Shown here one piece after another: positions 1-64,000 of a stretch of DNA of 64,000 bases; within the stretch, counting starts at the first letter, position 1; every line of letters starts with the position of its first letter. Under the pieces are notes generated by a model. The model had not been told where the DNA came from, made no database searches, and saw only the letters and a list, made by a program, of their open reading frames with translations. Where the stretch lies: the NCBI GenBank assembly GCA_038734275.1, contig JAVYOO010000005.1, forward strand, positions 31,092 to 95,091, written 5' to 3'. The position numbers were made by a program, and so were the translations under genes. This stretch comes from Archaeoglobaceae archaeon (GTDB taxonomy: Archaea; Halobacteriota; Archaeoglobi; Archaeoglobales; Archaeoglobaceae).

Positions 1-2
1 CT

Positions 3-2498
3 TTGAGCTTAGATGCTCAGCTGAAATCATCTCAAGTCTCGAGGGTTGCAGAAAACCTGTTTTCTGATGTTGCATCGCAAATATCCGCTCAGCTCGTGGA
101 CATGGCAGCTTTATATCCTAAAGACGGCTATCTAAGAGCAAAGATCTACATGCCAATGTCCATAGGCGGAATTGCCTATAGGATAAACTTTTCTGAGTAT
201 GGAGGGCATCCAAGTATTTACATTGAGTCAGACGAGTATCAGTTGAGAAAAACATTGAGCTTAGGGGCTTTTGCAAGCCTAAAATTTGATAACTTGAGTG
301 GTATTGCTTATAGTTTGAATAAAGAAGGCAAAATAGAGCTAACAAGATCGGTTATTGAATATCCGAGTGCTGTGCTGAAGATAAAGCCAAATTCGGTCCT
401 TTCTGGAAACAACGTAACAATAGACGTTTCTAATTCCACTTCTCCTGTCTTTTGGGAGTGGAAAGTTTTAAACTGGAATGGAACGGTAGTAGCTGAGGGG
501 GACAAAAATCAGAAAATTAGAGAGATTACAATCTATTGGAGCAGTGATATTCCGACCCGATGTAAAAATTACACTTTAATCGGCAGTAGCGAATCTGCAG
601 TGTGTAATTTCACGCTAATAGTTACAGACAGTCGGGGTTTTTATGCAGAGGACACCGAAGAGGTTTTGATAGCCAATAGAGCCGGAGTAGAACCGGATCT
701 ATACATTAGAAAGTTCATAGTTCCCGATACGCTTTCAATTGGACAGCCTTTTGAGTTACACTTAAAATTGGTTGGAAGAGGTTTTGTTTTGAACGAGACG
801 AGAAAGAGTCTCTCAGTTGTAACAGTAATAGACAGATCCCTGAGCATGCACGCGGGAAATATTAACGAAGCACATAGCGAAAGGACACTTTATAAATCCT
901 TCACCAGTAGTGTTCAGCCGAACATCACAAAAATTGTTTTCGATGTGAATAGTTCATTTAAAAATGATGAATTTTATGTAAATATTTCATCCAATCCTGT
1001 CCCAGAAAGAGGAGATTCCGCCTTTGCAGTATATATAACAAAGCCAGACGGTTCAAATCTAACTTTAACCGGAGTTAGAACTTATAAAGATGATAAAATA
1101 GGAGATTCTGAGATCGGAAACTGGACTTTTGAGATAATCGTTGCCAATAAATATCCCTTAAACCTTAATATTAGGATTTACTCAGGGCAGAACTGCCCGG
1201 ACGGGTCATCTTGCAAGCTAAGGGACATTATAACGGCAACTTACACACCCAACATTACTTTGTATAATTTTTCATTACCTAGCGGATACACGAGAAATAA
1301 TGTCTATGAGTTTGCCTACGTTTATGTGCCAGAAAAATATAGAAATAGCTTTTATTTGTGGCTCGGTAACAACTTCTGCAATTACTATTCAGAGGTTAAT
1401 GGAAGTGTTTGTTTCCTTCAGAACATAAATTCAGAACAAAATTACACAGTCTACATAGTCCCAAGGCTTAAGAATGCTACATCGATCGAGGGTAGCCTTT
1501 GGATTGAAAAGCTCGATGCTGCCAAGATAGCATCGATAAAGTTCTTAAATGATAGCCTAAACTTGTCAGATTACAAAGGATTAGTCAACTTCAGCACTTC
1601 TGCCTATGCACATATCGTCAATAATAGCTCATATTTGACAAAGTTGACAACAGACACTTCAGTCGTTATATCCCAGATAAAGAATATTACTGCTAGTGGA
1701 TATACTAATTATCTTTTAGCGCTTAACAAGTCTCTTGAAATTCTTACGGAGAATGAATCCATAATAAGTGGAACAAAACCGTTAATTGTTTTCCTCAGCG
1801 ATGGTATGCCCACTTGCAAAAGGGTCTCAAGCTGTTCAGGTGTAGGTTGTTACAACTTGGACGGAGAATACTTCATATGTAGCTTAACTGCATGCAATCC
1901 AGACGATTGCGGAAGTCAGGTCATACCGAGAGCAAATGAGATAAAAAATATAACCATTGGTGGTGAATATATCGATATCTGCACAATAGGCTTTGGGGAT
2001 AAAAAATATTACAACGAAACGATCCTTAAGTTAATGTCGGGTAGGAGAAATCTAACCAATCAAAGCCAAATTATGGAATGTTATTACTCAGCCCAGACTC
2101 TCGATGAGCTAATAAATGCTTTTGTGAGCATAGGCAAGCTTTATGAGCGTGCTGCAACAAATATAACGCTAAATGATACGATACCTATTGAAATTAGCCT
2201 ATACATGTATCCAGAGGTAAAACCAGAACTGTTCATTGATGGAAAAGCAAACTGCACTTTAGAGTGGGACTTTGTTAGTGGGGGAACAAGCATATCGATG
2301 CAGTGTAGCGAAATCTACATTGATGATATCGTTGAAATAGTTTTAAAACTCATGCCAAAGGAGGCGAAAACCATAAAGATCAACGAGGGCGGGATTGTGG
2401 TATACTATGACATCAATAACCAGAGAAGGGAATTTAGACTGCCTGAAATGTGGGTAGAAGTAAAGAGTGTATCTGGGGCTTCAGTGGAGATATCATGA
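3..2498 (+). CDS. large extracellular vWA-like protein (5' end outside window)
   Basis: The ORF is open from the window edge. It has a MIDAS-like DxSxS motif (VIDRSLSM) and a later vWA-type strand (LIVFLSDGMPT). It carries very many N-x-S/T sequons. Its stop overlaps the next start (ATGA at 2495-2498). Confidence 0.55.
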   Translation: MSLDAQLKSSQVSRVAENLFSDVASQISAQLVDMAALYPKDGYLRAKIYMPMSIGGIAYRINFSEYGGHPSIYIESDEYQLRKTLSLGAFASLKFDNLSGIAYSLNKEGKIELTRSVIEYPSAVLKIKPNSVLSGNNVTIDVSNSTSPVFWEWKVLNWNGTVVAEGDKNQKIREITIYWSSDIPTRCKNYTLIGSSESAVCNFTLIVTDSRGFYAEDTEEVLIANRAGVEPDLYIRKFIVPDTLSIGQPFELHLKLVGRGFVLNETRKSLSVVTVIDRSLSMHAGNINEAHSERTLYKSFTSSVQPNITKIVFDVNSSFKNDEFYVNISSNPVPERGDSAFAVYITKPDGSNLTLTGVRTYKDDKIGDSEIGNWTFEIIVANKYPLNLNIRIYSGQNCPDGSSCKLRDIITATYTPNITLYNFSLPSGYTRNNVYEFAYVYVPEKYRNSFYLWLGNNFCNYYSEVNGSVCFLQNINSEQNYTVYIVPRLKNATSIEGSLWIEKLDAAKIASIKFLNDSLNLSDYKGLVNFSTSAYAHIVNNSSYLTKLTTDTSVVISQIKNITASGYTNYLLALNKSLEILTENESIISGTKPLIVFLSDGMPTCKRVSSCSGVGCYNLDGEYFICSLTACNPDDCGSQVIPRANEIKNITIGGEYIDICTIGFGDKKYYNETILKLMSGRRNLTNQSQIMECYYSAQTLDELINAFVSIGKLYERAATNITLNDTIPIEISLYMYPEVKPELFIDGKANCTLEWDFVSGGTSISMQCSEIYIDDIVEIVLKLMPKEAKTIKINEGGIVVYYDINNQRREFRLPEMWVEVKSVSGASVEIS

Positions 2499-3184
2499 AC
2501 TCTAAAGGTGTTTCAGAGGTATTTGGCGGTCTTTTGGTTCTCTTAGCAATAGTAGGTGTTGCAGGGATTATATTTACGATATCTTACCCTACTATATGGG
2601 TTGCTCAGGAAAATGTGAAGATGAGGAATGCTTATTTCGATCTATTCGAATTGCGGGAAAAAATCGAAAGGGTTAGATCGGGTCTCGAATTTAAGTCGAT
2701 TCACACAATTCAGCTATACGATCTCTCCATAGATTTTAGGAATGAGCCCATAATTAGAATTAACAACACCAATTACAGCATCTCGTCAATAAAGCTAATT
2801 GGGCACGATGGATATGTAGCTTATGAAAACGGCGCCATTATAATGAACCGCAGCGGGATTGCGAAAATGATGAGTTCTCCTAACATCAACTATATAAACA
2901 ATACAAGAACACTTTATTTGCCGATAATAAAACTCCAGAGTAATTTCTCGGTAGCAATGGAAGGATTTGCTGGAAAAAGCGTAAATTTGCCAGTGTACTT
3001 TTATCTTAGAAATACAAGCACGATTATGGGAGATGGTCCGATCGTTTTTTATTCAACAAATGCAAACGCATGGGAGGAGTTTTTCAGGCTCATTGGAATC
3101 AATTTCACTCGGTCAGGAAACTATATAACAATCCAAAACATTAGTTATTTTGCCGTGATCTATGAGGTTGAGATTTATGGATGA
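2495..3184 (+). CDS. archaeal type IV pilin-like protein (class III signal peptide, DUF1628-like)
   Basis: With the internal ATG at 2495, the N-terminus is MNSKGVSEVFGGLLVLLAIVGVAGIIF. That is a short polar leader followed by a hydrophobic helix, as in prepilin-peptidase substrates. The start is coupled to the upstream stop by an ATGA overlap. Confidence 0.6.
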   Translation: MNSKGVSEVFGGLLVLLAIVGVAGIIFTISYPTIWVAQENVKMRNAYFDLFELREKIERVRSGLEFKSIHTIQLYDLSIDFRNEPIIRINNTNYSISSIKLIGHDGYVAYENGAIIMNRSGIAKMMSSPNINYINNTRTLYLPIIKLQSNFSVAMEGFAGKSVNLPVYFYLRNTSTIMGDGPIVFYSTNANAWEEFFRLIGINFTRSGNYITIQNISYFAVIYEVEIYG

Positions 3185-3929
3185 TAGGGCAATTTCTGAA
3201 ATTCTGGGCTACATGATGATCTTCGGTGTAGTTTTGATCCTAATAAGCATAGTTTATGTTCAAGTGTATACCACCACAATAGATACCGCGGAGAAGTTCA
3301 GAATAATTAGCATGAGGGAGAGTTTTAGAAAGATATATGATGTTTTTGCTCTCTCGCTTTATGGTGGTGCAAATTTACAGCAAATACAGCTCGAACTTCA
3401 AGGTGGTAGTTTCTATATAGCAAATAATACTACTGTCGAGATTGTGGTTGAATCCGAGAATACGATTGACACTTATGTTTTTAATCTAAGATCGCTAAAC
3501 TATAAAATTGGAAATTTCAGAATATCCTTTGAGAATGGTGCATTACTGGAAGAATACTATGATTACTGCAAATTTGTCCAACCGCCAAGTATATACATAA
3601 AACCGGTTCAATCCTTAGAAGCGTCAGGTGCGATGGAGAAAGTTCTTGTGTTGGTTTTGAATGAGATAGAATCCAATTTGAGCGTTGCAGGTGGTGGATC
3701 GATCGTTATGGTGTTCAATTCGTCTCTTAAGTCTTCGAGGATTTATCCATCAACAGGAAAGATCGTCTTAACCGTAACTTCTGATTATCCGGAGCTTTGG
3801 ATGAATTATTTTAGTGAACTCGGGGGTTCGGTCTCCTTAGTTGGTAATAACCAGATAAATGCCCAATTAACATTTAACAAGCTCGTGTTGGCGGTTTACA
3901 AGACCAATGTAACAGTTAAGAAGTTCTAA
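3177..3929 (+). CDS. archaeal type IV pilin-like protein (class III signal peptide, DUF1628-like)
   Basis: With the ATG at 3177, the N-terminus is MDDRAISEILGYMMIFGVVLILISIVYV. It overlaps the upstream gene by 8 nt. It is a paralog-like partner of the preceding gene. Confidence 0.6.
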   Translation: MDDRAISEILGYMMIFGVVLILISIVYVQVYTTTIDTAEKFRIISMRESFRKIYDVFALSLYGGANLQQIQLELQGGSFYIANNTTVEIVVESENTIDTYVFNLRSLNYKIGNFRISFENGALLEEYYDYCKFVQPPSIYIKPVQSLEASGAMEKVLVLVLNEIESNLSVAGGGSIVMVFNSSLKSSRIYPSTGKIVLTVTSDYPELWMNYFSELGGSVSLVGNNQINAQLTFNKLVLAVYKTNVTVKKF

Positions 3930-6900
3930 TTAAACACATCCACAAGCGTTATCTGCTTATTTTCCATCAACAAAGACCTTATCTCGTATTCGATTAGCTT
4001 AAGCCTCTGCTTCGTGTATTCAGAAACATTGTAGTTCTCGCATAGCTTCTTCGAAAGCTCAAGATACTTTACAATGGAACTGCTGTGCACTGTTAGCGTT
4101 AGATTGCCCCCACACTTTCTGCACTTGCCATTCAAAGGCAGTCTGCGATACTTCTCGTTGCAGTCAACACATCTAAACTCCTGCCTTGAAAAAGCCCTCA
4201 GATTTCCGATTATGTCTGGCAGAAAGTGCAGAGTGACTACTCTTTCCGCAACATCGTGTTCGTCAACTGCAGAGATCTTCTTTGCAAGTTCCATCTGCTT
4301 TTCCACTTTTTCTTCCATTGTCTTCAGCTTTTTGTAAGCACTCTCCTTGACTCCAAGCGTAATATCGGTGTCGTGAGTAAACTTGAGCATGCAAAATCTT
4401 GTTTCCGAACTAAGTCGATCTTTGACTCTTTCAATCAGATCTTCGCACTCCTTTGGATTTGCAAACTCTAGCGTTGCTTTGTAGAATTCCAGCGGATACT
4501 GGGAAACGATGTCCATATTGTGGACTTCCTTGTCAACTTCTCTCGGATCAACGATCACTGTTAGCACCAGAGGGGCATCCATCTGTCCTCCGCGTTTTTC
4601 TGGCAAGAAATGTCTTGAAAAGTTTAGCAAGCCATCGAGGAGGAGCATTACACAATCTTCGTCGCCATCGCAGTTCCTTCGCTTCGCAGCATGGAAGTAT
4701 GGGTGTGCATAACAGCCAAGCACGTCTGCAAAGCCTATGATCCTTCCAAGGACTCCTGCAGAGGTATGTGGAGCAAGGCCAATCACAAGATGTCCTATAA
4801 GGTCTTCAGGTTTTTCAACATTGTAAAATGGCCCAATCTTGTAGAATTTAACAAGCAGATCGTCAATAAACTTCGCAACCCTTACAAGGTATTCCGCGCA
4901 GTCTTTTGAGATCACTATATCCTGTGGCATAAGCTCTAAAATCTGATCTTCGTTTTTTAACTCAATCCCCAAATAATCTCTTGTGTATCCAAGTTCTTTC
5001 AGCTTCTCAACACTAACTCCTATCTCTCTTGGCTTAAAATGAGTCAAAGGAAGGTCTGTCATGTCATATCTAATTGTGCCGTCCTTGAAAACGTATACGC
5101 CATGTTTTGCCCTAAGAATTCCCTTCTCAACCCTTTCCGGAACCTTGTTCTTGGAAGTAAGACCGATTACCCCTTTTACGATCTCCAGTTCATCACGCTC
5201 ACCGAGATTCTGAAGAGCTCTCTCATAGAGAGCCCTTATATCGACAGCTCTCTTCATGTATCCTCTCATCTCGCTCCCGCATTTTTTGCAGAACTCCGAA
5301 GTATCTTTAATTCTGCACTTTGGGCAATAGTAAATCTGCTCAGTATCGCCACCGCAATCACATTTAAGCCAGAAAGTTTCTTTTCCACATGTTTTACATT
5401 TTCTTAAAGCAATTTCAACTTCAATTAGTCCTTTTGCAGAATTGTAGTCATTTTTATGGTCTATGGCACTTTTTACATCTCTTCTCTTCCCACCTGCAAA
5501 GCTTACGGGAAAGAGTAAATGTGGTGGAGGGCTCATTTTTCTCTCCTTGGCTTTTTCAGGTCTTCCCATTCTTGCTCCTATTCTCGAAGGTGCTTTTGCC
5601 CGAACAGTTATTCCTGAAACGTTCTTTATAACTTCAAGCACACTTTCGCCTGCAATTTCGCCCACCTTCCTCAGTCTAAAATCGAGCCCTAAGCATCGCA
5701 CGAGCACCTTCCATTTTTCGATCACTATCCCATCTCTAACCTTATGTTCTACAAGCAAATTTTCGAGAATTTCTTTGGCTTTTTTATCATAAGGTAGCAA
5801 GAGGCAGCTTTTTCTCTGCCCCTCAATTTTCCCTCGGGCACTAATAAAATCACGGAGATAGCAGAAATCTTCAATTGTTATGTCGTGCCATAAGTATGTG
5901 TAGTCCGGATGCATCGGAACTCCAAGTTCGTCAGAGAGCTTTAAAGCGGTTTCTTCATCGATTTGAGTATCTTTAATTCCGCTTTCAAGAGCCCACCATT
6001 CTCTGCAATAAGAAGCTGGAACGAGTGGATGGTTGTTTTCGAGAAAATCGCCGTAGTTTATCAAAATCTCGCCAAGATCAAGTATCTTTTCAACTTCATT
6101 TTTCAATTCAATCGCTTCTTTGACACTGTTGATTCTAACAACATCTCCATTTTTGAGTCTAACCGTCGGCCCTTCAATTGTCGTTACAGGCACAACACTC
6201 CCTGCTTTACCGGGTCTTTCTATCTTTAATTGGGTTCCTATAGCTACGAAATCAATTAAGGCCATAGTTGCAGGGTTTATTCCTACTGTTGCCAAACCAG
6301 AGTTTCTTGCTCTGCCGTATCTCAACCTAAAGCCCCCCTTTCTCGAAGGATGACTCAAAACAGGCCTTCCTGCGACAAGGTCTGCTAAATATTTACTTCG
6401 AGGCTTTACGTCCACTTCCTCTTCTGAGTCTTTTTTAATCAGCTTATCAAGCCATTCCCATCCATCGATTTTAAGCTCATCTACCATTTTTTTTAGCTTC
6501 GGGGCCTTTAGAGCTATACCCTCCGCTATTATTAAAGCCATTCCTCCTCTAACTCTGTTTGTCTCAACTCTTGGCAGATTTCTGTAGCCTGAAACTTCCG
6601 CCTCTTCTGTTGGCTCGCCATCTATGCAAATTGGACAGTTAGAGACGATCAGCCTTATCTCCTCATCTGTTGGTAAATACTGGAGGTTTGCAACCCTTTT
6701 GTAGAGCTGTATCTCTTCGCAATATCTCAAGACCTCTTCTTCTGTAGGAATGTATCTTCCAAGGCCAACTTTCCTGCGAACGTAGTCTGCAATGAGAACA
6801 GAAATTACCTGTGCAGTCCCTCCAGCACTTCTTATCGGCCCAGCGTAGTAAACCTTCAAGAAATTGCTCCCATCGCTGTTTTTGTCAATTGAAACCTTTG

Positions 6901-7324
6901 CAATTCCCTCGATGGGTGCAGCAACAACTCCTTCAGTCATTATAGCAACCGCAGTCCTTATGGCTTTGTCTATTGCCTCTAAATAGTCCATTCTTCCAAA
7001 TTTTCCATCGACAATCTCTTCTGCAATTTTAAAGCAGATCTTATCCCTCTCCATCCCTCCCTCTTCAAGCTCCCTGATTCTCTTGGCAACACCATTAAGC
7101 CCTATTAGCTTCTCAACTCTCTCAGCCATGTCTTTTGCAATCAAAATCTCGACCTTTGGCTCAGGATCAAGACCTTTTGCTCTTGCAATCTCGGCAATCT
7201 TATAGGCTTCTTCAAGTTTCTCGCTTAGCATTTTGTGGTATTCTCTTATTTTTTCGATAGCCCAGTAATCGTTATCTTGTTCTCTGTCGAAAAGAGGGAA
7301 AAACCTGTCAAGGGTGAGATGCAT
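3926..7324 (-). CDS. polC: DNA polymerase II (family D) large subunit DP2
   Basis: The ORF is 1132 aa with a typical DP2 N-terminus and C-terminal Zn-finger Cys clusters (CKTCGK..CDCGG..CPKC..CKKCG, CVDCNEKY..CRKCGG). The reading frame is continuous and I saw no intein-like insertion. Confidence 0.92.
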   Translation of the reverse strand: MHLTLDRFFPLFDREQDNDYWAIEKIREYHKMLSEKLEEAYKIAEIARAKGLDPEPKVEILIAKDMAERVEKLIGLNGVAKRIRELEEGGMERDKICFKIAEEIVDGKFGRMDYLEAIDKAIRTAVAIMTEGVVAAPIEGIAKVSIDKNSDGSNFLKVYYAGPIRSAGGTAQVISVLIADYVRRKVGLGRYIPTEEEVLRYCEEIQLYKRVANLQYLPTDEEIRLIVSNCPICIDGEPTEEAEVSGYRNLPRVETNRVRGGMALIIAEGIALKAPKLKKMVDELKIDGWEWLDKLIKKDSEEEVDVKPRSKYLADLVAGRPVLSHPSRKGGFRLRYGRARNSGLATVGINPATMALIDFVAIGTQLKIERPGKAGSVVPVTTIEGPTVRLKNGDVVRINSVKEAIELKNEVEKILDLGEILINYGDFLENNHPLVPASYCREWWALESGIKDTQIDEETALKLSDELGVPMHPDYTYLWHDITIEDFCYLRDFISARGKIEGQRKSCLLLPYDKKAKEILENLLVEHKVRDGIVIEKWKVLVRCLGLDFRLRKVGEIAGESVLEVIKNVSGITVRAKAPSRIGARMGRPEKAKERKMSPPPHLLFPVSFAGGKRRDVKSAIDHKNDYNSAKGLIEVEIALRKCKTCGKETFWLKCDCGGDTEQIYYCPKCRIKDTSEFCKKCGSEMRGYMKRAVDIRALYERALQNLGERDELEIVKGVIGLTSKNKVPERVEKGILRAKHGVYVFKDGTIRYDMTDLPLTHFKPREIGVSVEKLKELGYTRDYLGIELKNEDQILELMPQDIVISKDCAEYLVRVAKFIDDLLVKFYKIGPFYNVEKPEDLIGHLVIGLAPHTSAGVLGRIIGFADVLGCYAHPYFHAAKRRNCDGDEDCVMLLLDGLLNFSRHFLPEKRGGQMDAPLVLTVIVDPREVDKEVHNMDIVSQYPLEFYKATLEFANPKECEDLIERVKDRLSSETRFCMLKFTHDTDITLGVKESAYKKLKTMEEKVEKQMELAKKISAVDEHDVAERVVTLHFLPDIIGNLRAFSRQEFRCVDCNEKYRRLPLNGKCRKCGGNLTLTVHSSSIVKYLELSKKLCENYNVSEYTKQRLKLIEYEIRSLLMENKQITLVDVFN

Positions 7325-7406
7325 ACAATGAATTTAGCATGAATAAATAAAGCTTTTTGGACAGTAGAGCGTTTATCATCTCCTTTTTTTATTTTTAGCC
7401 ACAGCA

Positions 7407-7757
7407 TCACTTCTTTTGCATGATAATAGTTATTACATCTTCCTCTGTGCTCTCGTTACCCTCACTGAGCTCGATATCAGCCTTAAAGCTCTTGAAATTT
7501 CCAAAGTCACTCAGATAGTTGGCGAAAATCGAGTTCGGAATGATCCCACCGTTCTCTGGAGCGGTCTCAAGAAGCTTTACTCTGAATTTTAACTCTTTGC
7601 CCGCTCTTGCAACGCTCACCACGTCACCCTCATTTATTCCACTTCTCTTTGCAAAATCTGGATGCAAGTAGATCGTTGCCTTCTTGCTCTCCTGCGAGAG
7701 CCTTGCAATAACTATGTTAGCCTCGAACTTCATCAGCTTTGTTAAACGGATCATCAC
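7407..7757 (-). CDS. fwdD: formylmethanofuran dehydrogenase subunit D-like (molybdopterin dinucleotide-binding domain)
   Basis: 116 aa with the small beta-barrel signature GINEGDVVSV..G..KFRVKL. Its start overlaps the fwdB stop (GTGATGA). Confidence 0.75.
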   Translation of the reverse strand: MMIRLTKLMKFEANIVIARLSQESKKATIYLHPDFAKRSGINEGDVVSVARAGKELKFRVKLLETAPENGGIIPNSIFANYLSDFGNFKSFKADIELSEGNESTEEDVITIIMQKK

Positions 7758-8950
7758 AATCCCTCCAGAATTCTTTTAAGCACGTAAACATCATCAACTT
7801 CAGCCTTTGCAATTGGAGAGAGCTTCAGCCTTACACCATCGCTTCTTACCATTTCTCCACCGCATTCGATCCCAGAAAATGCGGACGGCAGTACAACTTC
7901 GGCAACTCTGGCAGTCAAGGAGAAGCGGGGATCGAGAACGATCTTCTTTACTTTTGCAAGCTTGCTCGAAACCTCGTAGGGCAAAGAAGCAATTGGATCT
8001 GTGCCAACAATGAGTGCGGTATCGATCTTCTCGCTCTTCAAAAGCTCTGTGAATGCAAATTCTGGCGATGAATTTGCAGAAGAGAAGCTGAACTTGTTCA
8101 CCGCTCCAACTGCCTCAAAAAGGGTCTCATTAAAGCCACGCATGTTCGCATGAAAGCCCGCTGGAATAAAGTAGAGCGGAGCAAATTCGTTTATTTTTCT
8201 AATAAGCTCTATAAAAGCCTTAAAATTATTTTTTAGCCCGTATTTAAGACCAAGCCCACCAAAGACGACGTTGAAGTCCGCTTTCTTCATTTCTCTTAGA
8301 ATGCTTGCAACTTCATATTTACCCGCTTTACCCTCTAAGGCCTTGTTAAATGATTCAATAAGCTCAAGATCGTTTTGAACCTGAATAAATCTTGCATTTT
8401 TCTTTGCAAGCTTTGCGGTCTCTGTTCTTCGAATGTCGACAACAACGAGATAGCGATCCTCGTCATAGCCCCTCTGCCTTTTGGCACCCCTTGGGTAATA
8501 GGTATAGCGGGACATGTGCCTCGGTAGGCTGTGATAGGGATTTGCCCCCCAATAGATCATGACGTAAGCTTTGTCTCTAACCTCATCAAGCGTTGCACTC
8601 GGGAGCTCTTTCTTTAGAATTGCCTCAACGAATTCCCCAAGGCAGAACGAGGAGTTGTCGTCGATGTAGCAGTTCAACTTCTTCGCTATTTCAATCGCAA
8701 GTTTCTGGGCTTCGACTGTTGAAGTGTCAAGCCCATAAATCGCGGGACTTTTTGCAGACTTTAGCAGTTCAATTGCACTCTCTATGGCTTTGTCGAGATC
8801 CACCTCTTTTCCATTAACCAATGGCTTCGATCTCTGCTCTTTATAGCGTGATATGTGCTTGTAGCCTCTCTCGCATGCATGGAGCACTTTTCCGTCTACA
8901 AGCTCAACGTCATCGCAAAGGCAAGAACATGCGGTGCAGATCATCTTCAT
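7754..8950 (-). CDS. fwdB: formylmethanofuran dehydrogenase subunit B-like molybdo/tungstopterin subunit
   Basis: I chose the ATG at 8950 as start because it overlaps the upstream stop (ATGA). This gives the N-terminus MKMICTACSCLCDDVELV, an FwdB-type Cys motif. Size and layout are those of the molybdopterin oxidoreductase family. Confidence 0.8.
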   Translation of the reverse strand: MKMICTACSCLCDDVELVDGKVLHACERGYKHISRYKEQRSKPLVNGKEVDLDKAIESAIELLKSAKSPAIYGLDTSTVEAQKLAIEIAKKLNCYIDDNSSFCLGEFVEAILKKELPSATLDEVRDKAYVMIYWGANPYHSLPRHMSRYTYYPRGAKRQRGYDEDRYLVVVDIRRTETAKLAKKNARFIQVQNDLELIESFNKALEGKAGKYEVASILREMKKADFNVVFGGLGLKYGLKNNFKAFIELIRKINEFAPLYFIPAGFHANMRGFNETLFEAVGAVNKFSFSSANSSPEFAFTELLKSEKIDTALIVGTDPIASLPYEVSSKLAKVKKIVLDPRFSLTARVAEVVLPSAFSGIECGGEMVRSDGVRLKLSPIAKAEVDDVYVLKRILEGL

Positions 8951-9417
8951 CCCTCCAGAAAGCTGATCGCATCTGTTGGGCAGTTCTCTCGGCAAACGAT
9001 GCAGAGAATTCTGCTTTTACCATATCTTCTGCATGCATGCATGTTCATGATCACAAGTTTGCCGTTTTCAATGCGGTAGATCGGATCCTTAATCGTAATG
9101 CCTTTGCCAATGCCCGCCCCATGGGGGTCCTTTTCAACGTGAACTGGGCAAACGACGATGCAGTTTCCACAGCCGTTGCAGTTTTCGCTTTTTACGATCA
9201 AACCTGTCTCTGTAGCTTCGGCAAGTGGCTTAACGAGTTCTTGAAGTTTTTTAAGCTGAACTTCGTATTTTTTATCCTCGAATAGTGGTTTGCAGTCTTC
9301 AAGCTTCTTTTCTCTGTTGATGAGCTTGAAGGCGAAGCTCATACATGTTTGCTCGCCACATTTCTTGCAGTTGGTTTTTGGCAGAAGCTTGTAAACTTCC
9401 ATTGGAGTTAAAGGCAT
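8947..9417 (-). CDS. iron-sulfur protein: N-terminal CdhE/RnfB-type FeS domain plus a 2x[4Fe-4S] ferredoxin domain
   Basis: The N-terminus contains LPKTNCKKCGEQTCMSFAFKL...EDC. It is followed by CNGCGNCIVVCP and C..C..C...CP motifs. Confidence 0.75.
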   Translation of the reverse strand: MPLTPMEVYKLLPKTNCKKCGEQTCMSFAFKLINREKKLEDCKPLFEDKKYEVQLKKLQELVKPLAEATETGLIVKSENCNGCGNCIVVCPVHVEKDPHGAGIGKGITIKDPIYRIENGKLVIMNMHACRRYGKSRILCIVCRENCPTDAISFLEG

Positions 9418-9459
9418 AAAAAAAGTTGCTCTCTTCCTAAAAAATTTTTCTAACTTTTT

Positions 9460-10551
9460 CTAAATCAGGCATTTGGCGATGCCAGCACTGTAAAGACAAT
9501 TGGAGCAGGAAGGTTTATTTGCATAGCAATCCATCCCGTTTTCAAGGAACCAGCAACCCGCGACGTGCCCGCAGTCTCCGCACCATGGAAAATCCATCTC
9601 TTTGCGAAGCTTTTCAAATTGGCTTTCTCCTTCAACGATCTTGTCAATTTCTTCACTCAGGTTTCCAAGAATATGCTCTCGAATAACAATAGACCTTCTG
9701 TTGACAAACTCGCTGTGAGTGTAGGCAAATGGCATACAAGGAGAAATCTGAGCATCAGCCCTCACAAATAGAGAATCTTTATAAGGGCAATCTCGCTGGT
9801 CCGCTTCTCCAAAGAATTTTGGTTTCACAAAGCCCACACCATAGCTTTTTGCAAGTTCTTCGACTTTTTCGATTATCTCTTCGCTCTTTTTTGCCCTCTG
9901 AACTCTGTCTTTTGCTTCGAGCAAAGCACAGAAATTAACTTTACAGCTAATCTTCAATTCCTCAGGCTCCGATTTTCGGGCTTTGAGGATCTTTAAAACA
10001 AAATTCTCATCAACATGCAGGAAATCCGCATTAGCCCTTGAGCCTTCAAAGTATAAAGCCTTTGAGTAAATTTCGGAATTTGGAGCGATTAAATTCGTAG
10101 CCATTATATCAAGTCCTCTTTCAGCAAGTATCTGAGCAAGCTCTGGAAAATTCAGTAGATTATCTTGCGTTAAAACGATCTGAGCTATTGCCTTTCTTTG
10201 TAAATTTTCAAGCTTTCGAAATATCTTGCTCAGCTTCATTCCATGTCTCAATGCATCGTTAACGTCGATCGAGATTCCAAATACATCGACAAGTTCTGCG
10301 ACTTCGTAGAAGTTCTCATCAACCATTCCATTTGTGCTAACAACAATTTCCCCATCGAGAGCCTTGACAAAGTGCAGTATTTTTTCATGAAGCAAAGGCT
10401 CGCCATAGCCGTATAGCACGAACTTCTTTGCAACACCGCTTAGCTTCTCTACAGCATTTTTATCGAGCTCAGAAACAAGTGATGGTTTCAAACAGTATTC
10501 ACAGCTCAGATTGCACTTTGTTGTGAGCTCAAGCTGTAGTTTTTGGATCAT
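9460..10551 (-). CDS. radical SAM protein with C-terminal SPASM-like Cys-rich domain
   Basis: It has the CX3CX2C motif TTKCNLSCEYC near the N-terminus. The C-terminus has Cys clusters (WCGDCGHVAGC...CSNC...C). It is coupled to the upstream moaD-like gene by an ATGA overlap. Confidence 0.8.
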   Translation of the reverse strand: MIQKLQLELTTKCNLSCEYCLKPSLVSELDKNAVEKLSGVAKKFVLYGYGEPLLHEKILHFVKALDGEIVVSTNGMVDENFYEVAELVDVFGISIDVNDALRHGMKLSKIFRKLENLQRKAIAQIVLTQDNLLNFPELAQILAERGLDIMATNLIAPNSEIYSKALYFEGSRANADFLHVDENFVLKILKARKSEPEELKISCKVNFCALLEAKDRVQRAKKSEEIIEKVEELAKSYGVGFVKPKFFGEADQRDCPYKDSLFVRADAQISPCMPFAYTHSEFVNRRSIVIREHILGNLSEEIDKIVEGESQFEKLRKEMDFPWCGDCGHVAGCWFLENGMDCYANKPSCSNCLYSAGIAKCLI

Positions 10552-10817
10552 CCGCCCGCCACTGGGGGAAAGACCGCGATTCTGTCCCCCTCTTTAAGGT
10601 TTTCGATCAGCTCATCTTTAATGTTCCTTCCATTGACGGTAATGATCCTGTCAAATCTGTAGGAACCATTTTCGTCAAAAACTTCTTTCAGAAATTCCTC
10701 ACCAAGGATCTTAGAAGCTGATAAGAACGCATCTCTCAGTGTGCCGTTGCACTCAACTTCTATGCTTTTTCCAAATCTCTCCCTCAGGGTTGCGTAAAAC
10801 TCTATTCGAACCTTCAC
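10548..10817 (-). CDS. moaD: MoaD/ThiS-family ubiquitin-like sulfur carrier
   Basis: 89 aa with a beta-grasp-like sequence ending in the diagnostic C-terminal ...VFPPVAGG. Confidence 0.75.
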   Translation of the reverse strand: MKVRIEFYATLRERFGKSIEVECNGTLRDAFLSASKILGEEFLKEVFDENGSYRFDRIITVNGRNIKDELIENLKEGDRIAVFPPVAGG

Positions 10818-10847
10818 ATCAAAAAATCGCTTTAGAAGTTAAAAAAC

Positions 10848-11108
10848 TTAGCATTGTCCCCTTAAATATCTGAAGTAGAGCCTGATAGAAGTGCGATTCA
10901 CTATCAGGTGAACTAAAATCACGATAAGAGCCAAAATCGAAGCGTAGGTGTGAAGTTCACTCCATCCCAATTTTGTCATGCCAAAAATTATGAGCTGTCC
11001 CGATCTTGGACCATGTGGCCAGAAGTAGAGTATTAAGCCAGTTATGAGGCTCAAAATGCCTAAAGCCAATGCAATTGCGAAGATCAGAATTCTCACACGT
11101 ATCAGCAT
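10848..11108 (-). CDS. small integral membrane protein (possibly DUF4405-like)
   Basis: 86 aa with two to three hydrophobic helices and conserved-looking His residues (WPHG, LHTY, VHL). I recognised no catalytic motif. Confidence 0.4.
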   Translation of the reverse strand: MLIRVRILIFAIALALGILSLITGLILYFWPHGPRSGQLIIFGMTKLGWSELHTYASILALIVILVHLIVNRTSIRLYFRYLRGQC

Positions 11109-11155
11109 AACCAGGATATGTTGGAGGTTATAAGAAATTTTGGATCTTCAAAAAG

Positions 11156-11163
11156 ATTTTAAA
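11156..11163 (+). promoter_or_regulatory. TATA-like box (aaaaag-attttaaa) about 25 nt upstream of the ftr ATG; implies a leaderless mRNA
   Basis: An A-rich BRE-like stretch plus ATTTTAAA is centred about 25 nt before the ATG at 11185. Confidence 0.45.
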
Positions 11164-11184
11164 GCTATGGACAATTCCAGAGAT

Positions 11185-12090
11185 ATGCTCGAAATTAATG
11201 GAATTCCGGTTGAGGACACATACTGCGAAGCCTTCGACGGCATATACTCGAGATTTATAGTTACAGCCAAACATAAATGGCTTCTTGAAAAGGCGGTTTA
11301 TTCCGCAACCGCTCTACCCTCGACAGTCTTTGGAGAATCCGAGGGTGGTATAGAGAAATGGCTTTCTCCCAGTGAGACCCCAGATGGAAGAGTCGGAGCA
11401 ATCTGCCAAGTCTGGGTTCAGAAGTCGAAGAAGTTCATGGATGTGCTTATGAGAGAAATGAGCAAAAGGCTTAGACAGGGAATTCTCGTCGTGCCGACAA
11501 CAAGGGTTTTCAACGCGACTGATAGCGAAACTAAGTTTGATGCTGAGCTCAACGTAGGCAGATGTGGTGATGGCTACGAATGGGAAGAGGAGAGATGGGG
11601 AAGAAAGGTAATAGTTGTGCCAATCATGTTCGGCGAATTCGTGATCGAGCGCTACATCGGCTACGCAAATGGAATTGCGGGTGGCAATATATGGCTTTTC
11701 TGCGACAGCGAGTCTTCAGCTCTCGAAGCGGGTGAAGCTTGTGTTGAGGCTTTGAAACAGCTTGATGGCGTCATAACTTCCTTTGATATATGCTCCGCTG
11801 GAAGCAAGCCAGAAACGAAGTTCCCTGAGATTGGACCTACGACGAACCACTACTTCTGCCCGACGCTTAAGGGAAAGATCCCGGATTCGAAGGTTCCAGA
11901 AGGTGTGAAGTCGATTCCAGAAATCGTGATCAATGGCATAAACCTCGAGGCGGTAAAGAAGGCGATGTTCATCTGCCTTGACGTTGCAAGCAAAATTGAT
12001 GGTGTTTTAAAGCTTTCAGCGGGTAACTATGGAGGAAAACTTGGACAGCACAAGATCTATTTGCGAGACATTCTCAAGCAGTTTGGCTAA
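11185..12090 (+). CDS. ftr: formylmethanofuran--tetrahydromethanopterin N-formyltransferase
   Basis: With the start at 11185 the N-terminus is MLEINGIPVEDTYCEAFDGIYSRFIVTA. This matches the canonical Ftr N-terminus (MEINGVEIEDTFAEAF...). The length is about 300 aa. Confidence 0.9.
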   Translation: MLEINGIPVEDTYCEAFDGIYSRFIVTAKHKWLLEKAVYSATALPSTVFGESEGGIEKWLSPSETPDGRVGAICQVWVQKSKKFMDVLMREMSKRLRQGILVVPTTRVFNATDSETKFDAELNVGRCGDGYEWEEERWGRKVIVVPIMFGEFVIERYIGYANGIAGGNIWLFCDSESSALEAGEACVEALKQLDGVITSFDICSAGSKPETKFPEIGPTTNHYFCPTLKGKIPDSKVPEGVKSIPEIVINGINLEAVKKAMFICLDVASKIDGVLKLSAGNYGGKLGQHKIYLRDILKQFG

Positions 12091-12117
12091 ACTTAATTAA
12101 TTTTTTATTCCAAAAAT

Positions 12118-12126
12118 CTTTATAAT
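12118..12126 (+). promoter_or_regulatory. TATA-like box (ctttataat) about 23 nt upstream of the ccmE ATG
   Basis: The spacing fits an archaeal TATA-to-TSS distance and suggests a leaderless ccmEF transcript. Confidence 0.45.
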
Positions 12127-12144
12127 CTTCCTACTACTTTTCGC

Positions 12145-12474
12145 ATGCCAAGAATTGCACTGATACTCCTGATCGCGTTTGCGGCATTCGCGATCTTTAC
12201 GCTTTACCACAGTGTATCTTCTTCGCTAACCCCTTCTGATCTGCTGACTATGGGAAATGCAGAAAATGTGGTTGTGAGCGGTAGGGTTGAGAATATAAGC
12301 TACTCAAATGGACGGGTTTACTTCTATATCATCGACGAAAAGGCAAAGATCAAAGCAGTTTACGAGGGAAAAATCACTGGCGAAGAAGTCATCGCAACAG
12401 GAGACTGGAAAGACGGGACTTTTTATGTTAAAGAAATTCTTAGCAAGTGCCACACCGAATACAAGGGTGGTTGA
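12145..12474 (+). CDS. ccmE: cytochrome c maturation heme chaperone CcmE, CxxxY variant
   Basis: It has an N-terminal membrane anchor and an OB-fold-like body. The C-terminal motif is SKCHTEYKGG, that is C-x3-Y in place of the bacterial H-x3-Y. It lies directly upstream of ccmF. Confidence 0.8.
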   Translation: MPRIALILLIAFAAFAIFTLYHSVSSSLTPSDLLTMGNAENVVVSGRVENISYSNGRVYFYIIDEKAKIKAVYEGKITGEEVIATGDWKDGTFYVKEILSKCHTEYKGG

Positions 12475-13968
12475 GTGCTTGGTTTTGAATTAATGCTATT
12501 TTCAGCAATTTTTGCATCTTTGTCAGCTCTATTTTTCTTTTTTGCGACAAAAAAGCTGAAGTTTGCTGAGTTCGGCGAAGTAGCACTTTATTTGTCTCTA
12601 TCTTTTTGTTTTGCCTCAATGCTGTTGCTTTTGCACTATCTCATTACCGACAACTTCTCGATCTACTACGTTTACGCATACTCACAGCGAGAGATGAGCT
12701 TTGAATACAAGCTTTCTGCACTCTGGGCTGGCAAGGAGGGCTCCTTACTGCTATGGAACTTTGCAAATCTGCTTGTTGCTTCGATTTTTGCAAGCTCAGG
12801 CAAAAAGGACTTGCAAAAGGCAAAGGCTCTTGCAATATTCATGGCTATATCTTCTTTTTTGCTAATTCTGAGCCTTTTTTCAAATCCGTTTGAAGTGCTC
12901 GACTTCAATCCTTCCAACGGAGTGGGAATGAATCCTTTGCTCAGAACTCCAGAAATGATCATTCATCCTCCGCTTGTCTTCTTTGGTTATGCTCTCGTTG
13001 TTTGCATCTATGCTGGGCATTTAGCGGGAATAGAGCAAAGAAAAACCGTTAGAATTGCCTGGGCTTTTCTTACTGCTGGCATAGTCCTTGGTGGATGGTG
13101 GGCTTATAGAACGCTTGGCTGGGGCGGGTTCTGGGGATGGGATCCTGTTGAGAACGCCTCACTTCTTCCTTGGCTTGCACTTACCGCTTACATGCACACA
13201 AATAAGGGCAGAGAACTCTTTGCATACCTTGCGATGGTCTTTGTAGCATTTACCGCATTCATAACGAGGAGTGGAATTCTAAGTTCTGTGCACTCCTTTG
13301 GCGAAGACCCAATTGGCTGGGTTTACTTTTTCTTGATCGTCGCTTGTGCTTTGCCACTCTTAAGAAAATGGGAGATCAGGGACAACTGCTACACTTCTCT
13401 GCTTTTCGGAGCAATGATCGTGGTCATTATGCTCGGCACGATAGCGAATCTTTTCAGGAACGTTGATAGAAGTTATTATCTTATTACCTTTACACCCATA
13501 TTCTTTGCAACCGCTTTAATGGCTCTCTACAAGCTTAAAGCTTCGAGAAGAAAATTGATACACATTGGAGTGCTACTGCTGTTTATCGGAGCCAATTCTG
13601 TTTGGTTTTTTGAGCAAAAGGAGACAGTAGTTTTGAGTCCGGAGGGTAGAAGCGACGAAATCAGTTTTTATCTACAGAATGTGAGCAGTTATAGAACACC
13701 CGAAAAGACAATAATAAAGGCGGAAATTCTGAGCTCCTTAGGAGTTATCGAGCCTGAAATGCATATCTATCCCCAGTCAACGGTATCGAAGGTTTACATA
13801 ATCAGCAATCCTTTCCTCGACTACTACTTTGCAATGAACAGAGTTAGTCAAAGCTTTGTGGAACTTGAATTTTATCGAGTTCCACTGATCTCACTGGTTT
13901 GGCTTGGTTCAATTTTGCTTATTCTCGGACTCATTTCCGAGAGAATTGGGCTTGGAAGCAAAAAGTGA
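12475..13968 (+). CDS. ccmF: cytochrome c-type biogenesis protein CcmF (heme lyase, WWD family)
   Basis: It is polytopic and carries the WWD signature WGGFWGWDPVENASLLPWL. A GTG start follows immediately after the ccmE stop. Confidence 0.85.
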   Translation: MLGFELMLFSAIFASLSALFFFFATKKLKFAEFGEVALYLSLSFCFASMLLLLHYLITDNFSIYYVYAYSQREMSFEYKLSALWAGKEGSLLLWNFANLLVASIFASSGKKDLQKAKALAIFMAISSFLLILSLFSNPFEVLDFNPSNGVGMNPLLRTPEMIIHPPLVFFGYALVVCIYAGHLAGIEQRKTVRIAWAFLTAGIVLGGWWAYRTLGWGGFWGWDPVENASLLPWLALTAYMHTNKGRELFAYLAMVFVAFTAFITRSGILSSVHSFGEDPIGWVYFFLIVACALPLLRKWEIRDNCYTSLLFGAMIVVIMLGTIANLFRNVDRSYYLITFTPIFFATALMALYKLKASRRKLIHIGVLLLFIGANSVWFFEQKETVVLSPEGRSDEISFYLQNVSSYRTPEKTIIKAEILSSLGVIEPEMHIYPQSTVSKVYIISNPFLDYYFAMNRVSQSFVELEFYRVPLISLVWLGSILLILGLISERIGLGSKK

Positions 13969-13983
13969 GCACTTGGTGAGAAT

Positions 13984-14412
13984 TTGAGGCTTTGGTCTTT
14001 GCATCCAGCGTTGCTTGACCCAAAGGGGCTTGTTGCGCTTTGGAGAGAAACCTTGCTTGCGAGAAAGGTTCTTGAAGGAAAAACAAAAGGATACAGGAAT
14101 CATCCTCAGCTTCAGAGGTTCAGAAATTACGGCAATCCGATCGTTGCAATAAACTCCTATCTTTACTTTGTATTCGTTGAAGCTACCAGAAGAGGGTATA
14201 GATTCAGCAGAGAGAAGGTTTACGAATTGCCCGTGCTTGAGAGAATAATCCCGGTAACTAAGGGTCAGGTTGAATTCGAAAGAGAACATCTGGCTCAAAA
14301 GTTGAGCTTTAGAAATCCTGAGTGGCTGAAAAAACTGCCAGAGAAAGTTGAAGTTAATCCAGTTTTTTACGTTGTTGAGGGCGAAGTTGAGCCTTGGGAG
14401 AAGTTGAGATAG
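13984..14412 (+). CDS. pyrimidine dimer DNA glycosylase / endonuclease V-like protein
   Basis: The N-terminus MRLWSLHPALLDPKGLVALWRETLLARKVLEGKTKGYRNHPQLQRF is the pattern I recall for the Pyr_excise-like family. The start codon is TTG. Confidence 0.6.
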   Translation: MRLWSLHPALLDPKGLVALWRETLLARKVLEGKTKGYRNHPQLQRFRNYGNPIVAINSYLYFVFVEATRRGYRFSREKVYELPVLERIIPVTKGQVEFEREHLAQKLSFRNPEWLKKLPEKVEVNPVFYVVEGEVEPWEKLR

Positions 14413-14495
14413 TGATTTCTCCGATTTAAAAGCAGATCTTATGTTGGAACCAATTGGCAAAAATTTAAAAATCTTCATAACAACAGCCTTTTCAA

Positions 14496-14570
14496 GCTCC
14501 GGTGGTGTAGCCCGGTCAAACATAGGGGACTCTCGATCCCCTGCCCCGGGTTCAAATCCCGGCCGGAGCA
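14496..14570 (+). tRNA. tRNA-Glu: tRNA-Glu (anticodon CUC)
   Basis: A 75-nt cloverleaf with acceptor GCTCCGG/CCGGAGC, anticodon stem GGGGA/TCCCC, loop CTCTCGA and T-arm CCGGGTTCAAATCCCGG. No CCA is encoded. An A/T-rich box lies about 30 nt upstream. Confidence 0.9.
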
Positions 14571-14618
14571 TCTTAACTTGTTTTCATGGCTATTTTTCCG
14601 AGTTAAAAAGTCTCAAAG

Positions 14619-15668
14619 TCAACCAATCTCAGTTCTCTTTAGGCAGTCAACTCTTATTTTCCGATGTTGTGAAGTTAGTTTTTCTAAAACGAAGTCAAAA
14701 AGCCCAATTTTCCCGAAGAGTCTTAGCAGTGCTGGATGTCTTCTGGTGAAGGCGAAAATGTTCGCGATTAAGTAGTGTGTCCTCATTCTCCTGTAGTAGA
14801 TCTCCTCGTATTTTTCAAGTTCACCTCTTTCGACGCATTCAGCAAGAACTCTTGAAGATATTATCGCCTTGGTCATTCCTTCACCACCGCCAAGATCCAC
14901 TAAGCCAGCGGAATCTCCAACAAGTGCGATTGGGATCCCTTTCAGATGTCTTAAGAATGGCGAATTGCGATAACATGCCACAGGGCGAGCTGTGTATGAC
15001 TTGGGAATAAATCCCCCATCAATTAGTCCAGTCTTATTCATCATCTCGTCGAGCATTATCCTGAGCGGTTTAGACACCTGCTTAACAAAACTACCAGCAC
15101 CCACTTTCGAACCCTCTCCAGCTTTTGGGAATATCCAGAAGTAGCCATTCAGTTCTGGATGAAACTCAACTACGATTTTGTCGATATCCCTATCCGTAAA
15201 AGCCTGAATAGCAATTCCGCATGGCTTCTTCCCTCCAAACTCCTTGCACCATAGCGATGGATAACCGCTTGCATCTACGACTAAATCGAGGTTTTCGTGC
15301 ATTTTTAGAAGTTGTGATAGCTTTTCAATTCTTACTCCAGTTATAATTTCAGCCCCATTTTTTTCAGCAATTGAAGCCATCTTTTTCTCTAAATTAGCTC
15401 TATCAACGATCTCAACCGCTCCATTGAGTTTTATTGTTATCCTTGATTTTTCATTGTAATTTCTGTCCATTATAACCATGTCTGCCTCTTTTATAGCTCT
15501 ACCGCTGATATAGGGTTCTACGCCCGTGAATCTAATCCAGCCTTCAGCACATTGCACTGGGAGCCCTATTTCTTTATGCTCCTCATACAGGGTCACTTTG
15601 CCTAATTTCGTCAAGCAGATTGCAGCTTCCAGCCCTGCAACGCTTCCTCCTACGATAACAAAATTCAC
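14619..15668 (-). CDS. FAD-dependent oxidoreductase, geranylgeranyl reductase family
   Basis: The N-terminal dinucleotide fold is MNFVIVGGSVAGLEAA. There is a later GD-type motif (LVGDSAGLV). The size is about 350 aa. Confidence 0.7.
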   Translation of the reverse strand: MNFVIVGGSVAGLEAAICLTKLGKVTLYEEHKEIGLPVQCAEGWIRFTGVEPYISGRAIKEADMVIMDRNYNEKSRITIKLNGAVEIVDRANLEKKMASIAEKNGAEIITGVRIEKLSQLLKMHENLDLVVDASGYPSLWCKEFGGKKPCGIAIQAFTDRDIDKIVVEFHPELNGYFWIFPKAGEGSKVGAGSFVKQVSKPLRIMLDEMMNKTGLIDGGFIPKSYTARPVACYRNSPFLRHLKGIPIALVGDSAGLVDLGGGEGMTKAIISSRVLAECVERGELEKYEEIYYRRMRTHYLIANIFAFTRRHPALLRLFGKIGLFDFVLEKLTSQHRKIRVDCLKRTEIG

Positions 15669-15699
15669 ATTCTAATTTTAATTACAAATACTTAAAATT

Positions 15700-16934
15700 T
15701 TGCTCGATGTGATCACACTCGGCGGGGCTCTTAACATTCAGCTATTCGTATTCGGGGGCTTGGTTGAGAAGGTGATCGCATCTTATGTTGCAAACTACTA
15801 TCCTTCTCCCGCTCCTTCGCCAGTAATCCAACAGAGTTATCTTGAAGGCACAGTTGAATTTGAAAACTGGTCTCTACTTTCGATCTGCCAAAGATTGATG
15901 GCTGGAGCAATGAATCTCGGATTTATGCCGACAAAATCAATCACAGGTTCGAGCATGGAAGAAAACGAGGACTTTGGATTTGTTGAGAGCCCATTCAAAG
16001 GCGAAAGGCTCGGAATTGTTAGAGAAATTAAGCCCGATCTTTCGATCTATCACGGGTGGTGTGCGGATAAGGAAGGCAATACGATCATTTTCAACCCTTC
16101 CGCTGAAGGTGTTGTGCTTTGGGGAGCTTTTGCGAGTAAAAAAGTCATAGTTACCGTCGAAAGAGTTGTAAAAATTCCGGGCTACTTGGTCGATGCGGTA
16201 GTAGAACTGCCATTTTGGGGCCCCTCATCCCTTTATGTGCCAGAGGATTTTGGCGGAAGCTATGCGGAAGATTACGATTTTCTCGTTGATTTCAGAAATG
16301 CTTCAATGGAAGGAGAAAGGCTGGAAAAAAGTTAGCAAAGAGATCTCAAAGGAACCAGAGCCTTCGGAAGTTGAAAGCATGACCCTCGTGGCTGAAAGAA
16401 AGCTGAAAAATGCCTTGAGAGGGGTTATCGTAATATTCTTGTGGGAATCGGAGACTCGAATCTCTCCGCATGGATCGCTTACTACATTATGAGGGAAAAA
16501 GGCTTCTCAGCGGAACTCGTTGCAGAAGTTGGATTTTACGGCTATTCACCAAGACCCGCAAATCCCTTTGTCTTCAATACTGCAAACATTCCCACATGCA
16601 AACGACGTTGCTTCTACTGCAGAAGAAGTTGTGGTCGTTTTGAGACATTCTCCTCTTCCTGATGCTGGAGAAGGTGCCATATATAATCGCTAACGGCAAA
16701 AAGGTGACGACGGTGGTAACAACGAAGGGAGTTTTCGAGAAAATCAATAACGAGCTTGTTTTAACCGGATACATACCCCGGAAGGGAAAAAGCGGAGAGC
16801 AGATAATCGATGAAATTAAATCGACGACAGGCTGGGAAATTAAGGTAGCAGATGAAGTTATAGAAGAAGAAATTCCACCGGATAGGCTAATGATTCTTAG
16901 ATCTTTCGATCCAGACCGCTGTTTTCTTGATTAA
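15700..16934 (+). pseudogene. decayed CoA-transferase (family I, fused A/B subunits): N-terminally truncated, at least 3 frameshifts, internal deletion
   Basis: Four consecutive ORF fragments lie in frames 1, 2, 1 and 3 (15700-16335, 16235-16492, 16441-16662, 16662-16934). Together they read like the A and then B subunits of a glutaconate/3-oxoacid CoA-transferase. About 70 N-terminal residues are missing, and the fragment begins only 31 nt from the divergent gene. Confidence 0.75.
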
Positions 16935-16987
16935 TTTAGGGTTTATAAAGAGAACAAAAAATTAACATGTCCTAAAACACCTAATAT

Positions 16988-17060
16988 GGGGCTCGTGGGG
17001 TAGTGGATATCCTGAGGGCCTCCGGAGCCCTCGACCCGGGTTCAATTCCCGGCGAGCCCG
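16988..17060 (+). tRNA. tRNA-Arg: tRNA-Arg (anticodon CCG)
   Basis: 73 nt with acceptor GGGCTCG/CGAGCCC, anticodon stem AGGGC/GCCCT, loop CTCCGGA and T-arm CCGGGTTCAATTCCCGG. No CCA is encoded. Confidence 0.9.
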
Positions 17061-17130
17061 TTTATTTGTATGGCAATAATTATTTATATCTTTAGCCAAC
17101 CTTAATGCACCAAATTTGAAGGTGATGATA

Positions 17131-17676
17131 ATGGACGAACTCATAGCAAAAATCCTGAGCAAGGGTGCGGATATAAGCACGAGAAATGCGATGAAGATTG
17201 TTCTTGATCTGCTCAGGATCGATCATAACCTTGTTGATCAGCTTTACGTTGGCACAATCGATACCGCATGCAGAAAAAATTGGGAGAGAACTCCAGTTGA
17301 GAACAGGGCAATTTTTCTGCCACAATGCATAAGAAACTCGAAATCCTGTCAGGCTGAGCTGACCGAAAAGGGTTATGTATGTAAGAACTGTGGAAAATGT
17401 CCCGTTCCCGAGATAACCGATTACGCAAAAGAACTCGGCTATAAGCATATCTATGTTGTCCCGGGAGGGAGTATGGTTTACAGGATTCTTAAGGAAAATA
17501 GGGAAATAAAAGCTACGCTTGGAGTAGCATGTCTTTCTGAGCTATGCGAGGCATTAGAAAAGCTTTATCCATTAGGATTTACGGTTCAGGCGGTTCAACT
17601 ACTAAAAGCGGGTTGTGTTGATACAATTGCGGACGTTAGCAAGGTAAAGGAGAAAATAAAGCTTGGAATTCAATAA
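17131..17676 (+). CDS. DUF116-family Cys-rich protein
   Basis: It shows the pattern FLPQC...SC......GYVCKNCGKC...YVVPGG...LGVAC that I recall for DUF116. The ATG at 17131 is preferred over the upstream GTG. Confidence 0.6.
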   Translation: MDELIAKILSKGADISTRNAMKIVLDLLRIDHNLVDQLYVGTIDTACRKNWERTPVENRAIFLPQCIRNSKSCQAELTEKGYVCKNCGKCPVPEITDYAKELGYKHIYVVPGGSMVYRILKENREIKATLGVACLSELCEALEKLYPLGFTVQAVQLLKAGCVDTIADVSKVKEKIKLGIQ

Positions 17677-17677
17677 T

Positions 17678-18145
17678 TTAATTTGCTTTTTTACCATTGG
17701 TTCTCCCGTTCTTTATACCATTTTTACCGTTTGCAATTTTATCATTCTTCTTAATTCCGCTGTTCCGACTGTTAACTCCATTTGCACCACTTATTCCATT
17801 CTTGTTGTTCAAACCATTGCTGTTGATCCTGAAGCCATTGATTCCATTGCCATTTCTGTTATTGTTATTTCTCAGCATGTAGTATAGCCCGAAAACAATA
17901 CCAAGGATCAGTGCTCCAAGTGCAACGAGTTCGGGATGTTCCTCAAGAATGCTGGTAACCGCTTTTATGCCAAGAGCTGGACCAACTGCAAGTAATGAGA
18001 AAGCAATAAGGAATGGAGCTGTAATAAGAACGCTCAGCAAAGTTAGCGAACCAGTTAAAAGTGATCCGAGAAACATGATAACTCCAAATAATGCAAGTAG
18101 AGGCAGTCCCGCAAGGGATAGGAGCACTTCTATCATTGAACCCAT
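17678..18145 (-). CDS. membrane protein with Asn/Gly-rich basic C-terminal tail
   Basis: Three hydrophobic helices are followed by a low-complexity tail of about 60 aa (NNNNRNGNGINGFRINSNGLNNKNGISGANGVNSRNSGIKKNDKIANGKNGIKNGRTNGKKAN). Confidence 0.5.
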   Translation of the reverse strand: MGSMIEVLLSLAGLPLLALFGVIMFLGSLLTGSLTLLSVLITAPFLIAFSLLAVGPALGIKAVTSILEEHPELVALGALILGIVFGLYYMLRNNNNRNGNGINGFRINSNGLNNKNGISGANGVNSRNSGIKKNDKIANGKNGIKNGRTNGKKAN

Positions 18146-18190
18146 TTTGTCTTTAACATTATATAAGGATTTCTACAATAACTTTGCTAT

Positions 18191-18664
18191 TTAGTAGAAA
18201 GTTCTATTGATAGCATTGCCAAGTTCCACAAGAACTCGAATGCTCATATTGGTCACATTCACGAGATTCCATGTTAAATTCCATAGATCAGACTGACTGG
18301 TTCGCAGTCGATGGGTTGTGTTGTTCAGTATGTATGAGAGTCCGCTTCTTCCAGTAAGGTCGCCGATTATTGATGTCACGTTGCTACCGAGATAGTTAAC
18401 CGCATTGCCAATATTAGCTAATGCGGTCTGATTCGTGGTAGCTATTGTAAAGCTTGTATTTAAAACTCCTATGCCATAGGAAGATGTAATTAGAACACCA
18501 TAAAGAATTCCCCAAACGTTAGAGAAATTCAGATTTTGACCCTGACTGACAAGAGTTGCATTTGTCGAAGCTTCTAAGGTGAGATTGAGTAAGTTTGTCA
18601 CAAATTCAAGATTCATGTTGATGATCGCAAGTGTTAGATTAACGAGTTCTGGAAGTGGGGGCAT
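18191..18664 (-). CDS. sequon-rich small protein, paralog family member 1 (uncharacterised)
   Basis: 157 aa with 13 N-x-S/T sequons. It carries the shared family core NQT-x14-SNVTSIIGDLTGRSGLSY. It has its own TATA box about 28 nt upstream. Confidence 0.55.
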   Translation of the reverse strand: MPPLPELVNLTLAIINMNLEFVTNLLNLTLEASTNATLVSQGQNLNFSNVWGILYGVLITSSYGIGVLNTSFTIATTNQTALANIGNAVNYLGSNVTSIIGDLTGRSGLSYILNNTTHRLRTSQSDLWNLTWNLVNVTNMSIRVLVELGNAINRTFY

Positions 18665-18688
18665 TCGAAAAGATGATGAACTTTATCG

Positions 18689-18696
18689 TTTATAAA
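18689..18696 (-). promoter_or_regulatory. TATA box (tttataaa) about 28 nt upstream of the ATG at 18664
   Basis: The spacing is consistent with a leaderless transcript of the 157-aa gene. Confidence 0.4.
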
Positions 18697-18708
18697 CTTT
18701 TTTACAGC

Positions 18709-19575
18709 TCAAATTATGACTGATTTCAAAGAAACGAAGAGCAAAAAAATGATTGAAATTATGCTGAAGGGAACAAGAATGAGATTTGGAGTTACTCTTA
18801 GGGCAACACCATCCCATCTTCGATTCACGATCACAACGAAGGCTATTGTGTATGGTATTACAACCGCGGAGAGTGTTTTGAGTTCGAAACTTCCGGCTTC
18901 GAGCAACACCAAAAACCAGAGAATAGCTGTGATCGTGCCGAGAGGATAAAGAGACCTCAGAACTCTCTCTGGACCAAAGAAAATCGGAGTATTCTTAAGC
19001 CCCGCCTTTTTGTCAAACTCGTAGTCCGAGACCGCTGTAGGTATGTAGAAAGTTGAAGCAAGGAGAAATGCGGAAACGTATACAATTAATGGCTGTTCTC
19101 CATTGCATGCCGAAACGCCTGCGTAAAAAACAAGGACTCCAGCAAGGGCGTTGCATATAACATCGGTAAGCGGATAAGCTTTGAACCTCGGCCATGCGGA
19201 ATAAAAATAGCCTATTGCATTTGCAACGAGCATTGCATAAAAGAATTGCATGTTTATGAGAAATGCAAAGATCTGAGAAGCTATAAGCGAGGCTGTTGCG
19301 ATTACCCATGCGGTTCTAACGCTTATCTCACCAGTAACGAGTGGTTGCTTTGAAAGGTCGAGATCCTTCGTTCTGCCGTCATGGAATTTGTCAACATCTC
19401 TATCGTAGATGGCATTGACAACAAAGCTAAAGCTCATCCAGAATGAGAATGAGAGGATTGCGAAGATCAGATTTTCTATTTCGATCCTTCCACCTACCCA
19501 CACCCCCGCACTGAATGGCAGAAGGAAGCAAGCCCATGCGTAAGGGCGTATAAGCCTGATGATTGCAGGTGTCAT
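18709..19575 (-). CDS. UbiA-family prenyltransferase
   Basis: It is polytopic with about 8-9 helices. It has Asp-rich motif 1 (NAIYDRDVDKF) and a second acidic motif region (DYEFDKKAG). Confidence 0.8.
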   Translation of the reverse strand: MTPAIIRLIRPYAWACFLLPFSAGVWVGGRIEIENLIFAILSFSFWMSFSFVVNAIYDRDVDKFHDGRTKDLDLSKQPLVTGEISVRTAWVIATASLIASQIFAFLINMQFFYAMLVANAIGYFYSAWPRFKAYPLTDVICNALAGVLVFYAGVSACNGEQPLIVYVSAFLLASTFYIPTAVSDYEFDKKAGLKNTPIFFGPERVLRSLYPLGTITAILWFLVLLEAGSFELKTLSAVVIPYTIAFVVIVNRRWDGVALRVTPNLILVPFSIISIIFLLFVSLKSVII

Positions 19576-19667
19576 GTGAAATAATGTGCAGGATTTATTT
19601 TAAATAATTTTTGCTCTTTAGCTTTGCATTGTCGAAAGACTTTTATTTAGAATGATAGATTGCTTTT

Positions 19668-20099
19668 GTGGTAAATGCAACAGACTTTGCAGTGCTACAC
19701 ATTGAAATGCTTCGAAGTCTTTTTGATCTTATTGCAAATACTTCTTTGCTCATGAGCAATGCATCGATAAATGCGATCGATATCTGGAATGCGACCTATT
19801 CTGCGATCAGCTTTCAGTATTGGGTTGCCAAGTCCTTTATTGGTGCTGGTGGTGCTTTTGATATTGCAAGACAGAATTTGACCGCAATGCGAGACTTCTC
19901 GGAGATTATAAATTTCCTTGGTCAAAATGCTACAAATATCTTCGGAAATCCAGCGGGAACAAAGGGCATGTCTGCTGTCTTCAAGAATATGACAACCTAT
20001 GTTGATCAGAACTTCACAGTCAGCTTGGCAAGAGCAATCAATGAGAGTGTAAGGTTCATAGGGAAGCTTTTGATGAACGTGAACACTTCATTTGTCTGA
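19668..20099 (+). CDS. sequon-rich small protein, paralog family member 2 (uncharacterised)
   Basis: 143 aa with a GTG start and 10 sequons. The family core is QNLT-x14-QNATNIFGNPAGTKGMSA. It is convergent with the 898-aa gene. Confidence 0.55.
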   Translation: MVNATDFAVLHIEMLRSLFDLIANTSLLMSNASINAIDIWNATYSAISFQYWVAKSFIGAGGAFDIARQNLTAMRDFSEIINFLGQNATNIFGNPAGTKGMSAVFKNMTTYVDQNFTVSLARAINESVRFIGKLLMNVNTSFV

Positions 20100-20121
20100 T
20101 TTTTAAAAAATTAAAGATGGA

Positions 20122-22818
20122 TTACTCCGGGTGTATCCAGTTGTAGTTCCATCTCGGATAAGCCCATGGTGCGGAAGTGTTGTTCAGCTCAGGCAAAGCC
20201 TTGAATAGTTCTATCAGAAGGTCTATGAGCGTGCTGAAAAGCTCCACAAGTCTGTATGCAAAGAGCTCTCGCTCGCTGTAGCTCAGAAGTCTGCTTCCAG
20301 ACCATATAAAGTTGAGCCCGTAGCAACGATAGGAGTTGGGATCATTCCAGGTGGGGTCGACAGGGCAATTGGGCGGTGGGGGTCCAAGGATGTTGCCAAG
20401 ATTTCTCATCAAAGCTTCTGAAGCTTCAACCGCCTTGTTAAAGACCGTTTGATTTGTGTAGCTGACCTTCATCAAATACCCTATGTCTCCAAGGTTCAGG
20501 AATGTGCTCACAACAAACGGGTAAACCAGAGTTCTTGGGGCAGAAACCATCAGGTTGAGCGTGGTTCTCAGGAATGGCGTAAATTCGACTATTAGGTCTT
20601 CAAATGCTCTAACGAGGTTTGCCTGATTCGTTGCATTGTTGTATCTGAAGTTCCAAATCGACATCTCCTTGCCCTGAGCTTCTGCAATGAACCTAAGGTT
20701 CTCATAGAGATAGTAAAGCCATAAGTGCTCGTAGCCCGTCCAGCCAGCTTGCGTTGTCGGATAATACGGAACGGTTTGAACAATTGCAACAAAGGGATGA
20801 ATGCCGAAGCGATGCCCAAGGATTACTCCGACTACGTGATTCTGGTCGCCATAGAGTCCAAGGAAGCCTATCAATCCGAGACCTCCGGGTCTGTCAGGGG
20901 GTATTGTGGCTGATCCCGTTGCGTCTATCCCTAAAAAGACATCTGGGATTCTAACGGGTGCACTAACAGTATAGGAAAAAACGTATTCAGTATGCGGTGC
21001 GCTAAAAGCCTCTTGGTAAGAGCTCATTCCACATATCGTAAGAGATTGCTGGGTCATGGAAAGATTTCCGGGACCTTCATGCTGACTGTAGTTAGTCCCA
21101 TTCATAAGCGATGCTAAGGTTCCACCGTAGGAAGCTATGGCAAGTTGGGCTGTGAAGCCAAGGGCGTTGTCTGGGATGTTCATCTGGATCAATGGTCCAA
21201 CTCTATAGCCTGAGAAAAGTCCACACCTATGTGCCCCTATGGGATTGCCATAGGGATCTGTGTCGATATAGCAATTGGGAGCGGTAATGACTCCGCCAAC
21301 GTTAGCCCCGATGCGTAAGGTAATAAGATGTATACTCACAGAAGCTCTAAGCGGGGTATATCCAGTGGGAGTTCTGTTACAGTAGGGTGTAATCAAATCA
21401 TCTCTTGTGCCAATCGTGATGCAAGCGGGAGTCCAGTAGGGTCTGATTGCATTGCCATATATTCCCTCTCTATCACATCCAGCGGTGTTATTGTCTGTGC
21501 AGTTGTAATCTAAGCCGAACTTCCATACACTGAAGCTTGCGCTGTTGTTGATGAACTTCTGGGATATCGGTATGTTTCGGTATTTTTGAACAGATGTGTC
21601 ATGGATGAACCATGCAAATCTTGCCCAGTCCACACCTCCAGGGTAATACATTCTCCCTATAAGGTCTAAAATGTATGTCGCTGGCACGATTGCAATATTT
21701 CTTCCACTATCAGCGGGCGGTGTTATCGTCTGACTACCGCATGATGGATCTTTAACGTATGCGGTGTTGTTGATCATGTATCCGTCATAAGCCTCTATTC
21801 GTGAGAAGTTCATTCTGTAACCCTCACCGCTGACAATTCTAATAAAAGGTGTTGTGTTGTTGGTAGGATGAGTGACCCCCATGCCTACGAACTGCTCATT
21901 TCCATATTCGTCGATAGCAAATAGTTTAATCGGGAAATTTCCTATTCCCGCGCCCCCAGTTGTTGTTGCCCGAGCCTGAAGGCTGACGGTTTGATTATAA
22001 ATAATATCGCTCCAGATTGGCGGAAAACTGCTTGAAACATAATTTACGCAAACTGAAGTGAGGCTTGCATCCGGAACATCTTGTATGAGCTCAACATAGT
22101 CCACCCAAATATAAGCACGTGCCATCGATCCGCACATGGTTTGTTGCATATTTCGATTAGCATCGCAGTCATAAGCTCTTGCGGTAATGTTGTATCTAAC
22201 CTCCCCAGTGATTGCGTTAACGAAATCCTGAGTAGGGATCGTGATATTATACCATCCCTCACCAGTGCGAATACCCGTTCCAGCACCTATTGTGTAGTTT
22301 AGATACCACGAATTTGCAGTCCAGTTCCAGACATAGATTTCGAAAAGAGCATATTCGGTTCCACCACAGCCAGTATTTCCAGTTTGATCTCCTTCGACTT
22401 CCCACCTTACATAGGCGTTTATTTGTATCGGACTCGCAGAACTTACAGATGGTCTGTATGCACTGAAGGACAGATTCAGGCTTGCCATTGCATATGAGTC
22501 ACATTGTCTTGTAACATAAAGAAGACCTACAGAGCCAGTTAGACAGTCCGAATCGAGATCTCCCACTGCCAAGCTGGCATCATCTCTGTAAGCCAGAATG
22601 TAGTAATCAACTGCGGTTAAAGGTTCACGTATTGGTGTCGTATTTTGTGGATGACCATACTCTTTAAATCCCCTCGGATATGGCATGTCTACTGTAATGT
22701 TAGCAAAAGTAACAACAAATTGTCTTGACTCCGCTATACTCAGACTAAAGATGAGAACGAGCGATATCAGGACAAATTTAAAAGCTTTTTTTGGTTTTCC
22801 TGAATAAGTTTTCATCAA
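20122..22818 (-). CDS. large secreted, sequon-rich protein (candidate surface or S-layer-like protein)
   Basis: 898 aa with an N-terminal signal peptide (KKAFKFVLISLVLIFSLSIAES). It has many N-x-S/T sites and Cys pairs. The C-terminal helical region carries the same motif as the small paralogs. There is no C-terminal anchor. Confidence 0.7.
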   Translation of the reverse strand: MMKTYSGKPKKAFKFVLISLVLIFSLSIAESRQFVVTFANITVDMPYPRGFKEYGHPQNTTPIREPLTAVDYYILAYRDDASLAVGDLDSDCLTGSVGLLYVTRQCDSYAMASLNLSFSAYRPSVSSASPIQINAYVRWEVEGDQTGNTGCGGTEYALFEIYVWNWTANSWYLNYTIGAGTGIRTGEGWYNITIPTQDFVNAITGEVRYNITARAYDCDANRNMQQTMCGSMARAYIWVDYVELIQDVPDASLTSVCVNYVSSSFPPIWSDIIYNQTVSLQARATTTGGAGIGNFPIKLFAIDEYGNEQFVGMGVTHPTNNTTPFIRIVSGEGYRMNFSRIEAYDGYMINNTAYVKDPSCGSQTITPPADSGRNIAIVPATYILDLIGRMYYPGGVDWARFAWFIHDTSVQKYRNIPISQKFINNSASFSVWKFGLDYNCTDNNTAGCDREGIYGNAIRPYWTPACITIGTRDDLITPYCNRTPTGYTPLRASVSIHLITLRIGANVGGVITAPNCYIDTDPYGNPIGAHRCGLFSGYRVGPLIQMNIPDNALGFTAQLAIASYGGTLASLMNGTNYSQHEGPGNLSMTQQSLTICGMSSYQEAFSAPHTEYVFSYTVSAPVRIPDVFLGIDATGSATIPPDRPGGLGLIGFLGLYGDQNHVVGVILGHRFGIHPFVAIVQTVPYYPTTQAGWTGYEHLWLYYLYENLRFIAEAQGKEMSIWNFRYNNATNQANLVRAFEDLIVEFTPFLRTTLNLMVSAPRTLVYPFVVSTFLNLGDIGYLMKVSYTNQTVFNKAVEASEALMRNLGNILGPPPPNCPVDPTWNDPNSYRCYGLNFIWSGSRLLSYSERELFAYRLVELFSTLIDLLIELFKALPELNNTSAPWAYPRWNYNWIHPE

Positions 22819-22859
22819 GCCCCATTTTATTATTATTGAATAAAAGGTTTTCTGTTACT

Positions 22860-24239
22860 TTATGGCTGGAGTTTTGAAACTCCAAAAGCCAATATCAAAG
22901 CCAAAAAGATCAATAAGATTGCATATAAAAGCTCCTTGGAGATTCCTAAGTCCCTTATTTGCTGGATATTTTCATTTGAATATGTTTTTTCCTGATTATC
23001 TTCAGGAGTTGAACTTACTTCTGGAGTCTTTGACTCATTTCTTCCAGCCTGAGTTTCCAACGCAGAAGAAATATCGAATATTGCATTTGGCTTATAGCTT
23101 TTCTCCCAGATAAGTTCACCATTTTTACTCATCTTGCCAAGCCAGATGCATTCGCCTTTACAGCCACTCGAAGTCAGCAGATAGCCATCATCTTCTTTAA
23201 GCATTCTGACAACTCCATATATTGATTCTTCAAATTTAAAGTTTTTTCTTAGAATAATTGGGTCTGAGTTGATCTTTGAAACCCAGAGAAATTCTCCTTC
23301 AGCATCTTTTCCACCACCCGCAATAATTTCTTCGTCATCTGCTATAACAGACCATGCAGACATCTTACCAGCATCAAAGAACCTTTTTAGTTTAATTTCT
23401 CCATTGCGATCGAGCTTTATTGCAAAGGCAACTGTTGATCCATCGCAACCCCCGCATCCGCAACCTCTCATCTCTTCTGTTATTTCCCCTACTACCATAT
23501 AACCATCTTTAACTTCTACAACATCCCAAGCCATCTCATCTTTTCCCAAATCGTAAAATTTGCTCCACTCGATCTCTCCATTCTCTTTTAGCTTCAGAAC
23601 CCAGATAATGTAATTTATATCACCGAAATAGTTATCTTCTTCATCGGGGTAATCTACTACATATCCAGCACCAATGTAGCCATTTGAGGCTCTCCTTAGC
23701 ATTTTGATGCTATCGTATTCCTCATAGTCTATTTTTTCTCTCCAAATTTCTTTACCATCTTTATGTAGCTTTATAAGAAAAGTGTCAGTATTGCCTGATT
23801 CGTTGGCGTTGTATATTGTCAATACTGCTAAAATATCCATTCCATCGGAAGAAATGCCGGTTACACCGCCTATAAATTCTATGAACTTTTTCTCCCAAAC
23901 AACTTCACCGAATTTATCAATCATAACCAGCCATGGATGCACATCATTAAAACCCGTATAACCGCCAATTAGATATCCTTCGTTAATCTCTATAATATGG
24001 CGGGCATGAGAAAAGTTGTCTCCTACATAGGTTTTATTCCAAATTTCATTTCCGTTCTTGTCAACTTTTATAACACATGCATTGCTTAAACCATAACTCA
24101 GCCCCGAAAGTCCAGCGATTACGTAGCCATCATCTGTTTTAATGAGAGAAGTGGGCATACTCCATGAACTAACTGGTGCTATAATTAGCATCAGCAACAG
24201 CAAATATATGATTTTCACGTTTGTATTTTGTTCAAACAT
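22860..24239 (-). CDS. membrane-anchored beta-propeller-repeat protein (paralog B)
   Basis: It has a signal peptide. It has reiterated units of the form D(G)GY[IL][IV]xG ... K[LIV]D/K..G..[IL]W.K. It ends in a Ser/Thr/Glu-rich stalk and a C-terminal TM helix (LLYAILLIFLALILAFGVS). Confidence 0.7.
   Translation of the reverse strand: MFEQNTNVKIIYLLLLMLIIAPVSSWSMPTSLIKTDDGYVIAGLSGLSYGLSNACVIKVDKNGNEIWNKTYVGDNFSHARHIIEINEGYLIGGYTGFNDVHPWLVMIDKFGEVVWEKKFIEFIGGVTGISSDGMDILAVLTIYNANESGNTDTFLIKLHKDGKEIWREKIDYEEYDSIKMLRRASNGYIGAGYVVDYPDEEDNYFGDINYIIWVLKLKENGEIEWSKFYDLGKDEMAWDVVEVKDGYMVVGEITEEMRGCGCGGCDGSTVAFAIKLDRNGEIKLKRFFDAGKMSAWSVIADDEEIIAGGGKDAEGEFLWVSKINSDPIILRKNFKFEESIYGVVRMLKEDDGYLLTSSGCKGECIWLGKMSKNGELIWEKSYKPNAIFDISSALETQAGRNESKTPEVSSTPEDNQEKTYSNENIQQIRDLGISKELLYAILLIFLALILAFGVSKLQP
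22874..22943. repeat. 70-bp direct repeat, copy 1 (69/70 identical to 24269-24338)
   Basis: The comparison was done by eye. It covers the C-terminal TM anchor coding region of both propeller paralogs. Confidence 0.9.
23065..23195. repeat. 131-bp perfect direct repeat, copy 1 (identical to 24436-24566)
   Basis: I compared the two copies character by character. The repeat encodes the last propeller blade (DDGYLLTSSGCKGECIWLGKMSKNGELIWEKSYKPNAIFDISS). Confidence 0.92.
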
Positions 24240-25589
24240 TTAAAGCTTTTCTCTACCAGATCCAAACCTTGAAACTCCAAAAGCCAATATCAAAGCCAAA
24301 AAGATCAATAAGACTGCATATAAAAGCTCCTTGGAGATCGTAAAGCTTTTCTTATGCTCTCGATCATCTTGGAGCGGAGAAATTCCTTCATTGCTCTCTT
24401 GGAATTTATTTTCGCTAGCTTGTGTCTCGAATATCGAAGAAATATCGAATATTGCATTTGGCTTATAGCTTTTCTCCCAGATAAGTTCACCATTTTTACT
24501 CATCTTGCCAAGCCAGATGCATTCGCCTTTACAGCCACTCGAAGTCAGCAGATAGCCATCATCTTCAAGAACTCTAACCAATCCGTAAATCGCCGGAAGA
24601 AATCTGAAATCCCCTTCTATAATCTTTGGAGATCCATTAATTTCAGAGAACCACAGATAATATCCTTCTTCATCAATTGCGGTTCCAAAAATCTTTGGTT
24701 CTGGATTGCATAGCACTGACCAAGCTGATGTGATTTTACCGACTTCAAAGAACTTTTTCCATTCGATATTACCTTTTAAATCTAACTTAATGGCAAAAGC
24801 CTTCGCTGTGTAATTTGAAACTGATGAACATCTGCAAGATAACTCTGGAAACGTCCCTCCAACAATTATATATCCATCTTTTACTTCCGCCACATCCCAA
24901 GCTACTTCATCAAATCCCAAATCCAAGATTTTACTCCACTCTTCATTTCCATCATTATCAAGCTTTAGGATCAGCAAATCATAATTTCTATAAAGACCAT
25001 TCACATAATCTCCAATACAACCAGCGCCAATAAATCCCCCATCGCCACTCTTTTTGATCATCTTTACGCTGTTGTAGTCTCTATAATCGAATATTCTTTT
25101 CCAGACTTCATTTCCATCTTTATCGAGTTTGACGATCAAAAGACTTTGATGTGAGCAATTATCTATGCTTAAGGGCATCGATATTGAAGCAACAATGCTG
25201 TCATTTTCAGAAACTAAAGCTGGAACACCGCTGATGCATCCATCATAGCCATAAATTTTTTGCCATAAAGGGCGCCCATTATAATTAACTTTTATAATTA
25301 ATCCTTTATCTCCTACTACTGAATTTCCAATCACTCCTCCGATCGCATATCCACTGGCTGTTCTCACAACGCTCCAAGCTTGTAAGTCGTAGTTTGTGGA
25401 ATATACTTTATCCCAGAGAAGCTCCCCATCTCGATCTATTTTCATAATAAAAGGACGTTTATAACCTGAGTAAATTGTTCCAGCAATGATATATCCACCA
25501 TCTGTCTTGTCTATTGAAAAAGGTATAGACCATGCGCTAATTGGTAGGAGGATACTGGAAATCAAAAGCAAGAAGAACCAAATTTTCAC
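24240..25589 (-). CDS. membrane-anchored beta-propeller-repeat protein (paralog A)
   Basis: It has the same architecture as the downstream paralog. Its stop abuts the downstream start with a 0-nt gap. An AT-rich promoter-like box lies at about 25600-25640. Confidence 0.7.
   Translation of the reverse strand: MKIWFFLLLISSILLPISAWSIPFSIDKTDGGYIIAGTIYSGYKRPFIMKIDRDGELLWDKVYSTNYDLQAWSVVRTASGYAIGGVIGNSVVGDKGLIIKVNYNGRPLWQKIYGYDGCISGVPALVSENDSIVASISMPLSIDNCSHQSLLIVKLDKDGNEVWKRIFDYRDYNSVKMIKKSGDGGFIGAGCIGDYVNGLYRNYDLLILKLDNDGNEEWSKILDLGFDEVAWDVAEVKDGYIIVGGTFPELSCRCSSVSNYTAKAFAIKLDLKGNIEWKKFFEVGKITSAWSVLCNPEPKIFGTAIDEEGYYLWFSEINGSPKIIEGDFRFLPAIYGLVRVLEDDGYLLTSSGCKGECIWLGKMSKNGELIWEKSYKPNAIFDISSIFETQASENKFQESNEGISPLQDDREHKKSFTISKELLYAVLLIFLALILAFGVSRFGSGREKL
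24269..24338. repeat. 70-bp direct repeat, copy 2
   Basis: There is one mismatch (t/c) relative to 22874-22943. Confidence 0.9.
24436..24566. repeat. 131-bp perfect direct repeat, copy 2
   Basis: It is identical to 23065-23195. The flanking stalk-coding DNA is strongly diverged. Confidence 0.92.
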
Positions 25590-25651
25590 GTTAATACTCT
25601 TTCAGTATAATATTTAAAATTTTTTACACCTAACTGTTGGAGAAAAATCTA

Positions 25652-26110
25652 TCAAGTGTAGAAGAGTATCAACCTCTCTCCAACCTTCCCAAGGGCTGAG
25701 AATAGCCATTTAAAGAACTGTAAAACCCAATAGACGGTCTCAGGTCCTTTATTTTGGCAGTAGAATCCGGGCTGAATACACTGGTAGCCAACGTTCCAGA
25801 GATAAGCCATTCCTTTCGTTCCGTTCCAGTCACCAAAAACAATTGTGGAATTGTTCGCCATTTTCTGCCATACACGAACGCTGTAGTCCATCGTTGTGGA
25901 ATTGTTGTAAACATAGTATATGTGATCCGCTATGAAGTCGGAGAAGTATTTAAGATGACCAAATATGTAAATGATAGCATCTGCGGTTTCGTTTGCAATT
26001 AGCTCGCTAACAGCAATTGTTCTGAGAATTGTCCCAAAGAATATGGCAACTCCAGAAACGAAATCCATCACATAGGTTGCCGCAATCCAGACATCTATTG
26101 GCATAGGCAC
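25652..26110 (-). CDS. sequon-rich small protein, paralog family member 5 (uncharacterised)
   Basis: 152 aa with an N-terminal hydrophobic helix. The family core is NNST-x14-NNSTIVFGDWNGTKGMAY. Its start abuts the upstream stop. Confidence 0.55.
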   Translation of the reverse strand: MPMPIDVWIAATYVMDFVSGVAIFFGTILRTIAVSELIANETADAIIYIFGHLKYFSDFIADHIYYVYNNSTTMDYSVRVWQKMANNSTIVFGDWNGTKGMAYLWNVGYQCIQPGFYCQNKGPETVYWVLQFFKWLFSALGKVGERLILFYT

Positions 26111-26641
26111 TCACGGAGGGAAATAAACTGTCGGCACGAGTCTCAAAGCATCTGAAACAAGAATTATTAGGTTCTTTAATGCTCCCCAGAAATTCAGTGC
26201 GAACTCAGGAGCGATGGTCTGGTTGTTGGAGACATTTGAAAGCTGTGTTGTTGCAGCTCTCAGCAGGAATGTTATTCCGTTCTGTCCCATTGCATCTCCG
26301 AACATCTTTGTTCCATTTCCCGCAGCTATTGCTACAACGTTCGAAAATTCGTCTCTAAGACCCACAGGAAGCCCAGTTATTGGATCAGTAACGGTTGTAT
26401 TGTTTCTTATATGCCATATAAAGCCCCTTTCCTCAAAGAGCATCTTTCTGAGCCATGTCATCATTGCTGTGCCGTTATACCATATTTCCCAGAAGCTCTG
26501 ATAGTCGGTTCTCGTGCCAACAAGTCTTGTCTCATTGCGCCCCGTGTAGACTAAGTATATGAAAAACTCTTTCAGCAATCCAAATAATGATGAAAGCCCC
26601 TGAAGGATCACATCGCCAAGATACCAGAAAGACGAGGGCAT
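26111..26641 (-). CDS. sequon-rich small protein, paralog family member 4 (uncharacterised)
   Basis: 176 aa with the family core GNGTKMFGDAMGQNGITF. There is a 3-nt gap to the upstream gene. Confidence 0.55.
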   Translation of the reverse strand: MPSSFWYLGDVILQGLSSLFGLLKEFFIYLVYTGRNETRLVGTRTDYQSFWEIWYNGTAMMTWLRKMLFEERGFIWHIRNNTTVTDPITGLPVGLRDEFSNVVAIAAGNGTKMFGDAMGQNGITFLLRAATTQLSNVSNNQTIAPEFALNFWGALKNLIILVSDALRLVPTVYFPP

Positions 26642-26644
26642 AGC

Positions 26645-27073
26645 TCAGAGAAACTCGTAGGCTTTTGCTATATACATCACGAGACTCTTTAAAGCGCGGA
26701 AAAAGTCCACCGTTATATTGTAGGCAAGCGGTTTGTTTGTTGTGAAGTTTAGGTTTGACTGATTTGCTATATAAGCCATACCCGTGTTACCCGTAAAATT
26801 TCCGAAGAAGTTGGTATAGTTTACAGAGAGTTCTCTAAGCGTGTCGTTAAACGCAGCTACGAGTGTCTGATTCTGGGCTGTAACCCCCATGATTGCAGCG
26901 AGGAACTTCACAAGCCAGACTTGTATTGCCATGAGACCGTAGATGAAGTCGGGATGTGTTGGCGGTAAAGTTGACATTATGGGCTCAAGCATTCCATGGA
27001 TTAAGATGAATGAATCCTGAATCGGTTGCAGAATTCCTCTTGCAACGAATTCACTTGCTCTGGCTATCGGCAT
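26645..27073 (-). CDS. sequon-rich small protein, paralog family member 3 (uncharacterised)
   Basis: 142 aa with the family core QNQT-x14-VNYTNFFGNFTGNTGMAY. All 7 sequons lie C-terminal to a single hydrophobic segment. Confidence 0.55.
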   Translation of the reverse strand: MPIARASEFVARGILQPIQDSFILIHGMLEPIMSTLPPTHPDFIYGLMAIQVWLVKFLAAIMGVTAQNQTLVAAFNDTLRELSVNYTNFFGNFTGNTGMAYIANQSNLNFTTNKPLAYNITVDFFRALKSLVMYIAKAYEFL

Positions 27074-27503
27074 GTGTTCACCCGAATTCGTTCTGTTATT
27101 AGGTTCGGTTTTATCTCATCTCTAAGTAGCAGACTTGAAAGATCGTTAAGGTTATTCTCTGGCATCTCTAAACCCATAAAAACACAAACACCCAAACTAC
27201 CCACTACCACCTCCAAATTACTATATAAGCGATTAATATAATTCACCATCTCTTTATTATGGGTGCGAAATGTGATCATTCCATTCCAGATTTATCTTCC
27301 TTAATAAAAACTTTTTCCATTATGGGGGTATTGAAAATCATGATACATCTGTGCATCCATTCCAGTTTTTGTTTGATGGCTTTCGCAAAAGTAAAGGGCA
27401 GACTTTTGAGTGGCTTATGGTAGCCTAAATGCCTTGGATCTTTAGCTGTGCTTTGGCAGAGTTATGGAAAATCTTATTATATGGTTATTTTTAACCATGA
27501 TCT

Positions 27504-29000
27504 ATGAAGTCGATGCCAAAAAAAGGTTTGAGCAAAGAAGAAATTTTAAATAAATTGAAAGAATACTGCGCTGACGACGTCGATCCCTATAGCGGGAGAC
27601 TTTTTACAATAGCCTTTGAGCCGGGGGTTGAGGAGCTAAGAGATGTTGCCTTTGAAGCGATAAAGATGTTTGCATTCAAGAACATGCTCGACTTTACGGA
27701 ATTTCCGAGCATGATCAGGATGGAAAAAGACATCGTGGATTATGCAATCTCGCTGATGCACGGTGATGAAAACGTTGTCGGAACCTTCACTTTCGGTGGA
27801 ACTGAAAGCGTTTTTCTGGCGGTAAAATCCGCAAGGGAACGGTTTATTTTGAGCAAGGGGGCAATAACCACTCCAGAGATTGTGATGCCTATCACTGGGC
27901 ATCCATGCTACGATAAAGCAGCTGAATACATGGGACTTAAGGTTAAGCGTGTCAGAGTTGACGAAGAAAGCTTCACTGCTGACGTTGATGCCATCAATGA
28001 GGCGATAACCGAGAATACCGCCATGATCGTGGGCTCAACTCCAAACTGGCCTCTCGGCACGATAGATCCGATAAAAGAACTTGCGGAAATTGCCGTTGAC
28101 AAGAACATCTGGCTTCATGTCGATGCGTGTGTTGGTGGTTTTGTTCTGCCATTCATGCGAAAAGCTGGTGAGAAGATTCCAGAGTTCGATTTCAGAATTG
28201 ATGGAGTATGCTCAATTTCGATGGATCCGCACAAATACGCTTATACGCCAATTGGTGCATCTATTGTCTTATTCAGGAAGAAGTTCCACAAGATGTATTC
28301 ACAGTTCTCAAATCTGAAGTGGCCTGGATATCCGATTGTAAATCCTGCTGTGCTTTCTTCACGCTCTGAAGCTTTGCTTGCCGCAGCATGGGCGGTAATT
28401 CACTTCCTTGGCGAAGAGGGCTATACTGAGCTTGCCAAAAAGATCATATCTGCAAAGAACAGAATAGTTAAGGGATTTAAGGAAGCGGGTTATAGAGTTA
28501 TGGGTGAACCTTCTGTAATTGCAGCGTTTACCTCTGACTTAAATCTCTTCAGACTGAGCGACGAAATGGCGAAGAAGGGCTGGCTAATACAGCCACAGAA
28601 GGGAATTCCAGCGATGAACATCCCACCAAGTCTGCATGTCACCATAACTCCGATCCACGACAGAACAATAGATGCAATGCTTTCAGATCTCAAAGAATGC
28701 ACCGAAGTCGTGAAGAGGCTCCCGCCAAGCGAAGCGGATAGCTTGCTTGATATATTCAGTGTTGCCCTTGGAATGCTCGCTCCTGGAGAAATGGATGTTG
28801 TAACACTTGCAAAACTGATGACAGAAGCGGAAAAGATGTTAACAGCCTACGGGCCGAAACTTCTTCAGGCTTTGGGACTTGAAAAAGGATTCCCGAAGGA
28901 GATGGGTCCGATATTCCAGCTTCTCGCTTCTGTGCCACCAGAAATGGCTGAACTGCTCGCCAGCTATGTCGTTATAGAGATGTTCAGCAGAGGAGTTTAA
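27504..29000 (+). CDS. PLP-dependent group II decarboxylase family protein (sphingosine-1-phosphate-lyase-like long form)
   Basis: It has the PLP-Lys motif SMDPHKYAYTP, a preceding HVDACVGGF motif and GGTESVFLAV. At 498 aa it is longer than MfnA-type enzymes. Confidence 0.7.
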   Translation: MKSMPKKGLSKEEILNKLKEYCADDVDPYSGRLFTIAFEPGVEELRDVAFEAIKMFAFKNMLDFTEFPSMIRMEKDIVDYAISLMHGDENVVGTFTFGGTESVFLAVKSARERFILSKGAITTPEIVMPITGHPCYDKAAEYMGLKVKRVRVDEESFTADVDAINEAITENTAMIVGSTPNWPLGTIDPIKELAEIAVDKNIWLHVDACVGGFVLPFMRKAGEKIPEFDFRIDGVCSISMDPHKYAYTPIGASIVLFRKKFHKMYSQFSNLKWPGYPIVNPAVLSSRSEALLAAAWAVIHFLGEEGYTELAKKIISAKNRIVKGFKEAGYRVMGEPSVIAAFTSDLNLFRLSDEMAKKGWLIQPQKGIPAMNIPPSLHVTITPIHDRTIDAMLSDLKECTEVVKRLPPSEADSLLDIFSVALGMLAPGEMDVVTLAKLMTEAEKMLTAYGPKLLQALGLEKGFPKEMGPIFQLLASVPPEMAELLASYVVIEMFSRGV

Positions 29001-29013
29001 AAATTAAAATTTT

Positions 29014-29472
29014 TTACTTTAAAATCGGTCCCACATCAGGATAGCCCTGTCTCTGTCCAGTGCCCGCAAGCTTCTGCAATTTCTTGGGATTCAAAAGCAG
29101 ATCTACCGCATTTCTAACATGCTCTCTGATGCGGTTCTCTGCTACTGCCAAAAGCTCCTTCTCAGTCTCTGCCTCATCCTCATGCACGGTTACATCGATC
29201 ACATGTTTTCCCGTGAGGATTTGCACGGTGATTAGCCCGACGCTCATTGCCAAATAGCTCACAAGATCCTTTTGAGTTTTTCCAACCCATCCAAGCGAGA
29301 CAACGATATCGCAACCTTCGTCAAGGAGCTTCTTAACAGCTACGGGCAAATCCTTGATTCCCGGCACAGTATAGCGCTCATATTTAAGCCCTGAGATTTT
29401 TCTCAGCTCATCTATTGCAATTTTACCCATGTCTATTCTCGAGAACGTGGTGTCAGCAATTCCGACCTTCAT
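29014..29472 (-). CDS. ribC: riboflavin synthase, archaeal type
   Basis: It resembles the M. jannaschii-type enzyme closely: KVGIADTTFSRIDMG...VPGIKDLPVAVKKLL...VHEDEA. The length is 152 aa. Confidence 0.85.
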   Translation of the reverse strand: MKVGIADTTFSRIDMGKIAIDELRKISGLKYERYTVPGIKDLPVAVKKLLDEGCDIVVSLGWVGKTQKDLVSYLAMSVGLITVQILTGKHVIDVTVHEDEAETEKELLAVAENRIREHVRNAVDLLLNPKKLQKLAGTGQRQGYPDVGPILK

Positions 29473-30581
29473 GGTTGCAGTTCCTTTCTTGCAAACTCCA
29501 AAGCAGGCTTAATCAGATTCTTGCGTAGCAGAATGTCCTCAATTGCTGTTAGCACCGCCATTACTTCGAATTTTCCGATGCTTCCCATTGTTGCAATCCT
29601 GAAGATCTTTCCCTTTACCTTATCCTGTCCACCGCTGATAACGATTCCGTATTCCTTCCTGAGGGTATCTCTGAGCTCTTTTTCCGTGGTTCCAGCTGGA
29701 ATATTGATCGCTGTGACCGTATTGGAGTAGTCCGAGAACTTATCGGGCTGTGGGAAGAGCTTGAGTCCAGCGTTCACCGCCCATTCTCGCACAGCCTTGG
29801 CGAGCTTTCTGTGTCTCTTTACTCTGTTTTCCATTCCCTCCTCTTTGATCATCTTCAGCGCCTCTTCGAGAGCAAAGAACAATGGCACCGCTGGTGTGTA
29901 AGGCGTCTGAAGTTCTGGAAGCTTCTTCTTGTAAGCCTTTAAGTCGAGATAGAGCGGGCACTTCGGATTGTAGAACTGCCAAGCCCTTTCGCTAACCGCA
30001 ACTGCAGCAAGCCCCGGAGGTGCTCCAAGGCACTTCTGTGTTCCAACTACTGCGACATCGATTCCCCATTCATCCATCTTAACGTAATCTCCACCAGCAG
30101 ACGTTATCGCATCCATTATCGTGAGAGCATCGAACTTCCTCGCAATCTTTGCAATCTCCTCTGCTGGATTGAGCATTCCTGTCGAAGTTTCATTGTGCAC
30201 GAAAGCGACGGCTTTTGCTCCCTTTTCAAGGGCTTCCTTCAGCTTCTCAAGATCGATTGGCTGTCCCCATTCGAATTGGAGTCTTTCAACCTCCGTGTAG
30301 CGTTCCGCGATCTCTCCCATTCTTTCTCCAAACTTTCCGTTCTCGAGAGTTACGAACTTTCCAACATTGCTGAAGGAAGCAATCCCCGCTTCAACTCCCG
30401 CGGTTCCTGAGCCCGAGATGAAATAAACCTCATTCTTTGTCCCAAAAACCTCTTTCATCATCTCTCCGCAGAACTTCAAAATCTCCGCAAAGTCAGCGGA
30501 GCGATGTCCTATCATCTGTCTGCACATAGCCCTTATTACTCTCTCATGCAGTTGAATCGGGCCAGGTAGCATTATCAACAT
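29469..30581 (-). CDS. class V aminotransferase (serine/alanine-glyoxylate or aspartate aminotransferase-like)
   Basis: It has the MLPGP N-terminus typical of the family and a PLP-Lys region (VVGTQKCLGAPPG). The start is taken at the ATG just after the ribL stop. Confidence 0.75.
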   Translation of the reverse strand: MLIMLPGPIQLHERVIRAMCRQMIGHRSADFAEILKFCGEMMKEVFGTKNEVYFISGSGTAGVEAGIASFSNVGKFVTLENGKFGERMGEIAERYTEVERLQFEWGQPIDLEKLKEALEKGAKAVAFVHNETSTGMLNPAEEIAKIARKFDALTIMDAITSAGGDYVKMDEWGIDVAVVGTQKCLGAPPGLAAVAVSERAWQFYNPKCPLYLDLKAYKKKLPELQTPYTPAVPLFFALEEALKMIKEEGMENRVKRHRKLAKAVREWAVNAGLKLFPQPDKFSDYSNTVTAINIPAGTTEKELRDTLRKEYGIVISGGQDKVKGKIFRIATMGSIGKFEVMAVLTAIEDILLRKNLIKPALEFARKELQP

Positions 30582-30582
30582 A

Positions 30583-31008
30583 TCATTCACCCCCATATTT
30601 TTCTAAAATTCTTTCAATTATTTTTCGGGAACTGCAAAGTCCGCAATTCTCCTCAACTTTTATTCTAACTACTTCACAATTCAAACCCCTCTTTTTTAGC
30701 TCTTCTCTCAACCATTCTTCGCTGAAATGCTGGTTGAATCCCAATGCAATCACATCGGGCTTAAGCTCAACGATAGGCTTGAAAATGTCGTTTTCGTCTC
30801 CAAGAATCGCTTTATCGACGAACTTTATAGCCTCAACGACTTTTCTCCTTTGCTCTTCAGGAATTACAGGCTTTGGCTTGTGCTTTACGTTCTTTTCTCT
30901 TGCTACAATTACCACCAACTCATCTCCGAGCTTCTTCGCTTCCTCAAGGAACTTGATATGCCCAGGATGTATCAGGTCGAAGGTTCCAGTTGCAACTACT
31001 CTTCGCAT
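30583..31008 (-). CDS. ribL: FAD synthase (archaeal RibL, cytidylyltransferase-like)
   Basis: The N-terminus is RVVATGTFDLIHPGHIKFLEEAKKLGDELVVIVARE with an HxGH nucleotidyltransferase motif. The length of about 140 aa is RibL-like. Confidence 0.8.
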   Translation of the reverse strand: MRRVVATGTFDLIHPGHIKFLEEAKKLGDELVVIVAREKNVKHKPKPVIPEEQRRKVVEAIKFVDKAILGDENDIFKPIVELKPDVIALGFNQHFSEEWLREELKKRGLNCEVVRIKVEENCGLCSSRKIIERILEKYGGE

Positions 31009-31067
31009 ATCTCAAAAGATTTTCAGGCTATTGCATAAACATTTTTCGACTTCTCATTTGCGAGTTA

Positions 31068-31268
31068 TTAACTCTCAAGCTTTGCGTCGTAACCCTCCTT
31101 TCTTATGATCTCGATAAACTTCTCAATCTTTTCTCCTTCAGGAATTTCCATTTCGAGTTCTTTGAGGCTTATTCCCCTTACAATAGCCCCCGCTTCTTCA
31201 AGCTTCTTTCTTACCTTTGCCACACAGCCTTTGCATTTCAGTCCGCTGAGGGAAAGCTTTACGATCAT
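31068..31268 (-). CDS. heavy-metal-associated (HMA) domain metallochaperone
   Basis: 66 aa with the metal-binding motif GLKCKGCV (CxxC) in a ferredoxin-like beta-alpha-beta-beta-alpha-beta layout. Confidence 0.65.
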   Translation of the reverse strand: MIVKLSLSGLKCKGCVAKVRKKLEEAGAIVRGISLKELEMEIPEGEKIEKFIEIIRKEGYDAKLES

Positions 31269-31311
31269 AGCTGGACATTTTCGATCGAATTTTTAATTCT
31301 TTTGAGCAACA

Positions 31312-31394
31312 TGCGGAGGGGGGGATTCGAACCCCCGAACCCCTACGGGACTGGACCCTAAATCCAGCGCCTTTGACCACTCGGCAACCTCCGC
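31312..31394 (-). tRNA. tRNA-Leu: tRNA-Leu (anticodon UAG)
   Basis: An 83-nt class II tRNA with a long variable arm. The acceptor is GCGGAGG/CCTCCGC, the anticodon stem is CTGGA/TCCAG and the loop is TTTAGGG. No CCA is encoded. Confidence 0.9.
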
Positions 31395-31417
31395 AAATAT
31401 AGTTTGAGTAGTGCTTT

Positions 31418-31870
31418 TTAAATATCTTGCCCTAACTTAGTAAAGCTTAATAAGTGAAGCGTCAAAAGTTTTTCGGGCTCGTAGCTCAGCGGTAGAGCGC
31501 CGCCTTCGCGAGGCGGAGGCCCCGGGTTCAAATCCCGGCGAGTCCATGTTTTTCTGGGATTAGAGACTTCATAAATACCATCGTTAAGTTCTCGATTTTT
31601 TGAATTGCTTGATTTTCGGTTTGGAGGTTGTGGAATTTTATTCTCTTTGGATATCTCATATGGGTTGGCAACTCGGTTGCCAACTATGTGTATGAAAAAC
31701 CACTCTCTATCACGGTAAATCTCCGCTTCACAACCGATAAGTTCGGAAAATTCCACTGGCAACAGCAAGTAAGGGTATTCAAAGTCCTCTTTGGCTTTCT
31801 TTTTTCGAATAGCTACTTTTCTAACAAGTTCCATAAAGACATTGTTGACAACTTGAGAAAAGACTTCCAA
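31418..31870 (-). CDS. hypothetical small protein (possibly AbrB/SpoVT-like); 3' part runs antisense through tRNA-Ala
   Basis: The ORF is 150 aa. The segment YLLLPVEFSELIGCEAEIYRDREWFFIHIV loosely resembles swapped-hairpin DNA binders. The true 3' end and expression are uncertain. The central 87 bp is duplicated at 45355-45441. Confidence 0.3.
   Translation of the reverse strand: MEVFSQVVNNVFMELVRKVAIRKKKAKEDFEYPYLLLPVEFSELIGCEAEIYRDREWFFIHIVGNRVANPYEISKENKIPQPPNRKSSNSKNRELNDGIYEVSNPRKTWTRRDLNPGPPPREGGALPLSYEPEKLLTLHLLSFTKLGQDI
31475..31546 (+). tRNA. tRNA-Ala: tRNA-Ala (anticodon CGC)
   Basis: 72 nt with acceptor GGGCTCG/CGAGTCC, which contains the G3:U70 Ala identity pair. The anticodon loop is TTCGCGA. 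No CCA is encoded. Confidence 0.92.
31676..31762. repeat. 87-bp perfect inverted repeat, copy 1 (reverse complement of 45355-45441)
   Basis: I verified the reverse complement character by character. Weaker similarity continues about 35 nt beyond one end. Confidence 0.92.
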
Positions 31871-31985
31871 ATTTGCTTTTAGAAATCATTTGAGCTCATT
31901 ATAGAGAATATAGAGAATTTTGAAGTTTTTATTTTTACTCTGAATCAGCAGTTAATTTTTTACAGCCATTGTATAGCATAAACTC

Positions 31986-32816
31986 ATGTGGAAAAGATGG
32001 CTGTTAATTCTGGTGCTCTTATTGATAATTTTGGTCTCTGGATGCATTGAATTTAGAGATATAGGGGCTGGAAAATCACTGGAAGAATGCAACATCCTTA
32101 AAAAACAATACGAAGAGCTTGCAAATGACTATAACAGACTGTGGGACGAATATAACTCGCTTCTGAATAAGTACTCCGCTCTCAAAATGGATTTAGGATT
32201 TGCAAAGCTACCCCCATATGTCGTGATCGAAAATAGAACGGTAAATATAATTTTCAAAACGTCCAAAGGGGGCTTGCATGTTTGGTTTGTCCCGATAGAG
32301 ACTCTGGAGTTGACCATAATTCGGGGATATTACGAAAGAAAAAACTTACAATACAAAATTCTAAAAAATGAGAAGATGGGGGAGTTCTATAGGGTTGTGG
32401 ATGTCAGTCGATTTATTGACGATAGGAGCTTTTCAAAAGTAATGCCTGAGCTATATAAAGAGCTTAATAGTGACGAAGCTTTTATCCAGGAAGTTTGGTA
32501 TATTGCTACCCAGCTGACTGTTTATCATCCAGAATTAGAAGAAATTCCCCGATTCCCGATCGAAACCCTTATTGGTGGTGGAGGAGATTGCGAAGACATT
32601 GCAATTTTGATCGCAAGTATGTTGAAAGCTGCGCAGGCAAATTACATAGTTAAGATCGTTTATATGGACTCTGAGAATCCAAGTGAACCAAAAAAAGTTA
32701 ATCATGCCATTGTTTGGGTTGAAACTCCTAGTGGATACAAGACATTCGTCGATGGAACATGTAAGGAGTCAATTAGCCCATTTACAGAAGTTAGCGGATG
32801 GTATCTCGAAGTTTAA
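31986..32816 (+). CDS. lipoprotein-like protein with C-terminal transglutaminase-like cysteine protease core
   Basis: It has a signal peptide with a lipobox-like LVSGC and a coiled-coil segment. Candidate Cys/His/Asp triad elements are GGGGDCEDIAILIASML, NHAIVWVE and VDGT. Confidence 0.55.
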   Translation: MWKRWLLILVLLLIILVSGCIEFRDIGAGKSLEECNILKKQYEELANDYNRLWDEYNSLLNKYSALKMDLGFAKLPPYVVIENRTVNIIFKTSKGGLHVWFVPIETLELTIIRGYYERKNLQYKILKNEKMGEFYRVVDVSRFIDDRSFSKVMPELYKELNSDEAFIQEVWYIATQLTVYHPELEEIPRFPIETLIGGGGDCEDIAILIASMLKAAQANYIVKIVYMDSENPSEPKKVNHAIVWVETPSGYKTFVDGTCKESISPFTEVSGWYLEV

Positions 32817-32826
32817 AAAATATAAT

Positions 32827-33201
32827 TTACTTCTTAATAAGCTCCTCAATAGCCTCTCTGCACGCCGCGACCGCCTGAGCACCGCCTGCAACGAAGATCA
32901 CCCGAATTGCCTCGACGATTTCTTCTCTCGTAGCTCCACGGTTCATCGCCCCTCGCATTGCTGAAGTGACGCATTCCTTGCAATGCCTTTGGGCTCCCAT
33001 TGCCATAACCAGCATGAGCTTGAACTTCGCAGGCAGAGCTCCGTCTTCCTGTATTGCTTTATCGCAGAACTCATAGAACTCAACAGCCTTCGGATCAAGC
33101 TCTTTAACAAGCTTCATAATTCCCGGGGCAAACCCCATCTTCTTCTCTATGCTTTTAACAACTTTTTCGTGCTGAGTCATATAACCACCAATCATAATCA
33201 A
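32827..33201 (-). CDS. carboxymuconolactone decarboxylase (AhpD-like) family protein
   Basis: The helical AhpD-like core contains the HCKECV motif. The start is uncertain (TTG at 33201, ATG at 33195 or 33180). Confidence 0.65.
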   Translation of the reverse strand: MIMIGGYMTQHEKVVKSIEKKMGFAPGIMKLVKELDPKAVEFYEFCDKAIQEDGALPAKFKLMLVMAMGAQRHCKECVTSAMRGAMNRGATREEIVEAIRVIFVAGGAQAVAACREAIEELIKK

Positions 33202-33256
33202 TAATTGTATATATAACCCTATTCCTCCTTTTCAATCAATTCGAAGACCGCACAAT

Positions 33257-33264
33257 TTTTTAAA
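33257..33264 (+). promoter_or_regulatory. TATA-like box (tttttaaa) about 28 nt upstream of the hypF ATG
   Basis: The spacing is consistent with a leaderless hypF mRNA starting near 33288. Confidence 0.4.
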
Positions 33265-33287
33265 GTTTGCAAGCTCAGAATTTGCAA

Positions 33288-35582
33288 ATGCTCAAAGCGA
33301 TCAGAATCAAGCTCATCGGAGTTGTTCAGGGAGTTGGTTTAAGACCATTTGTTTACCGCTTGGCGGTAGCCAAAGCTCTTAATGGCTATGTTCGAAATAT
33401 GGGGGGTAGCGAAGTCGAAATTCTTGTAGAGGGTTCTGATGAAGCCTTAAAATCCTTCATAGATAGACTGCAAAAGGAAAAACCGATTTCCGCAAGGTTC
33501 GAGCAAGTTATTATTGAAGAAGTTGAGCCTTGTGGCTATAAGGATTTCAAAATTCTAAAAAGCGATTCGAAATTTGAGGAAAGAAGCATAATCCCGCCAG
33601 ATTTTGCGATCTGCAAAGACTGTGCTCAAGAAATCTTGAGCTCAGGCAGTAGATTCTATCGCTACCACTGGAACAGCTGTGCTTGGTGCGGTCCGAGATT
33701 TTCCATGCTCTATAGTTTGCCATACGACCGTGAAAACACCGCAATGAACCAATTTCCTCTTTGCGAAGAATGCTCAAGTGATTATGGCAATCCAGGGAAT
33801 TTGAGGAGATTTCATGCTCAGGGAATAAGCTGTCCAAAGTGCGGTCCGAAAACGCTCGTTTACGATTTGAATGGAAAAAGAATGGTTGTGGAGGATGCAG
33901 TTGATTTTGCGGTCGAGAAGCTCCTTGAAGGTAAGATTCTCGCTATAAAGGGAATTGGTGGTTATCACATAGCCTGTCTTGGCTCAGACGACTCCATCGT
34001 CTTGGAGCTGAGGAAGAGAAAAAGAAGGGAGAACAAACCATTTGCCTTAATGGCGAAAGATTATAGTGTGGTAGAGAAAATTGCAGACCCGCCCTCGGGG
34101 GCAAAAGAGCTTTTGGAGTCTCCAGAAAGACCAATAGTTGTGATGCCAAAGAAAGGCTCTTCGGTTTCTGAATTCGTTGCTCCGGGGCTTTCCACAATCG
34201 GAATAATGCTTCCTTACTCAGCATTTCAGATTCTTCTTTTAAGCAAAATTCCAGACGGATTTCTAATAATGACGAGCGGAAATGTTCACGGAAAGCCGAT
34301 GTGCAGAAACCTTGAAGAAGTTTTTTCACAGCTTTCTGGCATTGTTGACTACGTTGTTGAGCATGAAAGGGAAATCGTGCACAGGGTTGATGACAGCGTT
34401 CTGAGATTCACAGATGGTGAGCCTGTTTTCCTGCGAAGAGGCAGGGGCTATGCTCCTGAGTGGATTAAAGTTTGCAGAGATTTGCCCAATGGCATAGCTC
34501 TTGGAGCAGAGCTACAAACCGCTGGAGCAATTTCATTTGATAACAAGGTTGTTTTAACGCAATTCATTGGAGACCTTGATGAAATCGAGAATCTTGAGGC
34601 AATGAAGAGCGAAATAAGCTGGCTTGTTGAGAATTACCGAATAAAGCCCGAATTCATAGCCATTGACATGCATCCACTTTATCACAACAGAAAATTGCTC
34701 AAAGATTTTCCTTCAGCCCCAGTTTTTGAAGTCCAGCACCATCATGCTCACGCAGTGTCTGCAATTGCAGAACTCGGCTTGGAACCAGAAGATAAGGCTT
34801 TAGCGATAACGATCGACGGAACTGGTTATGGCGACGACGGGGCTATATGGGGTGGAGAAGTGCTGATTGCAAACTGGAAAGAATACGAAAGGATTGCAAG
34901 CCTTAAGCCATTCAACCTTCCTGGCGGAGACAGCTCCGCAAAATATCCCGCAAAATCTCTGATTGCCCTAATGAGCTCTTATGGGTTTAAAGAGGATGAA
35001 ATTCTTGAGCTTCTGAATGAAAGAAACCTAATCGATTCTTTGCCCTATGGCTTGAAAGAAGCTGAAATCACATGCATGATTGCAAAGAAAGGAAAAGGAG
35101 TTGCAACTACAAGCTTGGGAAGGATTTTAGATGCCTTTTCAGCACTGCTTGGCATTTGCACAGAAAGAACCTATGAGGGAGAGCCACCGATGAAGCTTGA
35201 AGCCTTGGCAGACTTTGGAAAGGACTTTAAGCTAACTGCGAAGCTTTGCAAAGAAGACAGAATCCTTATAGACGTTAAGAACTTGCTCGAATGGGCAATT
35301 GAAAGCGAAGGTAAAAAAGAGGACCTCGCAAGAACAGTTTTGCAGGGAATAGGGAGGGCACTTGGCTTGACTGCACTCGAGGTTTTCAGGCAAAGGAGTC
35401 TGGAATACGAAAAAGTTATTGTCACTGGTGGTGCGGGTGTGAATACATACCTCGTTAAAGGAATTCGGGAGATTCTCTCCGCAGAAGAAATTGAGGTTTA
35501 TTTGCCCAGAAAAACCCCCCTTGGGGACGGTGGAATCGCTTTGGGGCAAATACTTATAGCTTCAGCCAATTTGATGCTTTAA
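33288..35582 (+). CDS. hypF: [NiFe]-hydrogenase maturation carbamoyltransferase HypF
   Basis: It has an acylphosphatase-like N-terminus (VQGVGLRPFVYRLA). It has two Zn-finger pairs (CKDC...CAWCGPRFS, CEEC...CPKCGPK). YrdC-like and Kae1-like domains follow. The length is about 765 aa. Confidence 0.93.
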   Translation: MLKAIRIKLIGVVQGVGLRPFVYRLAVAKALNGYVRNMGGSEVEILVEGSDEALKSFIDRLQKEKPISARFEQVIIEEVEPCGYKDFKILKSDSKFEERSIIPPDFAICKDCAQEILSSGSRFYRYHWNSCAWCGPRFSMLYSLPYDRENTAMNQFPLCEECSSDYGNPGNLRRFHAQGISCPKCGPKTLVYDLNGKRMVVEDAVDFAVEKLLEGKILAIKGIGGYHIACLGSDDSIVLELRKRKRRENKPFALMAKDYSVVEKIADPPSGAKELLESPERPIVVMPKKGSSVSEFVAPGLSTIGIMLPYSAFQILLLSKIPDGFLIMTSGNVHGKPMCRNLEEVFSQLSGIVDYVVEHEREIVHRVDDSVLRFTDGEPVFLRRGRGYAPEWIKVCRDLPNGIALGAELQTAGAISFDNKVVLTQFIGDLDEIENLEAMKSEISWLVENYRIKPEFIAIDMHPLYHNRKLLKDFPSAPVFEVQHHHAHAVSAIAELGLEPEDKALAITIDGTGYGDDGAIWGGEVLIANWKEYERIASLKPFNLPGGDSSAKYPAKSLIALMSSYGFKEDEILELLNERNLIDSLPYGLKEAEITCMIAKKGKGVATTSLGRILDAFSALLGICTERTYEGEPPMKLEALADFGKDFKLTAKLCKEDRILIDVKNLLEWAIESEGKKEDLARTVLQGIGRALGLTALEVFRQRSLEYEKVIVTGGAGVNTYLVKGIREILSAEEIEVYLPRKTPLGDGGIALGQILIASANLML

Positions 35583-37280
35583 GATTTCATAAACTTTACT
35601 CAGGTCTCTTTTTTCCCTAAGAGCGTTCTTTAAAGCTCTTCTGATTTCATTTTTGTCTCCCTGAATTCTTTCAACACTCAAGACTGTGTAGGGTTTGATA
35701 AAGGCTCCAAATCGTTCTGAAATTTTTCTCTTTATGTCTTCATCGCTAATTGCTCCTTCAACAATCACGATCGGCAATTCATCTCCATCTTCATCTTTAA
35801 TCCCAACAACAACCGCCTTCTTTGTGTCATTAAATTCTATCGCGCTCTCAATTGCCCCGGGACTCAATCTGTATCCTTTAATTCTCAAAACGCTGTCCCT
35901 TCTGCCAAATGAGAAGATGTAGCCGTCATCGTTTATGAGCCCGAGGTTCATCGTGTCGTAGAAGCCATTTTTCAATAAAGCCCTGAATTCACGATCCAGA
36001 GGCATTGCAGGCCAAGGTGCTCTAACAATGAGCCTTTCGATCTTGTTTCTTATCGGAGCCCCTTTCTGATCGATCACATCCAGTAAAAATCCCGGCATAG
36101 CTTTGCCAACGGAACCTAAAGGAGTTTGAGCATTGGAATTCGTTACAAAGCTTCCAAGCTCACCCTGAATAAACGTTACTTTTAGCTGTGCTTCTCCAAA
36201 AATTCTCTGAATTTTGCTTAGGACTTCCGCGTTTAGCATGTCGGGAGTTGAGAATACCGCCTTAAGGCTTAAATCTCTGCTAAAGTCCCTTTCTGAAAGA
36301 ATTCTTAAAATTCCGCCCGCAGTTATGAAAATCGTTGCCTTGTGCTTTTCAATCAATTCAAGATATCGATTCCAATTTGGGTAATCTGGAGCTCCTTCGT
36401 AGCTCAGAATTGTTGAACCAAGCATTAAAGGTGCAAAAATACCGTAAGTGGCTCCAGTGATCCAGCAAGGCCAGATCGTGCAGAAAATGGTGTCGGATGA
36501 GCTAATTCCGAGCATTTTGGCTGTTGAAATCGCCTGAACCAGAAATCCTCCAGCTGAATGAGTTACTGGCTTGAATTCCTCTTCATAGCCAACATGCAAT
36601 CCGAAAAGCGGATCTTGGGAATCAAAGATTGCAGATCTTCCAGAACCTTTGCCAAGAAGCTCTTCGAATGCCAATTCATTGTAAAGCTTCGAGCCGAATC
36701 TGTTATGGACTATGACTTTTGGCTTAAATTTTAGGAAATCCAAAGCCTTCCTTAAGGTTTTTAAAGGCTCTAAGATTTTCTTGTTTCTATAAAATCCATC
36801 TACAGTAAAAACAATTCTCGGTTTTCTTAGGGCAATTCTCTTCGCCACTTCAAGCCATCCAAAACCAGTAAAAACTACCTCGAACGGAGATCCAAGCTTA
36901 ACTCCCGCTAAGATCGTTGCAAACGACTCTATGCATGGGGGAGCATATATCAGGAGCCAATCTCCTGCTTGCAATCCATTATCCTTTAATCCTGAAGCTA
37001 TTCTGCCTGCAAGCTGATCCAATTCCGCATAGCTTATTTTTCTGACTTCTCCAATCTCATTTTCGCTGATTATTGCAGTCTTGTTCCAGTTCTCCGTCTT
37101 GGAATGCTTTTTGATCAAGTTCTCGTATACATTGATCCTACCGCCCAAAAACCACTTGGCACTGCATAGATCCCCCTCTAGAACTCGCTCGAACTTCTTT
37201 TTCCAGATCAGGCTTTTAGCTTCGTTAATCCAAAACTCTTCTAACTCCACTTTCTGAGCAGAGAAAGCATTTATGGACAT
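35562..37280 (-). CDS. acetyl-CoA synthetase-like (AMP-forming ligase superfamily) protein with degenerate nucleotide-binding motifs
   Basis: It is collinear with ACS (KWFLGGRINVYEN..., DPLF..., GRRDSVLRIKGYRLSPGAIE). However, the P-loop position reads LHVGYEEEFKP instead of YTSGSTGKPKG. It lies 15 nt downstream of hypE on the same strand. Confidence 0.75.
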   Translation of the reverse strand: MSINAFSAQKVELEEFWINEAKSLIWKKKFERVLEGDLCSAKWFLGGRINVYENLIKKHSKTENWNKTAIISENEIGEVRKISYAELDQLAGRIASGLKDNGLQAGDWLLIYAPPCIESFATILAGVKLGSPFEVVFTGFGWLEVAKRIALRKPRIVFTVDGFYRNKKILEPLKTLRKALDFLKFKPKVIVHNRFGSKLYNELAFEELLGKGSGRSAIFDSQDPLFGLHVGYEEEFKPVTHSAGGFLVQAISTAKMLGISSSDTIFCTIWPCWITGATYGIFAPLMLGSTILSYEGAPDYPNWNRYLELIEKHKATIFITAGGILRILSERDFSRDLSLKAVFSTPDMLNAEVLSKIQRIFGEAQLKVTFIQGELGSFVTNSNAQTPLGSVGKAMPGFLLDVIDQKGAPIRNKIERLIVRAPWPAMPLDREFRALLKNGFYDTMNLGLINDDGYIFSFGRRDSVLRIKGYRLSPGAIESAIEFNDTKKAVVVGIKDEDGDELPIVIVEGAISDEDIKRKISERFGAFIKPYTVLSVERIQGDKNEIRRALKNALREKRDLSKVYEILKHQIG

Positions 37281-37294
37281 GGATCTTCGAGAGT

Positions 37295-38329
37295 TCAGCA
37301 GATCCTTGGAACAAGCTCTCCTCTCGGGGGCTCGACAATTCTGAAGCCACCTACAGCAGTTTTCATGAGCACATAGCCCTTGTATTTCTCGCTCTTTCGG
37401 ACTTCTCCGATCAAGCGAGCATTCTCAAAGCCTTGCTTTTTTAGAGCCTCAAGAAACTCTTCAGCAACTTCAGAGCTAACAGAGAAAAGTGCAGAACCCT
37501 CGCTTGCTAAGTAGATCGGATCTATGCCAAGCATTTCAGAATATCTTTTGACTGGTTCCTTTATTGGCAGATCGCTGTCGACAACAAGCACAGCTTCAAC
37601 ATTTTTAGCCCAGTCGTTAAGCACGCCTCCAAGTCCGCCCCTTGTAATGTCTCTGCATGCGTTTATGTGCTCAGAGTAAGCGTTAATGACTGGCAGAAGT
37701 GCTGTAAGTGGCTTTGCATCGCTCCTGAGCATTCCGCATTTAAGCTCTTCCACATCGCTGAGACCCATCTGGAGCATCATTATCACCGCTCCGTGATCGC
37801 CTACATAGTCTGTTACGATCAGCTTGTCCCCTTCTTTCGGCAGATCGACAATTGTTCTCTCAGCGATCCCAAGAACCGTGGTTGTAATCACTATTCTGTC
37901 AATTCCCCCTTTTGGCATGACTTTAAAGTCACCACCAACCAGTGCAACACCTTCTTTCTTGAAAACTTCAATCAGCGAATCGACTATGGTCTTTAGATCT
38001 TCAATCGGAAAACCCTCTTCGACTATGATCGAATCAAGCCCCGCTATTGGCTTTGCCCCCATAACAACAACGTCGTTGATCGAGCCTATCGCTGAGAGCA
38101 TTCCTATATTGCCCCCGGGAAAAAATGGGGGGTTTACCGTGTATGAGTCCGTAGAAACAACGATCTTTGAGTTTTTTACAGGAATCACCGCACCGTCATC
38201 GGGAAGATCAATCCCAAGTCCTTCAGGGACCTTCTTTAATCTTTCTGGAACCTTAGAGAACAGAATTTCGTTAAGCAACTCTCCAGTTTCTTCTCCGCCA
38301 GACCCATGGGCTAATTTAACGAATTTCAC
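37295..38329 (-). CDS. hypE: hydrogenase maturation protein HypE
   Basis: It has a PurM-like fold sequence, an N-terminal LAHGSGG motif and the diagnostic C-terminal ...PRIC. Confidence 0.92.
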   Translation of the reverse strand: MKFVKLAHGSGGEETGELLNEILFSKVPERLKKVPEGLGIDLPDDGAVIPVKNSKIVVSTDSYTVNPPFFPGGNIGMLSAIGSINDVVVMGAKPIAGLDSIIVEEGFPIEDLKTIVDSLIEVFKKEGVALVGGDFKVMPKGGIDRIVITTTVLGIAERTIVDLPKEGDKLIVTDYVGDHGAVIMMLQMGLSDVEELKCGMLRSDAKPLTALLPVINAYSEHINACRDITRGGLGGVLNDWAKNVEAVLVVDSDLPIKEPVKRYSEMLGIDPIYLASEGSALFSVSSEVAEEFLEALKKQGFENARLIGEVRKSEKYKGYVLMKTAVGGFRIVEPPRGELVPRIC

Positions 38330-38616
38330 TCTTTCACCTCTTTAGAGAGTTTCAGAATTCTCTCGTAATGCTCAAGCAAATCAGAGCTTTCGCCAGCAGT
38401 CCTTGCTATATCTCTGAGCATTTCCGCAGTTGTGCTTGCATCTTCAAAGCTCAGCTTTGTGATTATGACGCCCGCGTGCACGATCACAAGATCCCCTTTA
38501 TTCAGCTTCTCTTCCGCTATGCCAACGATGACTTTCCTAAGCACTCCGTCACCGTAGTCGATCTCAGCGAATTCGCCGTCGATCTTGCGCACAACCGCAG
38601 GCACTCCCCAGCACAT
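38326..38616 (-). CDS. hypC: hydrogenase assembly chaperone HypC/HupF
   Basis: 96 aa starting MCWGVPA, with the essential Cys2. It overlaps the hypE start by 4 nt. Confidence 0.9.
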   Translation of the reverse strand: MCWGVPAVVRKIDGEFAEIDYGDGVLRKVIVGIAEEKLNKGDLVIVHAGVIITKLSFEDASTTAEMLRDIARTAGESSDLLEHYERILKLSKEVKE

Positions 38617-38620
38617 TTTC

Positions 38621-39832
38621 TCACCTCAGCTCAAGCTCATCAGCAATTCGATCCGCCAAGCCATTTGCCCCAAATCTTGCCCAGATCGCACACGTGCCTT
38701 CCAGAGAGACCATGCAAGGTCCGACAGGCGAAGAGGGCGTGCACTTTTTCATAAAAAGCGGACAGTTAGTTGGCTTTTCTTTGCCTATAACCACTTCAGC
38801 ACATCTACAGCCCTTTGGCAAATCCGCTTGACAGCTTTCAGGAGCAATTTCTGGAATTCCATACTCCCTGAAGGCGTCGAATGAAGCAAAGTGATCTGAA
38901 ATCCTTAAACCGCTTTCTGGCAAAAACCCGATTCCACGCCAGGCGTCTTCAACAACTTTAAAAGCCCTGCAAATCATTTCCTGAGCCTTCAAATCACCTT
39001 CCCAGCTAACCGCTCTTGTGTATTCTATCGAAACCTTTGCTTCTCCTCTTACAAGCTGTTTTAAAATCTCTGCTATAGCAATGAGCACGTCTATCGGCTC
39101 AAAGCCCGTGACGACTACCGGGATCTTGTGCCTGTCTGCAACAGGCTTCCAGGACTTTGCTCCAATGATCGTTGAAACATGCCCGGGAGCTATAATTCCC
39201 TTGACTGAATTTTCTTCCTCTTTTTCAAGTATATCGACTGTTGCAATCATTGCGGGTGGTGTTAACTTTACCAAGCTCATCAGCTTCAGATTTTCAGGCA
39301 AAAGATTGCTTATGAGTGTCTGTGCATAGCCAGAGGCGACGGTTTCGAAGCCAATTCCCAAAAATACAGCCTCTTTACCATGAGCTCTTGCGTCAAGTAT
39401 TGCATCTCCTATTCCAGTTACGATCTTTATTTCAGCACCCAAAGCCTTCGCTTCTGCTAAGGAACTTGCACCATTTAAAGGCTTAAGGCTCGGAAGTCTA
39501 TAAACGTCGCCGTAGGTGTAAATTACAATCCCTTCAAAGCCTAATCGGATTGCATTTTCTATATAGTAAGATGGAGTAACGCAAACTGGACATCCAGGAC
39601 CAGCAACAAGCTCCAAGCCTTCAGGCATCAGGCTTCGCAGCCCATAGTGCGTTATCGTCCACTCATGCGTTCCGCAGAAGTCCATGATCTTAAAGCTCCC
39701 GAAATCTTTCTGCAATTTGCTGTAAAACTTGTCAATATAACCCACGAGAGTTTTGGCTAAGTTCGCATTGTTTCTGAAGATTTTTTCAAGACTTTTTATT
39801 GTTTGAGAGGCTTCTTCACTCATTTTTCTCAA
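38621..39832 (-). CDS. hypD: hydrogenase maturation protein HypD
   Basis: It has the signatures FCGTHEW and GPGCPVCVTP and a C-terminal Cys cluster. It lies immediately upstream of hypC. Confidence 0.92.
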   Translation of the reverse strand: MRKMSEEASQTIKSLEKIFRNNANLAKTLVGYIDKFYSKLQKDFGSFKIMDFCGTHEWTITHYGLRSLMPEGLELVAGPGCPVCVTPSYYIENAIRLGFEGIVIYTYGDVYRLPSLKPLNGASSLAEAKALGAEIKIVTGIGDAILDARAHGKEAVFLGIGFETVASGYAQTLISNLLPENLKLMSLVKLTPPAMIATVDILEKEEENSVKGIIAPGHVSTIIGAKSWKPVADRHKIPVVVTGFEPIDVLIAIAEILKQLVRGEAKVSIEYTRAVSWEGDLKAQEMICRAFKVVEDAWRGIGFLPESGLRISDHFASFDAFREYGIPEIAPESCQADLPKGCRCAEVVIGKEKPTNCPLFMKKCTPSSPVGPCMVSLEGTCAIWARFGANGLADRIADELELR

Positions 39833-39866
39833 ACAGAATTTGCAACCTATTTAAAAACTTTTCAGC

Positions 39867-40901
39867 TCAATCCTCATCAGAACTCGGAAACCTCTTTGCT
39901 GGAGATGGCTTTAAAATTTTGCTTCCATTTGATGTTATCAGCATATTGGTGAGCGCACTCAGAGAGCAAAGGGTTCCTCTGCCCACAATACCTTCTCCAG
40001 GGATCTTTGCAACTATAAAACCCTCGGAGGTAACTTCAATCTCGGTTCCAAGCTCCGAAAGGCGGTGAAGCACGATGTTGCCCATAGCCCCCATTGACTT
40101 CTCCATCCAGCAGTGCTTCATCGGGCAAAGGTTGCAATACGCTTTGAACCTCCTTGCACTCTCCTGAGACACTAAGCCCGCAGCAATCTCAGCTTTTGTG
40201 GTTGAATAGGCTATGCAACATCCAAGAACTCGATCCGCAAGCACCTTTTCTCCTTTAAGAATGCTTGCCCTAACTGCGCCCCCTTTTGCCTCGTATCTAT
40301 TCTCAACGCCTTCTTCAAACTTGATTTTTCCAGTATTCCGAGCATTCTTTAGCTTTTCCTTCACGAATTGCGTAAGCTGATCGTTTTTGATAATTGCCTT
40401 CACAATTGCACATGTCGGGCAATAAGAGACTGAAGACTGGGCAATCAGCCTATTGTCTTTATCGTAAAGCCTTGCCACAACGCCAACCCCTTCCCTTCTT
40501 ATAAGTGTTCTTCCTCCAAGCTCATTAACGAACTGTAGTGCGATGACTGATGGCGTTACAACCCTCCCATAGCCATAAAGTTCTGCAATCGCTTTAATCT
40601 CATCTTCATCGCTCAAAGCCTGCCTCAACTTGTCTTCAAACCTCTCGGGGATAAGCTTTGCATTTATTTCCGCCTCGAGGATCGCTGGAGACCAGACGAT
40701 GTCGAAGCCCTCTCCAATGACGTTGCCCTCATTGTCTTTTATCAAAGCCAAGATCCCATCGGGTTTTTCATATGCACAAACGACTCCATTCTCTTCTGTG
40801 ATAGCCTCAAGCGTTCCGTGGCAGATTCCACATGCCCCTTCGATCTCTCTTAGCTTTTCTGTCTGCTTTCTCACTCTTTTTCTAAAGTCCTCAGAGCTCA
40901 T
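39867..40901 (-). CDS. hypothetical Cys-rich protein with about 4 internal repeats, upstream of hypD
   Basis: The ATG at 40901 (MSSEDF...) is preferred over the TTG at 40970. The protein contains CGICHG, SYCPTCAIV, GCCIAYS and CNLCPMKHC. A unit of beta-hairpin-like segment followed by a Cys-containing helix recurs. I did not recognise a family. Confidence 0.5.
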   Translation of the reverse strand: MSSEDFRKRVRKQTEKLREIEGACGICHGTLEAITEENGVVCAYEKPDGILALIKDNEGNVIGEGFDIVWSPAILEAEINAKLIPERFEDKLRQALSDEDEIKAIAELYGYGRVVTPSVIALQFVNELGGRTLIRREGVGVVARLYDKDNRLIAQSSVSYCPTCAIVKAIIKNDQLTQFVKEKLKNARNTGKIKFEEGVENRYEAKGGAVRASILKGEKVLADRVLGCCIAYSTTKAEIAAGLVSQESARRFKAYCNLCPMKHCWMEKSMGAMGNIVLHRLSELGTEIEVTSEGFIVAKIPGEGIVGRGTLCSLSALTNMLITSNGSKILKPSPAKRFPSSDED

Positions 40902-40975
40902 CTTTTTCAATTCCTTCCAAGCCAAGATAAGTCTTTCGAGGTCTTGGAAAAGAAATAAAACAATCTTCAATGGAT

Positions 40976-40990
40976 AAAAATATATTTAAA
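40976..40990 (+). promoter_or_regulatory. strong TATA box (aaaaatatatttaaa) about 25 nt upstream of the ATG at 41012
   Basis: This is the best TATA match in the divergent intergenic region. It argues for the 41012 (or 41003) start rather than 40970. Confidence 0.5.
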
Positions 40991-41011
40991 TCAACCCCAC
41001 GAATGTTGAGC

Positions 41012-41950
41012 ATGAGTTACCTTAGCAAGGAGGAGCTGATTAAGCAATACGGAAGCTTACCATGGGTCTCACCTTATTCAAGAGTTGTCGCAATGACTGA
41101 CGGCGAGCTTGTGGAATTGCACGAGTTTCATGCTCGCGAAAGATGCTACGGAGGAGCCTCTTGGGAAGTTCTGCACTATCCGAGGGTTAGCGATCTTGTG
41201 TTGTGGGCAAGAAGAGAGGGTGCAAGAAACATTTTTGTTTTAAAGCCCGGAAAGACTGAGTTGAAGCTAATTCCCGGCGTAGCGGGAGCGGGAATTGAGG
41301 AAGTAAAGCTGACGGACAGAATCGAGATAACCTATGCTGGCTTGGCAGGCGGTGGAATTGCCGCAACAGTTTGCAGAGGAATGGCTGAAGATGTTGACGG
41401 CATTGAAATTGTGGAGCTTGGAGGCGGAGCAAAGCTTGGAAAAGCAAAGATCAGGCTTAAGAAGTATTCAAAGGTTGTAATAGGCGTTGACGACACTGAC
41501 AACAAAGAGAAGGGGGCAACATGGGCTCTTGTTAACGAGATCGCTTACAAGCTTGAAAAAGCGGGCTATGGCTACTATCTGCTTCATACGATCACACAGC
41601 TATACACCAAGAATCCCGCAAAGACCACAAATTGCGTTTCAATCTCAGTGAGCTTTGCAACTGAAAAGCCAGAAGAGCTTGTTGAGGCATTCAGAAAGGA
41701 GCTCGAGAAAACAACGCTCAGTGATAACACTGCAATGGTTGTTTACAGAAAAATTTCAATTCCTGAGAAGCTTAGAAAATATGGAGAGAAGGTGAAATCT
41801 CAGCTTGTTGAGCTTGAAGAGGCTAAGATAATTGCAGAAGAACTCGGAATAGAGACGATAGTAATAACTGGTGAGAGAGGTCTCATAGGCGCTGTAGCGG
41901 CTTTGGCATTCTCGAATTCGCCAGAAGAAGCTGTAAAGATCTATGCTTGA
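41012..41950 (+). CDS. hypothetical protein with TiaS-N-terminal-like (DDTD) domain in its C-terminal half
   Basis: The segment VVIGVDDTDNKEKGATWAL...LHTITQLYTKNPAKTTNCVSISV resembles the GIDDTDS...RLNPNIPWKTRGN core of tRNA(Ile2) agmatidine synthetase as I recall it. The gene is coupled to the next gene by an 8-nt overlap. Confidence 0.45.
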   Translation: MSYLSKEELIKQYGSLPWVSPYSRVVAMTDGELVELHEFHARERCYGGASWEVLHYPRVSDLVLWARREGARNIFVLKPGKTELKLIPGVAGAGIEEVKLTDRIEITYAGLAGGGIAATVCRGMAEDVDGIEIVELGGGAKLGKAKIRLKKYSKVVIGVDDTDNKEKGATWALVNEIAYKLEKAGYGYYLLHTITQLYTKNPAKTTNCVSISVSFATEKPEELVEAFRKELEKTTLSDNTAMVVYRKISIPEKLRKYGEKVKSQLVELEEAKIIAEELGIETIVITGERGLIGAVAALAFSNSPEEAVKIYA

Positions 41951-42980
41951 TTACAGAACAAAGCTTGAATTGCTCGTTCTTGGCGTAAGAAGCTCTTTAT
42001 CGCCTTTGCGCCGTGGAGGAGGAGGACCAGTAGGTGGAATTGGGTTCGCAGTTAGGGATTCAATAGTCTCCGCTCCGGCGGTGCAATCTTTTGCAAAGGA
42101 GTCTCCCTATGTGCTTTTAGAAAAGGACAATGGCGTATGGCTTTACAAAGGGCACGAGAAGATAGGCAAAGTCAAGCTTCCGACAGCGAAATACTATGAG
42201 CACATGATAAAGGGCATCTCCGCTGGCAGATATGTCGCCCTTGACGGAGTTAACGCCCTCGTCACCGCGGTGACAAGAAAGTGCGTGCATGTCGATGCAG
42301 GCAAAAAATGCGTTTTTTGCGTGATTGAAGAAAATGTTCCAGAGAAGCAGATCCTGGATAAGGATCCAGAAGATATTGCTGAAGCTGTGAAGGTTGCCTA
42401 TTTGGAAGACAAATCGAGACACTTGACTTTAACAACGGGAACGCCAAATCTTGTGGACAAAGGAGCGATCAGGTATTCAGAAGTTGCTAAGAAAATTCGT
42501 GAAGAAGTTGAAATTCCAATCCATGCACAGATTGAGCCAATAAACAGGGAATACTTGGAGCTTCTTTACTCTTCAGGAGTTGACACCATTGGGATTCACG
42601 TCGAGACTTTTGACGAAAGAATACGAAATGCGGTAGTGCCCGGAAAGCCCGCAATAGAGGAATACCTTAAAGCATGGGAAAATGCGGTTGAAGTTTTTGG
42701 AGAGTGGAACGTCTCATCTTGGATCCTTGTAGGCTTGGGGGAAAGCGTTGAAAGCGTTGTTAAAGGTTTCAGAGCCATGGCTGAGCGGGGAGTTTATCCC
42801 TACATCGCCCCGTATCGTCCGCCACCCAGCTCAGCGGATCGCACAGATCTAAGGCATGTGCTCAAAGTATACGAAAGCCTTGCAGAGCTTAAGGGAGAAT
42901 ACAAAATCAGGTTAAAGTTCAAAGCGGGTTGCCCGAGATGCACAGGTTGCTCAGCCATATTAGAGCTTCTCAGTCATTAA
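41943..42980 (+). CDS. radical-SAM-like TIM-barrel protein with non-canonical CX8CX2C motif
   Basis: The motif is C114-x8-C123-x2-C126 (CVHVDAGKKCVFC, nt 42282-42320). Radical-SAM-core-like strands are present (LTLTTGTP, GVDTIGIHVETFDE). There is an extra C-terminal CPRCTGC. Confidence 0.55.
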   Translation: MLDYRTKLELLVLGVRSSLSPLRRGGGGPVGGIGFAVRDSIVSAPAVQSFAKESPYVLLEKDNGVWLYKGHEKIGKVKLPTAKYYEHMIKGISAGRYVALDGVNALVTAVTRKCVHVDAGKKCVFCVIEENVPEKQILDKDPEDIAEAVKVAYLEDKSRHLTLTTGTPNLVDKGAIRYSEVAKKIREEVEIPIHAQIEPINREYLELLYSSGVDTIGIHVETFDERIRNAVVPGKPAIEEYLKAWENAVEVFGEWNVSSWILVGLGESVESVVKGFRAMAERGVYPYIAPYRPPPSSADRTDLRHVLKVYESLAELKGEYKIRLKFKAGCPRCTGCSAILELLSH

Positions 42981-43625
42981 GCAGATCTCTTTAACTTTTT
43001 CGACAACTTTTATTGCGTCGAGCTTTTTGAGGTTGACTTTATTCTCATTTATGGTGTTCAAAAGCTTTTCTGCCTCACTCTTGGTGATAAAACCCTCTCG
43101 AATTGCCTTTTCAATCAGAGTTTCGTAGCTTCGCCTTGAGTAATGCAGTCTTTTTGCAATCTCGATCAATCTGTCTCTCTTCTCTACCTCAATCAAGCCC
43201 TTTGTAACTAAAGCAGAAAGAGTTGCCCTTATGTTCACCAAAGGCTCCGAGAGTGCTTCGAAAGTTTCTGGATTGACAACAACCGCTACCTCATCGTCAG
43301 ATTCAAGCTCTCCATTTTTGAACATTCTGAAGATCTCACCAACGCCAATCATTCCAAGTTCGCAGAGTTCCGCAGCTCTTAGAGCCCCAATGCTTCCACC
43401 GCCAACAACGATCACTCCCTCTCTGAGCACTTCCATGATCTCCCTTGGAGAGATCGCTACATCCTGCAAAAAAACGCCGTCTATGATCCCCAGGATCTTG
43501 GCACCATCTTTGAGAGCTTTTAAAGCATCTCCACGCTTTATAGGCGGCCTATATTCCGCTTGAGCAAAGATCTTTCTTGCCTCTTCATGGCTAAGGCTTG
43601 GTCCAGTGAAGATCACAGCTTTCAT
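42960..43625 (-). CDS. tfuA: TfuA-like protein (YcaO partner)
   Basis: It has the motifs IFTGPSL...YRPPIKRGD...IIDGVF...GGGSIGALRAAEL...GMIGVGEIF...SDDEVAV. It overlaps the ycaO stop by 4 nt. Confidence 0.85.
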   Translation of the reverse strand: MKAVIFTGPSLSHEEARKIFAQAEYRPPIKRGDALKALKDGAKILGIIDGVFLQDVAISPREIMEVLREGVIVVGGGSIGALRAAELCELGMIGVGEIFRMFKNGELESDDEVAVVVNPETFEALSEPLVNIRATLSALVTKGLIEVEKRDRLIEIAKRLHYSRRSYETLIEKAIREGFITKSEAEKLLNTINENKVNLKKLDAIKVVEKVKEICLMTEKL

Positions 43626-44827
43626 TTCTTCAGAAAGCTAAGAGCTCTCTCACCTACCCTTGTTGGATCCATTCCAAAAACTTCCAACCCTGGCACTATT
43701 ACGCGGACTGTAGGAACTCCGAGCTCTTCTCTCGTCAGATCAACCACTATAGCCCTTTCAAATCCTTTTTTCTTTAGCAAGCTCAACGTGATCTCTATGT
43801 CCTCTCTTAGATCCTCCGTGGAGAACTTTGGAAGCTTGCTGAGCTCGACTTCTTCGCTTCTTTCAAACCAGTGCCTGTTTATCCTTTTCATTCTCTCATA
43901 ACCCGCTCTCCTCATTACTTCAGCCTTTATTGTGTCCTCTCTTGCTCCCTGAATCTGAACAAGCCTGCTCTGGGCAACCTCCAGAATTGCCCTTATGCAT
44001 GCAACTTCAGGCTCAGAATGAGCACCAAAGCCAATCGTTAGCAATGCGGGATCTTTTAAGGTTACGTCGTCGGAAACCGCAGCAACAACAGGAATTTTAA
44101 GATCACTTGTGATGTCTCTCAAGAAAATCTCAACTCCCGCTTTTTTAAATTTTTCAATTAATTCTTGGATCAATGGATCGTCAGTTTCGATCACTTTACC
44201 GCCATTTCTGCAGAGCTCCGCAATGCTCCAGGCATCTCTTTCAACGACTTCCATCAAGCCGTGCAGAATTGCTTCTTCAATAGTATTTCCAGAAGCGAGA
44301 CCATTCGTCGTGGTTCTGAAAAGATGAAAATCGCCAATTGGAGAGTAGGGATGAAATACTGCGCTAACTGGTACAAGAATCTCCTCGTTCTGAAGCAAAT
44401 CATAGCCCCATACCCATCTAAGCACCACATCTTCGTTGAAAGGTGTATCTTTAGGAAGGATCAGCGATTCGGGATCAATTGCATTGTATTCTTCTGAGAT
44501 CTGCCTGTAATTTCCTTTGATTGTCTTCTCATTCCTGAACTCCGCAGAGTATCTCTCGAAGCTCTCCATTATTGCGGAGATCTTTGCCAGAGTCTCTGTC
44601 ATCCCTTTGCCCGAATAAACCGACACAGCTCCTTCAGCTGCAGTCGGCCTTATCGCTGAAAAGATTGGGATTCCTATTCTGTCCAGCCCGGTTATATTTG
44701 CAAGCCTTGTGATTCCAGCGATTTTTATCTTTGGCTCAATCCAGCTTAGAGTTTCTTCAGGCTTTCTCGCTCTATGTGTGCCGTCCTTGAACGCTTTTTT
44801 GACACTTCTGAGCTCAATCTTAGCCAT
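43622..44827 (-). CDS. ycaO: YcaO-domain protein (TfuA-associated, thioamidation-type)
   Basis: 401 aa with ESFERYSAEF and GFGAHSEPEVACIRAILEVAQSR motifs. The layout is that of the methanogenesis-marker-1-type YcaO. Confidence 0.87.
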   Translation of the reverse strand: MAKIELRSVKKAFKDGTHRARKPEETLSWIEPKIKIAGITRLANITGLDRIGIPIFSAIRPTAAEGAVSVYSGKGMTETLAKISAIMESFERYSAEFRNEKTIKGNYRQISEEYNAIDPESLILPKDTPFNEDVVLRWVWGYDLLQNEEILVPVSAVFHPYSPIGDFHLFRTTTNGLASGNTIEEAILHGLMEVVERDAWSIAELCRNGGKVIETDDPLIQELIEKFKKAGVEIFLRDITSDLKIPVVAAVSDDVTLKDPALLTIGFGAHSEPEVACIRAILEVAQSRLVQIQGAREDTIKAEVMRRAGYERMKRINRHWFERSEEVELSKLPKFSTEDLREDIEITLSLLKKKGFERAIVVDLTREELGVPTVRVIVPGLEVFGMDPTRVGERALSFLKK

Positions 44828-44915
44828 CGCTTTTGATTTTAGATCTGGGTTAAAAAGATTAATTGAAAGTTTCTGACAGAAAAATTAACAAAGCTCAACC
44901 CAGATACCAAAATGG

Positions 44916-45218
44916 GTGATTTTATTGATCACTGTGGAACTATTAGAGATTAAAGGAAAGAGAGTTCTCGGATTAAAAGTCGATCTGCCAAAAGCCCCGT
45001 TGCTTTTGATCATCTGCGGAGAAATCGTGATTGGTTGCGGATACATAAGCGTTGAAGCGATGGAAAAGCTCGGAAATTGCGCCTGTGTTGTTAGAGGCGT
45101 TAGAAGCTTCGAGGACATGCTAAATGCAGAGATCTCGGAATTGACTTCAAAAGCTGAAAAGCTTGGAGCAAGAAAAGGCATGAGAGTTCGCGAGCTTTTG
45201 GAAAAGATTGAAGTTTGA
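44916..45218 (+). CDS. DUF1805-like small protein
   Basis: 100 aa with a GTG start. The pattern LLLIICGEIVIGCGYISVEAMEKLGNCACVVRGVRSFEDML is as I recall for DUF1805/YunC-like proteins. Confidence 0.5.
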   Translation: MILLITVELLEIKGKRVLGLKVDLPKAPLLLIICGEIVIGCGYISVEAMEKLGNCACVVRGVRSFEDMLNAEISELTSKAEKLGARKGMRVRELLEKIEV

Positions 45219-45354
45219 TTAATAAAAATATTTGCTAAGAGGTGACAGCTGGTCGAATATCTACTAAACAAGCGTCCTTTTATAGCTCAGATTTGACTTT
45301 GCAACACTCAAAACTTTAAATTTGTTGCAAAGGCTTTGAATACCTTACTTGCGT

Positions 45355-45441
45355 TTGCCAGTGGAATTTTCCGAACTTATCGGTTGTGAAGCGGAGATTT
45401 ACCGTGATAGAGAGTGGTTTTTCATACACATAGTTGGCAAC
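45355..45441. repeat. 87-bp perfect inverted repeat, copy 2 (fragment of the 31418-31870 ORF) on the CRISPR trailer flank
   Basis: It is the exact reverse complement of 31676-31762. The upstream homology is broken by indels, so this copy looks like a gene remnant. Confidence 0.92.
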
Positions 45442-45500
45442 TTAGGAGTATTCTGAATGAAAGATAAAACTCCAAGGCCTTCAAAACGAGAATCTACTGT

Positions 45501-48460
45501 CTTTCAATCCCATTTTGGTCTGATTTCAACATCTTTGCAATGAGCTTTGAGAGCAACAAAAAATACCTTTCAATCCCATTTTGGTCTGATTTCAACAGGC
45601 ATTCGTCCTGGTTAGCTTTTTTTATCCTACACAGCTTTCAATCCCATTTTGGTCTGATTTCAACCTTTTTTTATGACTGGTGCAGAAGAAGAAAAAAAAG
45701 CTTTCAATCCCATTTTGGTCTGATTTCAACTGGCTCGTATACGTAATCGAACCAGTTTTTCGGATTTTCCTTTCAATCCCATTTTGGTCTGATTTCAACA
45801 AATTGTGCTTAACGATGGTCATTATGTTAGAGTAACTTTCAATCCCATTTTGGTCTGATTTCAACTGTAAAAGCAGTTTCGAACACGAAGTCACACAATA
45901 CACTTTCAATCCCATTTTGGTCTGATTTCAACCGAATATCTTGCAAACGAAAAATCTAACTTTACGAAGCTTTCAATCCCATTTTGGTCTGATTTCAACG
46001 GTATAGAGAATTTAGCAGCCCCCCCTGAAATTGCAATCTTTCAATCCCATTTTGGTCTGATTTCAACGGCTTTGGCAGGGACTCCCATCGGTAGCATTGG
46101 CGGCTTTCAATCCCATTTTGGTCTGATTTCAACTGTTTAATCGTTTGTTCTACAAGAGCTATTATCTCTTCCTTTCAATCCCATTTTGGTCTGATTTCAA
46201 CTAAACACTGGTGGGAGCAGGTATTGTTTTGTTTCGTTCTTTCAATCCCATTTTGGTCTGATTTCAACCAACCTGCAAGGTGCCTCCAGGGCCTTTTTTA
46301 AAGCTTTCAATCCCATTTTGGTCTGATTTCAACTTGGGATAAGGGTTGAGCTGAGAAGGAGCAAAACCTTCCGCCTTTCAATCCCATTTTGGTCTGATTT
46401 CAACGAGATATCTTGGTTGGTGCAGTATGTTTGCTTATAGCTTTCAATCCCATTTTGGTCTGATTTCAACATGAAACTGCTGAATAGAAGTAATCCGCAA
46501 CTTCAATTGAAAGCTTTCAATCCCATTTTGGTCTGATTTCAACTTTCAACGAGAAGCTAGTGGTACTAGCATGGCATGTCCACATGCAGCTGGTGTCTTT
46601 CAATCCCATTTTGGTCTGATTTCAACCAATTTGACGCCCGGTGAGCTGAGCGGGGCGATTGCCTTTCAATCCCATTTTGGTCTGATTTCAACACTATTCC
46701 CTGCTTTACACGCCACAGGCTTTGAAGACCTTTCAATCCCATTTTGGTCTGATTTCAACTGGCGATATCTTGTGGTTAACAACATACGTTAAAGCACTTT
46801 CAATCCCATTTTGGTCTGATTTCAACGAATGTTACTGCCAGCGTCTTACTTTGTCCTGAATTACTTTCAATCCCATTTTGGTCTGATTTCAACTTTTGTG
46901 CAGTTCTCCCTACCCCAAAAAAGGGGTAGAATCTTTCAATCCCATTTTGGTCTGATTTCAACTTCGAATACATCGCAATTTTGGACAGTGGCGAGGTTTA
47001 TGACTTTCAATCCCATTTTGGTCTGATTTCAACCTAAAAGTTGCATATCCTCGAGGGCAAGTTGTGACTGTCTTTCAATCCCATTTTGGTCTGATTTCAA
47101 CATATAACGCTTGGGGCGAAGGAAGATATACTGTGGACTTTCAATCCCATTTTGGTCTGATTTCAACAAAGAGGGACATTTGTGAATAGGAATCTCGTAT
47201 TTATATCTTTCAATCCCATTTTGGTCTGATTTCAACGAGAATTGGCAAGCTCATCCTCTACAGAAACAAAATCCCTTTCAATCCCATTTTGGTCTGATTT
47301 CAACCTGGATAGAAGTCCACCCGATCTTTTATTTTACGTGGCTTTCAATCCCATTTTGGTCTGATTTCAACAGAAGCTGATAAAGGATAGCTTCGAGGTC
47401 AAGATTCCCTTTCAATCCCATTTTGGTCTGATTTCAACTCTTATTTTAAATTAGCTTTATGGAAGTTGAGATAAACTTTCAATCCCATTTTGGTCTGATT
47501 TCAACTTACAGTAACAGGAAAAGCAAAAATAATGTTGGTGGACTTTCAATCCCATTTTGGTCTGATTTCAACCTCTCATAAGCCCTTAGAAAGCCATCTT
47601 GTCCGCAGACCTTTCAATCCCATTTTGGTCTGATTTCAACACGAGTTTGGAGACATTGAAGGCTATGAATACTTTGCCTTTCAATCCCATTTTGGTCTGA
47701 TTTCAACCTGCCTACATAGCTTACAAACCGCCTTATTGGTCTACCTTTCAATCCCATTTTGGTCTGATTTCAACCCTTCCAGTTGCCAAATACAACTTGG
47801 TCGCCGAGTTTATTTCTTTCAATCCCATTTTGGTCTGATTTCAACAAATATATCTCAACGGGCAGAAGATTGGCAAAACTGGCTTTCAATCCCATTTTGG
47901 TCTGATTTCAACTTTCAACGAGGAATATGTTGGGCAAGCAAACTCATGTCTCTTTTCTTTCAATCCCATTTTGGTCTGATTTCAACTCCCCTTCTTCGTT
48001 ATAATACCAAAGCATAGTGAAATCTTTCAATCCCATTTTGGTCTGATTTCAACAAGATTCTGCCTACATAGCTTACAAACCGCCTTATTGGTCTACTTTC
48101 AATCCCATTTTGGTCTGATTTCAACGTGGCTCATTAAACTCTCCGCAAACTCCGCAAACAACCTTTCAATCCCATTTTGGTCTGATTTCAACAAGTGGCT
48201 GTGCTTCTTACCTTTAATGCTTTTAAAAACTTTCAATCCCATTTTGGTCTGATTTCAACTCAAAAATTTCGTGAAGTTTATCAGATCGTGGAGAGTCTTT
48301 CAATCCCATTTTGGTCTGATTTCAACCTAATTATTTGGAGGATGCTATTGTAAGTGTGAGTGGCTTTCAATCCCATTTTGGTCTGATTTCAACTTTGCTC
48401 GTCAAAAGTCTTTCTTAAGTAGCTTCTTTGCTTTCAATCCCATTTTGGTCTGATTTCAAC
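45501..48460 (-). CRISPR. CRISPR array: 44 x 30-nt repeat CTTTCAATCCCATTTTGGTCTGATTTCAAC (plus strand), 43 spacers of 36-53 nt (mode 37)
   Basis: I located the repeats one by one and noticed no variant repeat. The reverse complement GTTGAAATCAGACCAAAATGGGATTGAAAG ends in the ATTGAAAG 8-nt crRNA handle, so transcription is on the minus strand from the 48.5-kb side. Confidence 0.97.
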
Positions 48461-48893
48461 CCTCATGAATTTTTACTTCTTTCTCAATTTAAAGCTTTCT
48501 AATGCCTTCTTTTATTTATATACTCTCGCAAACCTCCAAAGTTGCAACTCATTTATAAAGGTGTGCGACTTTTTTCTTCGCATTCTTTTTGAATTTAATC
48601 ACTTTTAAAAAGCTTTTTTAAAAATCAAATAAATTTCATCAGGGTAGAGCTTAAGAATAAAAATAGTAGAGCTCAGATTGGCAAAAGGAGGAAGTATAAA
48701 AAATAAATCTTTGTAATAATAAAGCGAAATTTTATCGCGTGCGACTTGCTATTTGGGCTTCGATTTTGATTTAAGGCTTTTAAAAGGTTTTTTGCTGAGT
48801 TTTAAGGAATTTGCTCAGGGATTAATTTAAATAATTGAAGGACTTTGTAATTCAAAAGAACAGTAAAACTCTCGTTTAAGAGTTGATAAATAT
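48461..48893 (-). promoter_or_regulatory. CRISPR leader (AT-rich, about 430 bp) containing two diverged tandem units
   Basis: This is non-coding AT-rich DNA abutting the repeat at the inferred 5' end of the array. It contains an internal imperfect duplication at about 48563-48665 and 48739-48840. Confidence 0.6.
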
Positions 48894-49667
48894 CTAAATA
48901 CGACTTTTTATCCTTTTTACTTCCTCCACGATCTTTGGCAGTATCTCACCAGCCTTTCCATAGAATACGACGTCAAATATGTGGTCTGCAACAGTTGATT
49001 CTGCATTTATTAGTATCATCTTTGCCCCATTGCTCTTCGCTATGTATGGAAGCTCCGCCGCAGGATAAACGACAAGGCTTGAGCCTACAACCAGAAAGGC
49101 ATCAGCTCTCCTCGACTCCTCGATTGCCTGATATAGCACTGTCGATGGCAGGGGTTCGCCAAAAAGAACAACTTTTGGCTTTACGTAATAACTTCCGCAG
49201 TGTTTGCACTTCGGTATATCGCTATTCTGAAGCAAATCCGAAAAATCCTCCCAGCTATATTCTTTGCGACAGTCAAGGCATTTTAATTTCTCTATGCTTC
49301 CATGTAGCTCGTAAACCTTTTTGCTTCCCGCTCTCTGATGGAGCATGTCAATATTTTGAGTTATTACTGCCTTAACAATTCCCATTTTTTCAAGTTCTGC
49401 GATTGCATAATGGGCGGGATTTGGTTCAGCGGAAGTATTTTTCATGAGCTCCATCGAGAATTCCCAGAAAGCTCTTGGATTTCTTCTAAATCCCTGAATT
49501 GAAGCAACTTCTTCTGGGTCATACTTTCTCCATAACCCATCTTCACCACGGAAAGTTGGAATACCGCTCTCCGCAGATATTCCCGCTCCAGTAAAAACTA
49601 CCGCATTCTTCGATTTTGCCAAAATTTCCGCTGAGAGTTTTATTTTATCATCAATACCATTAGGCAT
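48894..49667 (-). CDS. cobB: NAD-dependent protein deacylase, SIR2 family (sirtuin)
   Basis: It has GAGISAESGIPTFRG, the QNID.LH motif and a Zn ribbon (CLDC...CKHCG). The length is 257 aa. Confidence 0.9.
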   Translation of the reverse strand: MPNGIDDKIKLSAEILAKSKNAVVFTGAGISAESGIPTFRGEDGLWRKYDPEEVASIQGFRRNPRAFWEFSMELMKNTSAEPNPAHYAIAELEKMGIVKAVITQNIDMLHQRAGSKKVYELHGSIEKLKCLDCRKEYSWEDFSDLLQNSDIPKCKHCGSYYVKPKVVLFGEPLPSTVLYQAIEESRRADAFLVVGSSLVVYPAAELPYIAKSNGAKMILINAESTVADHIFDVVFYGKAGEILPKIVEEVKRIKSRI

Positions 49668-49680
49668 AAAATTCGTTTAA

Positions 49681-50052
49681 TTGGAAATTAAAAAACTTTG
49701 CTGTTCACTGCGGGTTTTGGAATGCTATAAAGAGAGGGCTGGGAAACGAAAACTTAATAATTTGGTTTGCAAAATTCTCAAGGTGTCGAGCTGGGAGGAG
49801 TATTCAAAGAGCATTGAAAAGAGCAAGGAGTATCACGAACGCTATCATCGTGCGGTAAATCATCCGATAAGGAAGGAAATATTAAAGCTGATTCTAAAGG
49901 GTCTAAGCGAAGAACAGATAGCAAGAGAACTCAATTTATCAAGCTCGGAACTCAATTATCACCTTCAGGTTCTCCTTCAGGGATTCTGCATAAAGAGAGT
50001 TGACGGAAAGCTCGTTTTGACACAGGAGGGGAGAGTAGTTGAGCACATCTAA
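49681..50052 (+). CDS. ArsR-family winged-helix transcriptional regulator
   Basis: The segment AVNHPIRKEILKLILKG-LSEEQIARELNLSSSELNYHLQVL is a typical ArsR HTH. The start is uncertain (TTG at 49681 or an internal GTG near 49784). Confidence 0.6.
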   Translation: MEIKKLCCSLRVLECYKERAGKRKLNNLVCKILKVSSWEEYSKSIEKSKEYHERYHRAVNHPIRKEILKLILKGLSEEQIARELNLSSSELNYHLQVLLQGFCIKRVDGKLVLTQEGRVVEHI

Positions 50053-50815
50053 GCTTCGAATTGCCTTAGCCCAGCAGAAAATAGCTCCTGACAGAGAAGC
50101 GAATCTTATGAAAGGTTTGAGCCTGATTAAGAGAGCACTGCAAGTTAAAGCGAATTTGGTTATCCTTCCGGAACTTTTTAACACTGGACTTTATGAAAAC
50201 TGCCTCTTGTCGGTTGAAAAGCTCGAAAAAGAGCTGGAAATGATCCTGAAACTTTCAAAAGAAAGGGATCTGGTAATCGTTGTGGGAGTCGCTGAGAAAA
50301 GCGACGCCTTATACGATTCAGCAGTCATTATAAACCGGGGAGAGATCTTGGGCATTCACAGAAAAAATCTTCTCTTTCCGCTCAACAGGGAAAAGGAATT
50401 TTTCAAGTCCGGAAATAGGCTCGAGGTCTTTGAAACTCCCATAGGTAGAATTGGTGTTTTGATCTGCTACGAAATAAGATTTCCAGAACTTGCAAGGAAA
50501 TTGATGAAGAAAGGAGCTGAGATCATCGCTGTGCCTGCGGAGTTTCCAAAGCAGAGAATTGAGCACTGGAAGACATTGCTGAGGGCAAGAGCGATAGAAA
50601 ACCAGCTATTCGTTGCGGGTGTTAACTGCGTTGAAGGGGATCTCGACTACGGGGGCAACTCAATGCTTGTCGATCCTGAAGGAAAAGTGCTTTTGGAAGC
50701 GGGGATCTATCAGGAAGTCCTGATGGCGGACATAGATCTGTCGGATGTTCAGAAAACGCGGGAAAAGCTTCCTTTTTTAAAGGACTATGAGAGTCTTGAT
50801 CCTTCGTCCCGCTGA
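50039..50815 (+). CDS. carbon-nitrogen hydrolase (nitrilase superfamily)
   Basis: Catalytic triad context is present: LPELF (Glu), a Lys region, and VLICYEIRFPE (Cys). The length is 258 aa. Confidence 0.8.
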   Translation: MSTSKLRIALAQQKIAPDREANLMKGLSLIKRALQVKANLVILPELFNTGLYENCLLSVEKLEKELEMILKLSKERDLVIVVGVAEKSDALYDSAVIINRGEILGIHRKNLLFPLNREKEFFKSGNRLEVFETPIGRIGVLICYEIRFPELARKLMKKGAEIIAVPAEFPKQRIEHWKTLLRARAIENQLFVAGVNCVEGDLDYGGNSMLVDPEGKVLLEAGIYQEVLMADIDLSDVQKTREKLPFLKDYESLDPSSR

Positions 50816-51488
50816 GCTTCTCAGCGAGACTGTCGAAATGTTCAGAAAAGCGGGAATCGAAGCTTACGGATGCCCATTTGTCGCATTGCGGTATGAGAAC
50901 TTTCAGGTGCCCCCGCATGACTTTGCAATAGTTACGAGCCAGAATTCTGCGAGAGAAATAGCCAAAAGGGGAATAAAGCTTGAAAAAGTCATTGCAATCG
51001 GAAAAAAGACCGCAGAGATTCTAAAAAATGCGGGCTATGAAGTTCTTGTGCCAAAGAGATTCGAGTCGGGTGCCATCGTTGAGGAATTCAAAGAGCTTCT
51101 AAAGGGCAAAAGGGTTGTAGCGATTCGTAGCGATCAGGGAAGCGATGTTTTGCGAAGAATTTCTGAATTTGCAGACTACAGCGAAGTATTTGCTTACAGA
51201 ATTGTCAAGCTAAAGGGGGAGGAGCAAAAAAAGGAGATAGAAAAAGTCAAATCTGGATTTTATGATGCAATTGTGTTCTCAAGCAGAATGATTGCGGAAA
51301 GCTTTCTTGATAATTGCGACGAAGAGTGCATCAAAAAACTCCGTAAAATTGTTCTTATTGCTATTGGAACACCAACCGCAGAGTTTCTTGAAAAAAGAGG
51401 TCTCTCGGCAATAATTCCAGATGAGTTTACATTTGAGGGAATAAAGAAGCTCATTAAAGCCCTAAAAGGTGCAAATTCCCGATGTTAA
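50787..51488 (+). CDS. hemD: uroporphyrinogen-III synthase
   Basis: It is a two-lobed HemD-like sequence (MRVLILRP..., IVTSQNSA, VFSSRMIAESF). The length is 233 aa. Confidence 0.7.
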   Translation: MRVLILRPAELLSETVEMFRKAGIEAYGCPFVALRYENFQVPPHDFAIVTSQNSAREIAKRGIKLEKVIAIGKKTAEILKNAGYEVLVPKRFESGAIVEEFKELLKGKRVVAIRSDQGSDVLRRISEFADYSEVFAYRIVKLKGEEQKKEIEKVKSGFYDAIVFSSRMIAESFLDNCDEECIKKLRKIVLIAIGTPTAEFLEKRGLSAIIPDEFTFEGIKKLIKALKGANSRC

Positions 51489-52386
51489 CGTTCCTGAGAT
51501 GCTTTTTTGCAGTTTTATAGCATTTCATCACCTGTTCTCTTGGTGTAACTGGAAGATCTGTTAGCTTATAATCCGGATGGAAAACGAGGAGGCTATATGG
51601 AATTTTCTCGCTGATAGAGGCTATAAAGCTTGCAATACCGTTGATCTCGGATTCATCAACGTAGTATGGCACCAGCAAAGTTGTGGCTGATAAAACTTCG
51701 GGAAATCGTTCACCAATGAGTTCAAAGTTTTTTCTAACTCTTTCAGGACTTCTTCCAGTTAGAAGCAAATGCAATGGCTCACTCCACGCTTTTAGATCGA
51801 ACTTCACGGTTCCTTTAGACTTACTGCTAATCTCTGCACTCTTTAAAGCCAAAGCGGAATTTCCCGCTCCATTCCATTCCCAGCAGATCATGATGTCTTC
51901 TCTAAGCTCTAAAGCTTTTCTGCTGAATTTCAATGCAAAAGGAAGCTGAGGTTCTGGAGATCCGCCGAAGTGGCAGATGCATTTCACTCTTTTTTGCTGA
52001 ACCGCTTGCAAAAGCTCTTCAAGACTTACGAAATTCCGATTCACGTTCTTGTGGCTCCAGTTCTGGCAAAAAACGCAGTCAAAGTTGCAACCGTAATAAA
52101 AAACAGCCATATTCGTCCCGGAGAGCTTGCTACCGCTGCAGAACCAAGAGTTACAGCAGTTCGTAGGCAAGGGATCCTCGTAGTAGATCAGATTGCCATA
52201 AAGGGGTTTTCCGCATAGAGCGAGCTCTTTGCATTCGTTTGCACAGAGCTTACAGGTTTTTACGAATGCTCCTTTCTTGGGATGAATTTTATCCAGCAGG
52301 CTTAATGATTTCTCAGACCTTGCACAATCAACGCAAACACCAAGGAATTTAGAAGGAGCATTTTTTCCGCAGAACTTGCATTCCAT
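51454..52386 (-). CDS. radical SAM protein (PflA / AmmeMemoRadiSam-like) with N-terminal Zn ribbon
   Basis: It has a CX3CX2C motif in GCNFDCVFCQNW. The N-terminus is CKFCGK...CVDC. Confidence 0.8.
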   Translation of the reverse strand: MECKFCGKNAPSKFLGVCVDCARSEKSLSLLDKIHPKKGAFVKTCKLCANECKELALCGKPLYGNLIYYEDPLPTNCCNSWFCSGSKLSGTNMAVFYYGCNFDCVFCQNWSHKNVNRNFVSLEELLQAVQQKRVKCICHFGGSPEPQLPFALKFSRKALELREDIMICWEWNGAGNSALALKSAEISSKSKGTVKFDLKAWSEPLHLLLTGRSPERVRKNFELIGERFPEVLSATTLLVPYYVDESEINGIASFIASISEKIPYSLLVFHPDYKLTDLPVTPREQVMKCYKTAKKHLRNVNIGNLHLLGL

Positions 52387-52475
52387 AAACTTAGTCTCCG
52401 CATAGTTTTAAAGATTTCGAAAATTCTGCAGTTTTTCGCTGAAGAAAATTAATATACTGCCAAAAAACTTTTGAC

Positions 52476-53267
52476 ATGGATCTTTGGGGATTCATAAAAG
52501 AGTATTACATTGACTCGATCGTTTACAAGGAGGGATACAACATCGTTAACACGCTTACATGGGCGATTATACTCGTAATTGCAGTTTTTCTGCTTTACAG
52601 ATTCATCGAAAAAAGGTTTGAGATCGACAGAAAGTTTATTTTTGCAAACATCCCATACGTAATACTTGGTTCGTCTTCAAGAGTTGTGGAAGATGCGGGA
52701 TTTTTGAAACCCCCAGTTTCATACGTTTTCATGTCTCCATTCATATTCTTTCTAATCTTTTTCATAGCATTTCCAACCCTTTTAGCATCAAGGAGATTTT
52801 TTGGTGATAGATATTACCTTGCCTATAGTTTGGTTGGGCTCGCTTTTGCGATTCCAACGCTTGCTCTTTTGTTTTTAAATCTAAAAATCGAAAATCCTCT
52901 TATTTTGCCCTATGCAATCATCGGAGCCTTTATCGTTGCCACCGCTTTTTATCAAATTCCGCTTAAAACAAAGAATTTGCTCAGCTTTTCTGTGATGTTT
53001 GCACATATGCTCGATAGCTTTGGAACGTTTTTGGGGGTTCAGTATCATGGCTACGTTGAGATCCACGTGCTTCCAGAACTCATCGTTGAAAACTTCGGGC
53101 CTATAGCTTTACCTATAGCCAAGTTCGCAGTCATAGGACTCGTTCTTTACCTTATAGATGCATCTGAGGAAAAAGAAAGTCTTAAGAACTTCTTAAAATT
53201 CGCTCTGCTCGTTCTGGGGCTTGGTCCAGCTTTGAGAAATGCCTTGAGAATAACCTTCGCGGTATGA
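52476..53267 (+). CDS. DUF63-family integral membrane protein
   Basis: It is polytopic. The N-terminus MDLWGFIKEYYIDSIVYKEGYNIVNTLTWAII is as I recall for DUF63. Confidence 0.6.
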   Translation: MDLWGFIKEYYIDSIVYKEGYNIVNTLTWAIILVIAVFLLYRFIEKRFEIDRKFIFANIPYVILGSSSRVVEDAGFLKPPVSYVFMSPFIFFLIFFIAFPTLLASRRFFGDRYYLAYSLVGLAFAIPTLALLFLNLKIENPLILPYAIIGAFIVATAFYQIPLKTKNLLSFSVMFAHMLDSFGTFLGVQYHGYVEIHVLPELIVENFGPIALPIAKFAVIGLVLYLIDASEEKESLKNFLKFALLVLGLGPALRNALRITFAV

Positions 53268-54016
53268 TAGTTACTCTGCTTACAGACTTCGGCGATTTTT
53301 ATCCTGGAGTAATGAAGGGAGTAATATTAAGCTTGGCTCCAGAAGCAAAAATAGTCGATATAGCCCACTCTATTGAACCTCAGAACGTTTTTCAGGGTGC
53401 ATTCTTGCTCTACCACTCCTATCGATTCTTCAGAAATGCGATTCATGTTGCGATCGTGGATCCAGGTGTTGGAAGCAATAGAAAAGCCATTGTTGTTAAA
53501 ACCAAGCACCACTTCTTCGTTGCTCCTGACAACGGCATAGCCTATCCTTCTGCAAGCGAAGATGGGATTCTAAAGATCTATGAGATCGATAACAAGATCT
53601 CAGAGCTCGTTGGAGAGTTATCCACGACTTTTCATGGAAGAGACGTCTTCGCTCCAGCGGTGGCGATGCTTTTGAAACAAGATTTCAGCTACTTCAGAGA
53701 AATAGATGCCATGCAACCTTTAAATCTTTTTGACTACGCTTTAGAAGGAAAAAATCTAAAGGCAAGGGTTGTTTATGTCGATAGATTTGGAAATCTGATC
53801 ACAAATGTTCCCGCAAATGCCTTGATGGGTGCAAAAGGTTTTAATCTTCATGGCATAGAATTTCCGATAGTGAAGACTTACTCTGATGTGGCTGAAGGTG
53901 AACCCTTGGCTTTGATCGGTAGCTTTGGAACTCTTGAGCTTAGCGTTAGAAATGGCAGTGCTTCGAAGTTGCTTGGAATCAGCTCAGGCTTTGTCGAGAT
54001 GGAGGTGCTGAGATGA
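53264..54016 (+). CDS. SAM hydrolase / SAM hydroxide adenosyltransferase (DUF62, fluorinase-like family)
   Basis: It has IVTLLTDFGDFYPGVMKGVI, VDPGVGS and FHGRDVFAP motifs. It overlaps the upstream gene by 4 nt. Confidence 0.8.
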   Translation: MIVTLLTDFGDFYPGVMKGVILSLAPEAKIVDIAHSIEPQNVFQGAFLLYHSYRFFRNAIHVAIVDPGVGSNRKAIVVKTKHHFFVAPDNGIAYPSASEDGILKIYEIDNKISELVGELSTTFHGRDVFAPAVAMLLKQDFSYFREIDAMQPLNLFDYALEGKNLKARVVYVDRFGNLITNVPANALMGAKGFNLHGIEFPIVKTYSDVAEGEPLALIGSFGTLELSVRNGSASKLLGISSGFVEMEVLR

Positions 54017-54414
54017 ACGAAAAAATTCTTGCAAAAATGATTGAATCGGTTAACAAACACATGCCTGCAGTGACGAGAAATCTTGAAGAAATGCTAAATG
54101 AGAAGGATCCGACGATTCTTGCAAAGGATGGAAATGAATACTACATCGAGAAGAAAGAACTCGAGTTCATAGCACAGCACGTTGACGAGCTTGAAAGGAA
54201 AAAATTCAGGATCCCGATAATCTTGGAGATGTGCGAAATCGGTGGCGAAAGGGTAATTTTCGTAAGAGACAAGCTTCACATAGATTTTATAAAAAAAGCC
54301 TTTGGTTATGACCGCATGGTTAATGATAACCTGATGCTTTACCTTTACGAGCTTCCCGCAATAAGAAGAAAGCTTAGAACCGCAACACAGGTTATGTTTA
54401 GGGTGGAATTATGA
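54013..54414 (+). CDS. DUF61 / UPF0216-family protein
   Basis: 133 aa, with the sequence pattern of the UPF0216 family as I recall it. It has 4-nt overlaps on both sides. Confidence 0.5.
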   Translation: MNEKILAKMIESVNKHMPAVTRNLEEMLNEKDPTILAKDGNEYYIEKKELEFIAQHVDELERKKFRIPIILEMCEIGGERVIFVRDKLHIDFIKKAFGYDRMVNDNLMLYLYELPAIRRKLRTATQVMFRVEL

Positions 54415-55727
54415 GTCTTTTCGGCACAAATGGTGTTCGTGGAATTGCGAATGAAGAGCTCACAGCGGAAATGGCTTTAGATTTGGGCAGAGTGATAGCG
54501 ACTTTAAAGCCCGGAAAAATAGCGGTTGCTTGCGACACAAGGCTTTCAAGCTTCATGCTGAAATCTGCGGTTCTTGCAGGAATAATGTCTGCAGGTAGCG
54601 TCGCAGTTGATCTCGGAATCGCTCCAACTCCAGCACTTCAGTTTTACGCAAAATTAAAGAAGATTGCAGGAGTTGTTGTTACTGCAAGCCATAATCCGAG
54701 AGAATACAACGGGATAAAGTTTGTTCAGGAAAATGGAGCAGAATTCTTTAGAGAAATGGATGAGCAAAGCGAAAGAGTTTACATGAGCAAAAGCTTTAGG
54801 ATTGCGAAATGGAATGAGGTTGGTAGCCTTTTACACGACAATTGCATTGAGCCATACGTTAACGCAATCGTTGAAAGCGTTGCGATTGACAAAAAATACC
54901 GCGTTGCAGTCGATTGTGGCAATGGTGCTGGTTGCTTTACAACTCCTGAAATCCTGAAAAGGCTTGGTTGCGAGGTTTATGGTATAAACTGCAACCCAGA
55001 CGGTAGATTTCCTGCAAGAAACCCTGAACCAGTTGAAAAAGAACTCGGACTTCTTAAGAGGGCGGTTGTTGATTTTGGAGCGGATTTGGGTGTTGCTCAC
55101 GATGGCGACGCAGACAGGGCGGTTTTTGTGAATGAGAAGGGAGAGTTCGTTTCAGAAGATGCGATGCTTGCGTTGATGGCAAAGCACTACGTCGAGAAGC
55201 ATGGTGGAGGCATTGTGGTAACTCCAGTTTCATCTTCTCGTTGCGTTGAAGATGCGGTAAAATCTGCTGGAGGAGAAGTGGTTTATACTGCTGTAGGTTC
55301 GCCAGTTGTTGCAAAGGTCATGATTGAAAAGAAAGCTATCTTTGGTGGCGAAGGAAATGGCGGACTGATCTTTCCAGAGCATCTGCTTGCAAGAGATGGG
55401 GGTATGAGCGTTGCAAAAATCCTCGAGCTTATGGACGAGACTGGAAAAAAGCTAAGTGAGCTAATTGCAGAGATTCCACGTTATTACATGCTTAAAGGCA
55501 AGGTTGAGTGCAGGAATAAGGAAAAAGTTCTTTCTGAGCTTCGAAGTAGATTCCCAGATGCCAATCATGTCGATGGTGCAAGGATCGATTTTGAAGACGG
55601 CTGGATTCTGATTCGTCCCTCGGGCACAGAGCCAATTGCAAGGATTTATGCTGAAGGCAAAACCAAGGAAAGGGCTGAAGAGCTTTACAGCGAGGGCATG
55701 AAGATTTTAAAGCAGATTCTCAGTTGA
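54411..55727 (+). CDS. glmM: phosphohexomutase (phosphoglucosamine mutase / phosphomannomutase)
   Basis: It has the active-site Ser loop VVTASHNPREYNGIKF, the Mg site GVAHDGDADR, and the sugar and phosphate loops GGEGNGG and RPSGTEP. Confidence 0.88.
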   Translation: MSLFGTNGVRGIANEELTAEMALDLGRVIATLKPGKIAVACDTRLSSFMLKSAVLAGIMSAGSVAVDLGIAPTPALQFYAKLKKIAGVVVTASHNPREYNGIKFVQENGAEFFREMDEQSERVYMSKSFRIAKWNEVGSLLHDNCIEPYVNAIVESVAIDKKYRVAVDCGNGAGCFTTPEILKRLGCEVYGINCNPDGRFPARNPEPVEKELGLLKRAVVDFGADLGVAHDGDADRAVFVNEKGEFVSEDAMLALMAKHYVEKHGGGIVVTPVSSSRCVEDAVKSAGGEVVYTAVGSPVVAKVMIEKKAIFGGEGNGGLIFPEHLLARDGGMSVAKILELMDETGKKLSELIAEIPRYYMLKGKVECRNKEKVLSELRSRFPDANHVDGARIDFEDGWILIRPSGTEPIARIYAEGKTKERAEELYSEGMKILKQILS

Positions 55728-55813
55728 TTTTTTGAATTTTATTAATTCGGCTAATTTTTGACTCGAAAATAACTTGATAAAAGTTTATAAATTTCGCATC
55801 ACTGCTTTGAAAC

Positions 55814-56848
55814 ATGAGGTTCGGGAATCTTTTGTCCCCTCCAATGCCACCACTTGACAGGGCGATGAAGATAGCAATTCAGAGCGACGAAATGGGGTTC
55901 TATTCACTCGTGATCCCAGACCACACCCTTATGGTTCCTCCAGGGTTAACTCCGAATGCTTTGGCAATCCTATCCGCAGTTGCAATGAAAACTCAGAAAA
56001 TAAAGCTTGGAACTGGCGTTACGGACTTCGTTAGATATCATCCATCAATTCTCGCACAGTTCTTCGCAACGCTTGACCATCTGGCTCCAGGAAGGACTTT
56101 TTTGGGCGTTGGAGCTGGAGAAGCGATGAACATTCTACCTTTCGGGATAAAATGGGATAGGTTCAACATGCTTAAAGAGGGTATAGAGATCACAAAGAAG
56201 CTCTGGGAAGGTGAGACCTTTTCTTATTCTGGAAAGGCATTCAAACTTGAAAATGCGTTTCTCCAGATCAAACCTGTGCAAAAGATTCCGATTTACGTTG
56301 GTGCAAACGGTAAAAAAACGAGAGAACTCACTGGGATGCTCTGCGATGGCTGGATGCCAATAGTCGAAACTCCAAAGACATACAAAGAGAATCTTCAAGA
56401 CGTGAAAAGAGGGGCTGAGAAAGCTGGGCGAAATCTCGATGAGATCGACACTGCATTGCAGATCTACACCGCGATCGATTACGACAGTAGTCAGGCGATG
56501 GAAAGGGCAAGACGTTTTGCGGGCATAGTCATTTCAGCCCTCGAAAAGGTTGAGCAAGCCGGCTATACTCTCGATGTTCCGAAGGATTTCTCGAAGAGAT
56601 TTTATTTTGAGAGATTGATGCTTACAGACGATTCGCTCTCGAAGTTCATCGAATACGCTTCAAGAGTAAGCGACGAAATTCTGGCGGATTTCTTCATAGT
56701 CGGAAATCCAGAGGAGTGCATTTCTAAGATAGAAGAATTCAGAAAGGCGGGCGTTAAGCATTTGATGGTCATAAACGTCGGACCAGATCCAAAGCTTGTG
56801 ATGAAAATCTATGCTGAGAAGATAATACCCGCTTTCAGAGAGGATTAA
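55814..56848 (+). CDS. luciferase-like (LLM class) F420-dependent oxidoreductase, Mer-related
   Basis: The TIM-barrel LLM pattern is present (FYSLVIPDH, LGVGAGE). The length is 344 aa. A TATA box lies about 27 nt upstream. Confidence 0.7.
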   Translation: MRFGNLLSPPMPPLDRAMKIAIQSDEMGFYSLVIPDHTLMVPPGLTPNALAILSAVAMKTQKIKLGTGVTDFVRYHPSILAQFFATLDHLAPGRTFLGVGAGEAMNILPFGIKWDRFNMLKEGIEITKKLWEGETFSYSGKAFKLENAFLQIKPVQKIPIYVGANGKKTRELTGMLCDGWMPIVETPKTYKENLQDVKRGAEKAGRNLDEIDTALQIYTAIDYDSSQAMERARRFAGIVISALEKVEQAGYTLDVPKDFSKRFYFERLMLTDDSLSKFIEYASRVSDEILADFFIVGNPEECISKIEEFRKAGVKHLMVINVGPDPKLVMKIYAEKIIPAFRED

Positions 56849-56904
56849 CCCTGTCGAAATATTTATATCAAATATTTATATCCGTCATATTTTTAATTAA
56901 TCCT

Positions 56905-57786
56905 ATGAAGCGATTAAGATCAGAATGGCTGTTGTTCGCTTCCCTGATTTTCTTGCTTCCGATTGCTTTTGGTGCGCTGACAATTTACGACACTTTCGAA
57001 AAAGAGCTCTTAAACGAGACTTTGAATGTCCCGATGGAGAACTACGCCTATGTTAGCTTTTACATAAGCTTAACTGGGAAAACCCAGAACAGGGTTTCTG
57101 TTGATGTGACTGAAATAAATGGCAAATACGTAAACATTTACATTTTCGACGAGGAAAACTTCAACCTTTACAGAGAAGGTAGAACTGCGGGTCCAATTTT
57201 CTCTGCAAGAGCTGAAAAGACGTATTCGAAGGTCTTTATTCCTGAAAAAAGTGGAAACTATTACGTTGTTATTGAGAACAGAGACCCCTTCAAAAAAACA
57301 GTTCGAGTGCAAGTTACATGGAAATATGGCGTTTCAGCTCCGGATTTGATTCCCGAATTTGTTGAAGCTCACCCTTCCGAGGTTTTCTGGGGTGAAAAAG
57401 TTTACGTTGACTTCAAAATAAAGAACTACAGCCCCGTAAAAGCTGGAACCCATGAAGTTGCGGTGTATCTTGAAGGCGAGGACGGAAAACTATACGAGCT
57501 CGATCGCATAAAGGTTGATCAGATCCTTGCTGAAGAAGTGAAGAGCCTCAGTTGTGAAAAAGTAATCTCAGACAAGGTTCCGAGAGGTTTGTATCGCGTA
57601 AAAATCGTTGCGGATTCAATGAATCAGGTCGAGGAATACAACGAGACGAACAACACGATCTACGGAGCCAAGATTTTTGTTAAGGGCAGCTCTTTGACAC
57701 CTTCAGGTGCAAGAAGCCCAGGCTTTGAGCTTCTGCTTTCACTTATTGCATTAATCGGAATTGCACTATTGTTCAGAAAGCGTTAA
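56905..57786 (+). CDS. surface protein with CARDB-like domain and PGF-CTERM sorting signal
   Basis: It has a signal peptide, a CARDB hallmark (EEYNETNNTIY) and a C-terminal tripartite signal (PGFELLLSLIALIGIALLFRKR). Confidence 0.7.
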   Translation: MKRLRSEWLLFASLIFLLPIAFGALTIYDTFEKELLNETLNVPMENYAYVSFYISLTGKTQNRVSVDVTEINGKYVNIYIFDEENFNLYREGRTAGPIFSARAEKTYSKVFIPEKSGNYYVVIENRDPFKKTVRVQVTWKYGVSAPDLIPEFVEAHPSEVFWGEKVYVDFKIKNYSPVKAGTHEVAVYLEGEDGKLYELDRIKVDQILAEEVKSLSCEKVISDKVPRGLYRVKIVADSMNQVEEYNETNNTIYGAKIFVKGSSLTPSGARSPGFELLLSLIALIGIALLFRKR

Positions 57787-57846
57787 ATTCAGCTCAAAAA
57801 TTTTTATAAAAAATAAATAACGGGATAGGGCGGAAAGCACTGCAGA

Positions 57847-57921
57847 TAGCGGGGCGTGGATTTGAACCACGGATCTGCGGGTTATGAGCCCGCCGGGATT
57901 ACCTGACTACCCTACCCCGCT
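57847..57921 (-). tRNA. tRNA-iMet: initiator tRNA-Met (anticodon CAU)
   Basis: 75 nt with an A1:U72 acceptor end (AGCGGGG/CCCCGCT). There are three consecutive G:C pairs at the base of the anticodon stem (GCGGG-CTCATAA-CCCGC). No CCA is encoded. Confidence 0.9.
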
Positions 57922-58106
57922 TCAAGTTTTTGTCTTCTTGCGGTATTTCAAATTTTTCTTTCTATGAATTAAGATCTGGATCATGCTTTAAAGCGTTGAT
58001 CTTGGTTAGCGTTTAACAATAAAATAGAAGTTTAAGAAAGCTTTAAGAAGGCTGTAAGTTCTTAGTCACAGTAAAGCTTATCAATAGATATGAGTTTATC
58101 GCAATC

Positions 58107-58556
58107 ATGGATTTATATTTCATTGTTCCAATACTTGGGGCACTCGCCTTGCTGTCCGCAATCGCTTCGCTATTAACAAGGGATAACTTCTACTCTGCCT
58201 TATACATGTCTTTAACAATGCTTTTCATCGCTGGGATCTATGCATTCTACAATCTTCAGCCTTCGGTTGTTCTAATTACTCTTGTCTTCGTTGGTGCTGT
58301 CGGCGTTGTAACGATTGCGGTTGCAGCAACCTACAGGGCTAAGAGTTCCAGAAAGCTTAGCATGTTGCCCGCCTTAGCGATCGCTATTGTTGTTGCGCTT
58401 ATAATTTTGCGATTGCCTTTAGAGTTTCGTTTTGAAGTTTTGGAGAATGGAATAACTTTTCTTGGCGATTACTTCATTGCGGTTCTTTTCCTTGTCTGCA
58501 TGATGATATTAATAATGCTATCAACGATAAAAATCCTTAAGGAGGTAGGAAGATGA
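58107..58556 (+). CDS. fqoJ: F420H2:quinone oxidoreductase subunit J (NuoJ-like)
   Basis: It is a 149-aa protein with 5 TM helices, in the position before the NuoK-like gene. It overlaps the next gene by 4 nt. Confidence 0.75.
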   Translation: MDLYFIVPILGALALLSAIASLLTRDNFYSALYMSLTMLFIAGIYAFYNLQPSVVLITLVFVGAVGVVTIAVAATYRAKSSRKLSMLPALAIAIVVALIILRLPLEFRFEVLENGITFLGDYFIAVLFLVCMMILIMLSTIKILKEVGR

Positions 58557-58846
58557 TCGAGCTCGCAATTGCACTGGTTGTCATTTTTGTGGCTTATCTA
58601 ATGGCAATATCTTCCAGAGATGCGGTTAGATTGCTAATAAGCCTCGAGCTTATGTTTGCGGGAGTATTCTTGGCAATTCTGCCATTGTTTGCCTCAATTC
58701 CAGACACCGCTTTTGCAATTCTCGTTGTTGCCATCTTTACGAGCGGTGCGGAGCTCTTAATTCTGATCTCTGCAATCATAATCCTTGACAAGCTTAAGAA
58801 GGGCATCGAGATCGAGAAAATCTCGACTGGAGGTGATGTTGAATGA
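58553..58846 (+). CDS. fqoK: F420H2:quinone oxidoreductase subunit K (NuoK-like)
   Basis: 97 aa with 3 TM helices and conserved membrane Glu residues (SLELMFAG, GAELLIL). Confidence 0.8.
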   Translation: MIELAIALVVIFVAYLMAISSRDAVRLLISLELMFAGVFLAILPLFASIPDTAFAILVVAIFTSGAELLILISAIIILDKLKKGIEIEKISTGGDVE

Positions 58847-60270
58847 ATTTTCTGCTAATTCTTCTTTTTCCCCTTCTGATCACATTCATACTTCCGATCT
58901 TCAGAGCAAGAATAGCAACCGCTTTGTCAACGATCTCTTTCCTGATTCCAGCATTTGTTTCTTTGTATCTGCTATTGACTGCACATAGAGGAGAAGAGCT
59001 ACTAATGAATCTGCCAGCACCAATTGGGGACTTCTACTTGCTATATGATCCAATAAGCCACGCATTTGGCTTTACGATTTCATTGGTTTCAGCAATGGTT
59101 GCCCTTTACTCTTTGCCCTACATGAAGCATAGATTTGAAGAGATGGGAGCAAAAGAAGGAGAGTTCAGAAAATACTGGTTCCTATACAATCTATATGCAG
59201 TCTCAATGTTATGGCTCGTTTACAGCGGGAACTTGCTTTTGCTATACATCTTCCTTGAAATTTCCTTACTCGCTTCGTTCATGCTCATTTACTTATACGG
59301 CTACGGCAACAGGCAATGGGTCGGAATTCTTTACTTTGTATGGACACACATCGCTGGTGTTTTGGCTTTAACTGGTTTCCTTATCGTTGCTTTTGCAAAT
59401 CAGACCCTTGCTTTAAATGAGTTGAAGGTCATAGGCTTTATTCCATGGCTTCTTATCTTTCTTGGAATGGTTGTCAAGCTTCCGGGGCTTGGACCTCACA
59501 TCTGGCTACCTTGGGCTCACGCAGAAGCTCCAACCCCAGTTAGCGCTTTGCTGAGCCCGCTGACAGTTGGACTTGCGGGCTATGTGCTTCTGAGAATTTA
59601 TCTCATTGACAGCTCCTTCATAGTTCAGTTTAGAGACATTATAATCTTCTACGCAATAATCTCGAGCATCTACGCTGGACTCAGCGTCTTCAAGCAAAGG
59701 GATTACAAGAGATTGCTTGCATACTCCACAGTCTCGCAGATGGGCTATGTGCTAATTGCAATCTGTCTCGGCTCCTACGGGCTCATTGGGCTCGTAATCC
59801 AGTATATGAGCCACGCATTTGGCAAAGCAATCCTCTTCATGACCGCTGGAGCAATCATAGCGACTTTCCACGGGCTTAGAAATCTCGACAAAATGAAGGG
59901 GATGCACGAGTTTGTTCCCACGATTTCCAACGCAGCACTGCTTGGCTTCATGACGCTGAGCGGTATCATAACGATTGGAATGTTTGCTGAATTCTTTATA
60001 CTGCTCGGACTAACTCAAATCTATGGGTTCAATTTGCAAATAATTTCTTTGGTTGTTCTTGTTTTCATAATTTCTGGGCTATACAGCTTCTACACGATGA
60101 AAGAAATCTACTACGGAACACCAATGAGCTACGAGAAGCCAAAGTTCAGCAGGCTACTTGATCTGCCCTTGTATGCGATTGCTTTCTTCAGCGTAGCCTT
60201 TATCTTTCCGCCCTTGGCTCCCGCCCTTCTTGACGGCATAAAGCTTGCCCTCGGGGGTGTTATGCCATGA
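58843..60270 (+). CDS. fqoM: F420H2:quinone oxidoreductase antiporter-like subunit M (NuoM-like)
   Basis: It is an Mrp-antiporter-like sequence (WLPWAHAEAPTPVSALLS, LLAYSTVSQMGYV). The subunit name is assigned from the A. fulgidus operon order as I recall it. Confidence 0.8.
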   Translation: MNFLLILLFPLLITFILPIFRARIATALSTISFLIPAFVSLYLLLTAHRGEELLMNLPAPIGDFYLLYDPISHAFGFTISLVSAMVALYSLPYMKHRFEEMGAKEGEFRKYWFLYNLYAVSMLWLVYSGNLLLLYIFLEISLLASFMLIYLYGYGNRQWVGILYFVWTHIAGVLALTGFLIVAFANQTLALNELKVIGFIPWLLIFLGMVVKLPGLGPHIWLPWAHAEAPTPVSALLSPLTVGLAGYVLLRIYLIDSSFIVQFRDIIIFYAIISSIYAGLSVFKQRDYKRLLAYSTVSQMGYVLIAICLGSYGLIGLVIQYMSHAFGKAILFMTAGAIIATFHGLRNLDKMKGMHEFVPTISNAALLGFMTLSGIITIGMFAEFFILLGLTQIYGFNLQIISLVVLVFIISGLYSFYTMKEIYYGTPMSYEKPKFSRLLDLPLYAIAFFSVAFIFPPLAPALLDGIKLALGGVMP

Positions 60271-62195
60271 TAGATTTCCCGCTCAATGAAGCAACCTTAA
60301 TCGCAACTCTGCTCCTTGCCCCAATCATTTCGAGTTTGCCAGTTGCCTTTGCATGGCTAATGGAACCAAAAAGAGAGTGGACAAGAAATCTGCCCATTAT
60401 TGCGGTCTTTGGGCTTTTCATATCTTTAATCTGTTCTCTCTACATCCTTTTTAACTTTGGTAAACTTGAAGGAGCGGTTAAGATTCCATTTGACTGGCTT
60501 CCTGGCTACAACATTAGCTTTGTGTTCATCTTTGACTACCTTAGCAAGATCATGGGTGTGCTCACAGCTTTCATAGCATTCCTCATCGGCGTTTATGGCT
60601 TGGAATACATGAAGCACGATTACCGTCTTGGCTGGTATTGGTTCTTCTTCAACCTGTTCACAGCCTCGATGCTCCTCGTTGTTTACAGCGATAACTTGCT
60701 AATGCTCCTTATTGGCTGGGAAGGGCTTGGATTGGCTTCATGGGGTCTTATAGGGCATTGGTTTAGAGATGACGATGACATGAGCTTCGTTGGAAACGTT
60801 GGCAGAAAAATAGCGGGAATTAACTACTTCTGGTCTCCAAGTCTTGGAGCATGGAGAGCAATCTCGACGATTCGCATAGGAGACATGCCGATGTTCTTCG
60901 CAATCGCCGCAATTTTCTTCTTTGCTGGAACCCTAAACATAAGCGAAATCCACTGGCATGAACTTGCAGAAAAGGTTGGGGCATTTGGAATCTTCTTAAT
61001 ACTCTTCGCTTTCCTGCTCGGTCCATTTACGAAGTCTGCACAGTTACCGTTCAGTGAATGGCTGATGACCGCAATGACTGGTCCTACGACTGTTAGCGCT
61101 TTGCTTCATTCAGCTACAATGGTCGCAGCTGGAACATACATCTTCATGCGACTGAGCTGGTATATGGAGCCATGGAACATCCATAACGCTGGAGTTGAGT
61201 CCATCTACGTTCTTGTTCTTTTCCTTGGCTTGGTTTCAGCTTTTTATGGTGCCTCAGTTGCGCTTGGCTGTCTTGAGAGGAAGGTTTTGCTCGCAGCCTC
61301 GACGATGTCAAGCCTTGGGCTCATGTTTGCAACCGCTTCAGCGAGCAAATGGGTTGGTGAGTTCGCATTGATGGTTGCATTCTGGTATCTCGTCACGCAT
61401 GCCTTCGCAAAGGCTACTTTATTCCTTGTTGCGGGGCATTTAATCCATGAGACTCACGATCGCTTCTGTGTCGGCGGAAAGGATATTGCGAAACATCTAA
61501 GGCTTGCATTTCTTGCAACAATCATCGCAACTCTTTGCCTTAGCGGAATCCCGCCACTTACCGCTTACTGGGTAAAATCCGCAATGGATGGAGTTATGCA
61601 TAGCTTGGAGCATGAATTCGGCTTAATTCCGCTAATGCTATTGGTTTTGACTTCAGCCATTTACTCAGCATTCCTTGCAAAGTTCCTGAGCCTTAACTTC
61701 CTGAAAGGAGATTACAAGCTCAAGGCACATGGCGGTGGAAGGCTGATGAGCTTTGCTTACATCGTAATGGGCTCAATGCTAATTTTGCTCCTTGCAATTT
61801 ACCTCATAGATCACGAATTCCATGAATTTGTCGAGGAGGGATTTTTGACCTCTTCATTAACCGTTGGCTTGGTTGTGCTAACCACTTACCTGATTGGACT
61901 GGCTAAGCCCAGACTTGAGTCTCCAATTGGCAAAGCCCTTGGAGACAGATTATACTTGGCATTTTTGAATGACTACTTAGTCCCCAAGCTTGGCTGGGCT
62001 CTTGCTAAACTCGTGGATTATGGAAATAGAGCAATAGACTTCTTCTGCCATAAAGCGATTCCAGATTCGTTTAACTTTGCTTCTAAGAGCATAAGGAAAG
62101 TGCAGAGCGGTAGCGTTGAGAGATATCTGAAGATCTCAGTCGCGGTAATCCTGCTTCTCCTTGTAGTAGCGGTTGCCTTAGGGGTGATCGTATGA
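60267..62195 (+). CDS. fqoL: F420H2:quinone oxidoreductase antiporter-like subunit L (NuoL-like)
   Basis: 642 aa with an antiporter-like core (LIGWEGLGLASW, SAQLPFSEWL..AMTGPTTVSALLHSATMV). It has the long C-terminal extension typical of NuoL. Confidence 0.87.
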   Translation: MIDFPLNEATLIATLLLAPIISSLPVAFAWLMEPKREWTRNLPIIAVFGLFISLICSLYILFNFGKLEGAVKIPFDWLPGYNISFVFIFDYLSKIMGVLTAFIAFLIGVYGLEYMKHDYRLGWYWFFFNLFTASMLLVVYSDNLLMLLIGWEGLGLASWGLIGHWFRDDDDMSFVGNVGRKIAGINYFWSPSLGAWRAISTIRIGDMPMFFAIAAIFFFAGTLNISEIHWHELAEKVGAFGIFLILFAFLLGPFTKSAQLPFSEWLMTAMTGPTTVSALLHSATMVAAGTYIFMRLSWYMEPWNIHNAGVESIYVLVLFLGLVSAFYGASVALGCLERKVLLAASTMSSLGLMFATASASKWVGEFALMVAFWYLVTHAFAKATLFLVAGHLIHETHDRFCVGGKDIAKHLRLAFLATIIATLCLSGIPPLTAYWVKSAMDGVMHSLEHEFGLIPLMLLVLTSAIYSAFLAKFLSLNFLKGDYKLKAHGGGRLMSFAYIVMGSMLILLLAIYLIDHEFHEFVEEGFLTSSLTVGLVVLTTYLIGLAKPRLESPIGKALGDRLYLAFLNDYLVPKLGWALAKLVDYGNRAIDFFCHKAIPDSFNFASKSIRKVQSGSVERYLKISVAVILLLLVVAVALGVIV

Positions 62196-63406
62196 TTACC
62201 GAGCTCGACATTCTTAAGGCTCTCGTAATTCTGACCTTTGCGGGCATTTTGAGCTATAAGAATTCCATATTGTCATTAGCTCTTAGCATACTTGTTGTAT
62301 TTCTATTCTTGGAATCCGATGGGCTTATTCTGATGGTTTTGTCGGTTGCAATCCTAAATTTAATCTCGATGCTTGCGATCAGGAAAAACCAGATCGCTGG
62401 ACTGGATTATGCTTTGATCGTATTCATGGCAATTGCCACCGCTTATGTCTTTTTCACTTCTGACATTGCGGAACTGCTCGTTCTATTCGTGGTTGTTTCC
62501 GTTCCTACTTATTTGATCGTAATGCTCGATGAGGGCAAGCTGAACGTTGATACTGGCATTAAATACATCGCATTCATGGTCATTGCTACTGTAGTCTTTA
62601 TCATTGGCTCAGCGGTGCTTTACTTGGGCTATAGCTGGCAAAATTCAACGATCTACTTGCTCGGCTTTGTTGTCCTGCTCATTGGCTTAGCCTTGGAAGT
62701 CGGGGTAGCTCCATTTCACGAATGGGTTCCAGATGTTTTTTCAAATGCGAATCCGATCTCGATCTCGATCATTGCATCGCTCGCAAAGTTCGTTCCATTC
62801 ATCGTCGCATACAAGATCCTTCTAATGACCGCAACTGAGCTAACTTCGCTTGCACTGCTAATCCTTGCGGTTGTTTCAGCAATTTCAATGTTCATCGGAA
62901 ACATTGGAGCCCTAACAGCCAAGGATCCAGCAAGAATACTGGCTTACTCAACGATAGCAAACATGGGCTATGTGCTTGCTGCCTTTTCAGCAATCATGGC
63001 ACCAAGAGAATTTGTTTACTATGCAATCGCCGGCGGATTGCTTCAGCTGTTTGTGAATGCATTTGGCAAAATTGGCTTCTTTAATGCAATTAAGGGAGGA
63101 TCTTCGAGTCTCTCAAACTACCTTCTGAGCTTCTCATTCATAGGCCTGCCACCTTTAATGGGCTTCTGGAGCAAATTCTTCATAATCTACGCTCTTGTGT
63201 TTTCTAACTATCTCTGGCTTGCGATCTTGCTTGTGCTGAATTCGGCGATCTCGATTCCATACTATCTAAGACTTGTAAGGCTCACAGAAGTTAGCTCGAA
63301 GTCGTTGATCACAAACACTGTGGCAACTGTAACCGCTTTTGTTATGCTGATCACTTTGATTCCACCAGTCTGGTTTGTAGAGCTTGTTAAGGAGGTGTTG
63401 AAATGA
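62192..63406 (+). CDS. fqoN: F420H2:quinone oxidoreductase antiporter-like subunit N (NuoN-like)
   Basis: It has an antiporter-like core (GVAPFHEWVPDVF, ILAYSTIANMGYV). It overlaps the next gene by 4 nt. Confidence 0.82.
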   Translation: MITELDILKALVILTFAGILSYKNSILSLALSILVVFLFLESDGLILMVLSVAILNLISMLAIRKNQIAGLDYALIVFMAIATAYVFFTSDIAELLVLFVVVSVPTYLIVMLDEGKLNVDTGIKYIAFMVIATVVFIIGSAVLYLGYSWQNSTIYLLGFVVLLIGLALEVGVAPFHEWVPDVFSNANPISISIIASLAKFVPFIVAYKILLMTATELTSLALLILAVVSAISMFIGNIGALTAKDPARILAYSTIANMGYVLAAFSAIMAPREFVYYAIAGGLLQLFVNAFGKIGFFNAIKGGSSSLSNYLLSFSFIGLPPLMGFWSKFFIIYALVFSNYLWLAILLVLNSAISIPYYLRLVRLTEVSSKSLITNTVATVTAFVMLITLIPPVWFVELVKEVLK

Positions 63407-63774
63407 TCGAAAACGTTCTTGTAATCCTTCTGATCGTTGCGGTTGCACTTATAACAGACGTCGCAGTGCTTATACTTGTTAAGGTTCTACCGAAATACAG
63501 ACTTACAGAAGTCAAGATCCAGAGATTTGAAGCGGGAAACATCCCGATAGGGCATCCAAAGTGGGTTTTGCCGATGCAGTATTTTGGGTTCGTCGTAATG
63601 TTCTTGGCTCTGGAGCCGATATTTGTTTTAATTCTGCTTCTTTCTGCGGTGGCATCCTTGGATGTGTATGCATTCACGATCATTGCCCTTGCACTGCTCC
63701 TTCCCGCTCTTTACGCTGGTTACAACTACTCTCTTGAGGTTGCTGGGCTAAAGAGAGGTGGTAGAAATGGATGA
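63403..63774 (+). CDS. fqoA: F420H2:quinone oxidoreductase subunit A (NuoA-like)
   Basis: 123 aa with 3 TM helices and the NuoA motif FEAGN.P.G. Confidence 0.8.
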   Translation: MIENVLVILLIVAVALITDVAVLILVKVLPKYRLTEVKIQRFEAGNIPIGHPKWVLPMQYFGFVVMFLALEPIFVLILLLSAVASLDVYAFTIIALALLLPALYAGYNYSLEVAGLKRGGRNG

Positions 63775-64000
63775 CTTTACTAAATTCATCCATAGCGGAA
63801 AGCTCGCTCCGTTGAAGAAATGGGGCACGAAATGGAGTCTGTGGCCAGTTCATCTTGTCACCGCATGCTGTGGCGCAGAGCTTGCTCATGCCTTTGCATC
63901 TGGCTACGATGGAGAAAGAATTGGAGCCTTAAATTACGGTATTGCAAGGCAAACTAATCTTATAATTGTTGAAGGAGCCATTACAAGGAAGATGGCAAGA
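63767..64000 (+). CDS. fqoB: F420H2:quinone oxidoreductase subunit B (NuoB-like), 3' end outside window
   Basis: The ATG at 63767 gives MDDFTKFIHSGKLAPLKKWGTKWSLWPVHLVTACCGAEL.... This contains the NuoB N2-cluster CC motif. The ORF runs to the window edge. Confidence 0.85.
   Translation, partial: MDDFTKFIHSGKLAPLKKWGTKWSLWPVHLVTACCGAELAHAFASGYDGERIGALNYGIARQTNLIIVEGAITRKMAR

Follow-up and report, generated by a model that had tools for sequence, protein, structure and literature searches.

A predicted surface module of Archaeoglobi that combines a new family of sequon-rich small proteins with a strain-variable cassette

Within the window, by which we mean the whole 64,000-nucleotide stretch of Archaeoglobaceae DNA analysed here, the genes of five small proteins (m1 to m5) cluster with those of a giant secreted protein and two beta-propeller proteins. 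Judged from their sequences, the five small proteins and the tail of the giant constitute one previously undescribed protein family that is confined to Archaeoglobi. On balance, the locus probably encodes an Archaeoglobi-specific, N-glycosylated, extracytoplasmic and heteromeric helical assembly with a variable head, and its building block would be a single novel domain, all-helical and about 150 residues long.

The five open reading frames (ORFs) lie exactly at the positions and on the strands given for them in the initial annotation, and they encode, along the window, proteins of 157, 143, 152, 176 and 142 residues. The minus-strand operon opens with m3 (26645-27073, minus strand, seven sequons), whose ATG is preceded by a GGTGA ribosome-binding site; m4 (26111-26641, minus strand, seven sequons) and m5 (25652-26110, minus strand, six sequons) follow, with the previously described gaps of 3 and 0 nt between the genes. 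A conserved cysteine pair comes after the glycine loop in m5. The plus-strand gene m2 (19668-20099, ten sequons) is convergent with the giant gene, the two stops being separated by 22 nt, and in other genera it is found directly 5' of m3. The m1 gene (18191-18664, minus strand, 13 sequons) is separate from the core operon and is situated behind a gene of the UbiA family. Four of the five proteins do start with MP, as had been remarked, and because every ORF opens at the first start codon past the upstream stop, an N-terminal extension is impossible for any of them. A further ORF of 71 codons (27064-27279, minus strand), which had been suggested as a protein preceding the operon, is of doubtful coding status and may simply be part of the operon's 5' leader; its positional counterpart in one relative is 29% identical, as against 86% for the adjacent gene, and its conservation as a protein is therefore not supported. 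An A/T-rich conserved box, AAAAGTTTTTATTAAG (27300-27315, minus strand), is located about 230 nt 5' of the m3 start codon and is a candidate BRE/TATA promoter element.

The mutual homology of the five proteins, originally proposed by eye, was established by profile-profile comparison. With hhalign profiles each built from the orthologues of one paralog, all ten pairs were significant (E 4.5e-7 to 1.2e-23, probability 92.6-99.6%) and the five are true paralogs; pairwise BLASTP was significant only among m1, m2 and m3 (1e-4 to 1e-7). The shared core motif, which begins N-x-[ST]-x-[IMF], is present in all of them, except that m5 has a valine at the [IMF] position (NNSTIVFGD). The spacing of 17 residues between two sequons holds in the four proteins for which it was claimed (m1 78/95, m2 70/87, m3 68/85, m5 70/87), and m4, which carries an insertion, departs from it. 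Amphipathic helices had been described at both ends of all five; nine of the ten end segments qualify (P<0.05) and one does not. No match to m1-m5 was obtained in Pfam, NCBIfam, PHROGs or PDB sequences, and Foldseek yielded nothing usable, in agreement with the earlier view that the family is not assignable to any characterised one.

A sixth and divergent copy of the family domain makes up the last ~200 residues of the giant (hhalign 95.8%, E 7e-9). Its membership is independently confirmed by an HMMER search of 1.84e9 proteins, in which residues 721-804 of P0091 match the family profile (E 1.6e-5); the giants in L004 and L009 also match the HMM of the small proteins. The set of Pfam models that we searched did not include PF27237 (AF_1625_C), which precomputed annotation assigns to the giant's orthologue in A. 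neptunius. Thus, the giant's C-terminal domain is already catalogued there as a domain of unknown function, although the model itself carries no functional annotation. No precomputed Pfam family is found on any small protein examined in related loci and, to judge from the sources searched, the link between the tail of the giant and the small proteins is new.

The gene of the 898-residue giant (20122-22818, minus strand) probably starts at an ATG that follows the listed TTG by one codon, and the signal peptide attributed to its product is present on direct reading of the sequence. This Sec signal peptide is followed by a variable beta-sandwich N-terminal third, a Cys/His-rich conserved centre and a helical C-terminal domain (20122-20751, minus strand; about residues 690-898, with an aligned core at ~782-880), in which a cysteine-pair insertion falls within the G-x-x-G-x-x-G loop. 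The giant's own copy of the family domain was absent from the earlier reading of the window. Both propeller proteins (22860-24239, 459 residues, and 24240-25589, 449 residues, minus strand) proved, as anticipated, to be membrane-anchored, each having a signal peptide, an SBBP/CylK-like beta-propeller of SBBP type and a C-terminal transmembrane (TM) anchor. They match NCBIfam NF047494 at 1.5e-7 and 4.8e-11, which is below the full-length cutoff, and propeller matches were also obtained to the CylK propeller in the PDB (4e-10) and to the beta-propeller repeat phrog_8401 (9.5e-13). The two are tandem paralogs, 45% identical overall, whose last ~100 residues are near-identical outside the linker that leads into the TM segment. 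The twin propellers are indeed both present here, but the pair is a strain-specific tandem duplication: there is one such gene in the sister strain and in other genera, and none nearby in one lineage.

Comparison of the window with the sister strain showed that the propeller gene(s) and the N-terminal third of the giant have been replaced as an allelic cassette. This hypervariable segment (21937-25657, no strand assigned) comprises both propeller genes and ~290 codons at the 5' end of the giant gene; identity within it is 34-42%, inside flanks that are 97-100% identical (93-98% for the DNA of the flanks). The propellers are 34-38% identical between the strains; along the giant the identity rises from 42% at the N-terminus to 67.5% in the middle and 96.8% at the C-terminus, and m1, m3, m4, UbiA and RibC are 100% identical. 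An exchange of this kind would be expected of a surface part that diversifying selection acts on, be it as a virus receptor, in adhesion or in cell-cell recognition.

The gene order m2-m3-m4-m5 recurs in A. neptunius, in metagenome-assembled genomes (MAGs) that bear the label A. fulgidus and in further MAGs of Archaeoglobi, and it is usually accompanied by propeller and giant genes; the clustering originally observed is consequently conserved in other Archaeoglobi. The notion of a five-member cluster stands for these four genes, but not for m1, which is outside the conserved operon core and whose class also occurs solitary or in tandem arrays with no giant nearby. Nor is the propeller an obligatory partner of the module, being absent from its neighbourhood in L009 and L015. 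The presence of one copy per class suggests a fixed stoichiometry. The exhaustive HMMER search returned only about 48 clusters, and its taxon-placed members all belong to Archaeoglobi, except for two MAG records labelled as a bacterium. Structural proteins of a virus or mobile element were considered and rejected, as neither the small proteins nor the giant have a PHROG match and the locus is flanked by housekeeping genes at a site that is syntenic on the chromosomes of related genomes.

The most serious rival explanation, though we think it rather unlikely, is that the giant is the S-layer glycoprotein of the Archaeoglobaceae, with the small helical paralogs and the propeller serving as its stalk and membrane anchor, in the manner of SlaA/SlaB or the stalk of tetrabrachion. 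In favour of this, the giant is sequon-rich, composed of multiple beta-sandwiches, about 100 kDa in size and provided with a signal peptide but with no TM segment of its own, while the adjacent partner has a C-terminal TM segment. S-layer cassette switching is known in Clostridioides difficile, and the replacement of the exposed part resembles it. Lattice data for S-layers of Archaeoglobales are given in passages of a review (PMC5744192) that name no gene. Nonetheless, the giant and its orthologues show no similarity to known S-layer families in Pfam or NCBIfam (S_layer_N/C, DUF1608, SlaA/SlaB and SLH models) and no match to PDB sequences, five distinct single-copy accessory subunits correspond to no described S-layer, and the giant gene closes an operon of six genes instead of being a monocistron with strong expression. 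Moreover, no cluster was seen that is named from a type strain of A. fulgidus, A. profundus, A. veneficus, Ferroglobus or Geoglobus and, the clusters being so few, universality within the class is not demonstrated.

The sequons of the family are demonstrably under selection, insofar as comparison of sequences can reveal this. The counts first reported for m1 to m3 are matched by ours, and the density proposed to exceed a composition-matched expectation does so by 3-7x in each of the five: residue shuffles gave means of 4.6, 2.3, 1.2, 1.6 and 0.9 for m1 to m5 (P <=2e-4 each). In each orthologue class sequons amount to 3-5x the shuffle expectation, with 4-7 conserved positions per class, and the giant has 23 where 8.2 are expected. 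Family-wide, N-x-S/T occurs 554 times versus 127 for the reversed motif and 159-173 for shifted registers; 47% of the asparagines lie within sequons, and the NxT:NxS ratio is 2.2:1, threonine and serine being equally abundant. The two most distant members inspected, P0084 and P0096, have zero sequons. From these sequons we predict that the small proteins are glycosylated.

An extracytoplasmic location of the small proteins is likewise supported. Some m1-class homologues in other Archaeoglobi have cleavable classical Sec signal peptides; among the distant homologues inspected from the exhaustive search, 11 of 16 carry n-h-c signal peptides with AxA-type cleavage sites, and further such copies exist among the genome loci. 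The mature N-terminus of these homologues aligns with Met1 of m1. The m1 class is alone among the five in this respect, for no Sec, Tat or class III signal was present in the m2-m5 classes of any genome examined, nor in the window's m1, and the initial annotation was correct in finding no Sec signal peptide or class III pilin leader on any of the window's five. Nor does any hydrophobic segment of m1-m5 make a convincing TM segment or signal anchor (19-residue Kyte-Doolittle maxima 1.0-1.9, with charged residues among them). Their low-charge, high-polar composition is that of the window's extracellular proteins, unlike its cytoplasmic ones: the charged-minus-polar bias is -6.6 to -30.6 for m1-m5 and -6 to -8 for the pilus-locus proteins, versus +9 to +28 for the cytoplasmic ORFs, and elsewhere it is the same for leaderless and signal-peptide-bearing members. 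Together with the fusion of the family domain to a Sec-exported protein, these observations argue for an extracytoplasmic site.

They also bear on a second rival, which we rate as improbable, namely that the small proteins, being cytoplasmic or peripheral to the membrane, act on the giant and the propellers as assembly factors or chaperones, their N-x-S/T motifs being a by-product of helix capping or composition. The leaderless N-termini of all m2-m5 members, the tight operon linkage with secreted proteins and a low-confidence monomer model, as would suit proteins that fold only on a partner, are in its favour. However, neither composition nor capping predicts a register-specific, NxT-preferring sequon enrichment, the amino acid composition is far outside the organism's cytoplasmic range, some homologues bear a signal peptide of the cleavable kind, and a protein exported by Sec has the domain at its C-terminus. 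Of the two roles initially proposed, glycoprotein subunit or assembly factor, the second is thus disfavoured by composition and sequon selection. Slightly less probable again is that they are integral or monotopic membrane proteins whose uncleaved hydrophobic central or N-terminal helices anchor a membrane-embedded platform or pore for the giant: despite a low charged-residue content (7-15%), borderline 19-residue Kyte-Doolittle segments (m3 43-61, 1.91; m5 21-39, 1.81) and sequons that in m3, m4 and m5 are all C-terminal to the first hydrophobic helix, the hydrophobic stretches include D, E, K or R and correspond by homology to helices in secreted signal-peptide members, conserved sequons flank the central hydrophobic helix on both sides in m1 and m2, and NQST amounts to 20-38% versus 14-18% in the window's likely membrane proteins.

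In the helical assembly that we favour, m1-m5 and the C-terminal domain of the giant would associate through the amphipathic helices at their ends, and the resulting heteromeric bundle of helices would form a discrete base or stalk, on which the beta-sandwich head of the giant would be displayed at the cell surface. The beta-propeller protein(s), with signal peptide and TM anchor, would be the membrane-proximal partner. Of these parts, head and propeller are the ones that the allelic cassette exchanges from strain to strain, and the helical base stays near-invariant. Alternatively, the assembly could be a fibre in which m1 is the repeated subunit, m2-m5 are single-copy adaptors and the giant docks by its subunit-like tail; the data fit a discrete stalk complex or S-layer role and a fibre equally well. 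Physical co-assembly, stoichiometry and propeller anchoring are inferences in this picture. The AlphaFold models lend the bundle no structural support, their confidence being low both for m1 (all-helical, pLDDT 43.8) and for the giant (pLDDT 52.9). More tentatively, and as a possibility that we would not call likely, the module may represent a new type of surface appendage or stalk, in which most of the helical N-glycosylated subunits cross the membrane without Sec, Tat or class III signals. A large adhesin or receptor would be plugged into it by a C-terminal domain resembling the subunits, with an exposed head that, like the partner propeller, is changed from strain to strain as an allelic cassette.

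If leaderless sequon-rich subunits are indeed glycosylated outside the cell, then this would point to an export route for which archaea have no described precedent. Among envelope or S-layer components of Archaeoglobales that await identification, the module supplies a concrete candidate. It is also a clear example of antigenic variation by cassette in a hyperthermophilic archaeon, a matter relevant to how viruses and hosts interact in hot subsurface and vent ecosystems. The functional reading is drawn entirely from sequence, and the confinement to one class limits the generality of the family.

The known archaeal surface structures are grouped in a few families, namely type IV pilin-like filaments, S-layers, cannulae, hami, threads, bundling pili, Mth60 and Tat fimbriae, and by sequence the module fits none of these. 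An archaeal type IV pilin or archaellin identity was rejected, in accordance with the initial annotation: the N-termini, read directly, lack a class III leader and have no K/R-G/A site in register, their most hydrophobic 12-mers score <=2.45 and mostly include a charged residue, and the Pilin_N, DUF7289, DUF1628 and archaellin models gave no match at E<=1, whereas the pilin-like genes at 2450-3929 of the same window, used as positive controls, match Pilin_N/DUF7289. There is nonetheless a likeness of organization to type IV minor-pilin operons (fimU-pilVWXY1E and archaeal pilin-like loci), which also combine small paralogs in a fixed-order operon with a large surface protein and a beta-propeller; the m1 class, apart and sometimes multiplied, is placed like a major subunit, and the heavy glycosylation of archaeal pilins and archaellins has its parallel in that predicted here from sequons. 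But the module has neither a prepilin-peptidase site nor a hydrophobic N-terminal helix of ~20 residues, its predicted fold is all-helical rather than alpha/beta, and its propeller is a separate TM-anchored protein. In Sulfolobales, SlaA/SlaB similarly comprise a large glycosylated outer protein and a smaller membrane-anchored partner encoded alongside, and Staphylothermus tetrabrachion uses a helical bundle as a stalk; neither has sequence similarity to the module or a counterpart of its five leaderless paralogs, and the anchor candidate here is a TM beta-propeller, not a coiled-coil protein. FimH-type chaperone-usher tip adhesins consist of a receptor-binding domain and a subunit-like pilin domain. 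By analogy, the giant, which joins its variable N-terminal head to a subunit-homologous C-terminal domain, may use that domain for docking, although FimH belongs to another domain of life, has an unrelated Ig-like fold with donor-strand exchange where the module would have a helical bundle, and depends on a chaperone and usher, which the module lacks.

The ORF listing places the five small sequon-rich genes exactly where the initial annotation had put them: m1 at 18191-18664 (-; 157 aa), m2 at 19668-20099 (+; 143 aa), m3 at 26645-27073 (-; 142 aa), m4 at 26111-26641 (-; 176 aa) and m5 at 25652-26110 (-; 152 aa). All five start at the first start codon after the upstream stop, and because of this a hidden N-terminal extension is impossible. 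The tight minus-strand operon that had been proposed is likewise real; it reads m3, m4, m5, then two proteins of 449 and 459 aa (24240-25589 and 22860-24239), then an 898-aa signal-peptide protein, the giant (20122-22818), with successive gaps of 3, 0, 62, 0 and 41 nt. SBBP, CylK and PHROG propeller matches confirmed the 449- and 459-aa proteins as beta-propellers. A near-identical locus is present in the MAG GCA_038888215.1, and the named relatives of the locus are all Archaeoglobaceae or Archaeoglobi.

A possible further gene ahead of the operon, a 71-aa ORF, overlaps the start of m3. The related locus L027, whose small proteins are ~78-88% identical to those of the window, does have a 58-aa counterpart with the same start and stop context; their identity is only 29%, however, versus 86% for m3. 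Shuffling the intergenic region produces an ORF this long in 4.4% of cases, and none is found wherever m2 precedes m3. We regard it as doubtful; it may be the operon's 5' leader or else an upstream ORF that evolves fast. The conserved A/T-rich box at 27300-27315 may serve as a promoter element. As for m1, its neighbours on either side, both in its own orientation, are the genes for a 155-aa polytopic membrane protein whose tail is rich in Asn and Gly (17678-18145, -) and for a UbiA-family prenyltransferase (18709-19575, -). The trio is kept only in the window's own lineage (the window, the sister-strain contig L001 and L027), and the 155-aa protein evolves faster than its neighbours (69% in L027); a link of these two genes to the module was rejected, since their adjacency is restricted to that lineage.

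The mutual homology of the five proteins, originally judged by eye, is upheld by formal profile comparison. Pairwise BLASTP linked only m1, m2 and m3 (E 1e-4 to 1.7e-7, with the database size set nominally to 1e6), with no significant match of m4 or m5 to the other paralogs; when orthologue-group profiles, one per paralog and built from the collected orthologues, were compared with hhalign, 10 of 10 pairs were significant (E 4.5e-7 to 1.2e-23, probability 92.6-99.6%). Two Asn, one Thr and three Gly of N-x-T...G-D/N-x-x-G-x-x-G are invariant in m1-m5 and three m2 orthologues, and in a 37-sequence alignment N78, G101 and Met1 are invariant while conservation of N95 and G108 exceeds 90%. The core motif first proposed fits the five, save that a Val in m5 departs from its pattern; the 17-residue spacing between two conserved sequons recurs in four of the five paralogs, and the amphipathic helices claimed for both ends are significant in nine of the ten end segments, the tenth failing. 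The giant itself ends in a divergent copy of the family domain, which takes up its last ~200 residues (hhalign probability 95.8%, E 7e-9). Residues 721-804 of an 826-aa homologue (P0091) match the small-family profile in HMMER with a whole-library E of 1.6e-5, and the giants of two related loci (L004 and L009) match the small-family HMM directly.

This small-protein family is restricted to a single archaeal class. When 1.84 billion cluster representatives were searched exhaustively with HMMER, only 50 matched, and two of these, the strong-looking P0058 and P0092, were rejected as artefacts of tandem repeats. Two records of family or giant homologues (P0037 and P0050) bear the name of a bacterial MAG, Thermodesulforhabdus norvegica (ENG14_058xx); they share at least 48% identity with Archaeoglobaceae proteins of the window and probably come from a mis-binned archaeal contig. 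Pfam, NCBIfam and PHROGs scans gave no match for m1-m5 or the giant, the sole matches across the module being UbiA, in the neighbouring gene, and weak propeller matches. Searches of PDB sequences returned only de novo designed helical proteins (E>0.08) with the small-family profile and nothing meaningful with that of the giant, so that the earlier failure to assign the family to a characterised one stands. For the A. neptunius giant, precomputed annotation gives PF27237 (AF_1625_C), a domain of unknown function outside the Pfam set scanned here, and literature searches on AF_1625, Archaeoglobus S-layer genes and Archaeoglobus glycoproteins turned up nothing on the small-protein family.

The AlphaFold2 model of m1 (37-sequence alignment, pLDDT 43.8) consists of helices only, seven of them, and puts the Gly motif in a loop; Foldseek of this model against the PDB found nothing below E=4. 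In that of the giant (9 sequences, pLDDT 52.9) beta-sandwich domains are modelled with moderate confidence at 106-370, residues 690-873 form a helical C-terminus, and the conserved Cys/His-rich centre is not resolved. Foldseek of the giant model against the PDB and BFVD gave only generic beta-sandwich strings (complement/macroglobulin MG domains, phage tail proteins) with TM-scores of ~0.1, which were set aside as uninformative. The most conserved stretch of the giant family, at ~645-690 (window ~20750-20885), reads GGLGLIxFxGLxxDxxHVVGxxLGHRFGIHPFVAIV and contains three invariant His and one invariant Asp; upstream of it C466, C480, C532, GYR 537-539 and H580-E581-x-P583 are also invariant. 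These conserved residues could form a metal-binding or catalytic site, in a region where AlphaFold confidence is low.

The composition of the module varies across the Archaeoglobi. A. neptunius and MAGs labelled A. fulgidus have m2-m3-m4-m5, one propeller and the giant, the A. neptunius propeller gene lying after the giant on the opposite strand. In another Archaeoglobaceae lineage (L009) a leaderless m1 (one without signal peptide), a signal-peptide m1 and the giant are accompanied by m2-m5 on the opposite strand, with no propeller near the module; in a further archaeon (L015) leaderless m2-m5 come after a signal-peptide m1, and the vicinity lacks a giant. In several Archaeoglobi MAGs m1 stands alone, or two to three m1-like genes with signal peptides are arrayed in tandem. 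From the surveyed loci it therefore follows that the core is m2-m5, in fixed order and with a single copy of each, usually joined by the giant and often by the propeller; m1 is a mobile, multipliable class. In the window's lineage (the window, L001 and L027) m2 has been relocated beyond the giant, and m1 lies behind the UbiA-family gene. Downstream of the five-paralog array of L015 (14088-16282) are two proteins of 388 and 348 aa, each made up of a signal peptide, a long coiled coil and, at the C-terminus, a TM anchor; their layout is SlaB-like and they could be alternative anchors where the propeller is missing. On L025, a contig that also has mcrA, four very divergent leaderless family members (2075-5616; 190, 144, 148 and 164 aa) adjoin a 434-aa Peptidase_C25-like protein (E 4e-6) in place of giant or propeller. 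Given its synteny and the lack of viral matches, we rejected a provirus origin of the locus.

Between the window and its sister strain, divergence is concentrated in one part of the module. RibC, UbiA, m1, m3 and m4 are 100% identical as proteins and m2 and m5 96%; within the giant identity falls from 96.8% (residues 651-898) through 67.5% (301-650) to 42% (1-300), and for the propellers it is 34-38%. Divergence of giant head and propeller thereby reaches the level seen between genera. In the DNA, identity of 98% ends at 25657 and resumes (93%) at 21937. This pattern marks 21937-25657 as an allelic cassette in which the presumably exposed parts have been replaced, the helical base having been conserved. 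The sister strain has one propeller only; the window's two are mutually 45% identical, with their last ~100 residues near-identical save for the linker before the TM segment. None of the five window tRNA genes, Glu-CTC (14496-14570), Arg-CCG (16989-17060), Leu-TAG (31311-31395), Ala-CGC (31475-31546) and Met-CAT (57847-57921), abuts the module or the cassette. Elsewhere, L001 1-1260 matches window 44547-45321 and then almost directly window 31662, leaving ~13 kb (31662-44547, including HypF and several enzymes) absent or rearranged in the sister-strain contig, which may reflect a MAG assembly join. A CRISPR array at 45501-48460 (+) has 44 identical 30-nt repeats (CTTTCAATCCCATTTTGGTCTGATTTCAAC) and spacers of ~35-53 nt, and no ORF of at least 140 aa occurs within 44827-48894. 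That the giant itself plays an S-layer role is a reading we judge unlikely.

Sequons, whose high density the initial annotation had pointed out, are far more numerous than composition predicts. Against residue shuffles of each protein, the observed counts (shuffle means in brackets) were 13 (4.6) for m1, 10 (2.3) for m2, 7 (1.2) for m3, 7 (1.6) for m4, 6 (0.9) for m5 and 23 (8.2) for the giant, each with P<=2e-4; the propellers, UbiA and the 155-aa membrane protein had no such enrichment. Among 90 family members there are 554 N-x-S/T versus 127 reversed motifs, 173 in the +1 and 159 in the +3 register; 47% of all Asn are in sequons, and NxT exceeds NxS by 380 to 174 although Thr and Ser are equally abundant. 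Every orthologue class has 3-5x the expected number, with 4-7 positions per class conserved in at least half of its members. Such a pattern reflects selection for oligosaccharyltransferase sites rather than composition.

Three independent lines point to an extracytoplasmic location. Classical signal peptides occur in 11 of the 16 distant homologues inspected from the exhaustive search (for example MKKLLVASLALLILTPVALA preceding EDF) and in more copies in related loci; most of these are m1-class, and after the predicted cleavage they begin where Met1 of the window's m1 falls in the alignment. Since the giant's tail is a family member, the family domain is fused to a Sec-exported protein. Lastly, the DEKR-minus-NQST bias is +9 to +28 in cytoplasmic proteins of this hyperthermophile, -6.6 to -30.6 in the five small proteins and -9.9 in the giant; in other genomes signal-peptide-bearing and leaderless members are alike, their neighbours scoring +5 to +16. 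Extracellular positive controls for composition and sequon density came from a separate surface locus (3-3929, +), which encodes first a VWA-domain protein (831 aa, ~4 sequons per 100 aa) and then a pair of archaeal type IV pilin-like proteins (DUF7289/Pilin_N) whose bias is -6.4 to -7.8. That the small proteins are cytoplasmic assembly factors is quite improbable, as the sequon register, the composition and the signal-peptide homologues all speak against it. A membrane-embedded platform is the least probable reading. Two results speak against an extracytoplasmic location: m2-m5 members lack a signal peptide in every genome examined, and the small proteins have no hydrophobic segment convincing as a membrane anchor. 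By what route these leaderless subunits would be exported is the most interesting point of the case.

On balance we lean, with some reserve, towards a heteromeric assembly that is N-glycosylated and lies outside the cytoplasm. In it the giant's subunit-like tail and the five paralogs would be packed together through their amphipathic end helices, the resulting helical assembly would present the giant's strain-variable beta-sandwich head, and the TM-anchored propeller would be a frequent partner. By its predicted function this would belong to a known broad category, the surface glycoprotein complexes; in sequence, the family and its module match no characterised system. Type IV pilins differ from it in lacking homology and in all the defining features tested, which failed in the module proteins, in accord with the initial annotation, which could not assign the family to archaellins or type IV pilins. 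Pilus systems with tip adhesins, on the other hand, are alike in having a separate, multipliable "major" class (here m1), "minor" classes that occur once each in a fixed operon, and a large protein carrying a subunit-like domain.

What the first reader, a model, noticed from the sequence alone, without database searches (positions are those of the whole stretch)
20122..20700. C-terminal domain of the 898-aa secreted protein is a sixth copy of the small-protein module
The last 150 aa or so of the large protein contain YTNQTVFNKAVEASEALMRNLGNILG. This has the same NQT-to-N spacing of 17 residues and the same L-G-x-N-x-x-I/F-G layout as the small paralogs. It ends in an amphipathic helix (RLVELFSTLIDLLIELFKALPELNNTS). 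That helix echoes the N-terminus of paralog 1 (MPPLPELVNLTLAIINMNLEF). A shared module between a large signal-peptide protein and free-standing small proteins is what one would expect for subunits that dock onto or copolymerise with a scaffold protein.
Basis: seen in the sequence. Interest (0 to 1): 0.6.

Follow-up and report, generated by a model that had tools for sequence, protein, structure and literature searches.

The report
Helical module fused to surface protein
The tail of an 898-residue secreted archaeal protein is a true but diverged copy of the small helical proteins encoded next to it, and this gene set is conserved in Archaeoglobus relatives, so the proteins probably form one uncharacterised cell-surface complex.

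Summary
The quoted motifs lie at aa 787-812 and 856-882 of the 898-aa protein (BIG, 20122-22818, minus strand).

An HMM of the five small paralogs scores the last 200 aa at 11.7 bits. None of 2000 shuffles reach that.
- **Genome-wide rank.** BIG is the top non-member among 3343 genome ORFs (E=0.057).
- **Intermediate sequences.** Full-length BIG orthologs in 11 other Archaeoglobaceae genomes, including A. fulgidus AF_2119, match the small-family profile at their C-termini (E 1e-12 to 2e-5). One is found library-wide among 1.84 billion proteins (E=4e-5).
- **Profile-profile.** 97.4% probability, E=1e-11, paralog 1 aa 9-155 against BIG aa 737-878.
- **Secondary structure.** The helices correspond one to one.

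In the window's lineage the family's GDPxGTxG loop is replaced by a 16-residue Cys-flanked insert, which makes the window's copy the hardest one to recognise.

Two details are wrong. The last helix matches the module's C-terminal helix, not the N-terminus of paralog 1. The genome has ten free copies, not five.

The cassette of four small paralogs, BIG and a propeller anchor is conserved. This fits co-assembly, which remains untested. No known family matches either protein.

The parts
20122..22818 (-). BIG: 898-aa protein. It has an N-terminal Sec-type signal peptide, beta-sandwich/Ig-like N-terminal domains (aa ~30-377), a conserved Cys- and His-rich middle region, and a C-terminal helical module.
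   Evidence: ORF. AF2 model is confident only for aa 30-377. Generic beta-sandwich fold hits. No Pfam, NCBIfam or PDB family. 23 sequons, z=5.8.
20185..20610 (-). C-terminal helical module of BIG (aa 737-878), homologous to the whole small-protein module (paralog 1 aa 9-155).
   Evidence: hhalign probability 97.4%, E=1e-11, 127 columns. Shuffle control. DSSP helices 729-759, 765-788, 790-805, 831-842 and 847-874 match p1 helices 4-34, 47-77, 79-94, 108-122 and 124-155.
20383..20460 (-). Core motif YTNQT...RNLGNILG (aa 787-812). N789-Q-T791 sits at the N-cap of helix 3, with N806 17 residues later and G812.
   Evidence: T791 and G812 are invariant and N789 is at least 90% conserved in 16 large-protein homologs.
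20320..20382 (-). Lineage-specific insert PPPPNCPVDPTWNDPNSYRCY (aa 813-833, Cys818 and Cys832). It replaces the family's GDPxGTxG loop.
   Evidence: Alignment of 19 large-protein C-termini. Orthologs outside the window's clade have GPPDASTG or GDPSANSG with no insert.
20173..20253 (-). Last helix, RLVELFSTLIDLLIELFKALPELNNTS (aa 856-882). It is the counterpart of module helix 5, which ends in [AI][IL]PxxF.
   Evidence: HMM and hhalign alignments.
18191..18664 (-). Small paralog p1 (157 aa, no signal peptide, 13 sequons).
   Evidence: AF2 pLDDT 77.8, all-alpha.
19668..20099 (+). Small paralog p2 (143 aa). It is the ortholog of AF_2123.
25652..26110 (-). Small paralog p3 (152 aa). It is the ortholog of AF_2120.
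26111..26641 (-). Small paralog p4 (176 aa). It is the ortholog of AF_2121. There is a 0-nt gap to p3.
26645..27073 (-). Small paralog p5 (142 aa). It is the ortholog of AF_2122. There is a 3-nt gap to p4.
22860..25589 (-). Two tandem SBBP-type beta-propeller proteins (459 and 449 aa). Each has a signal peptide and a C-terminal transmembrane anchor. This is the third conserved partner of the cassette.
   Evidence: NCBIfam NF047494, E 1e-7 to 5e-11. TM peaks. Homologs lie next to BIG in 7 loci.

Best explanation
**Shown.** The last ~145-170 residues of the 898-aa secreted protein (aa ~737-878) are a diverged, fused member of the same helical family as the small neighbouring proteins.
- The family is all-alpha. 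The p1 model shows four long helical segments, the third interrupted by a conserved FGDPxGTxG loop. I read this as a four-helix bundle, but coordinates were not inspected and pTM is only 0.60.
- The fusion is old. All large-protein modules form one clade, separate from the six small orthologous groups.
- The window's lineage has replaced the signature loop with a Cys-flanked 16-residue insert.
- The cassette p2-p5-p4-p3-BIG, usually with an SBBP propeller carrying a C-terminal membrane anchor, is conserved in two Archaeoglobaceae genera. In A. fulgidus it is AF_2123 to AF_2119.

**Inferred.** The four free, very hydrophobic, translationally coupled subunits pack against the homologous C-terminal module of BIG. 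Together they would form a hetero-oligomeric helical stalk or base of an N-glycosylated cell-surface complex. This stalk would present the beta-sandwich head of BIG and be tethered by the propeller protein.

**Confidence by part.** About 0.95 for the homology and about 0.4 for co-assembly. The single figure given is a compromise for the whole statement.
For: **Homology.**
- Five-paralog HMM: 11.7 bits on the last 200 aa, against 0 of 2000 shuffles.
- BIG is the top non-member among 3343 ORFs, E=0.057.
- Family profile A4 hits the C-terminal ~90 aa of large ORFs next to small-paralog clusters in related genomes, per-genome E 3e-9 to 3e-4. On called ORFs the values are E 1e-12 to 2e-5, for example aa 721-805 of 827.
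- Those large ORFs are full-length homologs of BIG, E 1e-44 to 1e-106, with alignments running to aa 895.
- P0092 (826 aa) is found among 1.84e9 proteins at E=4e-5, profile positions 64-154 against aa 714-804.
- hhalign gives 97.4% and E=1e-11. With the window clade alone it gives 81% and P=1.2e-5. Shuffles reach at most 19.6, against 78.5 observed.
- Helices correspond one to one.

**Functional link.**
- Cassette order is conserved in eight or more genomes.
- All 15 BIG-positive genomes of 96 Archaeoglobi also hold the small family.
- The only conserved neighbours are the small paralogs, BIG and the SBBP propeller.
- Each paralog group is a separate clade.
- Gene gaps are 0 and 3 nt.
- Sequon enrichment is shared by BIG and the small proteins: 3.9-8.3 per 100 aa against a genome mean of 0.42, z 4.5-6.
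Against: - No interaction was tested.
- The AF2 model of BIG's C-terminus has pLDDT below 45, so the fold comparison rests on secondary structure only.
- p1-p5 lack signal peptides in all genomes examined, whereas BIG has one. Meeting outside the cell therefore needs an unknown export route for the small subunits.
- The window's own BIG lacks the family's most conserved loop motif.
- The N-terminal third of the module aligns with low column confidence.
Confidence: 0.55

Rival explanations
1. The module is homologous but acts on its own. Each copy, free or fused, would do the same job independently, for example self-association, glycan display or binding a common ligand through the conserved loop. 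No hetero-complex would form between BIG and the small proteins.
For: - The second cluster of five signal-peptide-bearing paralogs on contig C6 has no large protein nearby.
- One genome (G013) has a q-type copy only.
- The window's BIG has lost the signature loop, so it cannot share a loop-dependent function.
Against: - BIG co-occurs strictly with the small family, and the p2-p5-p4-p3-BIG order is conserved.
- Four distinct orthologous groups are retained side by side with overlapping or abutting genes. This is the usual signature of stoichiometric subunits.
Confidence: 0.27
2. The leaderless small paralogs are cytoplasmic escorts or chaperones. They would bind the homologous C-terminal module of BIG before its export by mimicking its packing partners, and would not be part of the final surface structure.
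For: - p1-p5 have no signal peptide in any genome examined.
- Their helices are unusually hydrophobic, with a maximum KD19 of 1.0-1.9.
- They are encoded immediately next to BIG.
Against: - p1-p5 are the most sequon-rich ORFs of the genome. N-x-S/T far exceeds both composition shuffles and the reversed motif, in orthologs too.
- That pattern is expected only for proteins exposed to the external oligosaccharyltransferase AglB (established knowledge).
- Sec export handles unfolded chains, so a folded escort complex has no obvious role.
Confidence: 0.12
3. The resemblance is a chance or compositional similarity between Asn-rich helical sequences, and there is no shared module.
For: - Scores on the window's own protein are weak: 9-12 bits by HMM, and hhalign 46% with the first small alignments.
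Against: - Library-wide E=4e-5 for an ortholog.
- Per-genome E down to 3e-9 in independent genomes.
- hhalign E=1e-11 with shuffle and sliding-window controls.
- Colinear match of motif, loop, helix 4 and helix 5.
Confidence: 0.03
4. The cassette encodes a multi-component alpha-helical membrane-active (pore-forming or toxin-like) system, or a provirus structural module, rather than a resident surface complex.
For: - It has tandem paralogous hydrophobic helical proteins, some leaderless.
- Its distribution within the class is patchy: 20 of 96 genomes.
Against: - There is no significant structural match to alpha-pore-forming toxins or to viral proteins. AhlC scores E=4.8, and the best BFVD hit is E=1.4.
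- There are no PHROG hits.
- The family is present in all 11 genomes of one genus, at a chromosomal locus.
Confidence: 0.03

Closest known systems
Uncharacterised A. fulgidus proteins AF_2119 (large) and AF_2120, AF_2121, AF_2122, AF_2123 (small)
   Same: They are direct orthologs of BIG and of p3, p4, p5 and p2, in the same gene order. AF_2119 carries the same C-terminal module (E=7.5e-7, aa 638-719 of 741).
   Different: AF_2119 is shorter (741 aa). It keeps a GPPDASTG loop without the Cys-flanked insert. All five are annotated only as hypothetical. No paper in the searched library mentions them.
LXG toxins with their small helical Lap/WXG100-like partners (type VII secretion, Firmicutes; e.g. 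TelA-LXG/LapA3/LapA4, PDB 8gmh)
   Same: This is an architectural analogy. A large protein carries a helical domain, and leaderless small helical proteins are encoded next to it and bundle with that domain (own knowledge).
   Different: - There is no sequence or significant fold match: 8gmh_C scores E=4.5, and no WXG100 or LXG Pfam hit was found.
- The domain here is C-terminal, not N-terminal.
- BIG has a Sec signal peptide.
- No type VII secretion system is known in archaea (own knowledge).
Archaeal S-layer stalk/anchor pairs (SlaA/SlaB of Sulfolobales; the tetrabrachion coiled-coil stalk)
   Same: These are N-glycosylated surface assemblies in which a helical bundle or stalk supports a beta-rich outer part and is tethered by a membrane-anchored partner (own knowledge).
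   Different: There is no homology. The distribution is patchy (15-20 of 96 Archaeoglobi genomes), so this is not the general S-layer. Here the stalk would be built from five different paralogous modules.
Tripartite alpha-helical pore-forming toxins (AhlABC, SmhABC, Hbl, Nhe)
   Same: They are sets of paralogous helical-bundle proteins encoded in tandem, with buried hydrophobic helices (own knowledge).
   Different: The structural match is not significant: 6h2d_S scores E=4.8. Those systems have no fused large carrier protein. Nothing here indicates toxicity.

Membership tests
Small sequon-rich helical family (unnamed; AF_2120 to AF_2123 type) | A significant profile match over the module | tested here: met
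   hhalign 97.4%, E=1e-11. The window clade alone gives 81%, P=1.2e-5. Orthologs score HMM E 1e-12 to 2e-5. The library-wide hit is E=4e-5.
Small sequon-rich helical family (unnamed; AF_2120 to AF_2123 type) | N-x-T at the start of helix 3, followed 17 residues later by N-x-x-x-[IF]-[FL]-G | tested here: met
   BIG has N789-Q-T791, then N806-L-G-N-I-L-G812. The second position is no longer a sequon (NLG).
Small sequon-rich helical family (unnamed; AF_2120 to AF_2123 type) | Signature loop G-D-P-x-G-T-x-G between helix 3 and helix 4 | tested here: not met
   The window's BIG has GPPPPNC...YRCYG with a 16-residue insert. Orthologs in other clades keep GPPDASTG or GDPSANSG. The feature is lost secondarily in this lineage. 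It is present in the large-protein family as a whole.
Small sequon-rich helical family (unnamed; AF_2120 to AF_2123 type) | G-[LM]-x-[YF]-[IL]-[LW] at the start of helix 4, and a last helix ending in [AI]-[IL]-P-x-x-F | tested here: met
   BIG has G834-L-N-F-I-W, then LIELFKALPEL. The final F is replaced (PELN).
Small sequon-rich helical family (unnamed; AF_2120 to AF_2123 type) | The same order and lengths of five helices | tested here: inconclusive
   DSSP elements correspond one to one. However, the BIG model has pLDDT below 45 in this region, and no 3D superposition was possible.
WXG100/LXG (type VII secretion substrates) | A Pfam WXG100 or LXG domain, or a significant fold match | tested here: not met
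   No such Pfam hit at E<=1. Foldseek scores 8gmh_C at E=4.5.
Viral or proviral structural proteins | A match to PHROGs or to BFVD structures | tested here: not met
   No PHROG hit. The best BFVD hit is E=1.4.

The most novel reading that the evidence does not exclude
An Archaeoglobaceae-specific, previously undescribed surface machine. In this reading, four leaderless but heavily N-glycosylated helical paralogs leave the cell by an unknown route that needs no signal peptide. Outside, they assemble with the homologous C-terminal domain of a Sec-exported beta-rich protein and a propeller anchor. This would imply a new export pathway for archaeal glycoproteins and a new type of hetero-oligomeric stalk.
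Probability: 0.25. Interest if true: 0.75.

Novelty: new variant of a known kind. Interest (0 to 1): 0.45.

Why it matters
This work links six uncharacterised protein families into one conserved cassette. The families have no Pfam, NCBIfam, PDB or literature record. One of them comes from the model archaeon A. fulgidus (AF_2119 to AF_2123).

The result gives a concrete and testable architecture: a fused helical module plus four free paralogs and a propeller anchor.

It also exposes a real puzzle. The most sequon-rich proteins of the genome have no signal peptide. If they are truly glycosylated, archaea must have an export route for leaderless glycoproteins that has not been described.

Tried and rejected
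- **Known families for BIG and the small proteins.** Pfam, NCBIfam and PHROGs scans gave nothing.
- **PDB by sequence profile.** Nothing was found.
- **Foldseek with the p1 model.** No match at E<=0.001 against PDB or BFVD.
- **Foldseek with the BIG model.** Only generic beta-sandwich hits with TM below 0.3.
- **AF2 of full BIG with 8 sequences.** The C-terminal half is unusable, pLDDT below 45.
- **Literature.** Searches for the AF locus tags and UniProt or RefSeq accessions found nothing relevant.
- **Spurious hits.** Two long representative hits, P0054 and P0068, are translated tandem repeats and were discarded.
- **Transmembrane reading of the small proteins.** A Kyte-Doolittle scan gives only marginal, non-conserved peaks, so this reading was rejected.
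Full report
**Setting.** The window is contig C5:31092-95091 of a 1.73-Mb Archaeoglobaceae genome. All genes below are on the minus strand unless stated. The region 17.6-27.1 kb holds:
- a 3-TM protein with an Asn/Gly-rich tail (17678-18145);
- small paralog p1 (18191-18664);
- a UbiA prenyltransferase (18709-19575; Pfam E=9e-31);
- p2 (19668-20099, plus strand);
- the 898-aa protein BIG (20122-22818);
- two SBBP-type beta-propeller proteins, each with a signal peptide and a C-terminal TM anchor (22860-24239 and 24240-25589);
- p3, p4 and p5 (25652-27073), separated by gaps of 0 and 3 nt.

**Checking the observation.**
- The quoted strings are at aa 787-812 and 856-882 of BIG. The 17-residue N-to-N spacing is real in BIG and in most paralogs.
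An HMM of the five paralogs places its best domain at aa 782-812.
- The last 200 aa score 11.7 bits, and 0 of 2000 shuffles reach that (shuffle maximum 7.0). The whole protein scores 9.1 bits, reached by 2 of 2000.
- So the similarity is distinguishable from shuffles, but it is weak when only the window's sequences are used.

**More family members.**
- The genome has a second cluster of five paralogs on contig C6. Each has a clear Sec signal peptide.
- The window's paralogs start exactly where the mature C6 proteins start.
- The C6 copies end in LIELAKAIPKAFT-type helices. These align with BIG's LIELFKALPEL.
- BIG's last helix is therefore the counterpart of the module's last helix, not of the N-terminus of p1.
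- With 45 family sequences, BIG is the best non-member among all 3343 genome ORFs, E=0.057.
- hhalign against the C-termini of BIG's seven close homologs gave 46%, P=2e-4. Other parts of BIG gave P>=0.012. The maximum of 400 column shuffles was 23.4, against 32.4 observed.

**Decisive evidence from intermediate sequences.**
- I searched 96 Archaeoglobi genomes with the family profile. It hit not only small ORFs but also profile positions ~60-154 inside long open frames (490-869 aa) next to small-paralog clusters, at per-genome E 3e-9 to 3e-4.
- On called ORFs the match lies at the extreme C-terminus, for example aa 721-805 of 827, 696-793 of 813 and 638-719 of 741, with E 1e-12 to 2e-5.
- These large proteins are full-length homologs of BIG, E 1e-44 to 1e-106, with alignments running to aa 895.
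- An exhaustive HMMER scan of 1.84 billion representatives independently found one of them. P0092 (826 aa) scored E=4e-5, profile positions 64-154 against aa 714-804.
- These orthologs keep the family's signature loop (GDPSANSG or GPPDASTG, followed by GLNY[IL]L).
- The window's clade has a 16-residue insert flanked by two conserved Cys (GPPPPNC...YRCYGLNFIW) at that point. The window's own copy is therefore the hardest one to recognise.
- With 127 small proteins and 19 large C-termini, hhalign gives 97.4% and E=1e-11 over 127 columns, mapping p1 aa 9-155 onto BIG aa 737-878.
- In 200 column shuffles the maximum score is 19.6, against 78.5 observed. The window clade alone gives 81%, P=1.2e-5.

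**Structure.**
- AF2 on p1 with 44 sequences gives pLDDT 77.8 and an all-alpha model. The helices are 4-34, 47-77 and 79-94, then the GDxxGxxG loop at 100-107, then 108-122 and 124-155.
- I read this as a four-helix bundle whose third element is interrupted by the conserved loop. That topology is inferred from helix lengths only. Coordinates were not inspected and pTM is 0.60.
- The full-length BIG model is confident only for N-terminal beta domains (aa 30-377) and poor in the C-terminus, pLDDT below 45.
- Its DSSP helices (729-759, 765-788, 790-805, loop 806-830, 831-842, 847-874) match p1's elements one to one.
- Neither model has a significant relative in PDB or BFVD.
- No Pfam, NCBIfam, PHROG or PDB sequence family matches either protein.

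**Evolution and context.**
- In a maximum-likelihood tree of 64 modules, the 19 large-protein modules form one clade (SH-aLRT 100). p1, p2, p3, p4, p5 and the signal-peptide-bearing q group are each one clade.
- The fusion is therefore ancient and happened once. It is not a recent copy of a neighbour.
- Gene order p2-p5-p4-p3-BIG recurs in eight or more genomes. An SBBP propeller lies beside BIG in seven loci.
- In A. fulgidus the genes are AF_2123, AF_2122, AF_2121, AF_2120 and AF_2119, all annotated as hypothetical.
- BIG occurs in 15 of 96 Archaeoglobi genomes, in two genera. All 15 also have the small family.

**Likely mechanism.**
- Shown: BIG carries a fused member of the small helical family, and the cassette is conserved.
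- Inferred: the four free subunits pack with BIG's homologous module into a hetero-oligomeric helical stalk or base of an N-glycosylated surface complex anchored by the propeller protein.
- The inference rests on four points:
  - four distinct orthologous groups retained together;
  - abutting genes;
  - very hydrophobic helices;
  - shared sequon enrichment.
- On sequons, p1-p5 carry 3.9-8.3 N-x-S/T per 100 aa, against a genome mean of 0.42 and a 99th percentile of 2.66, with z 4.5-6 against own-composition shuffles. BIG has z=5.8. Orthologs show the same excess, and the reversed motif does not.

**Main difficulty.**
- p1-p5 and all their orthologs lack signal peptides. Most begin with Met-Pro.
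- BIG orthologs, by contrast, have classical signal peptides.
- Either the small proteins are exported by an unknown route, or they act in the cytoplasm. A cytoplasmic role would leave the sequon excess unexplained.

**Not done.**
- Literature searches for the A. fulgidus locus tags and accessions found nothing.

**Earlier notes.** One of them describes the same cluster, and the present results agree with it.

Noticed in passing
L012:6986-10263 (own genome, contig C6): A second tandem cluster of five paralogs (186-206 aa), all with cleavable-looking Sec signal peptides. It is flanked by housekeeping genes, with no large protein nearby. The window's paralogs correspond exactly to the mature part of these proteins.
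   Followed up: partly
window 18191-27073 (p1-p5): The leaderless small paralogs are the most sequon-rich ORFs in the genome (p1 has 13 N-x-S/T in 157 aa). Most start with Met-Pro. How they would reach the external oligosaccharyltransferase is unexplained.
   Followed up: partly
window 20772-20910 (BIG aa ~637-682): This is the most conserved stretch of the large family: GGLGLIGF.GLYGD..H.VG..LGHRFGIHPF. D658, H661, H669, R670, H674, P675 and F676 are invariant in 16 homologs. It could be a metal-binding or catalytic site lying just upstream of the helical module.
   Followed up: no
window 20125-20157 (BIG aa 888-898): A conserved aromatic tail, P-x-W-N-[YF]-[ND]-W-I-[HY]-P-E, follows the module. 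P888 and W890 are invariant. It may be a membrane-interface or partner-binding tag.
   Followed up: no
L017:4114-6676 (G083) and G090:C19 / G001 matches: In some genomes the BIG ortholog is split into two ORFs or aligns in several pieces, for example 391 + 416 aa in G083. These may be frameshifts or pseudogenes, or they may be domain loss.
   Followed up: no
window 22860-25589: The two SBBP propeller genes abut with a 0-nt gap and share nearly identical C-terminal TM anchors (LLYA[IV]LLIFLALILAFGVS). A propeller homolog accompanies BIG in 7 loci of other genomes.
   Followed up: partly
window 17678-19575 and L020:7836-9758: The sub-cluster of UbiA prenyltransferase, p1 and a TM protein with an Asn/Gly-rich tail is shared with only one other genome (G088; UbiA 84% identical). 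It is not part of the widely conserved cassette.
   Followed up: partly
P0054, P0068: Two long proteins (1882 and 2505 aa) hit the family profile through 7-21 weak stretches. They are translations of tandem DNA repeats, so the hits are spurious.
   Followed up: yes

What the first reader, a model, noticed from the sequence alone, without database searches (positions are those of the whole stretch)
41012..42980. Coupled TiaS-like ATP-utilising domain protein and radical-SAM-like enzyme with CX8CX2C motif, convergent on tfuA
Two genes overlap by 8 nt. The 3' end of the second overlaps the tfuA 3' end by 21 nt. The first has a DDTD-containing segment (VVIGVDDTDNKEKGATW...QLYTKNPAKTTNC). As I recall it, this resembles the kinase-like N-terminal domain of the agmatidine synthetase TiaS, but the protein lacks the rest of TiaS. 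The second looks like a radical SAM TIM barrel (LTLTTGTP, GIHVETFDE). Its only N-terminal Cys triad is C114-x8-C123-x2-C126 rather than CX3CX2C, and it has an extra C-terminal CPRCTGC. An ATP-dependent activating domain plus an atypical radical SAM enzyme, next to YcaO/TfuA, resembles a multi-enzyme protein-, peptide- or RNA-modification locus with no assigned function.
Basis: partly seen in the sequence, partly recalled or inferred. Interest (0 to 1): 0.6.

Follow-up and report, generated by a model that had tools for sequence, protein, structure and literature searches.

The report
Marker-11 kinase plus radical SAM pair
Two overlapping genes in a methane-metabolising Archaeoglobus relative encode an ATP-using "methanogenesis marker 11" enzyme and an unusual two-cluster radical SAM enzyme, and their gene neighbours across archaea make them testable candidates for the still-unknown last steps of coenzyme B synthesis, not partners of the YcaO/TfuA genes next door.

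Summary
Two co-directional ORFs overlap by 8 nt, and the second overlaps the 3' end of tfuA by 21 nt.

- Gene 1 is methanogenesis marker protein 11 (TIGR03280, 338 bits against a cut-off of 256). It has a family-specific N-terminal domain followed by the TiaS kinase and FLD domains, and it lacks the tRNA-binding parts of TiaS.
- Gene 2 is a radical SAM enzyme (NF045502) with C114-x8-C123-x2-C126 and an invariant C-terminal CxxCxxC. Its closest folds are lipoyl synthase, HydE and biotin synthase.
- The pair is a real, old gene linkage. It is adjacent in 33 to 36 of 100 marker-11 loci, in both deep clades of the radical SAM family, in either gene order, and also in Actinomycetota.
- The link to ycaO-tfuA is confined to certain lineages. 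Geoglobus and Ferroglobus carry the pair but have no YcaO and no MCR.
- Marker 11 most often lies inside the coenzyme B precursor (AksA/HacAB/AksF) operon, next to a thiamine-dependent decarboxylase-like gene.
- Where marker 11 is missing, the radical SAM gene lies beside a COG1900 aldehyde-to-thiol enzyme or ThiI.

Best reading (about 50%): late steps of thiol-cofactor (coenzyme B) synthesis. No paper in the library searched assigns a function. This scan reached the same idea earlier on other genomes.

The parts
41012..41950 (+). Methanogenesis marker protein 11 (Mmp11; 312 aa from M at 41012, ORF opens at 40970). It has a family-specific N-terminal domain of about 150 aa, followed by a TiaS-type kinase (TCKD) and FLD domain.
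   Evidence: TIGR03280 scores 338.1 bits against a cut-off of 255.8. PF22641 TiaS_TCKD scores 68.5 bits and PF08489 scores 30.4 bits. The AF2 model has pLDDT 93, and its C-terminal half superposes on TiaS 3amt/5xob at rmsd 1.7 to 2.0 A over about 150 residues. The DDTD motif and T170 align with D8-D11 and Thr18 of this genome's own TiaS.
41943..42980 (+). Variant radical SAM enzyme, 345 aa. It has C114-x8-C123-x2-C126 and C330-x2-C333-x2-C336. Its start codon lies inside the last codons of mmp11.
   Evidence: PF04055 scores 64.6 bits. NF045502 scores 142.1 against a cut-off of 125. TIGR04043 scores 221.7, below its cut-off of 303.7. All six Cys are invariant in 23 homologues. The AF2 model has pLDDT 94.7, and its best PDB folds are LipA 5exj, HydE 3ciw, PylB and BioB 8vcw.
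42960..43625 (-). tfuA (McrA glycine thioamidation partner). It is a convergent neighbour and not part of the conserved pair.
   Evidence: NF033432 scores 270.4 against a cut-off of 235.2, and PF07812 scores 151.6 bits.
43622..44827 (-). ycaO (methanogenesis marker 1, McrA glycine thioamidation). It is a neighbour.
   Evidence: TIGR03266 scores 533.3 against a cut-off of 365. It is next to the pair only in MCR-bearing Archaeoglobales and Methanodesulfokora.
40902..41011 (.). Inferred divergent promoter region between the Cys-rich gene/hypDCE operon (-) and mmp11-rSAM (+). It holds a TATA-like box at 40977-40990.
   Evidence: Read from the sequence.

Best explanation
The two genes encode a conserved enzyme pair of thiol-cofactor biosynthesis. 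Most probably they act in the still-unidentified late steps that turn 2-oxosuberate into coenzyme B (7-mercaptoheptanoyl-threonine phosphate), which this MCR-bearing archaeon needs.

Shown:
- Gene 1 is Mmp11. It has a TiaS-type kinase domain that keeps the DDTD motif and the Thr that aligns with Thr18 of TiaS (the autophosphorylated residue, as I recall). It has no tRNA-binding domains.
- Gene 2 is a radical SAM enzyme of the BioB/LipA/HydE structural group. It has an insertion-bearing cluster motif and a second invariant Cys triad.
- The genes are translationally coupled here and are adjacent in many lineages.

Inferred:
- Mmp11 uses ATP to phosphorylate an oxygen of a small-molecule intermediate. 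Either it activates the carboxylate of 7-mercaptoheptanoate for amide formation with threonine, or it phosphorylates the threonine hydroxyl.
- The radical SAM enzyme, with an auxiliary Fe-S cluster, acts in the carbon-sulfur chemistry that makes the thiol.
- The two are separate steps of one pathway and not an obligate complex, because each occurs without the other in some lineages.
- The ycaO-tfuA genes next door are a lineage-specific clustering of MCR-support genes.
For: 1. In 100 Mmp11 loci, 39 carry AksA/HacA/HacB/AksF-type genes, 29 carry a thiamine-dependent enzyme (IOR-alpha-like, acetolactate-synthase-like or ComDE-like), and 33 carry this radical SAM (3 more by tblastn). In total 72 carry at least one of these.
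2. Whole co-directional operons exist. One example is MMP11>rSAM>IORa>AksA>HacA>HacB>DUF7714>AksF (L021). Others are AksA>Mmp4>HacA>HacB>ALS-like>MMP11 in Methanomethylicia, HacA>HacB>AksF>..>MMP11 in Methanobacterium, and MMP11>AksA>ALS-like in Methanofastidiosum.
3. These neighbours are the coenzyme B type. HacA_Meth scores 595.9 against a cut-off of 550, while LEU2 stays below its cut-off. AksF2_Meth scores 530 against about 272 for leuB.
4. Mmp11 adjacency occurs in both deep clades of the radical SAM tree and in both gene orders.
5. In the 301-genome phylum sample, the radical SAM family is found in every family that has mcrA, in at least as many genomes. This includes ANME-1-like f11 (38/38) and f8 (5/5). 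It was not found in the sampled genomes of four non-MCR families (f9, f19, f20, f23), which I take to be haloarchaeal.
6. Where Mmp11 is absent, the radical SAM gene overlaps a COG1900+CBS gene, the aldehyde-to-thiol enzyme type, or lies near ThiI. Mnemosynella loci carry a class-V aminotransferase (cysteine-desulfurase-type) gene directly upstream of the pair, and Geoglobus/Ferroglobus loci carry thioredoxin reductase beside it.
7. In Geoglobus the pair is followed by cysteate-synthase-like and sulfopyruvate-decarboxylase-like genes.
8. DUF7714 in these operons weakly matches the XcbA family. XcbA is the [2Fe-2S] thioaldehyde reductase that makes coenzyme M in bacteria (PMC9457059).
9. Within the window's genus, the five mcrA-bearing genomes including this one (G000, G129, G190, G200, G285) have Mmp11 and the radical SAM. 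The six mcrA-less congeners sampled have neither.
10. The literature states that the late coenzyme B pathway is unknown (PMC12068725) and that the function of marker 'm17/DUF1743' is indeterminate (PMC9635834 supplement).
Against: - No biochemical or genetic datum exists. All the evidence is gene context and fold.
- Mmp11 was not found in several MCR/ACR-bearing families that must have coenzyme B (ANME-1-like f11, f8, f30, f32).
- Methanomethylicia and Methanofastidiosum genomes with Mmp11 have no clear orthologue of the radical SAM.
- The pair occurs in organisms without MCR (Geoglobus, Ferroglobus, Mnemosynella, Hydrothermarchaeum). It also occurs as an isolated two-gene unit among housekeeping genes in Actinomycetota, where coenzyme B is not known.
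- As I recall, published labelling work places the sulfur on an aldehyde, which does not obviously need radical chemistry.
- This genome has no DUF7714, no Mmp11-type IOR-alpha-like gene, no ComDE and no Mmp16.
Confidence: 0.5

Rival explanations
1. The pair makes or matures some other sulfur-containing small molecule or Fe-S/sulfur-trafficking intermediate that is not coenzyme B. Candidates are a homocysteine-related, biotin/lipoate-like or Nit1C-type product. On this reading its place in Aks operons reflects shared precursors or shared regulation.
For: - The pair stands alone in Actinomycetota among sigma-70, DnaK and GrpE genes and occurs in MCR-less archaea.
- The nearest bacterial relatives are MSMEG_0568/Nit1C radical SAM proteins, which pair with an ATP-dependent AIR-synthase-like protein. 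One hit is a fusion of the two.
- Neighbours include COG1900 (the homocysteine type), ThiI and thioredoxin reductase.
- Sources name it 'biotin synthase-related'.
Against: - It does not explain why Mmp11 is embedded between HacB and AksF-type genes and thiamine-dependent enzymes in at least five orders.
- It does not explain why the radical SAM family is confined, in the phylum sample, almost entirely to families that have mcrA.
- The family was not found in the four non-MCR families (f9, f19, f20, f23) or in most Archaeoglobaceae, which I would expect to need homocysteine, biotin and lipoate too.
Confidence: 0.25
2. The pair helps mature methyl-coenzyme M reductase together with YcaO-TfuA. 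It could deliver sulfur for thioglycine or install another McrA modification such as didehydroaspartate.
For: - It lies next to ycaO-tfuA in MCR-bearing Archaeoglobales and Methanodesulfokora. Independently, 14 other Halobacteriota loci (L016/L017, L091-L105) have the order ycaO-tfuA-hycI-mmp11.
- The radical SAM tracks mcrA in the phylum.
- As of the 2020 review, the enzymes for several McrA modifications were unknown (PMC7581889).
Against: - Geoglobus and Ferroglobus carry the pair with neither mcrA nor YcaO, and Actinomycetota carry it too.
- Mmp11 was not found in the ANME-1-like family f11. As I recall, ANME-1 MCR has thioglycine.
- Didehydroaspartate is absent from MCR of Methanothermobacter wolfeii (PMC7581889), whereas Mmp11, as I recall, is near-universal in classical methanogens.
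- Only 22 of 100 loci show the YcaO link, against 72 with Aks, TPP or rSAM genes.
Confidence: 0.12
3. Mmp11 is an RNA-modifying kinase like TiaS, and the radical SAM enzyme modifies the same tRNA or rRNA nucleotide.
For: - The only characterised relative of the Mmp11 C-terminal half is TiaS, a dual RNA/protein kinase (PMC11938285).
- The catalytic DDTD motif and the Thr18 equivalent are conserved.
- As I recall, many radical SAM enzymes modify RNA.
Against: - Mmp11 lacks the domains of TiaS beyond TCKD and FLD, which I recall as the tRNA-holding OB-fold and zinc-ribbon domains. NF040849 scores 41.5 bits against a cut-off of 600.
- The genome has a separate full-length TiaS.
- No RNA-binding domain is detected.
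- The conserved neighbours are metabolic enzymes, not translation genes.
Confidence: 0.06

Closest known systems
TiaS, tRNA(Ile2) 2-agmatinylcytidine synthetase (PDB 3amt, 3amu, 4rvz, 5xob; Pyrococcus 3u02)
   Same: The C-terminal 150 or so residues of Mmp11 have the TCKD and FLD fold (Foldseek E 7.5e-9, rmsd 1.7 to 2.0 A). The GxDDTD motif, the Thr aligned with Thr18, the KT motif and the GRGxIGA motif are all kept. ATP-dependent phosphoryl transfer to an oxygen, to activate it for substitution, is therefore the likely chemistry.
   Different: Mmp11 has no tRNA-binding domains and carries a family-specific N-terminal domain of about 150 aa with no match in the PDB. It scores 41.5 bits against the TiaS equivalog cut-off of 600. 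Its gene context is metabolic. The genome has its own true TiaS elsewhere.
Sulfur-inserting and related radical SAM enzymes: lipoyl synthase (5exj), biotin synthase (8vcw, 1r30), HydE (3ciw), PylB (3t7v)
   Same: It is a partial TIM-barrel radical SAM core with TM about 0.5 and E 4.5e-9 to 6e-8. These are also the best sequence matches in the PDB. A second set of invariant cysteines suggests an auxiliary Fe-S cluster, as in LipA and BioB.
   Different: The cluster motif is CX8CX2C (CX3CX2C in sister clade B), not that of LipA or BioB. The auxiliary triad is a C-terminal CX2CX2C, unlike the N-terminal CX4CX5C of LipA or the [2Fe-2S] site of BioB (both as I recall them). There is an extra N-terminal beta domain. 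Scores are far below the LipA, LipS2 and BioB cut-offs.
MSMEG_0568 family radical SAM of the bacterial Nit1C cluster (TIGR04043)
   Same: It is the nearest named family, with 31 to 34% identity in the Streptomyces, Sporichthyaceae and JGI hits named TIGR04043 family. It scores 221.7 bits over the full length. That family also pairs with an ATP-dependent enzyme that activates oxygens (AIR-synthase-like), and one hit is a fusion of the two.
   Different: The score is below the family cut-off of 303.7. The partner here is Mmp11 and not an AIR-synthase-like protein. The function of the Nit1C cluster is itself unknown.
Coenzyme B / coenzyme M thiol-forming enzymes: COG1900 L-ASST and Mmp16/ComF; XcbA of Xanthobacter
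   Same: The gene neighbourhoods are shared (COG1900 next to the radical SAM in f11/f8; the XcbA-like DUF7714 in Mmp11/Aks operons). The proposed pathway logic is the same: 2-oxoacid, then aldehyde, then thiol.
   Different: There is no sequence relationship to either protein of the pair. These enzymes are characterised for coenzyme M and homocysteine, not coenzyme B (PMC12068725, PMC9457059).

Membership tests
Methanogenesis marker protein 11 (TIGR03280) | Full-length match above the curated cut-off | tested here: met
   338.1 bits against 255.8, covering profile positions 1-291 of 292. The same result came from the genome search.
Methanogenesis marker protein 11 (TIGR03280) | Found only in methanogens (the original family definition, as I recall it) | tested here: not met
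   Above-cut-off members occur in mcrA-less Geoglobus and Ferroglobus genera, Mnemosynella and Hydrothermarchaeum. Close homologues (47 to 52% identical) occur in Actinomycetota bins.
TiaS (NF040849) | TCKD kinase domain with DDTD and the Thr18 equivalent, plus FLD | tested here: met
   PF22641 scores 68.5 bits and PF08489 scores 30.4 bits. There is a structural match and a residue alignment with the genome's own TiaS.
TiaS (NF040849) | Full-length architecture, including the tRNA-binding domains beyond TCKD and FLD (OB-fold and zinc ribbon, as I recall them) | tested here: not met
   41.5 bits against a cut-off of 600. The match covers only profile positions 2-151 of 422, and the protein ends after the FLD.
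Radical SAM superfamily (PF04055) | Domain match above the gathering score | tested here: met
   64.6 bits against 29.5, residues 122-273.
Radical SAM superfamily (PF04055) | Canonical CX3CX2C cluster motif | tested here: not met
   The motif is C114-x8-C123-x2-C126. In the family alignment the first Cys aligns with the first Cys of CX3CX2C in sister clade B, with 5 residues inserted.
Radical SAM superfamily (PF04055) | [4Fe-4S] cluster binding and reductive SAM cleavage | not testable with these tools
   This needs anaerobic purification, UV-vis/EPR and a 5'-deoxyadenosine assay.
NCBIfam NF045502 'variant_rSAM' | Score above the curated cut-off | tested here: met
   142.1 bits against 125.
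MSMEG_0568 family (TIGR04043) | Score above the curated cut-off | tested here: not met
   221.7 bits against 303.7.
Lipoyl / biotin synthase | Equivalog score and the family's own auxiliary-cluster ligands | tested here: not met
   LipS2 43 against 270, lipA 39 against 310. The second Cys triad is a C-terminal CX2CX2C. Only the fold is shared.
YcaO-TfuA thioamidation system (as an extra component) | Co-occurrence and linkage with ycaO-tfuA wherever the pair occurs | tested here: not met
   YcaO was not found in Geoglobus and Ferroglobus genomes that have the pair. Linkage is seen in 22 of 100 loci, in two lineages.
Coenzyme B biosynthesis pathway (late steps) | Gene clustering with AksA/HacAB/AksF in several independent lineages | tested here: met
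   39 of 100 loci, with at least five different operon layouts. HacA_Meth is above its cut-off in the Methanobacterium locus.
Coenzyme B biosynthesis pathway (late steps) | Presence in every organism that must make coenzyme B | tested here: not met
   Mmp11 was not found in the f8, f11, f30 and f32 genomes that have mcrA. There is no clear radical SAM orthologue in the Methanomethylicia and Methanofastidiosum genomes tested.
Coenzyme B biosynthesis pathway (late steps) | Catalysis of a defined step | not testable with these tools
   This needs genetics and enzymology.

The most novel reading that the evidence does not exclude
Mmp11 is the long-sought ATP-dependent enzyme that joins 7-mercaptoheptanoate to threonine, or that phosphorylates the product. 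The variant radical SAM enzyme makes the carbon-sulfur bond of the 7-mercaptoheptanoyl moiety, perhaps on a thiazolidine or thioaldehyde intermediate as with HydE/XcbA chemistry. Together with a thiamine-dependent 2-oxosuberate decarboxylase they would complete the coenzyme B pathway. MCR-less Geoglobus, Ferroglobus and some Actinomycetota would then make coenzyme B-like thiols for other redox enzymes.
Probability: 0.3. Interest if true: 0.85.

Novelty: new variant of a known kind. Interest (0 to 1): 0.65.

Why it matters
Coenzyme B is the electron donor of every methyl- and alkyl-coenzyme M reductase. The genes for its last steps (decarboxylation of 2-oxosuberate, thiol formation, coupling to threonine, phosphorylation) have, as far as I know, been missing since the pathway was outlined in the 1990s, and a 2025 paper still calls the pathway unknown (PMC12068725).

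If this pair and its recurrent neighbours are those genes, three things follow. The pathway becomes directly testable in genetically tractable methanogens. Heterologous MCR expression comes closer. Thiol cofactors of the methanogen type would also be expected in iron-reducing Archaeoglobi and some bacteria.

It would also show a TiaS-type kinase domain recruited from RNA modification to small-molecule chemistry.

Tried and rejected
1. Copy number of the IPMI/homoaconitase large subunit across 61 Archaeoglobaceae, as a proxy for an extra Aks set. Nearly all genomes have two copies whether or not they have MCR or Mmp11, so the test does not discriminate.
2. DNA-level synteny of window 33000-47000 with five MCR-less congeners. 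Only CRISPR repeats and one short hypD stretch matched, so I could not show a clean insertion or deletion of the four-gene block.
3. Mmp16/ComF search in this genome and in relatives. Only a COG1900 L-ASST-type homologue, below the cut-off, was found everywhere, so this is uninformative.
4. tblastn for ComDE, DUF7714 and the Mmp11-type IOR-alpha-like protein in this genome. None was found except a 28%-identical hit that is probably a true IorA.
5. Literature searches for 'methanogenesis marker protein 11', Mmp11, DUF1743, DUF7714, MSMEG_0568 and TIGR04043. No functional study turned up.
6. RNA and read evidence for co-transcription.
7. Didehydroaspartate synthesis was considered and set aside, because that modification is sporadic and the pair occurs without MCR.
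8. A third fold search on the N-terminal domain alone was not possible, because models cannot be cut.
Full report
**Observation.** Window 40970-42980 holds two co-directional ORFs of 326 and 345 aa.
- They overlap by 8 nt, and the start codon of the second lies inside the last codons of the first.
- The second ORF overlaps the 3' end of the convergent tfuA (42960-43625) by 21 nt. ycaO follows at 43622-44827.
Protein 2 has exactly six cysteines: 114, 123, 126, 330, 333 and 336.
Homologues begin there (alignment A1), and a TATA-like A/T box lies about 25 nt upstream.
- The window is contig C5 of a 1.73-Mb, 99%-complete genome that carries mcrA.
- Its nearest named relatives are Archaeoglobales MAGs and 'Candidatus Methanoglobus'.

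**What the two proteins are: protein 1.**
- It is methanogenesis marker protein 11 (TIGR03280, 338 bits against a cut-off of 256). Pfam finds TiaS_TCKD and TiaS_FLD in residues 170-265.
- An AlphaFold model from 18 homologues has mean pLDDT 93. Its C-terminal half superposes on TiaS (5xob, 3amt, 4rvz) at rmsd 1.7 to 2.0 A over about 150 residues. The N-terminal 150 residues have no convincing match in the PDB.
- Aligned with this genome's own full-length TiaS, the DDTD motif matches D8-D11. The invariant Thr170 (312-aa numbering) matches Thr18, which as I recall is the autophosphorylated residue of TiaS (Terasaka et al. 2011). The GRGxIGA motif is shared.
- TiaS is described as a kinase with dual RNA and protein specificity (PMC11938285).
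- Mmp11 has none of the tRNA-binding parts of TiaS (41.5 bits against a cut-off of 600). It therefore works like a TiaS kinase domain but is not a TiaS.

**What the two proteins are: protein 2.**
- It is a radical SAM enzyme (PF04055). It passes NCBIfam NF045502 'variant_rSAM' and falls short of TIGR04043/MSMEG_0568.
- In 23 homologues all six cysteines are invariant.
- The family splits into clade A, with CX8CX2C or CX7CX2C, and clade B, with canonical CX3CX2C. The first Cys aligns between the clades, so the odd spacing is a five-residue insertion. The C-terminal CxxCxxC is shared by both.
- The model (pLDDT 94.7) is closest to lipoyl synthase, HydE, PylB and biotin synthase (by sequence).
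- A second Fe-S cluster and carbon-sulfur chemistry are therefore plausible but untested.

**Is the pair real?** Yes.
- I collected 100 Mmp11 loci. Twenty came from a phylum-wide sample and 80 were named loci.
- The radical SAM gene is adjacent in 33 by clustering, plus three more by tblastn.
- The order is mmp11 then rSAM in Archaeoglobaceae, Methanodesulfokora, Hydrothermarchaeum and Actinomycetota bins. It is rSAM then mmp11 in Mnemosynella, BMS3Abin16 and a Methanocellales MAG.
- On the radical SAM tree the adjacency occurs in both deep clades.
- The actinobacterial contig is truly bacterial, with sigma-70, DnaK and GrpE genes nearby.

**Is it tied to YcaO/TfuA?** Only locally.
- ycaO-tfuA lies beside the pair in MCR-bearing Archaeoglobales and in Methanodesulfokora. 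The Methanodesulfokora pair nests inside the Archaeoglobaceae clade, which suggests transfer.
- Independently, 14 other Halobacteriota loci have the order ycaO-tfuA-hycI-mmp11.
- Geoglobus and Ferroglobus have the pair but no mcrA and no YcaO.

**The wider context.** Clustering all ORFs of the loci and naming the clusters gave a consistent picture.
- Mmp11 lies in or beside the 2-oxoacid elongation operon of coenzyme B (AksA, HacA, HacB, AksF) in 39 loci, with at least five different layouts:
  - MMP11>rSAM>IORa>AksA>HacA>HacB>DUF7714>AksF (L021);
  - AksA>Mmp4>HacA>HacB>ALS-like>MMP11>GMC-like in Methanomethylicia;
  - HacA>HacB>AksF>aminotransferase>RibH>MMP11 in Methanobacterium and Methanosphaera;
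  - MMP11>AksA>ALS-like in Methanofastidiosum;
  - the Aks genes beside MMP11>IORa in Methanocella.
- The Methanobacterium HacA passes the homoaconitase equivalog cut-off and fails the LeuC one.
- A thiamine-dependent enzyme accompanies Mmp11 in 29 loci. It is IOR-alpha-like, acetolactate-synthase-like or, in Geoglobus, ComDE-like, there together with a cysteate-synthase-like gene.
- DUF7714, in eight loci, weakly resembles XcbA, the [2Fe-2S] thioaldehyde reductase of bacterial coenzyme M synthesis.
- Where the radical SAM gene is not next to Mmp11, its neighbours are also sulfur enzymes. It overlaps a COG1900+CBS gene (the L-ASST type) in ANME-1-like f11 and in f8. ThiI lies nearby in four other loci.

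**Distribution in 301 genomes of the phylum** (Mmp11, mcrA, radical SAM family).

| Feature | Genomes with it (of 301) | Threshold |
|---|---|---|
| Mmp11 | 149 | above the family cut-off |
| mcrA | 165 | E ≤ 1e-10 |
| Radical SAM family | 200 | E ≤ 1e-30 |

- The radical SAM family is present in every family that has mcrA, in at least as many genomes. This includes f8, f11, f30 and f32, where Mmp11 was not found.
- It was not found in the sampled genomes of four non-MCR families (f9, f19, f20, f23), nor in most Archaeoglobaceae (found in 12 of 46).
- Outside the phylum, Methanomethylicia and Methanofastidiosum genomes with Mmp11 have no clear orthologue of the radical SAM.
- In the window's genus, the five mcrA-bearing genomes including this one (G000, G129, G190, G200, G285) have both genes, and the six mcrA-less ones have neither.
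- The two proteins are therefore frequent partners but not obligate ones. This fits two steps of one pathway with alternative enzymes in some lineages.

**Interpretation.**
- The late steps of coenzyme B synthesis are 2-oxosuberate decarboxylation, thiol formation, ATP-dependent coupling to threonine and phosphorylation. I recall these from the work of R. H. White.
- They have no assigned genes. A 2025 paper says the pathway 'is still unknown' and may involve COG1900 proteins (PMC12068725).
- Adam et al. 2022 list this marker as 'm17, DUF1743', call it a predicted ATPase, and give its function as indeterminate.
- The recurrent set found here matches that list of missing steps well: a thiamine-dependent enzyme, the radical SAM enzyme, an XcbA-like or COG1900 protein, and a kinase-type ATP enzyme, all next to the Aks genes.
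- I therefore put about 50% on thiol-cofactor (coenzyme B) late-step biosynthesis. On this reading Mmp11 is the ATP-dependent ligase or kinase, and the radical SAM enzyme acts in carbon-sulfur bond formation.
- MCR-less carriers may still use such thiols. Adam et al. propose thiol:fumarate reductase and Hdr-like complexes in Mnemosynella. The bacterial occurrences remain a real difficulty.

**Rivals.**
- Another sulfur metabolite: 25%.
- MCR maturation with YcaO-TfuA: 12%.
- RNA modification: 6%.

**Earlier notes of this scan.** Four earlier follow-ups on other genomes described the same pair and reached the coenzyme B idea. I reached it from my own neighbourhood analysis before reading them, but they are not independent evidence. 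The XcbA lead came from one of those notes, and I checked it against the paper and the NCBIfam hit.

**Not done.** No biochemical claim is shown.

Noticed in passing
window 31676-31774 and 45343-45441: A 99-nt inverted repeat, 98% complementary, brackets a 13.6-kb segment. The segment holds the acs-like/hypEDC operon, the Cys-rich gene, mmp11-rSAM, tfuA-ycaO and a DUF1805 gene. It could mediate inversion of the whole block.
   Followed up: partly
G000:C2:175688-176551 (locus L125 7080-8217, minus strand): A second, long-branch paralogue of the radical SAM gene, also CX8CX2C, lies in an operon of MtrH-like, RACo (corrinoid activator), rSAM and NMT1-like genes. It is found only in the MCR-bearing species of the genus. 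In this genome it is split by a frameshift near residue 93-100, and it is intact in G129. This is either a pseudogene or an assembly error.
   Followed up: partly
window 39867-40970 (-): A Cys-rich 344 to 367-aa protein with no Pfam or NCBIfam match is transcribed divergently from mmp11, ahead of hypD-hypC-hypE. It is conserved at the same position in all six MCR-bearing Archaeoglobales loci (L027-L032).
   Followed up: no
L008 11628-14775 and L039 12638-15785 (Geoglobus): Iron-reducing, mcrA-less Geoglobus genomes carry cysteate-synthase-like and fused sulfopyruvate-decarboxylase-like (ComDE) genes and an NMT1-like gene directly after mmp11-rSAM, with thioredoxin reductase divergent upstream. 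This hints at coenzyme M-type thiol synthesis in a non-methanogen.
   Followed up: partly
whole genome G000: This MCR-bearing genome has no recognisable ComDE and no Mmp16/ComF above the cut-off. It has only a COG1900 L-ASST-type gene at C10:49742-50617. Its route to coenzyme M is therefore unclear.
   Followed up: partly
L036 (Candidatus Methanodesulfokora washburnensis): The korarchaeal mmp11-rSAM pair is 74% and 65% identical to the window's and nests inside the Archaeoglobaceae clade, with ycaO-tfuA 1.3 kb downstream. This suggests that the four genes were transferred together between Archaeoglobi and Korarchaeia.
   Followed up: partly
window 45501-48460: A large CRISPR array begins just beyond the right arm of the inverted repeat. 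Its repeats were the only DNA-level matches to the MCR-less congeners.
   Followed up: no
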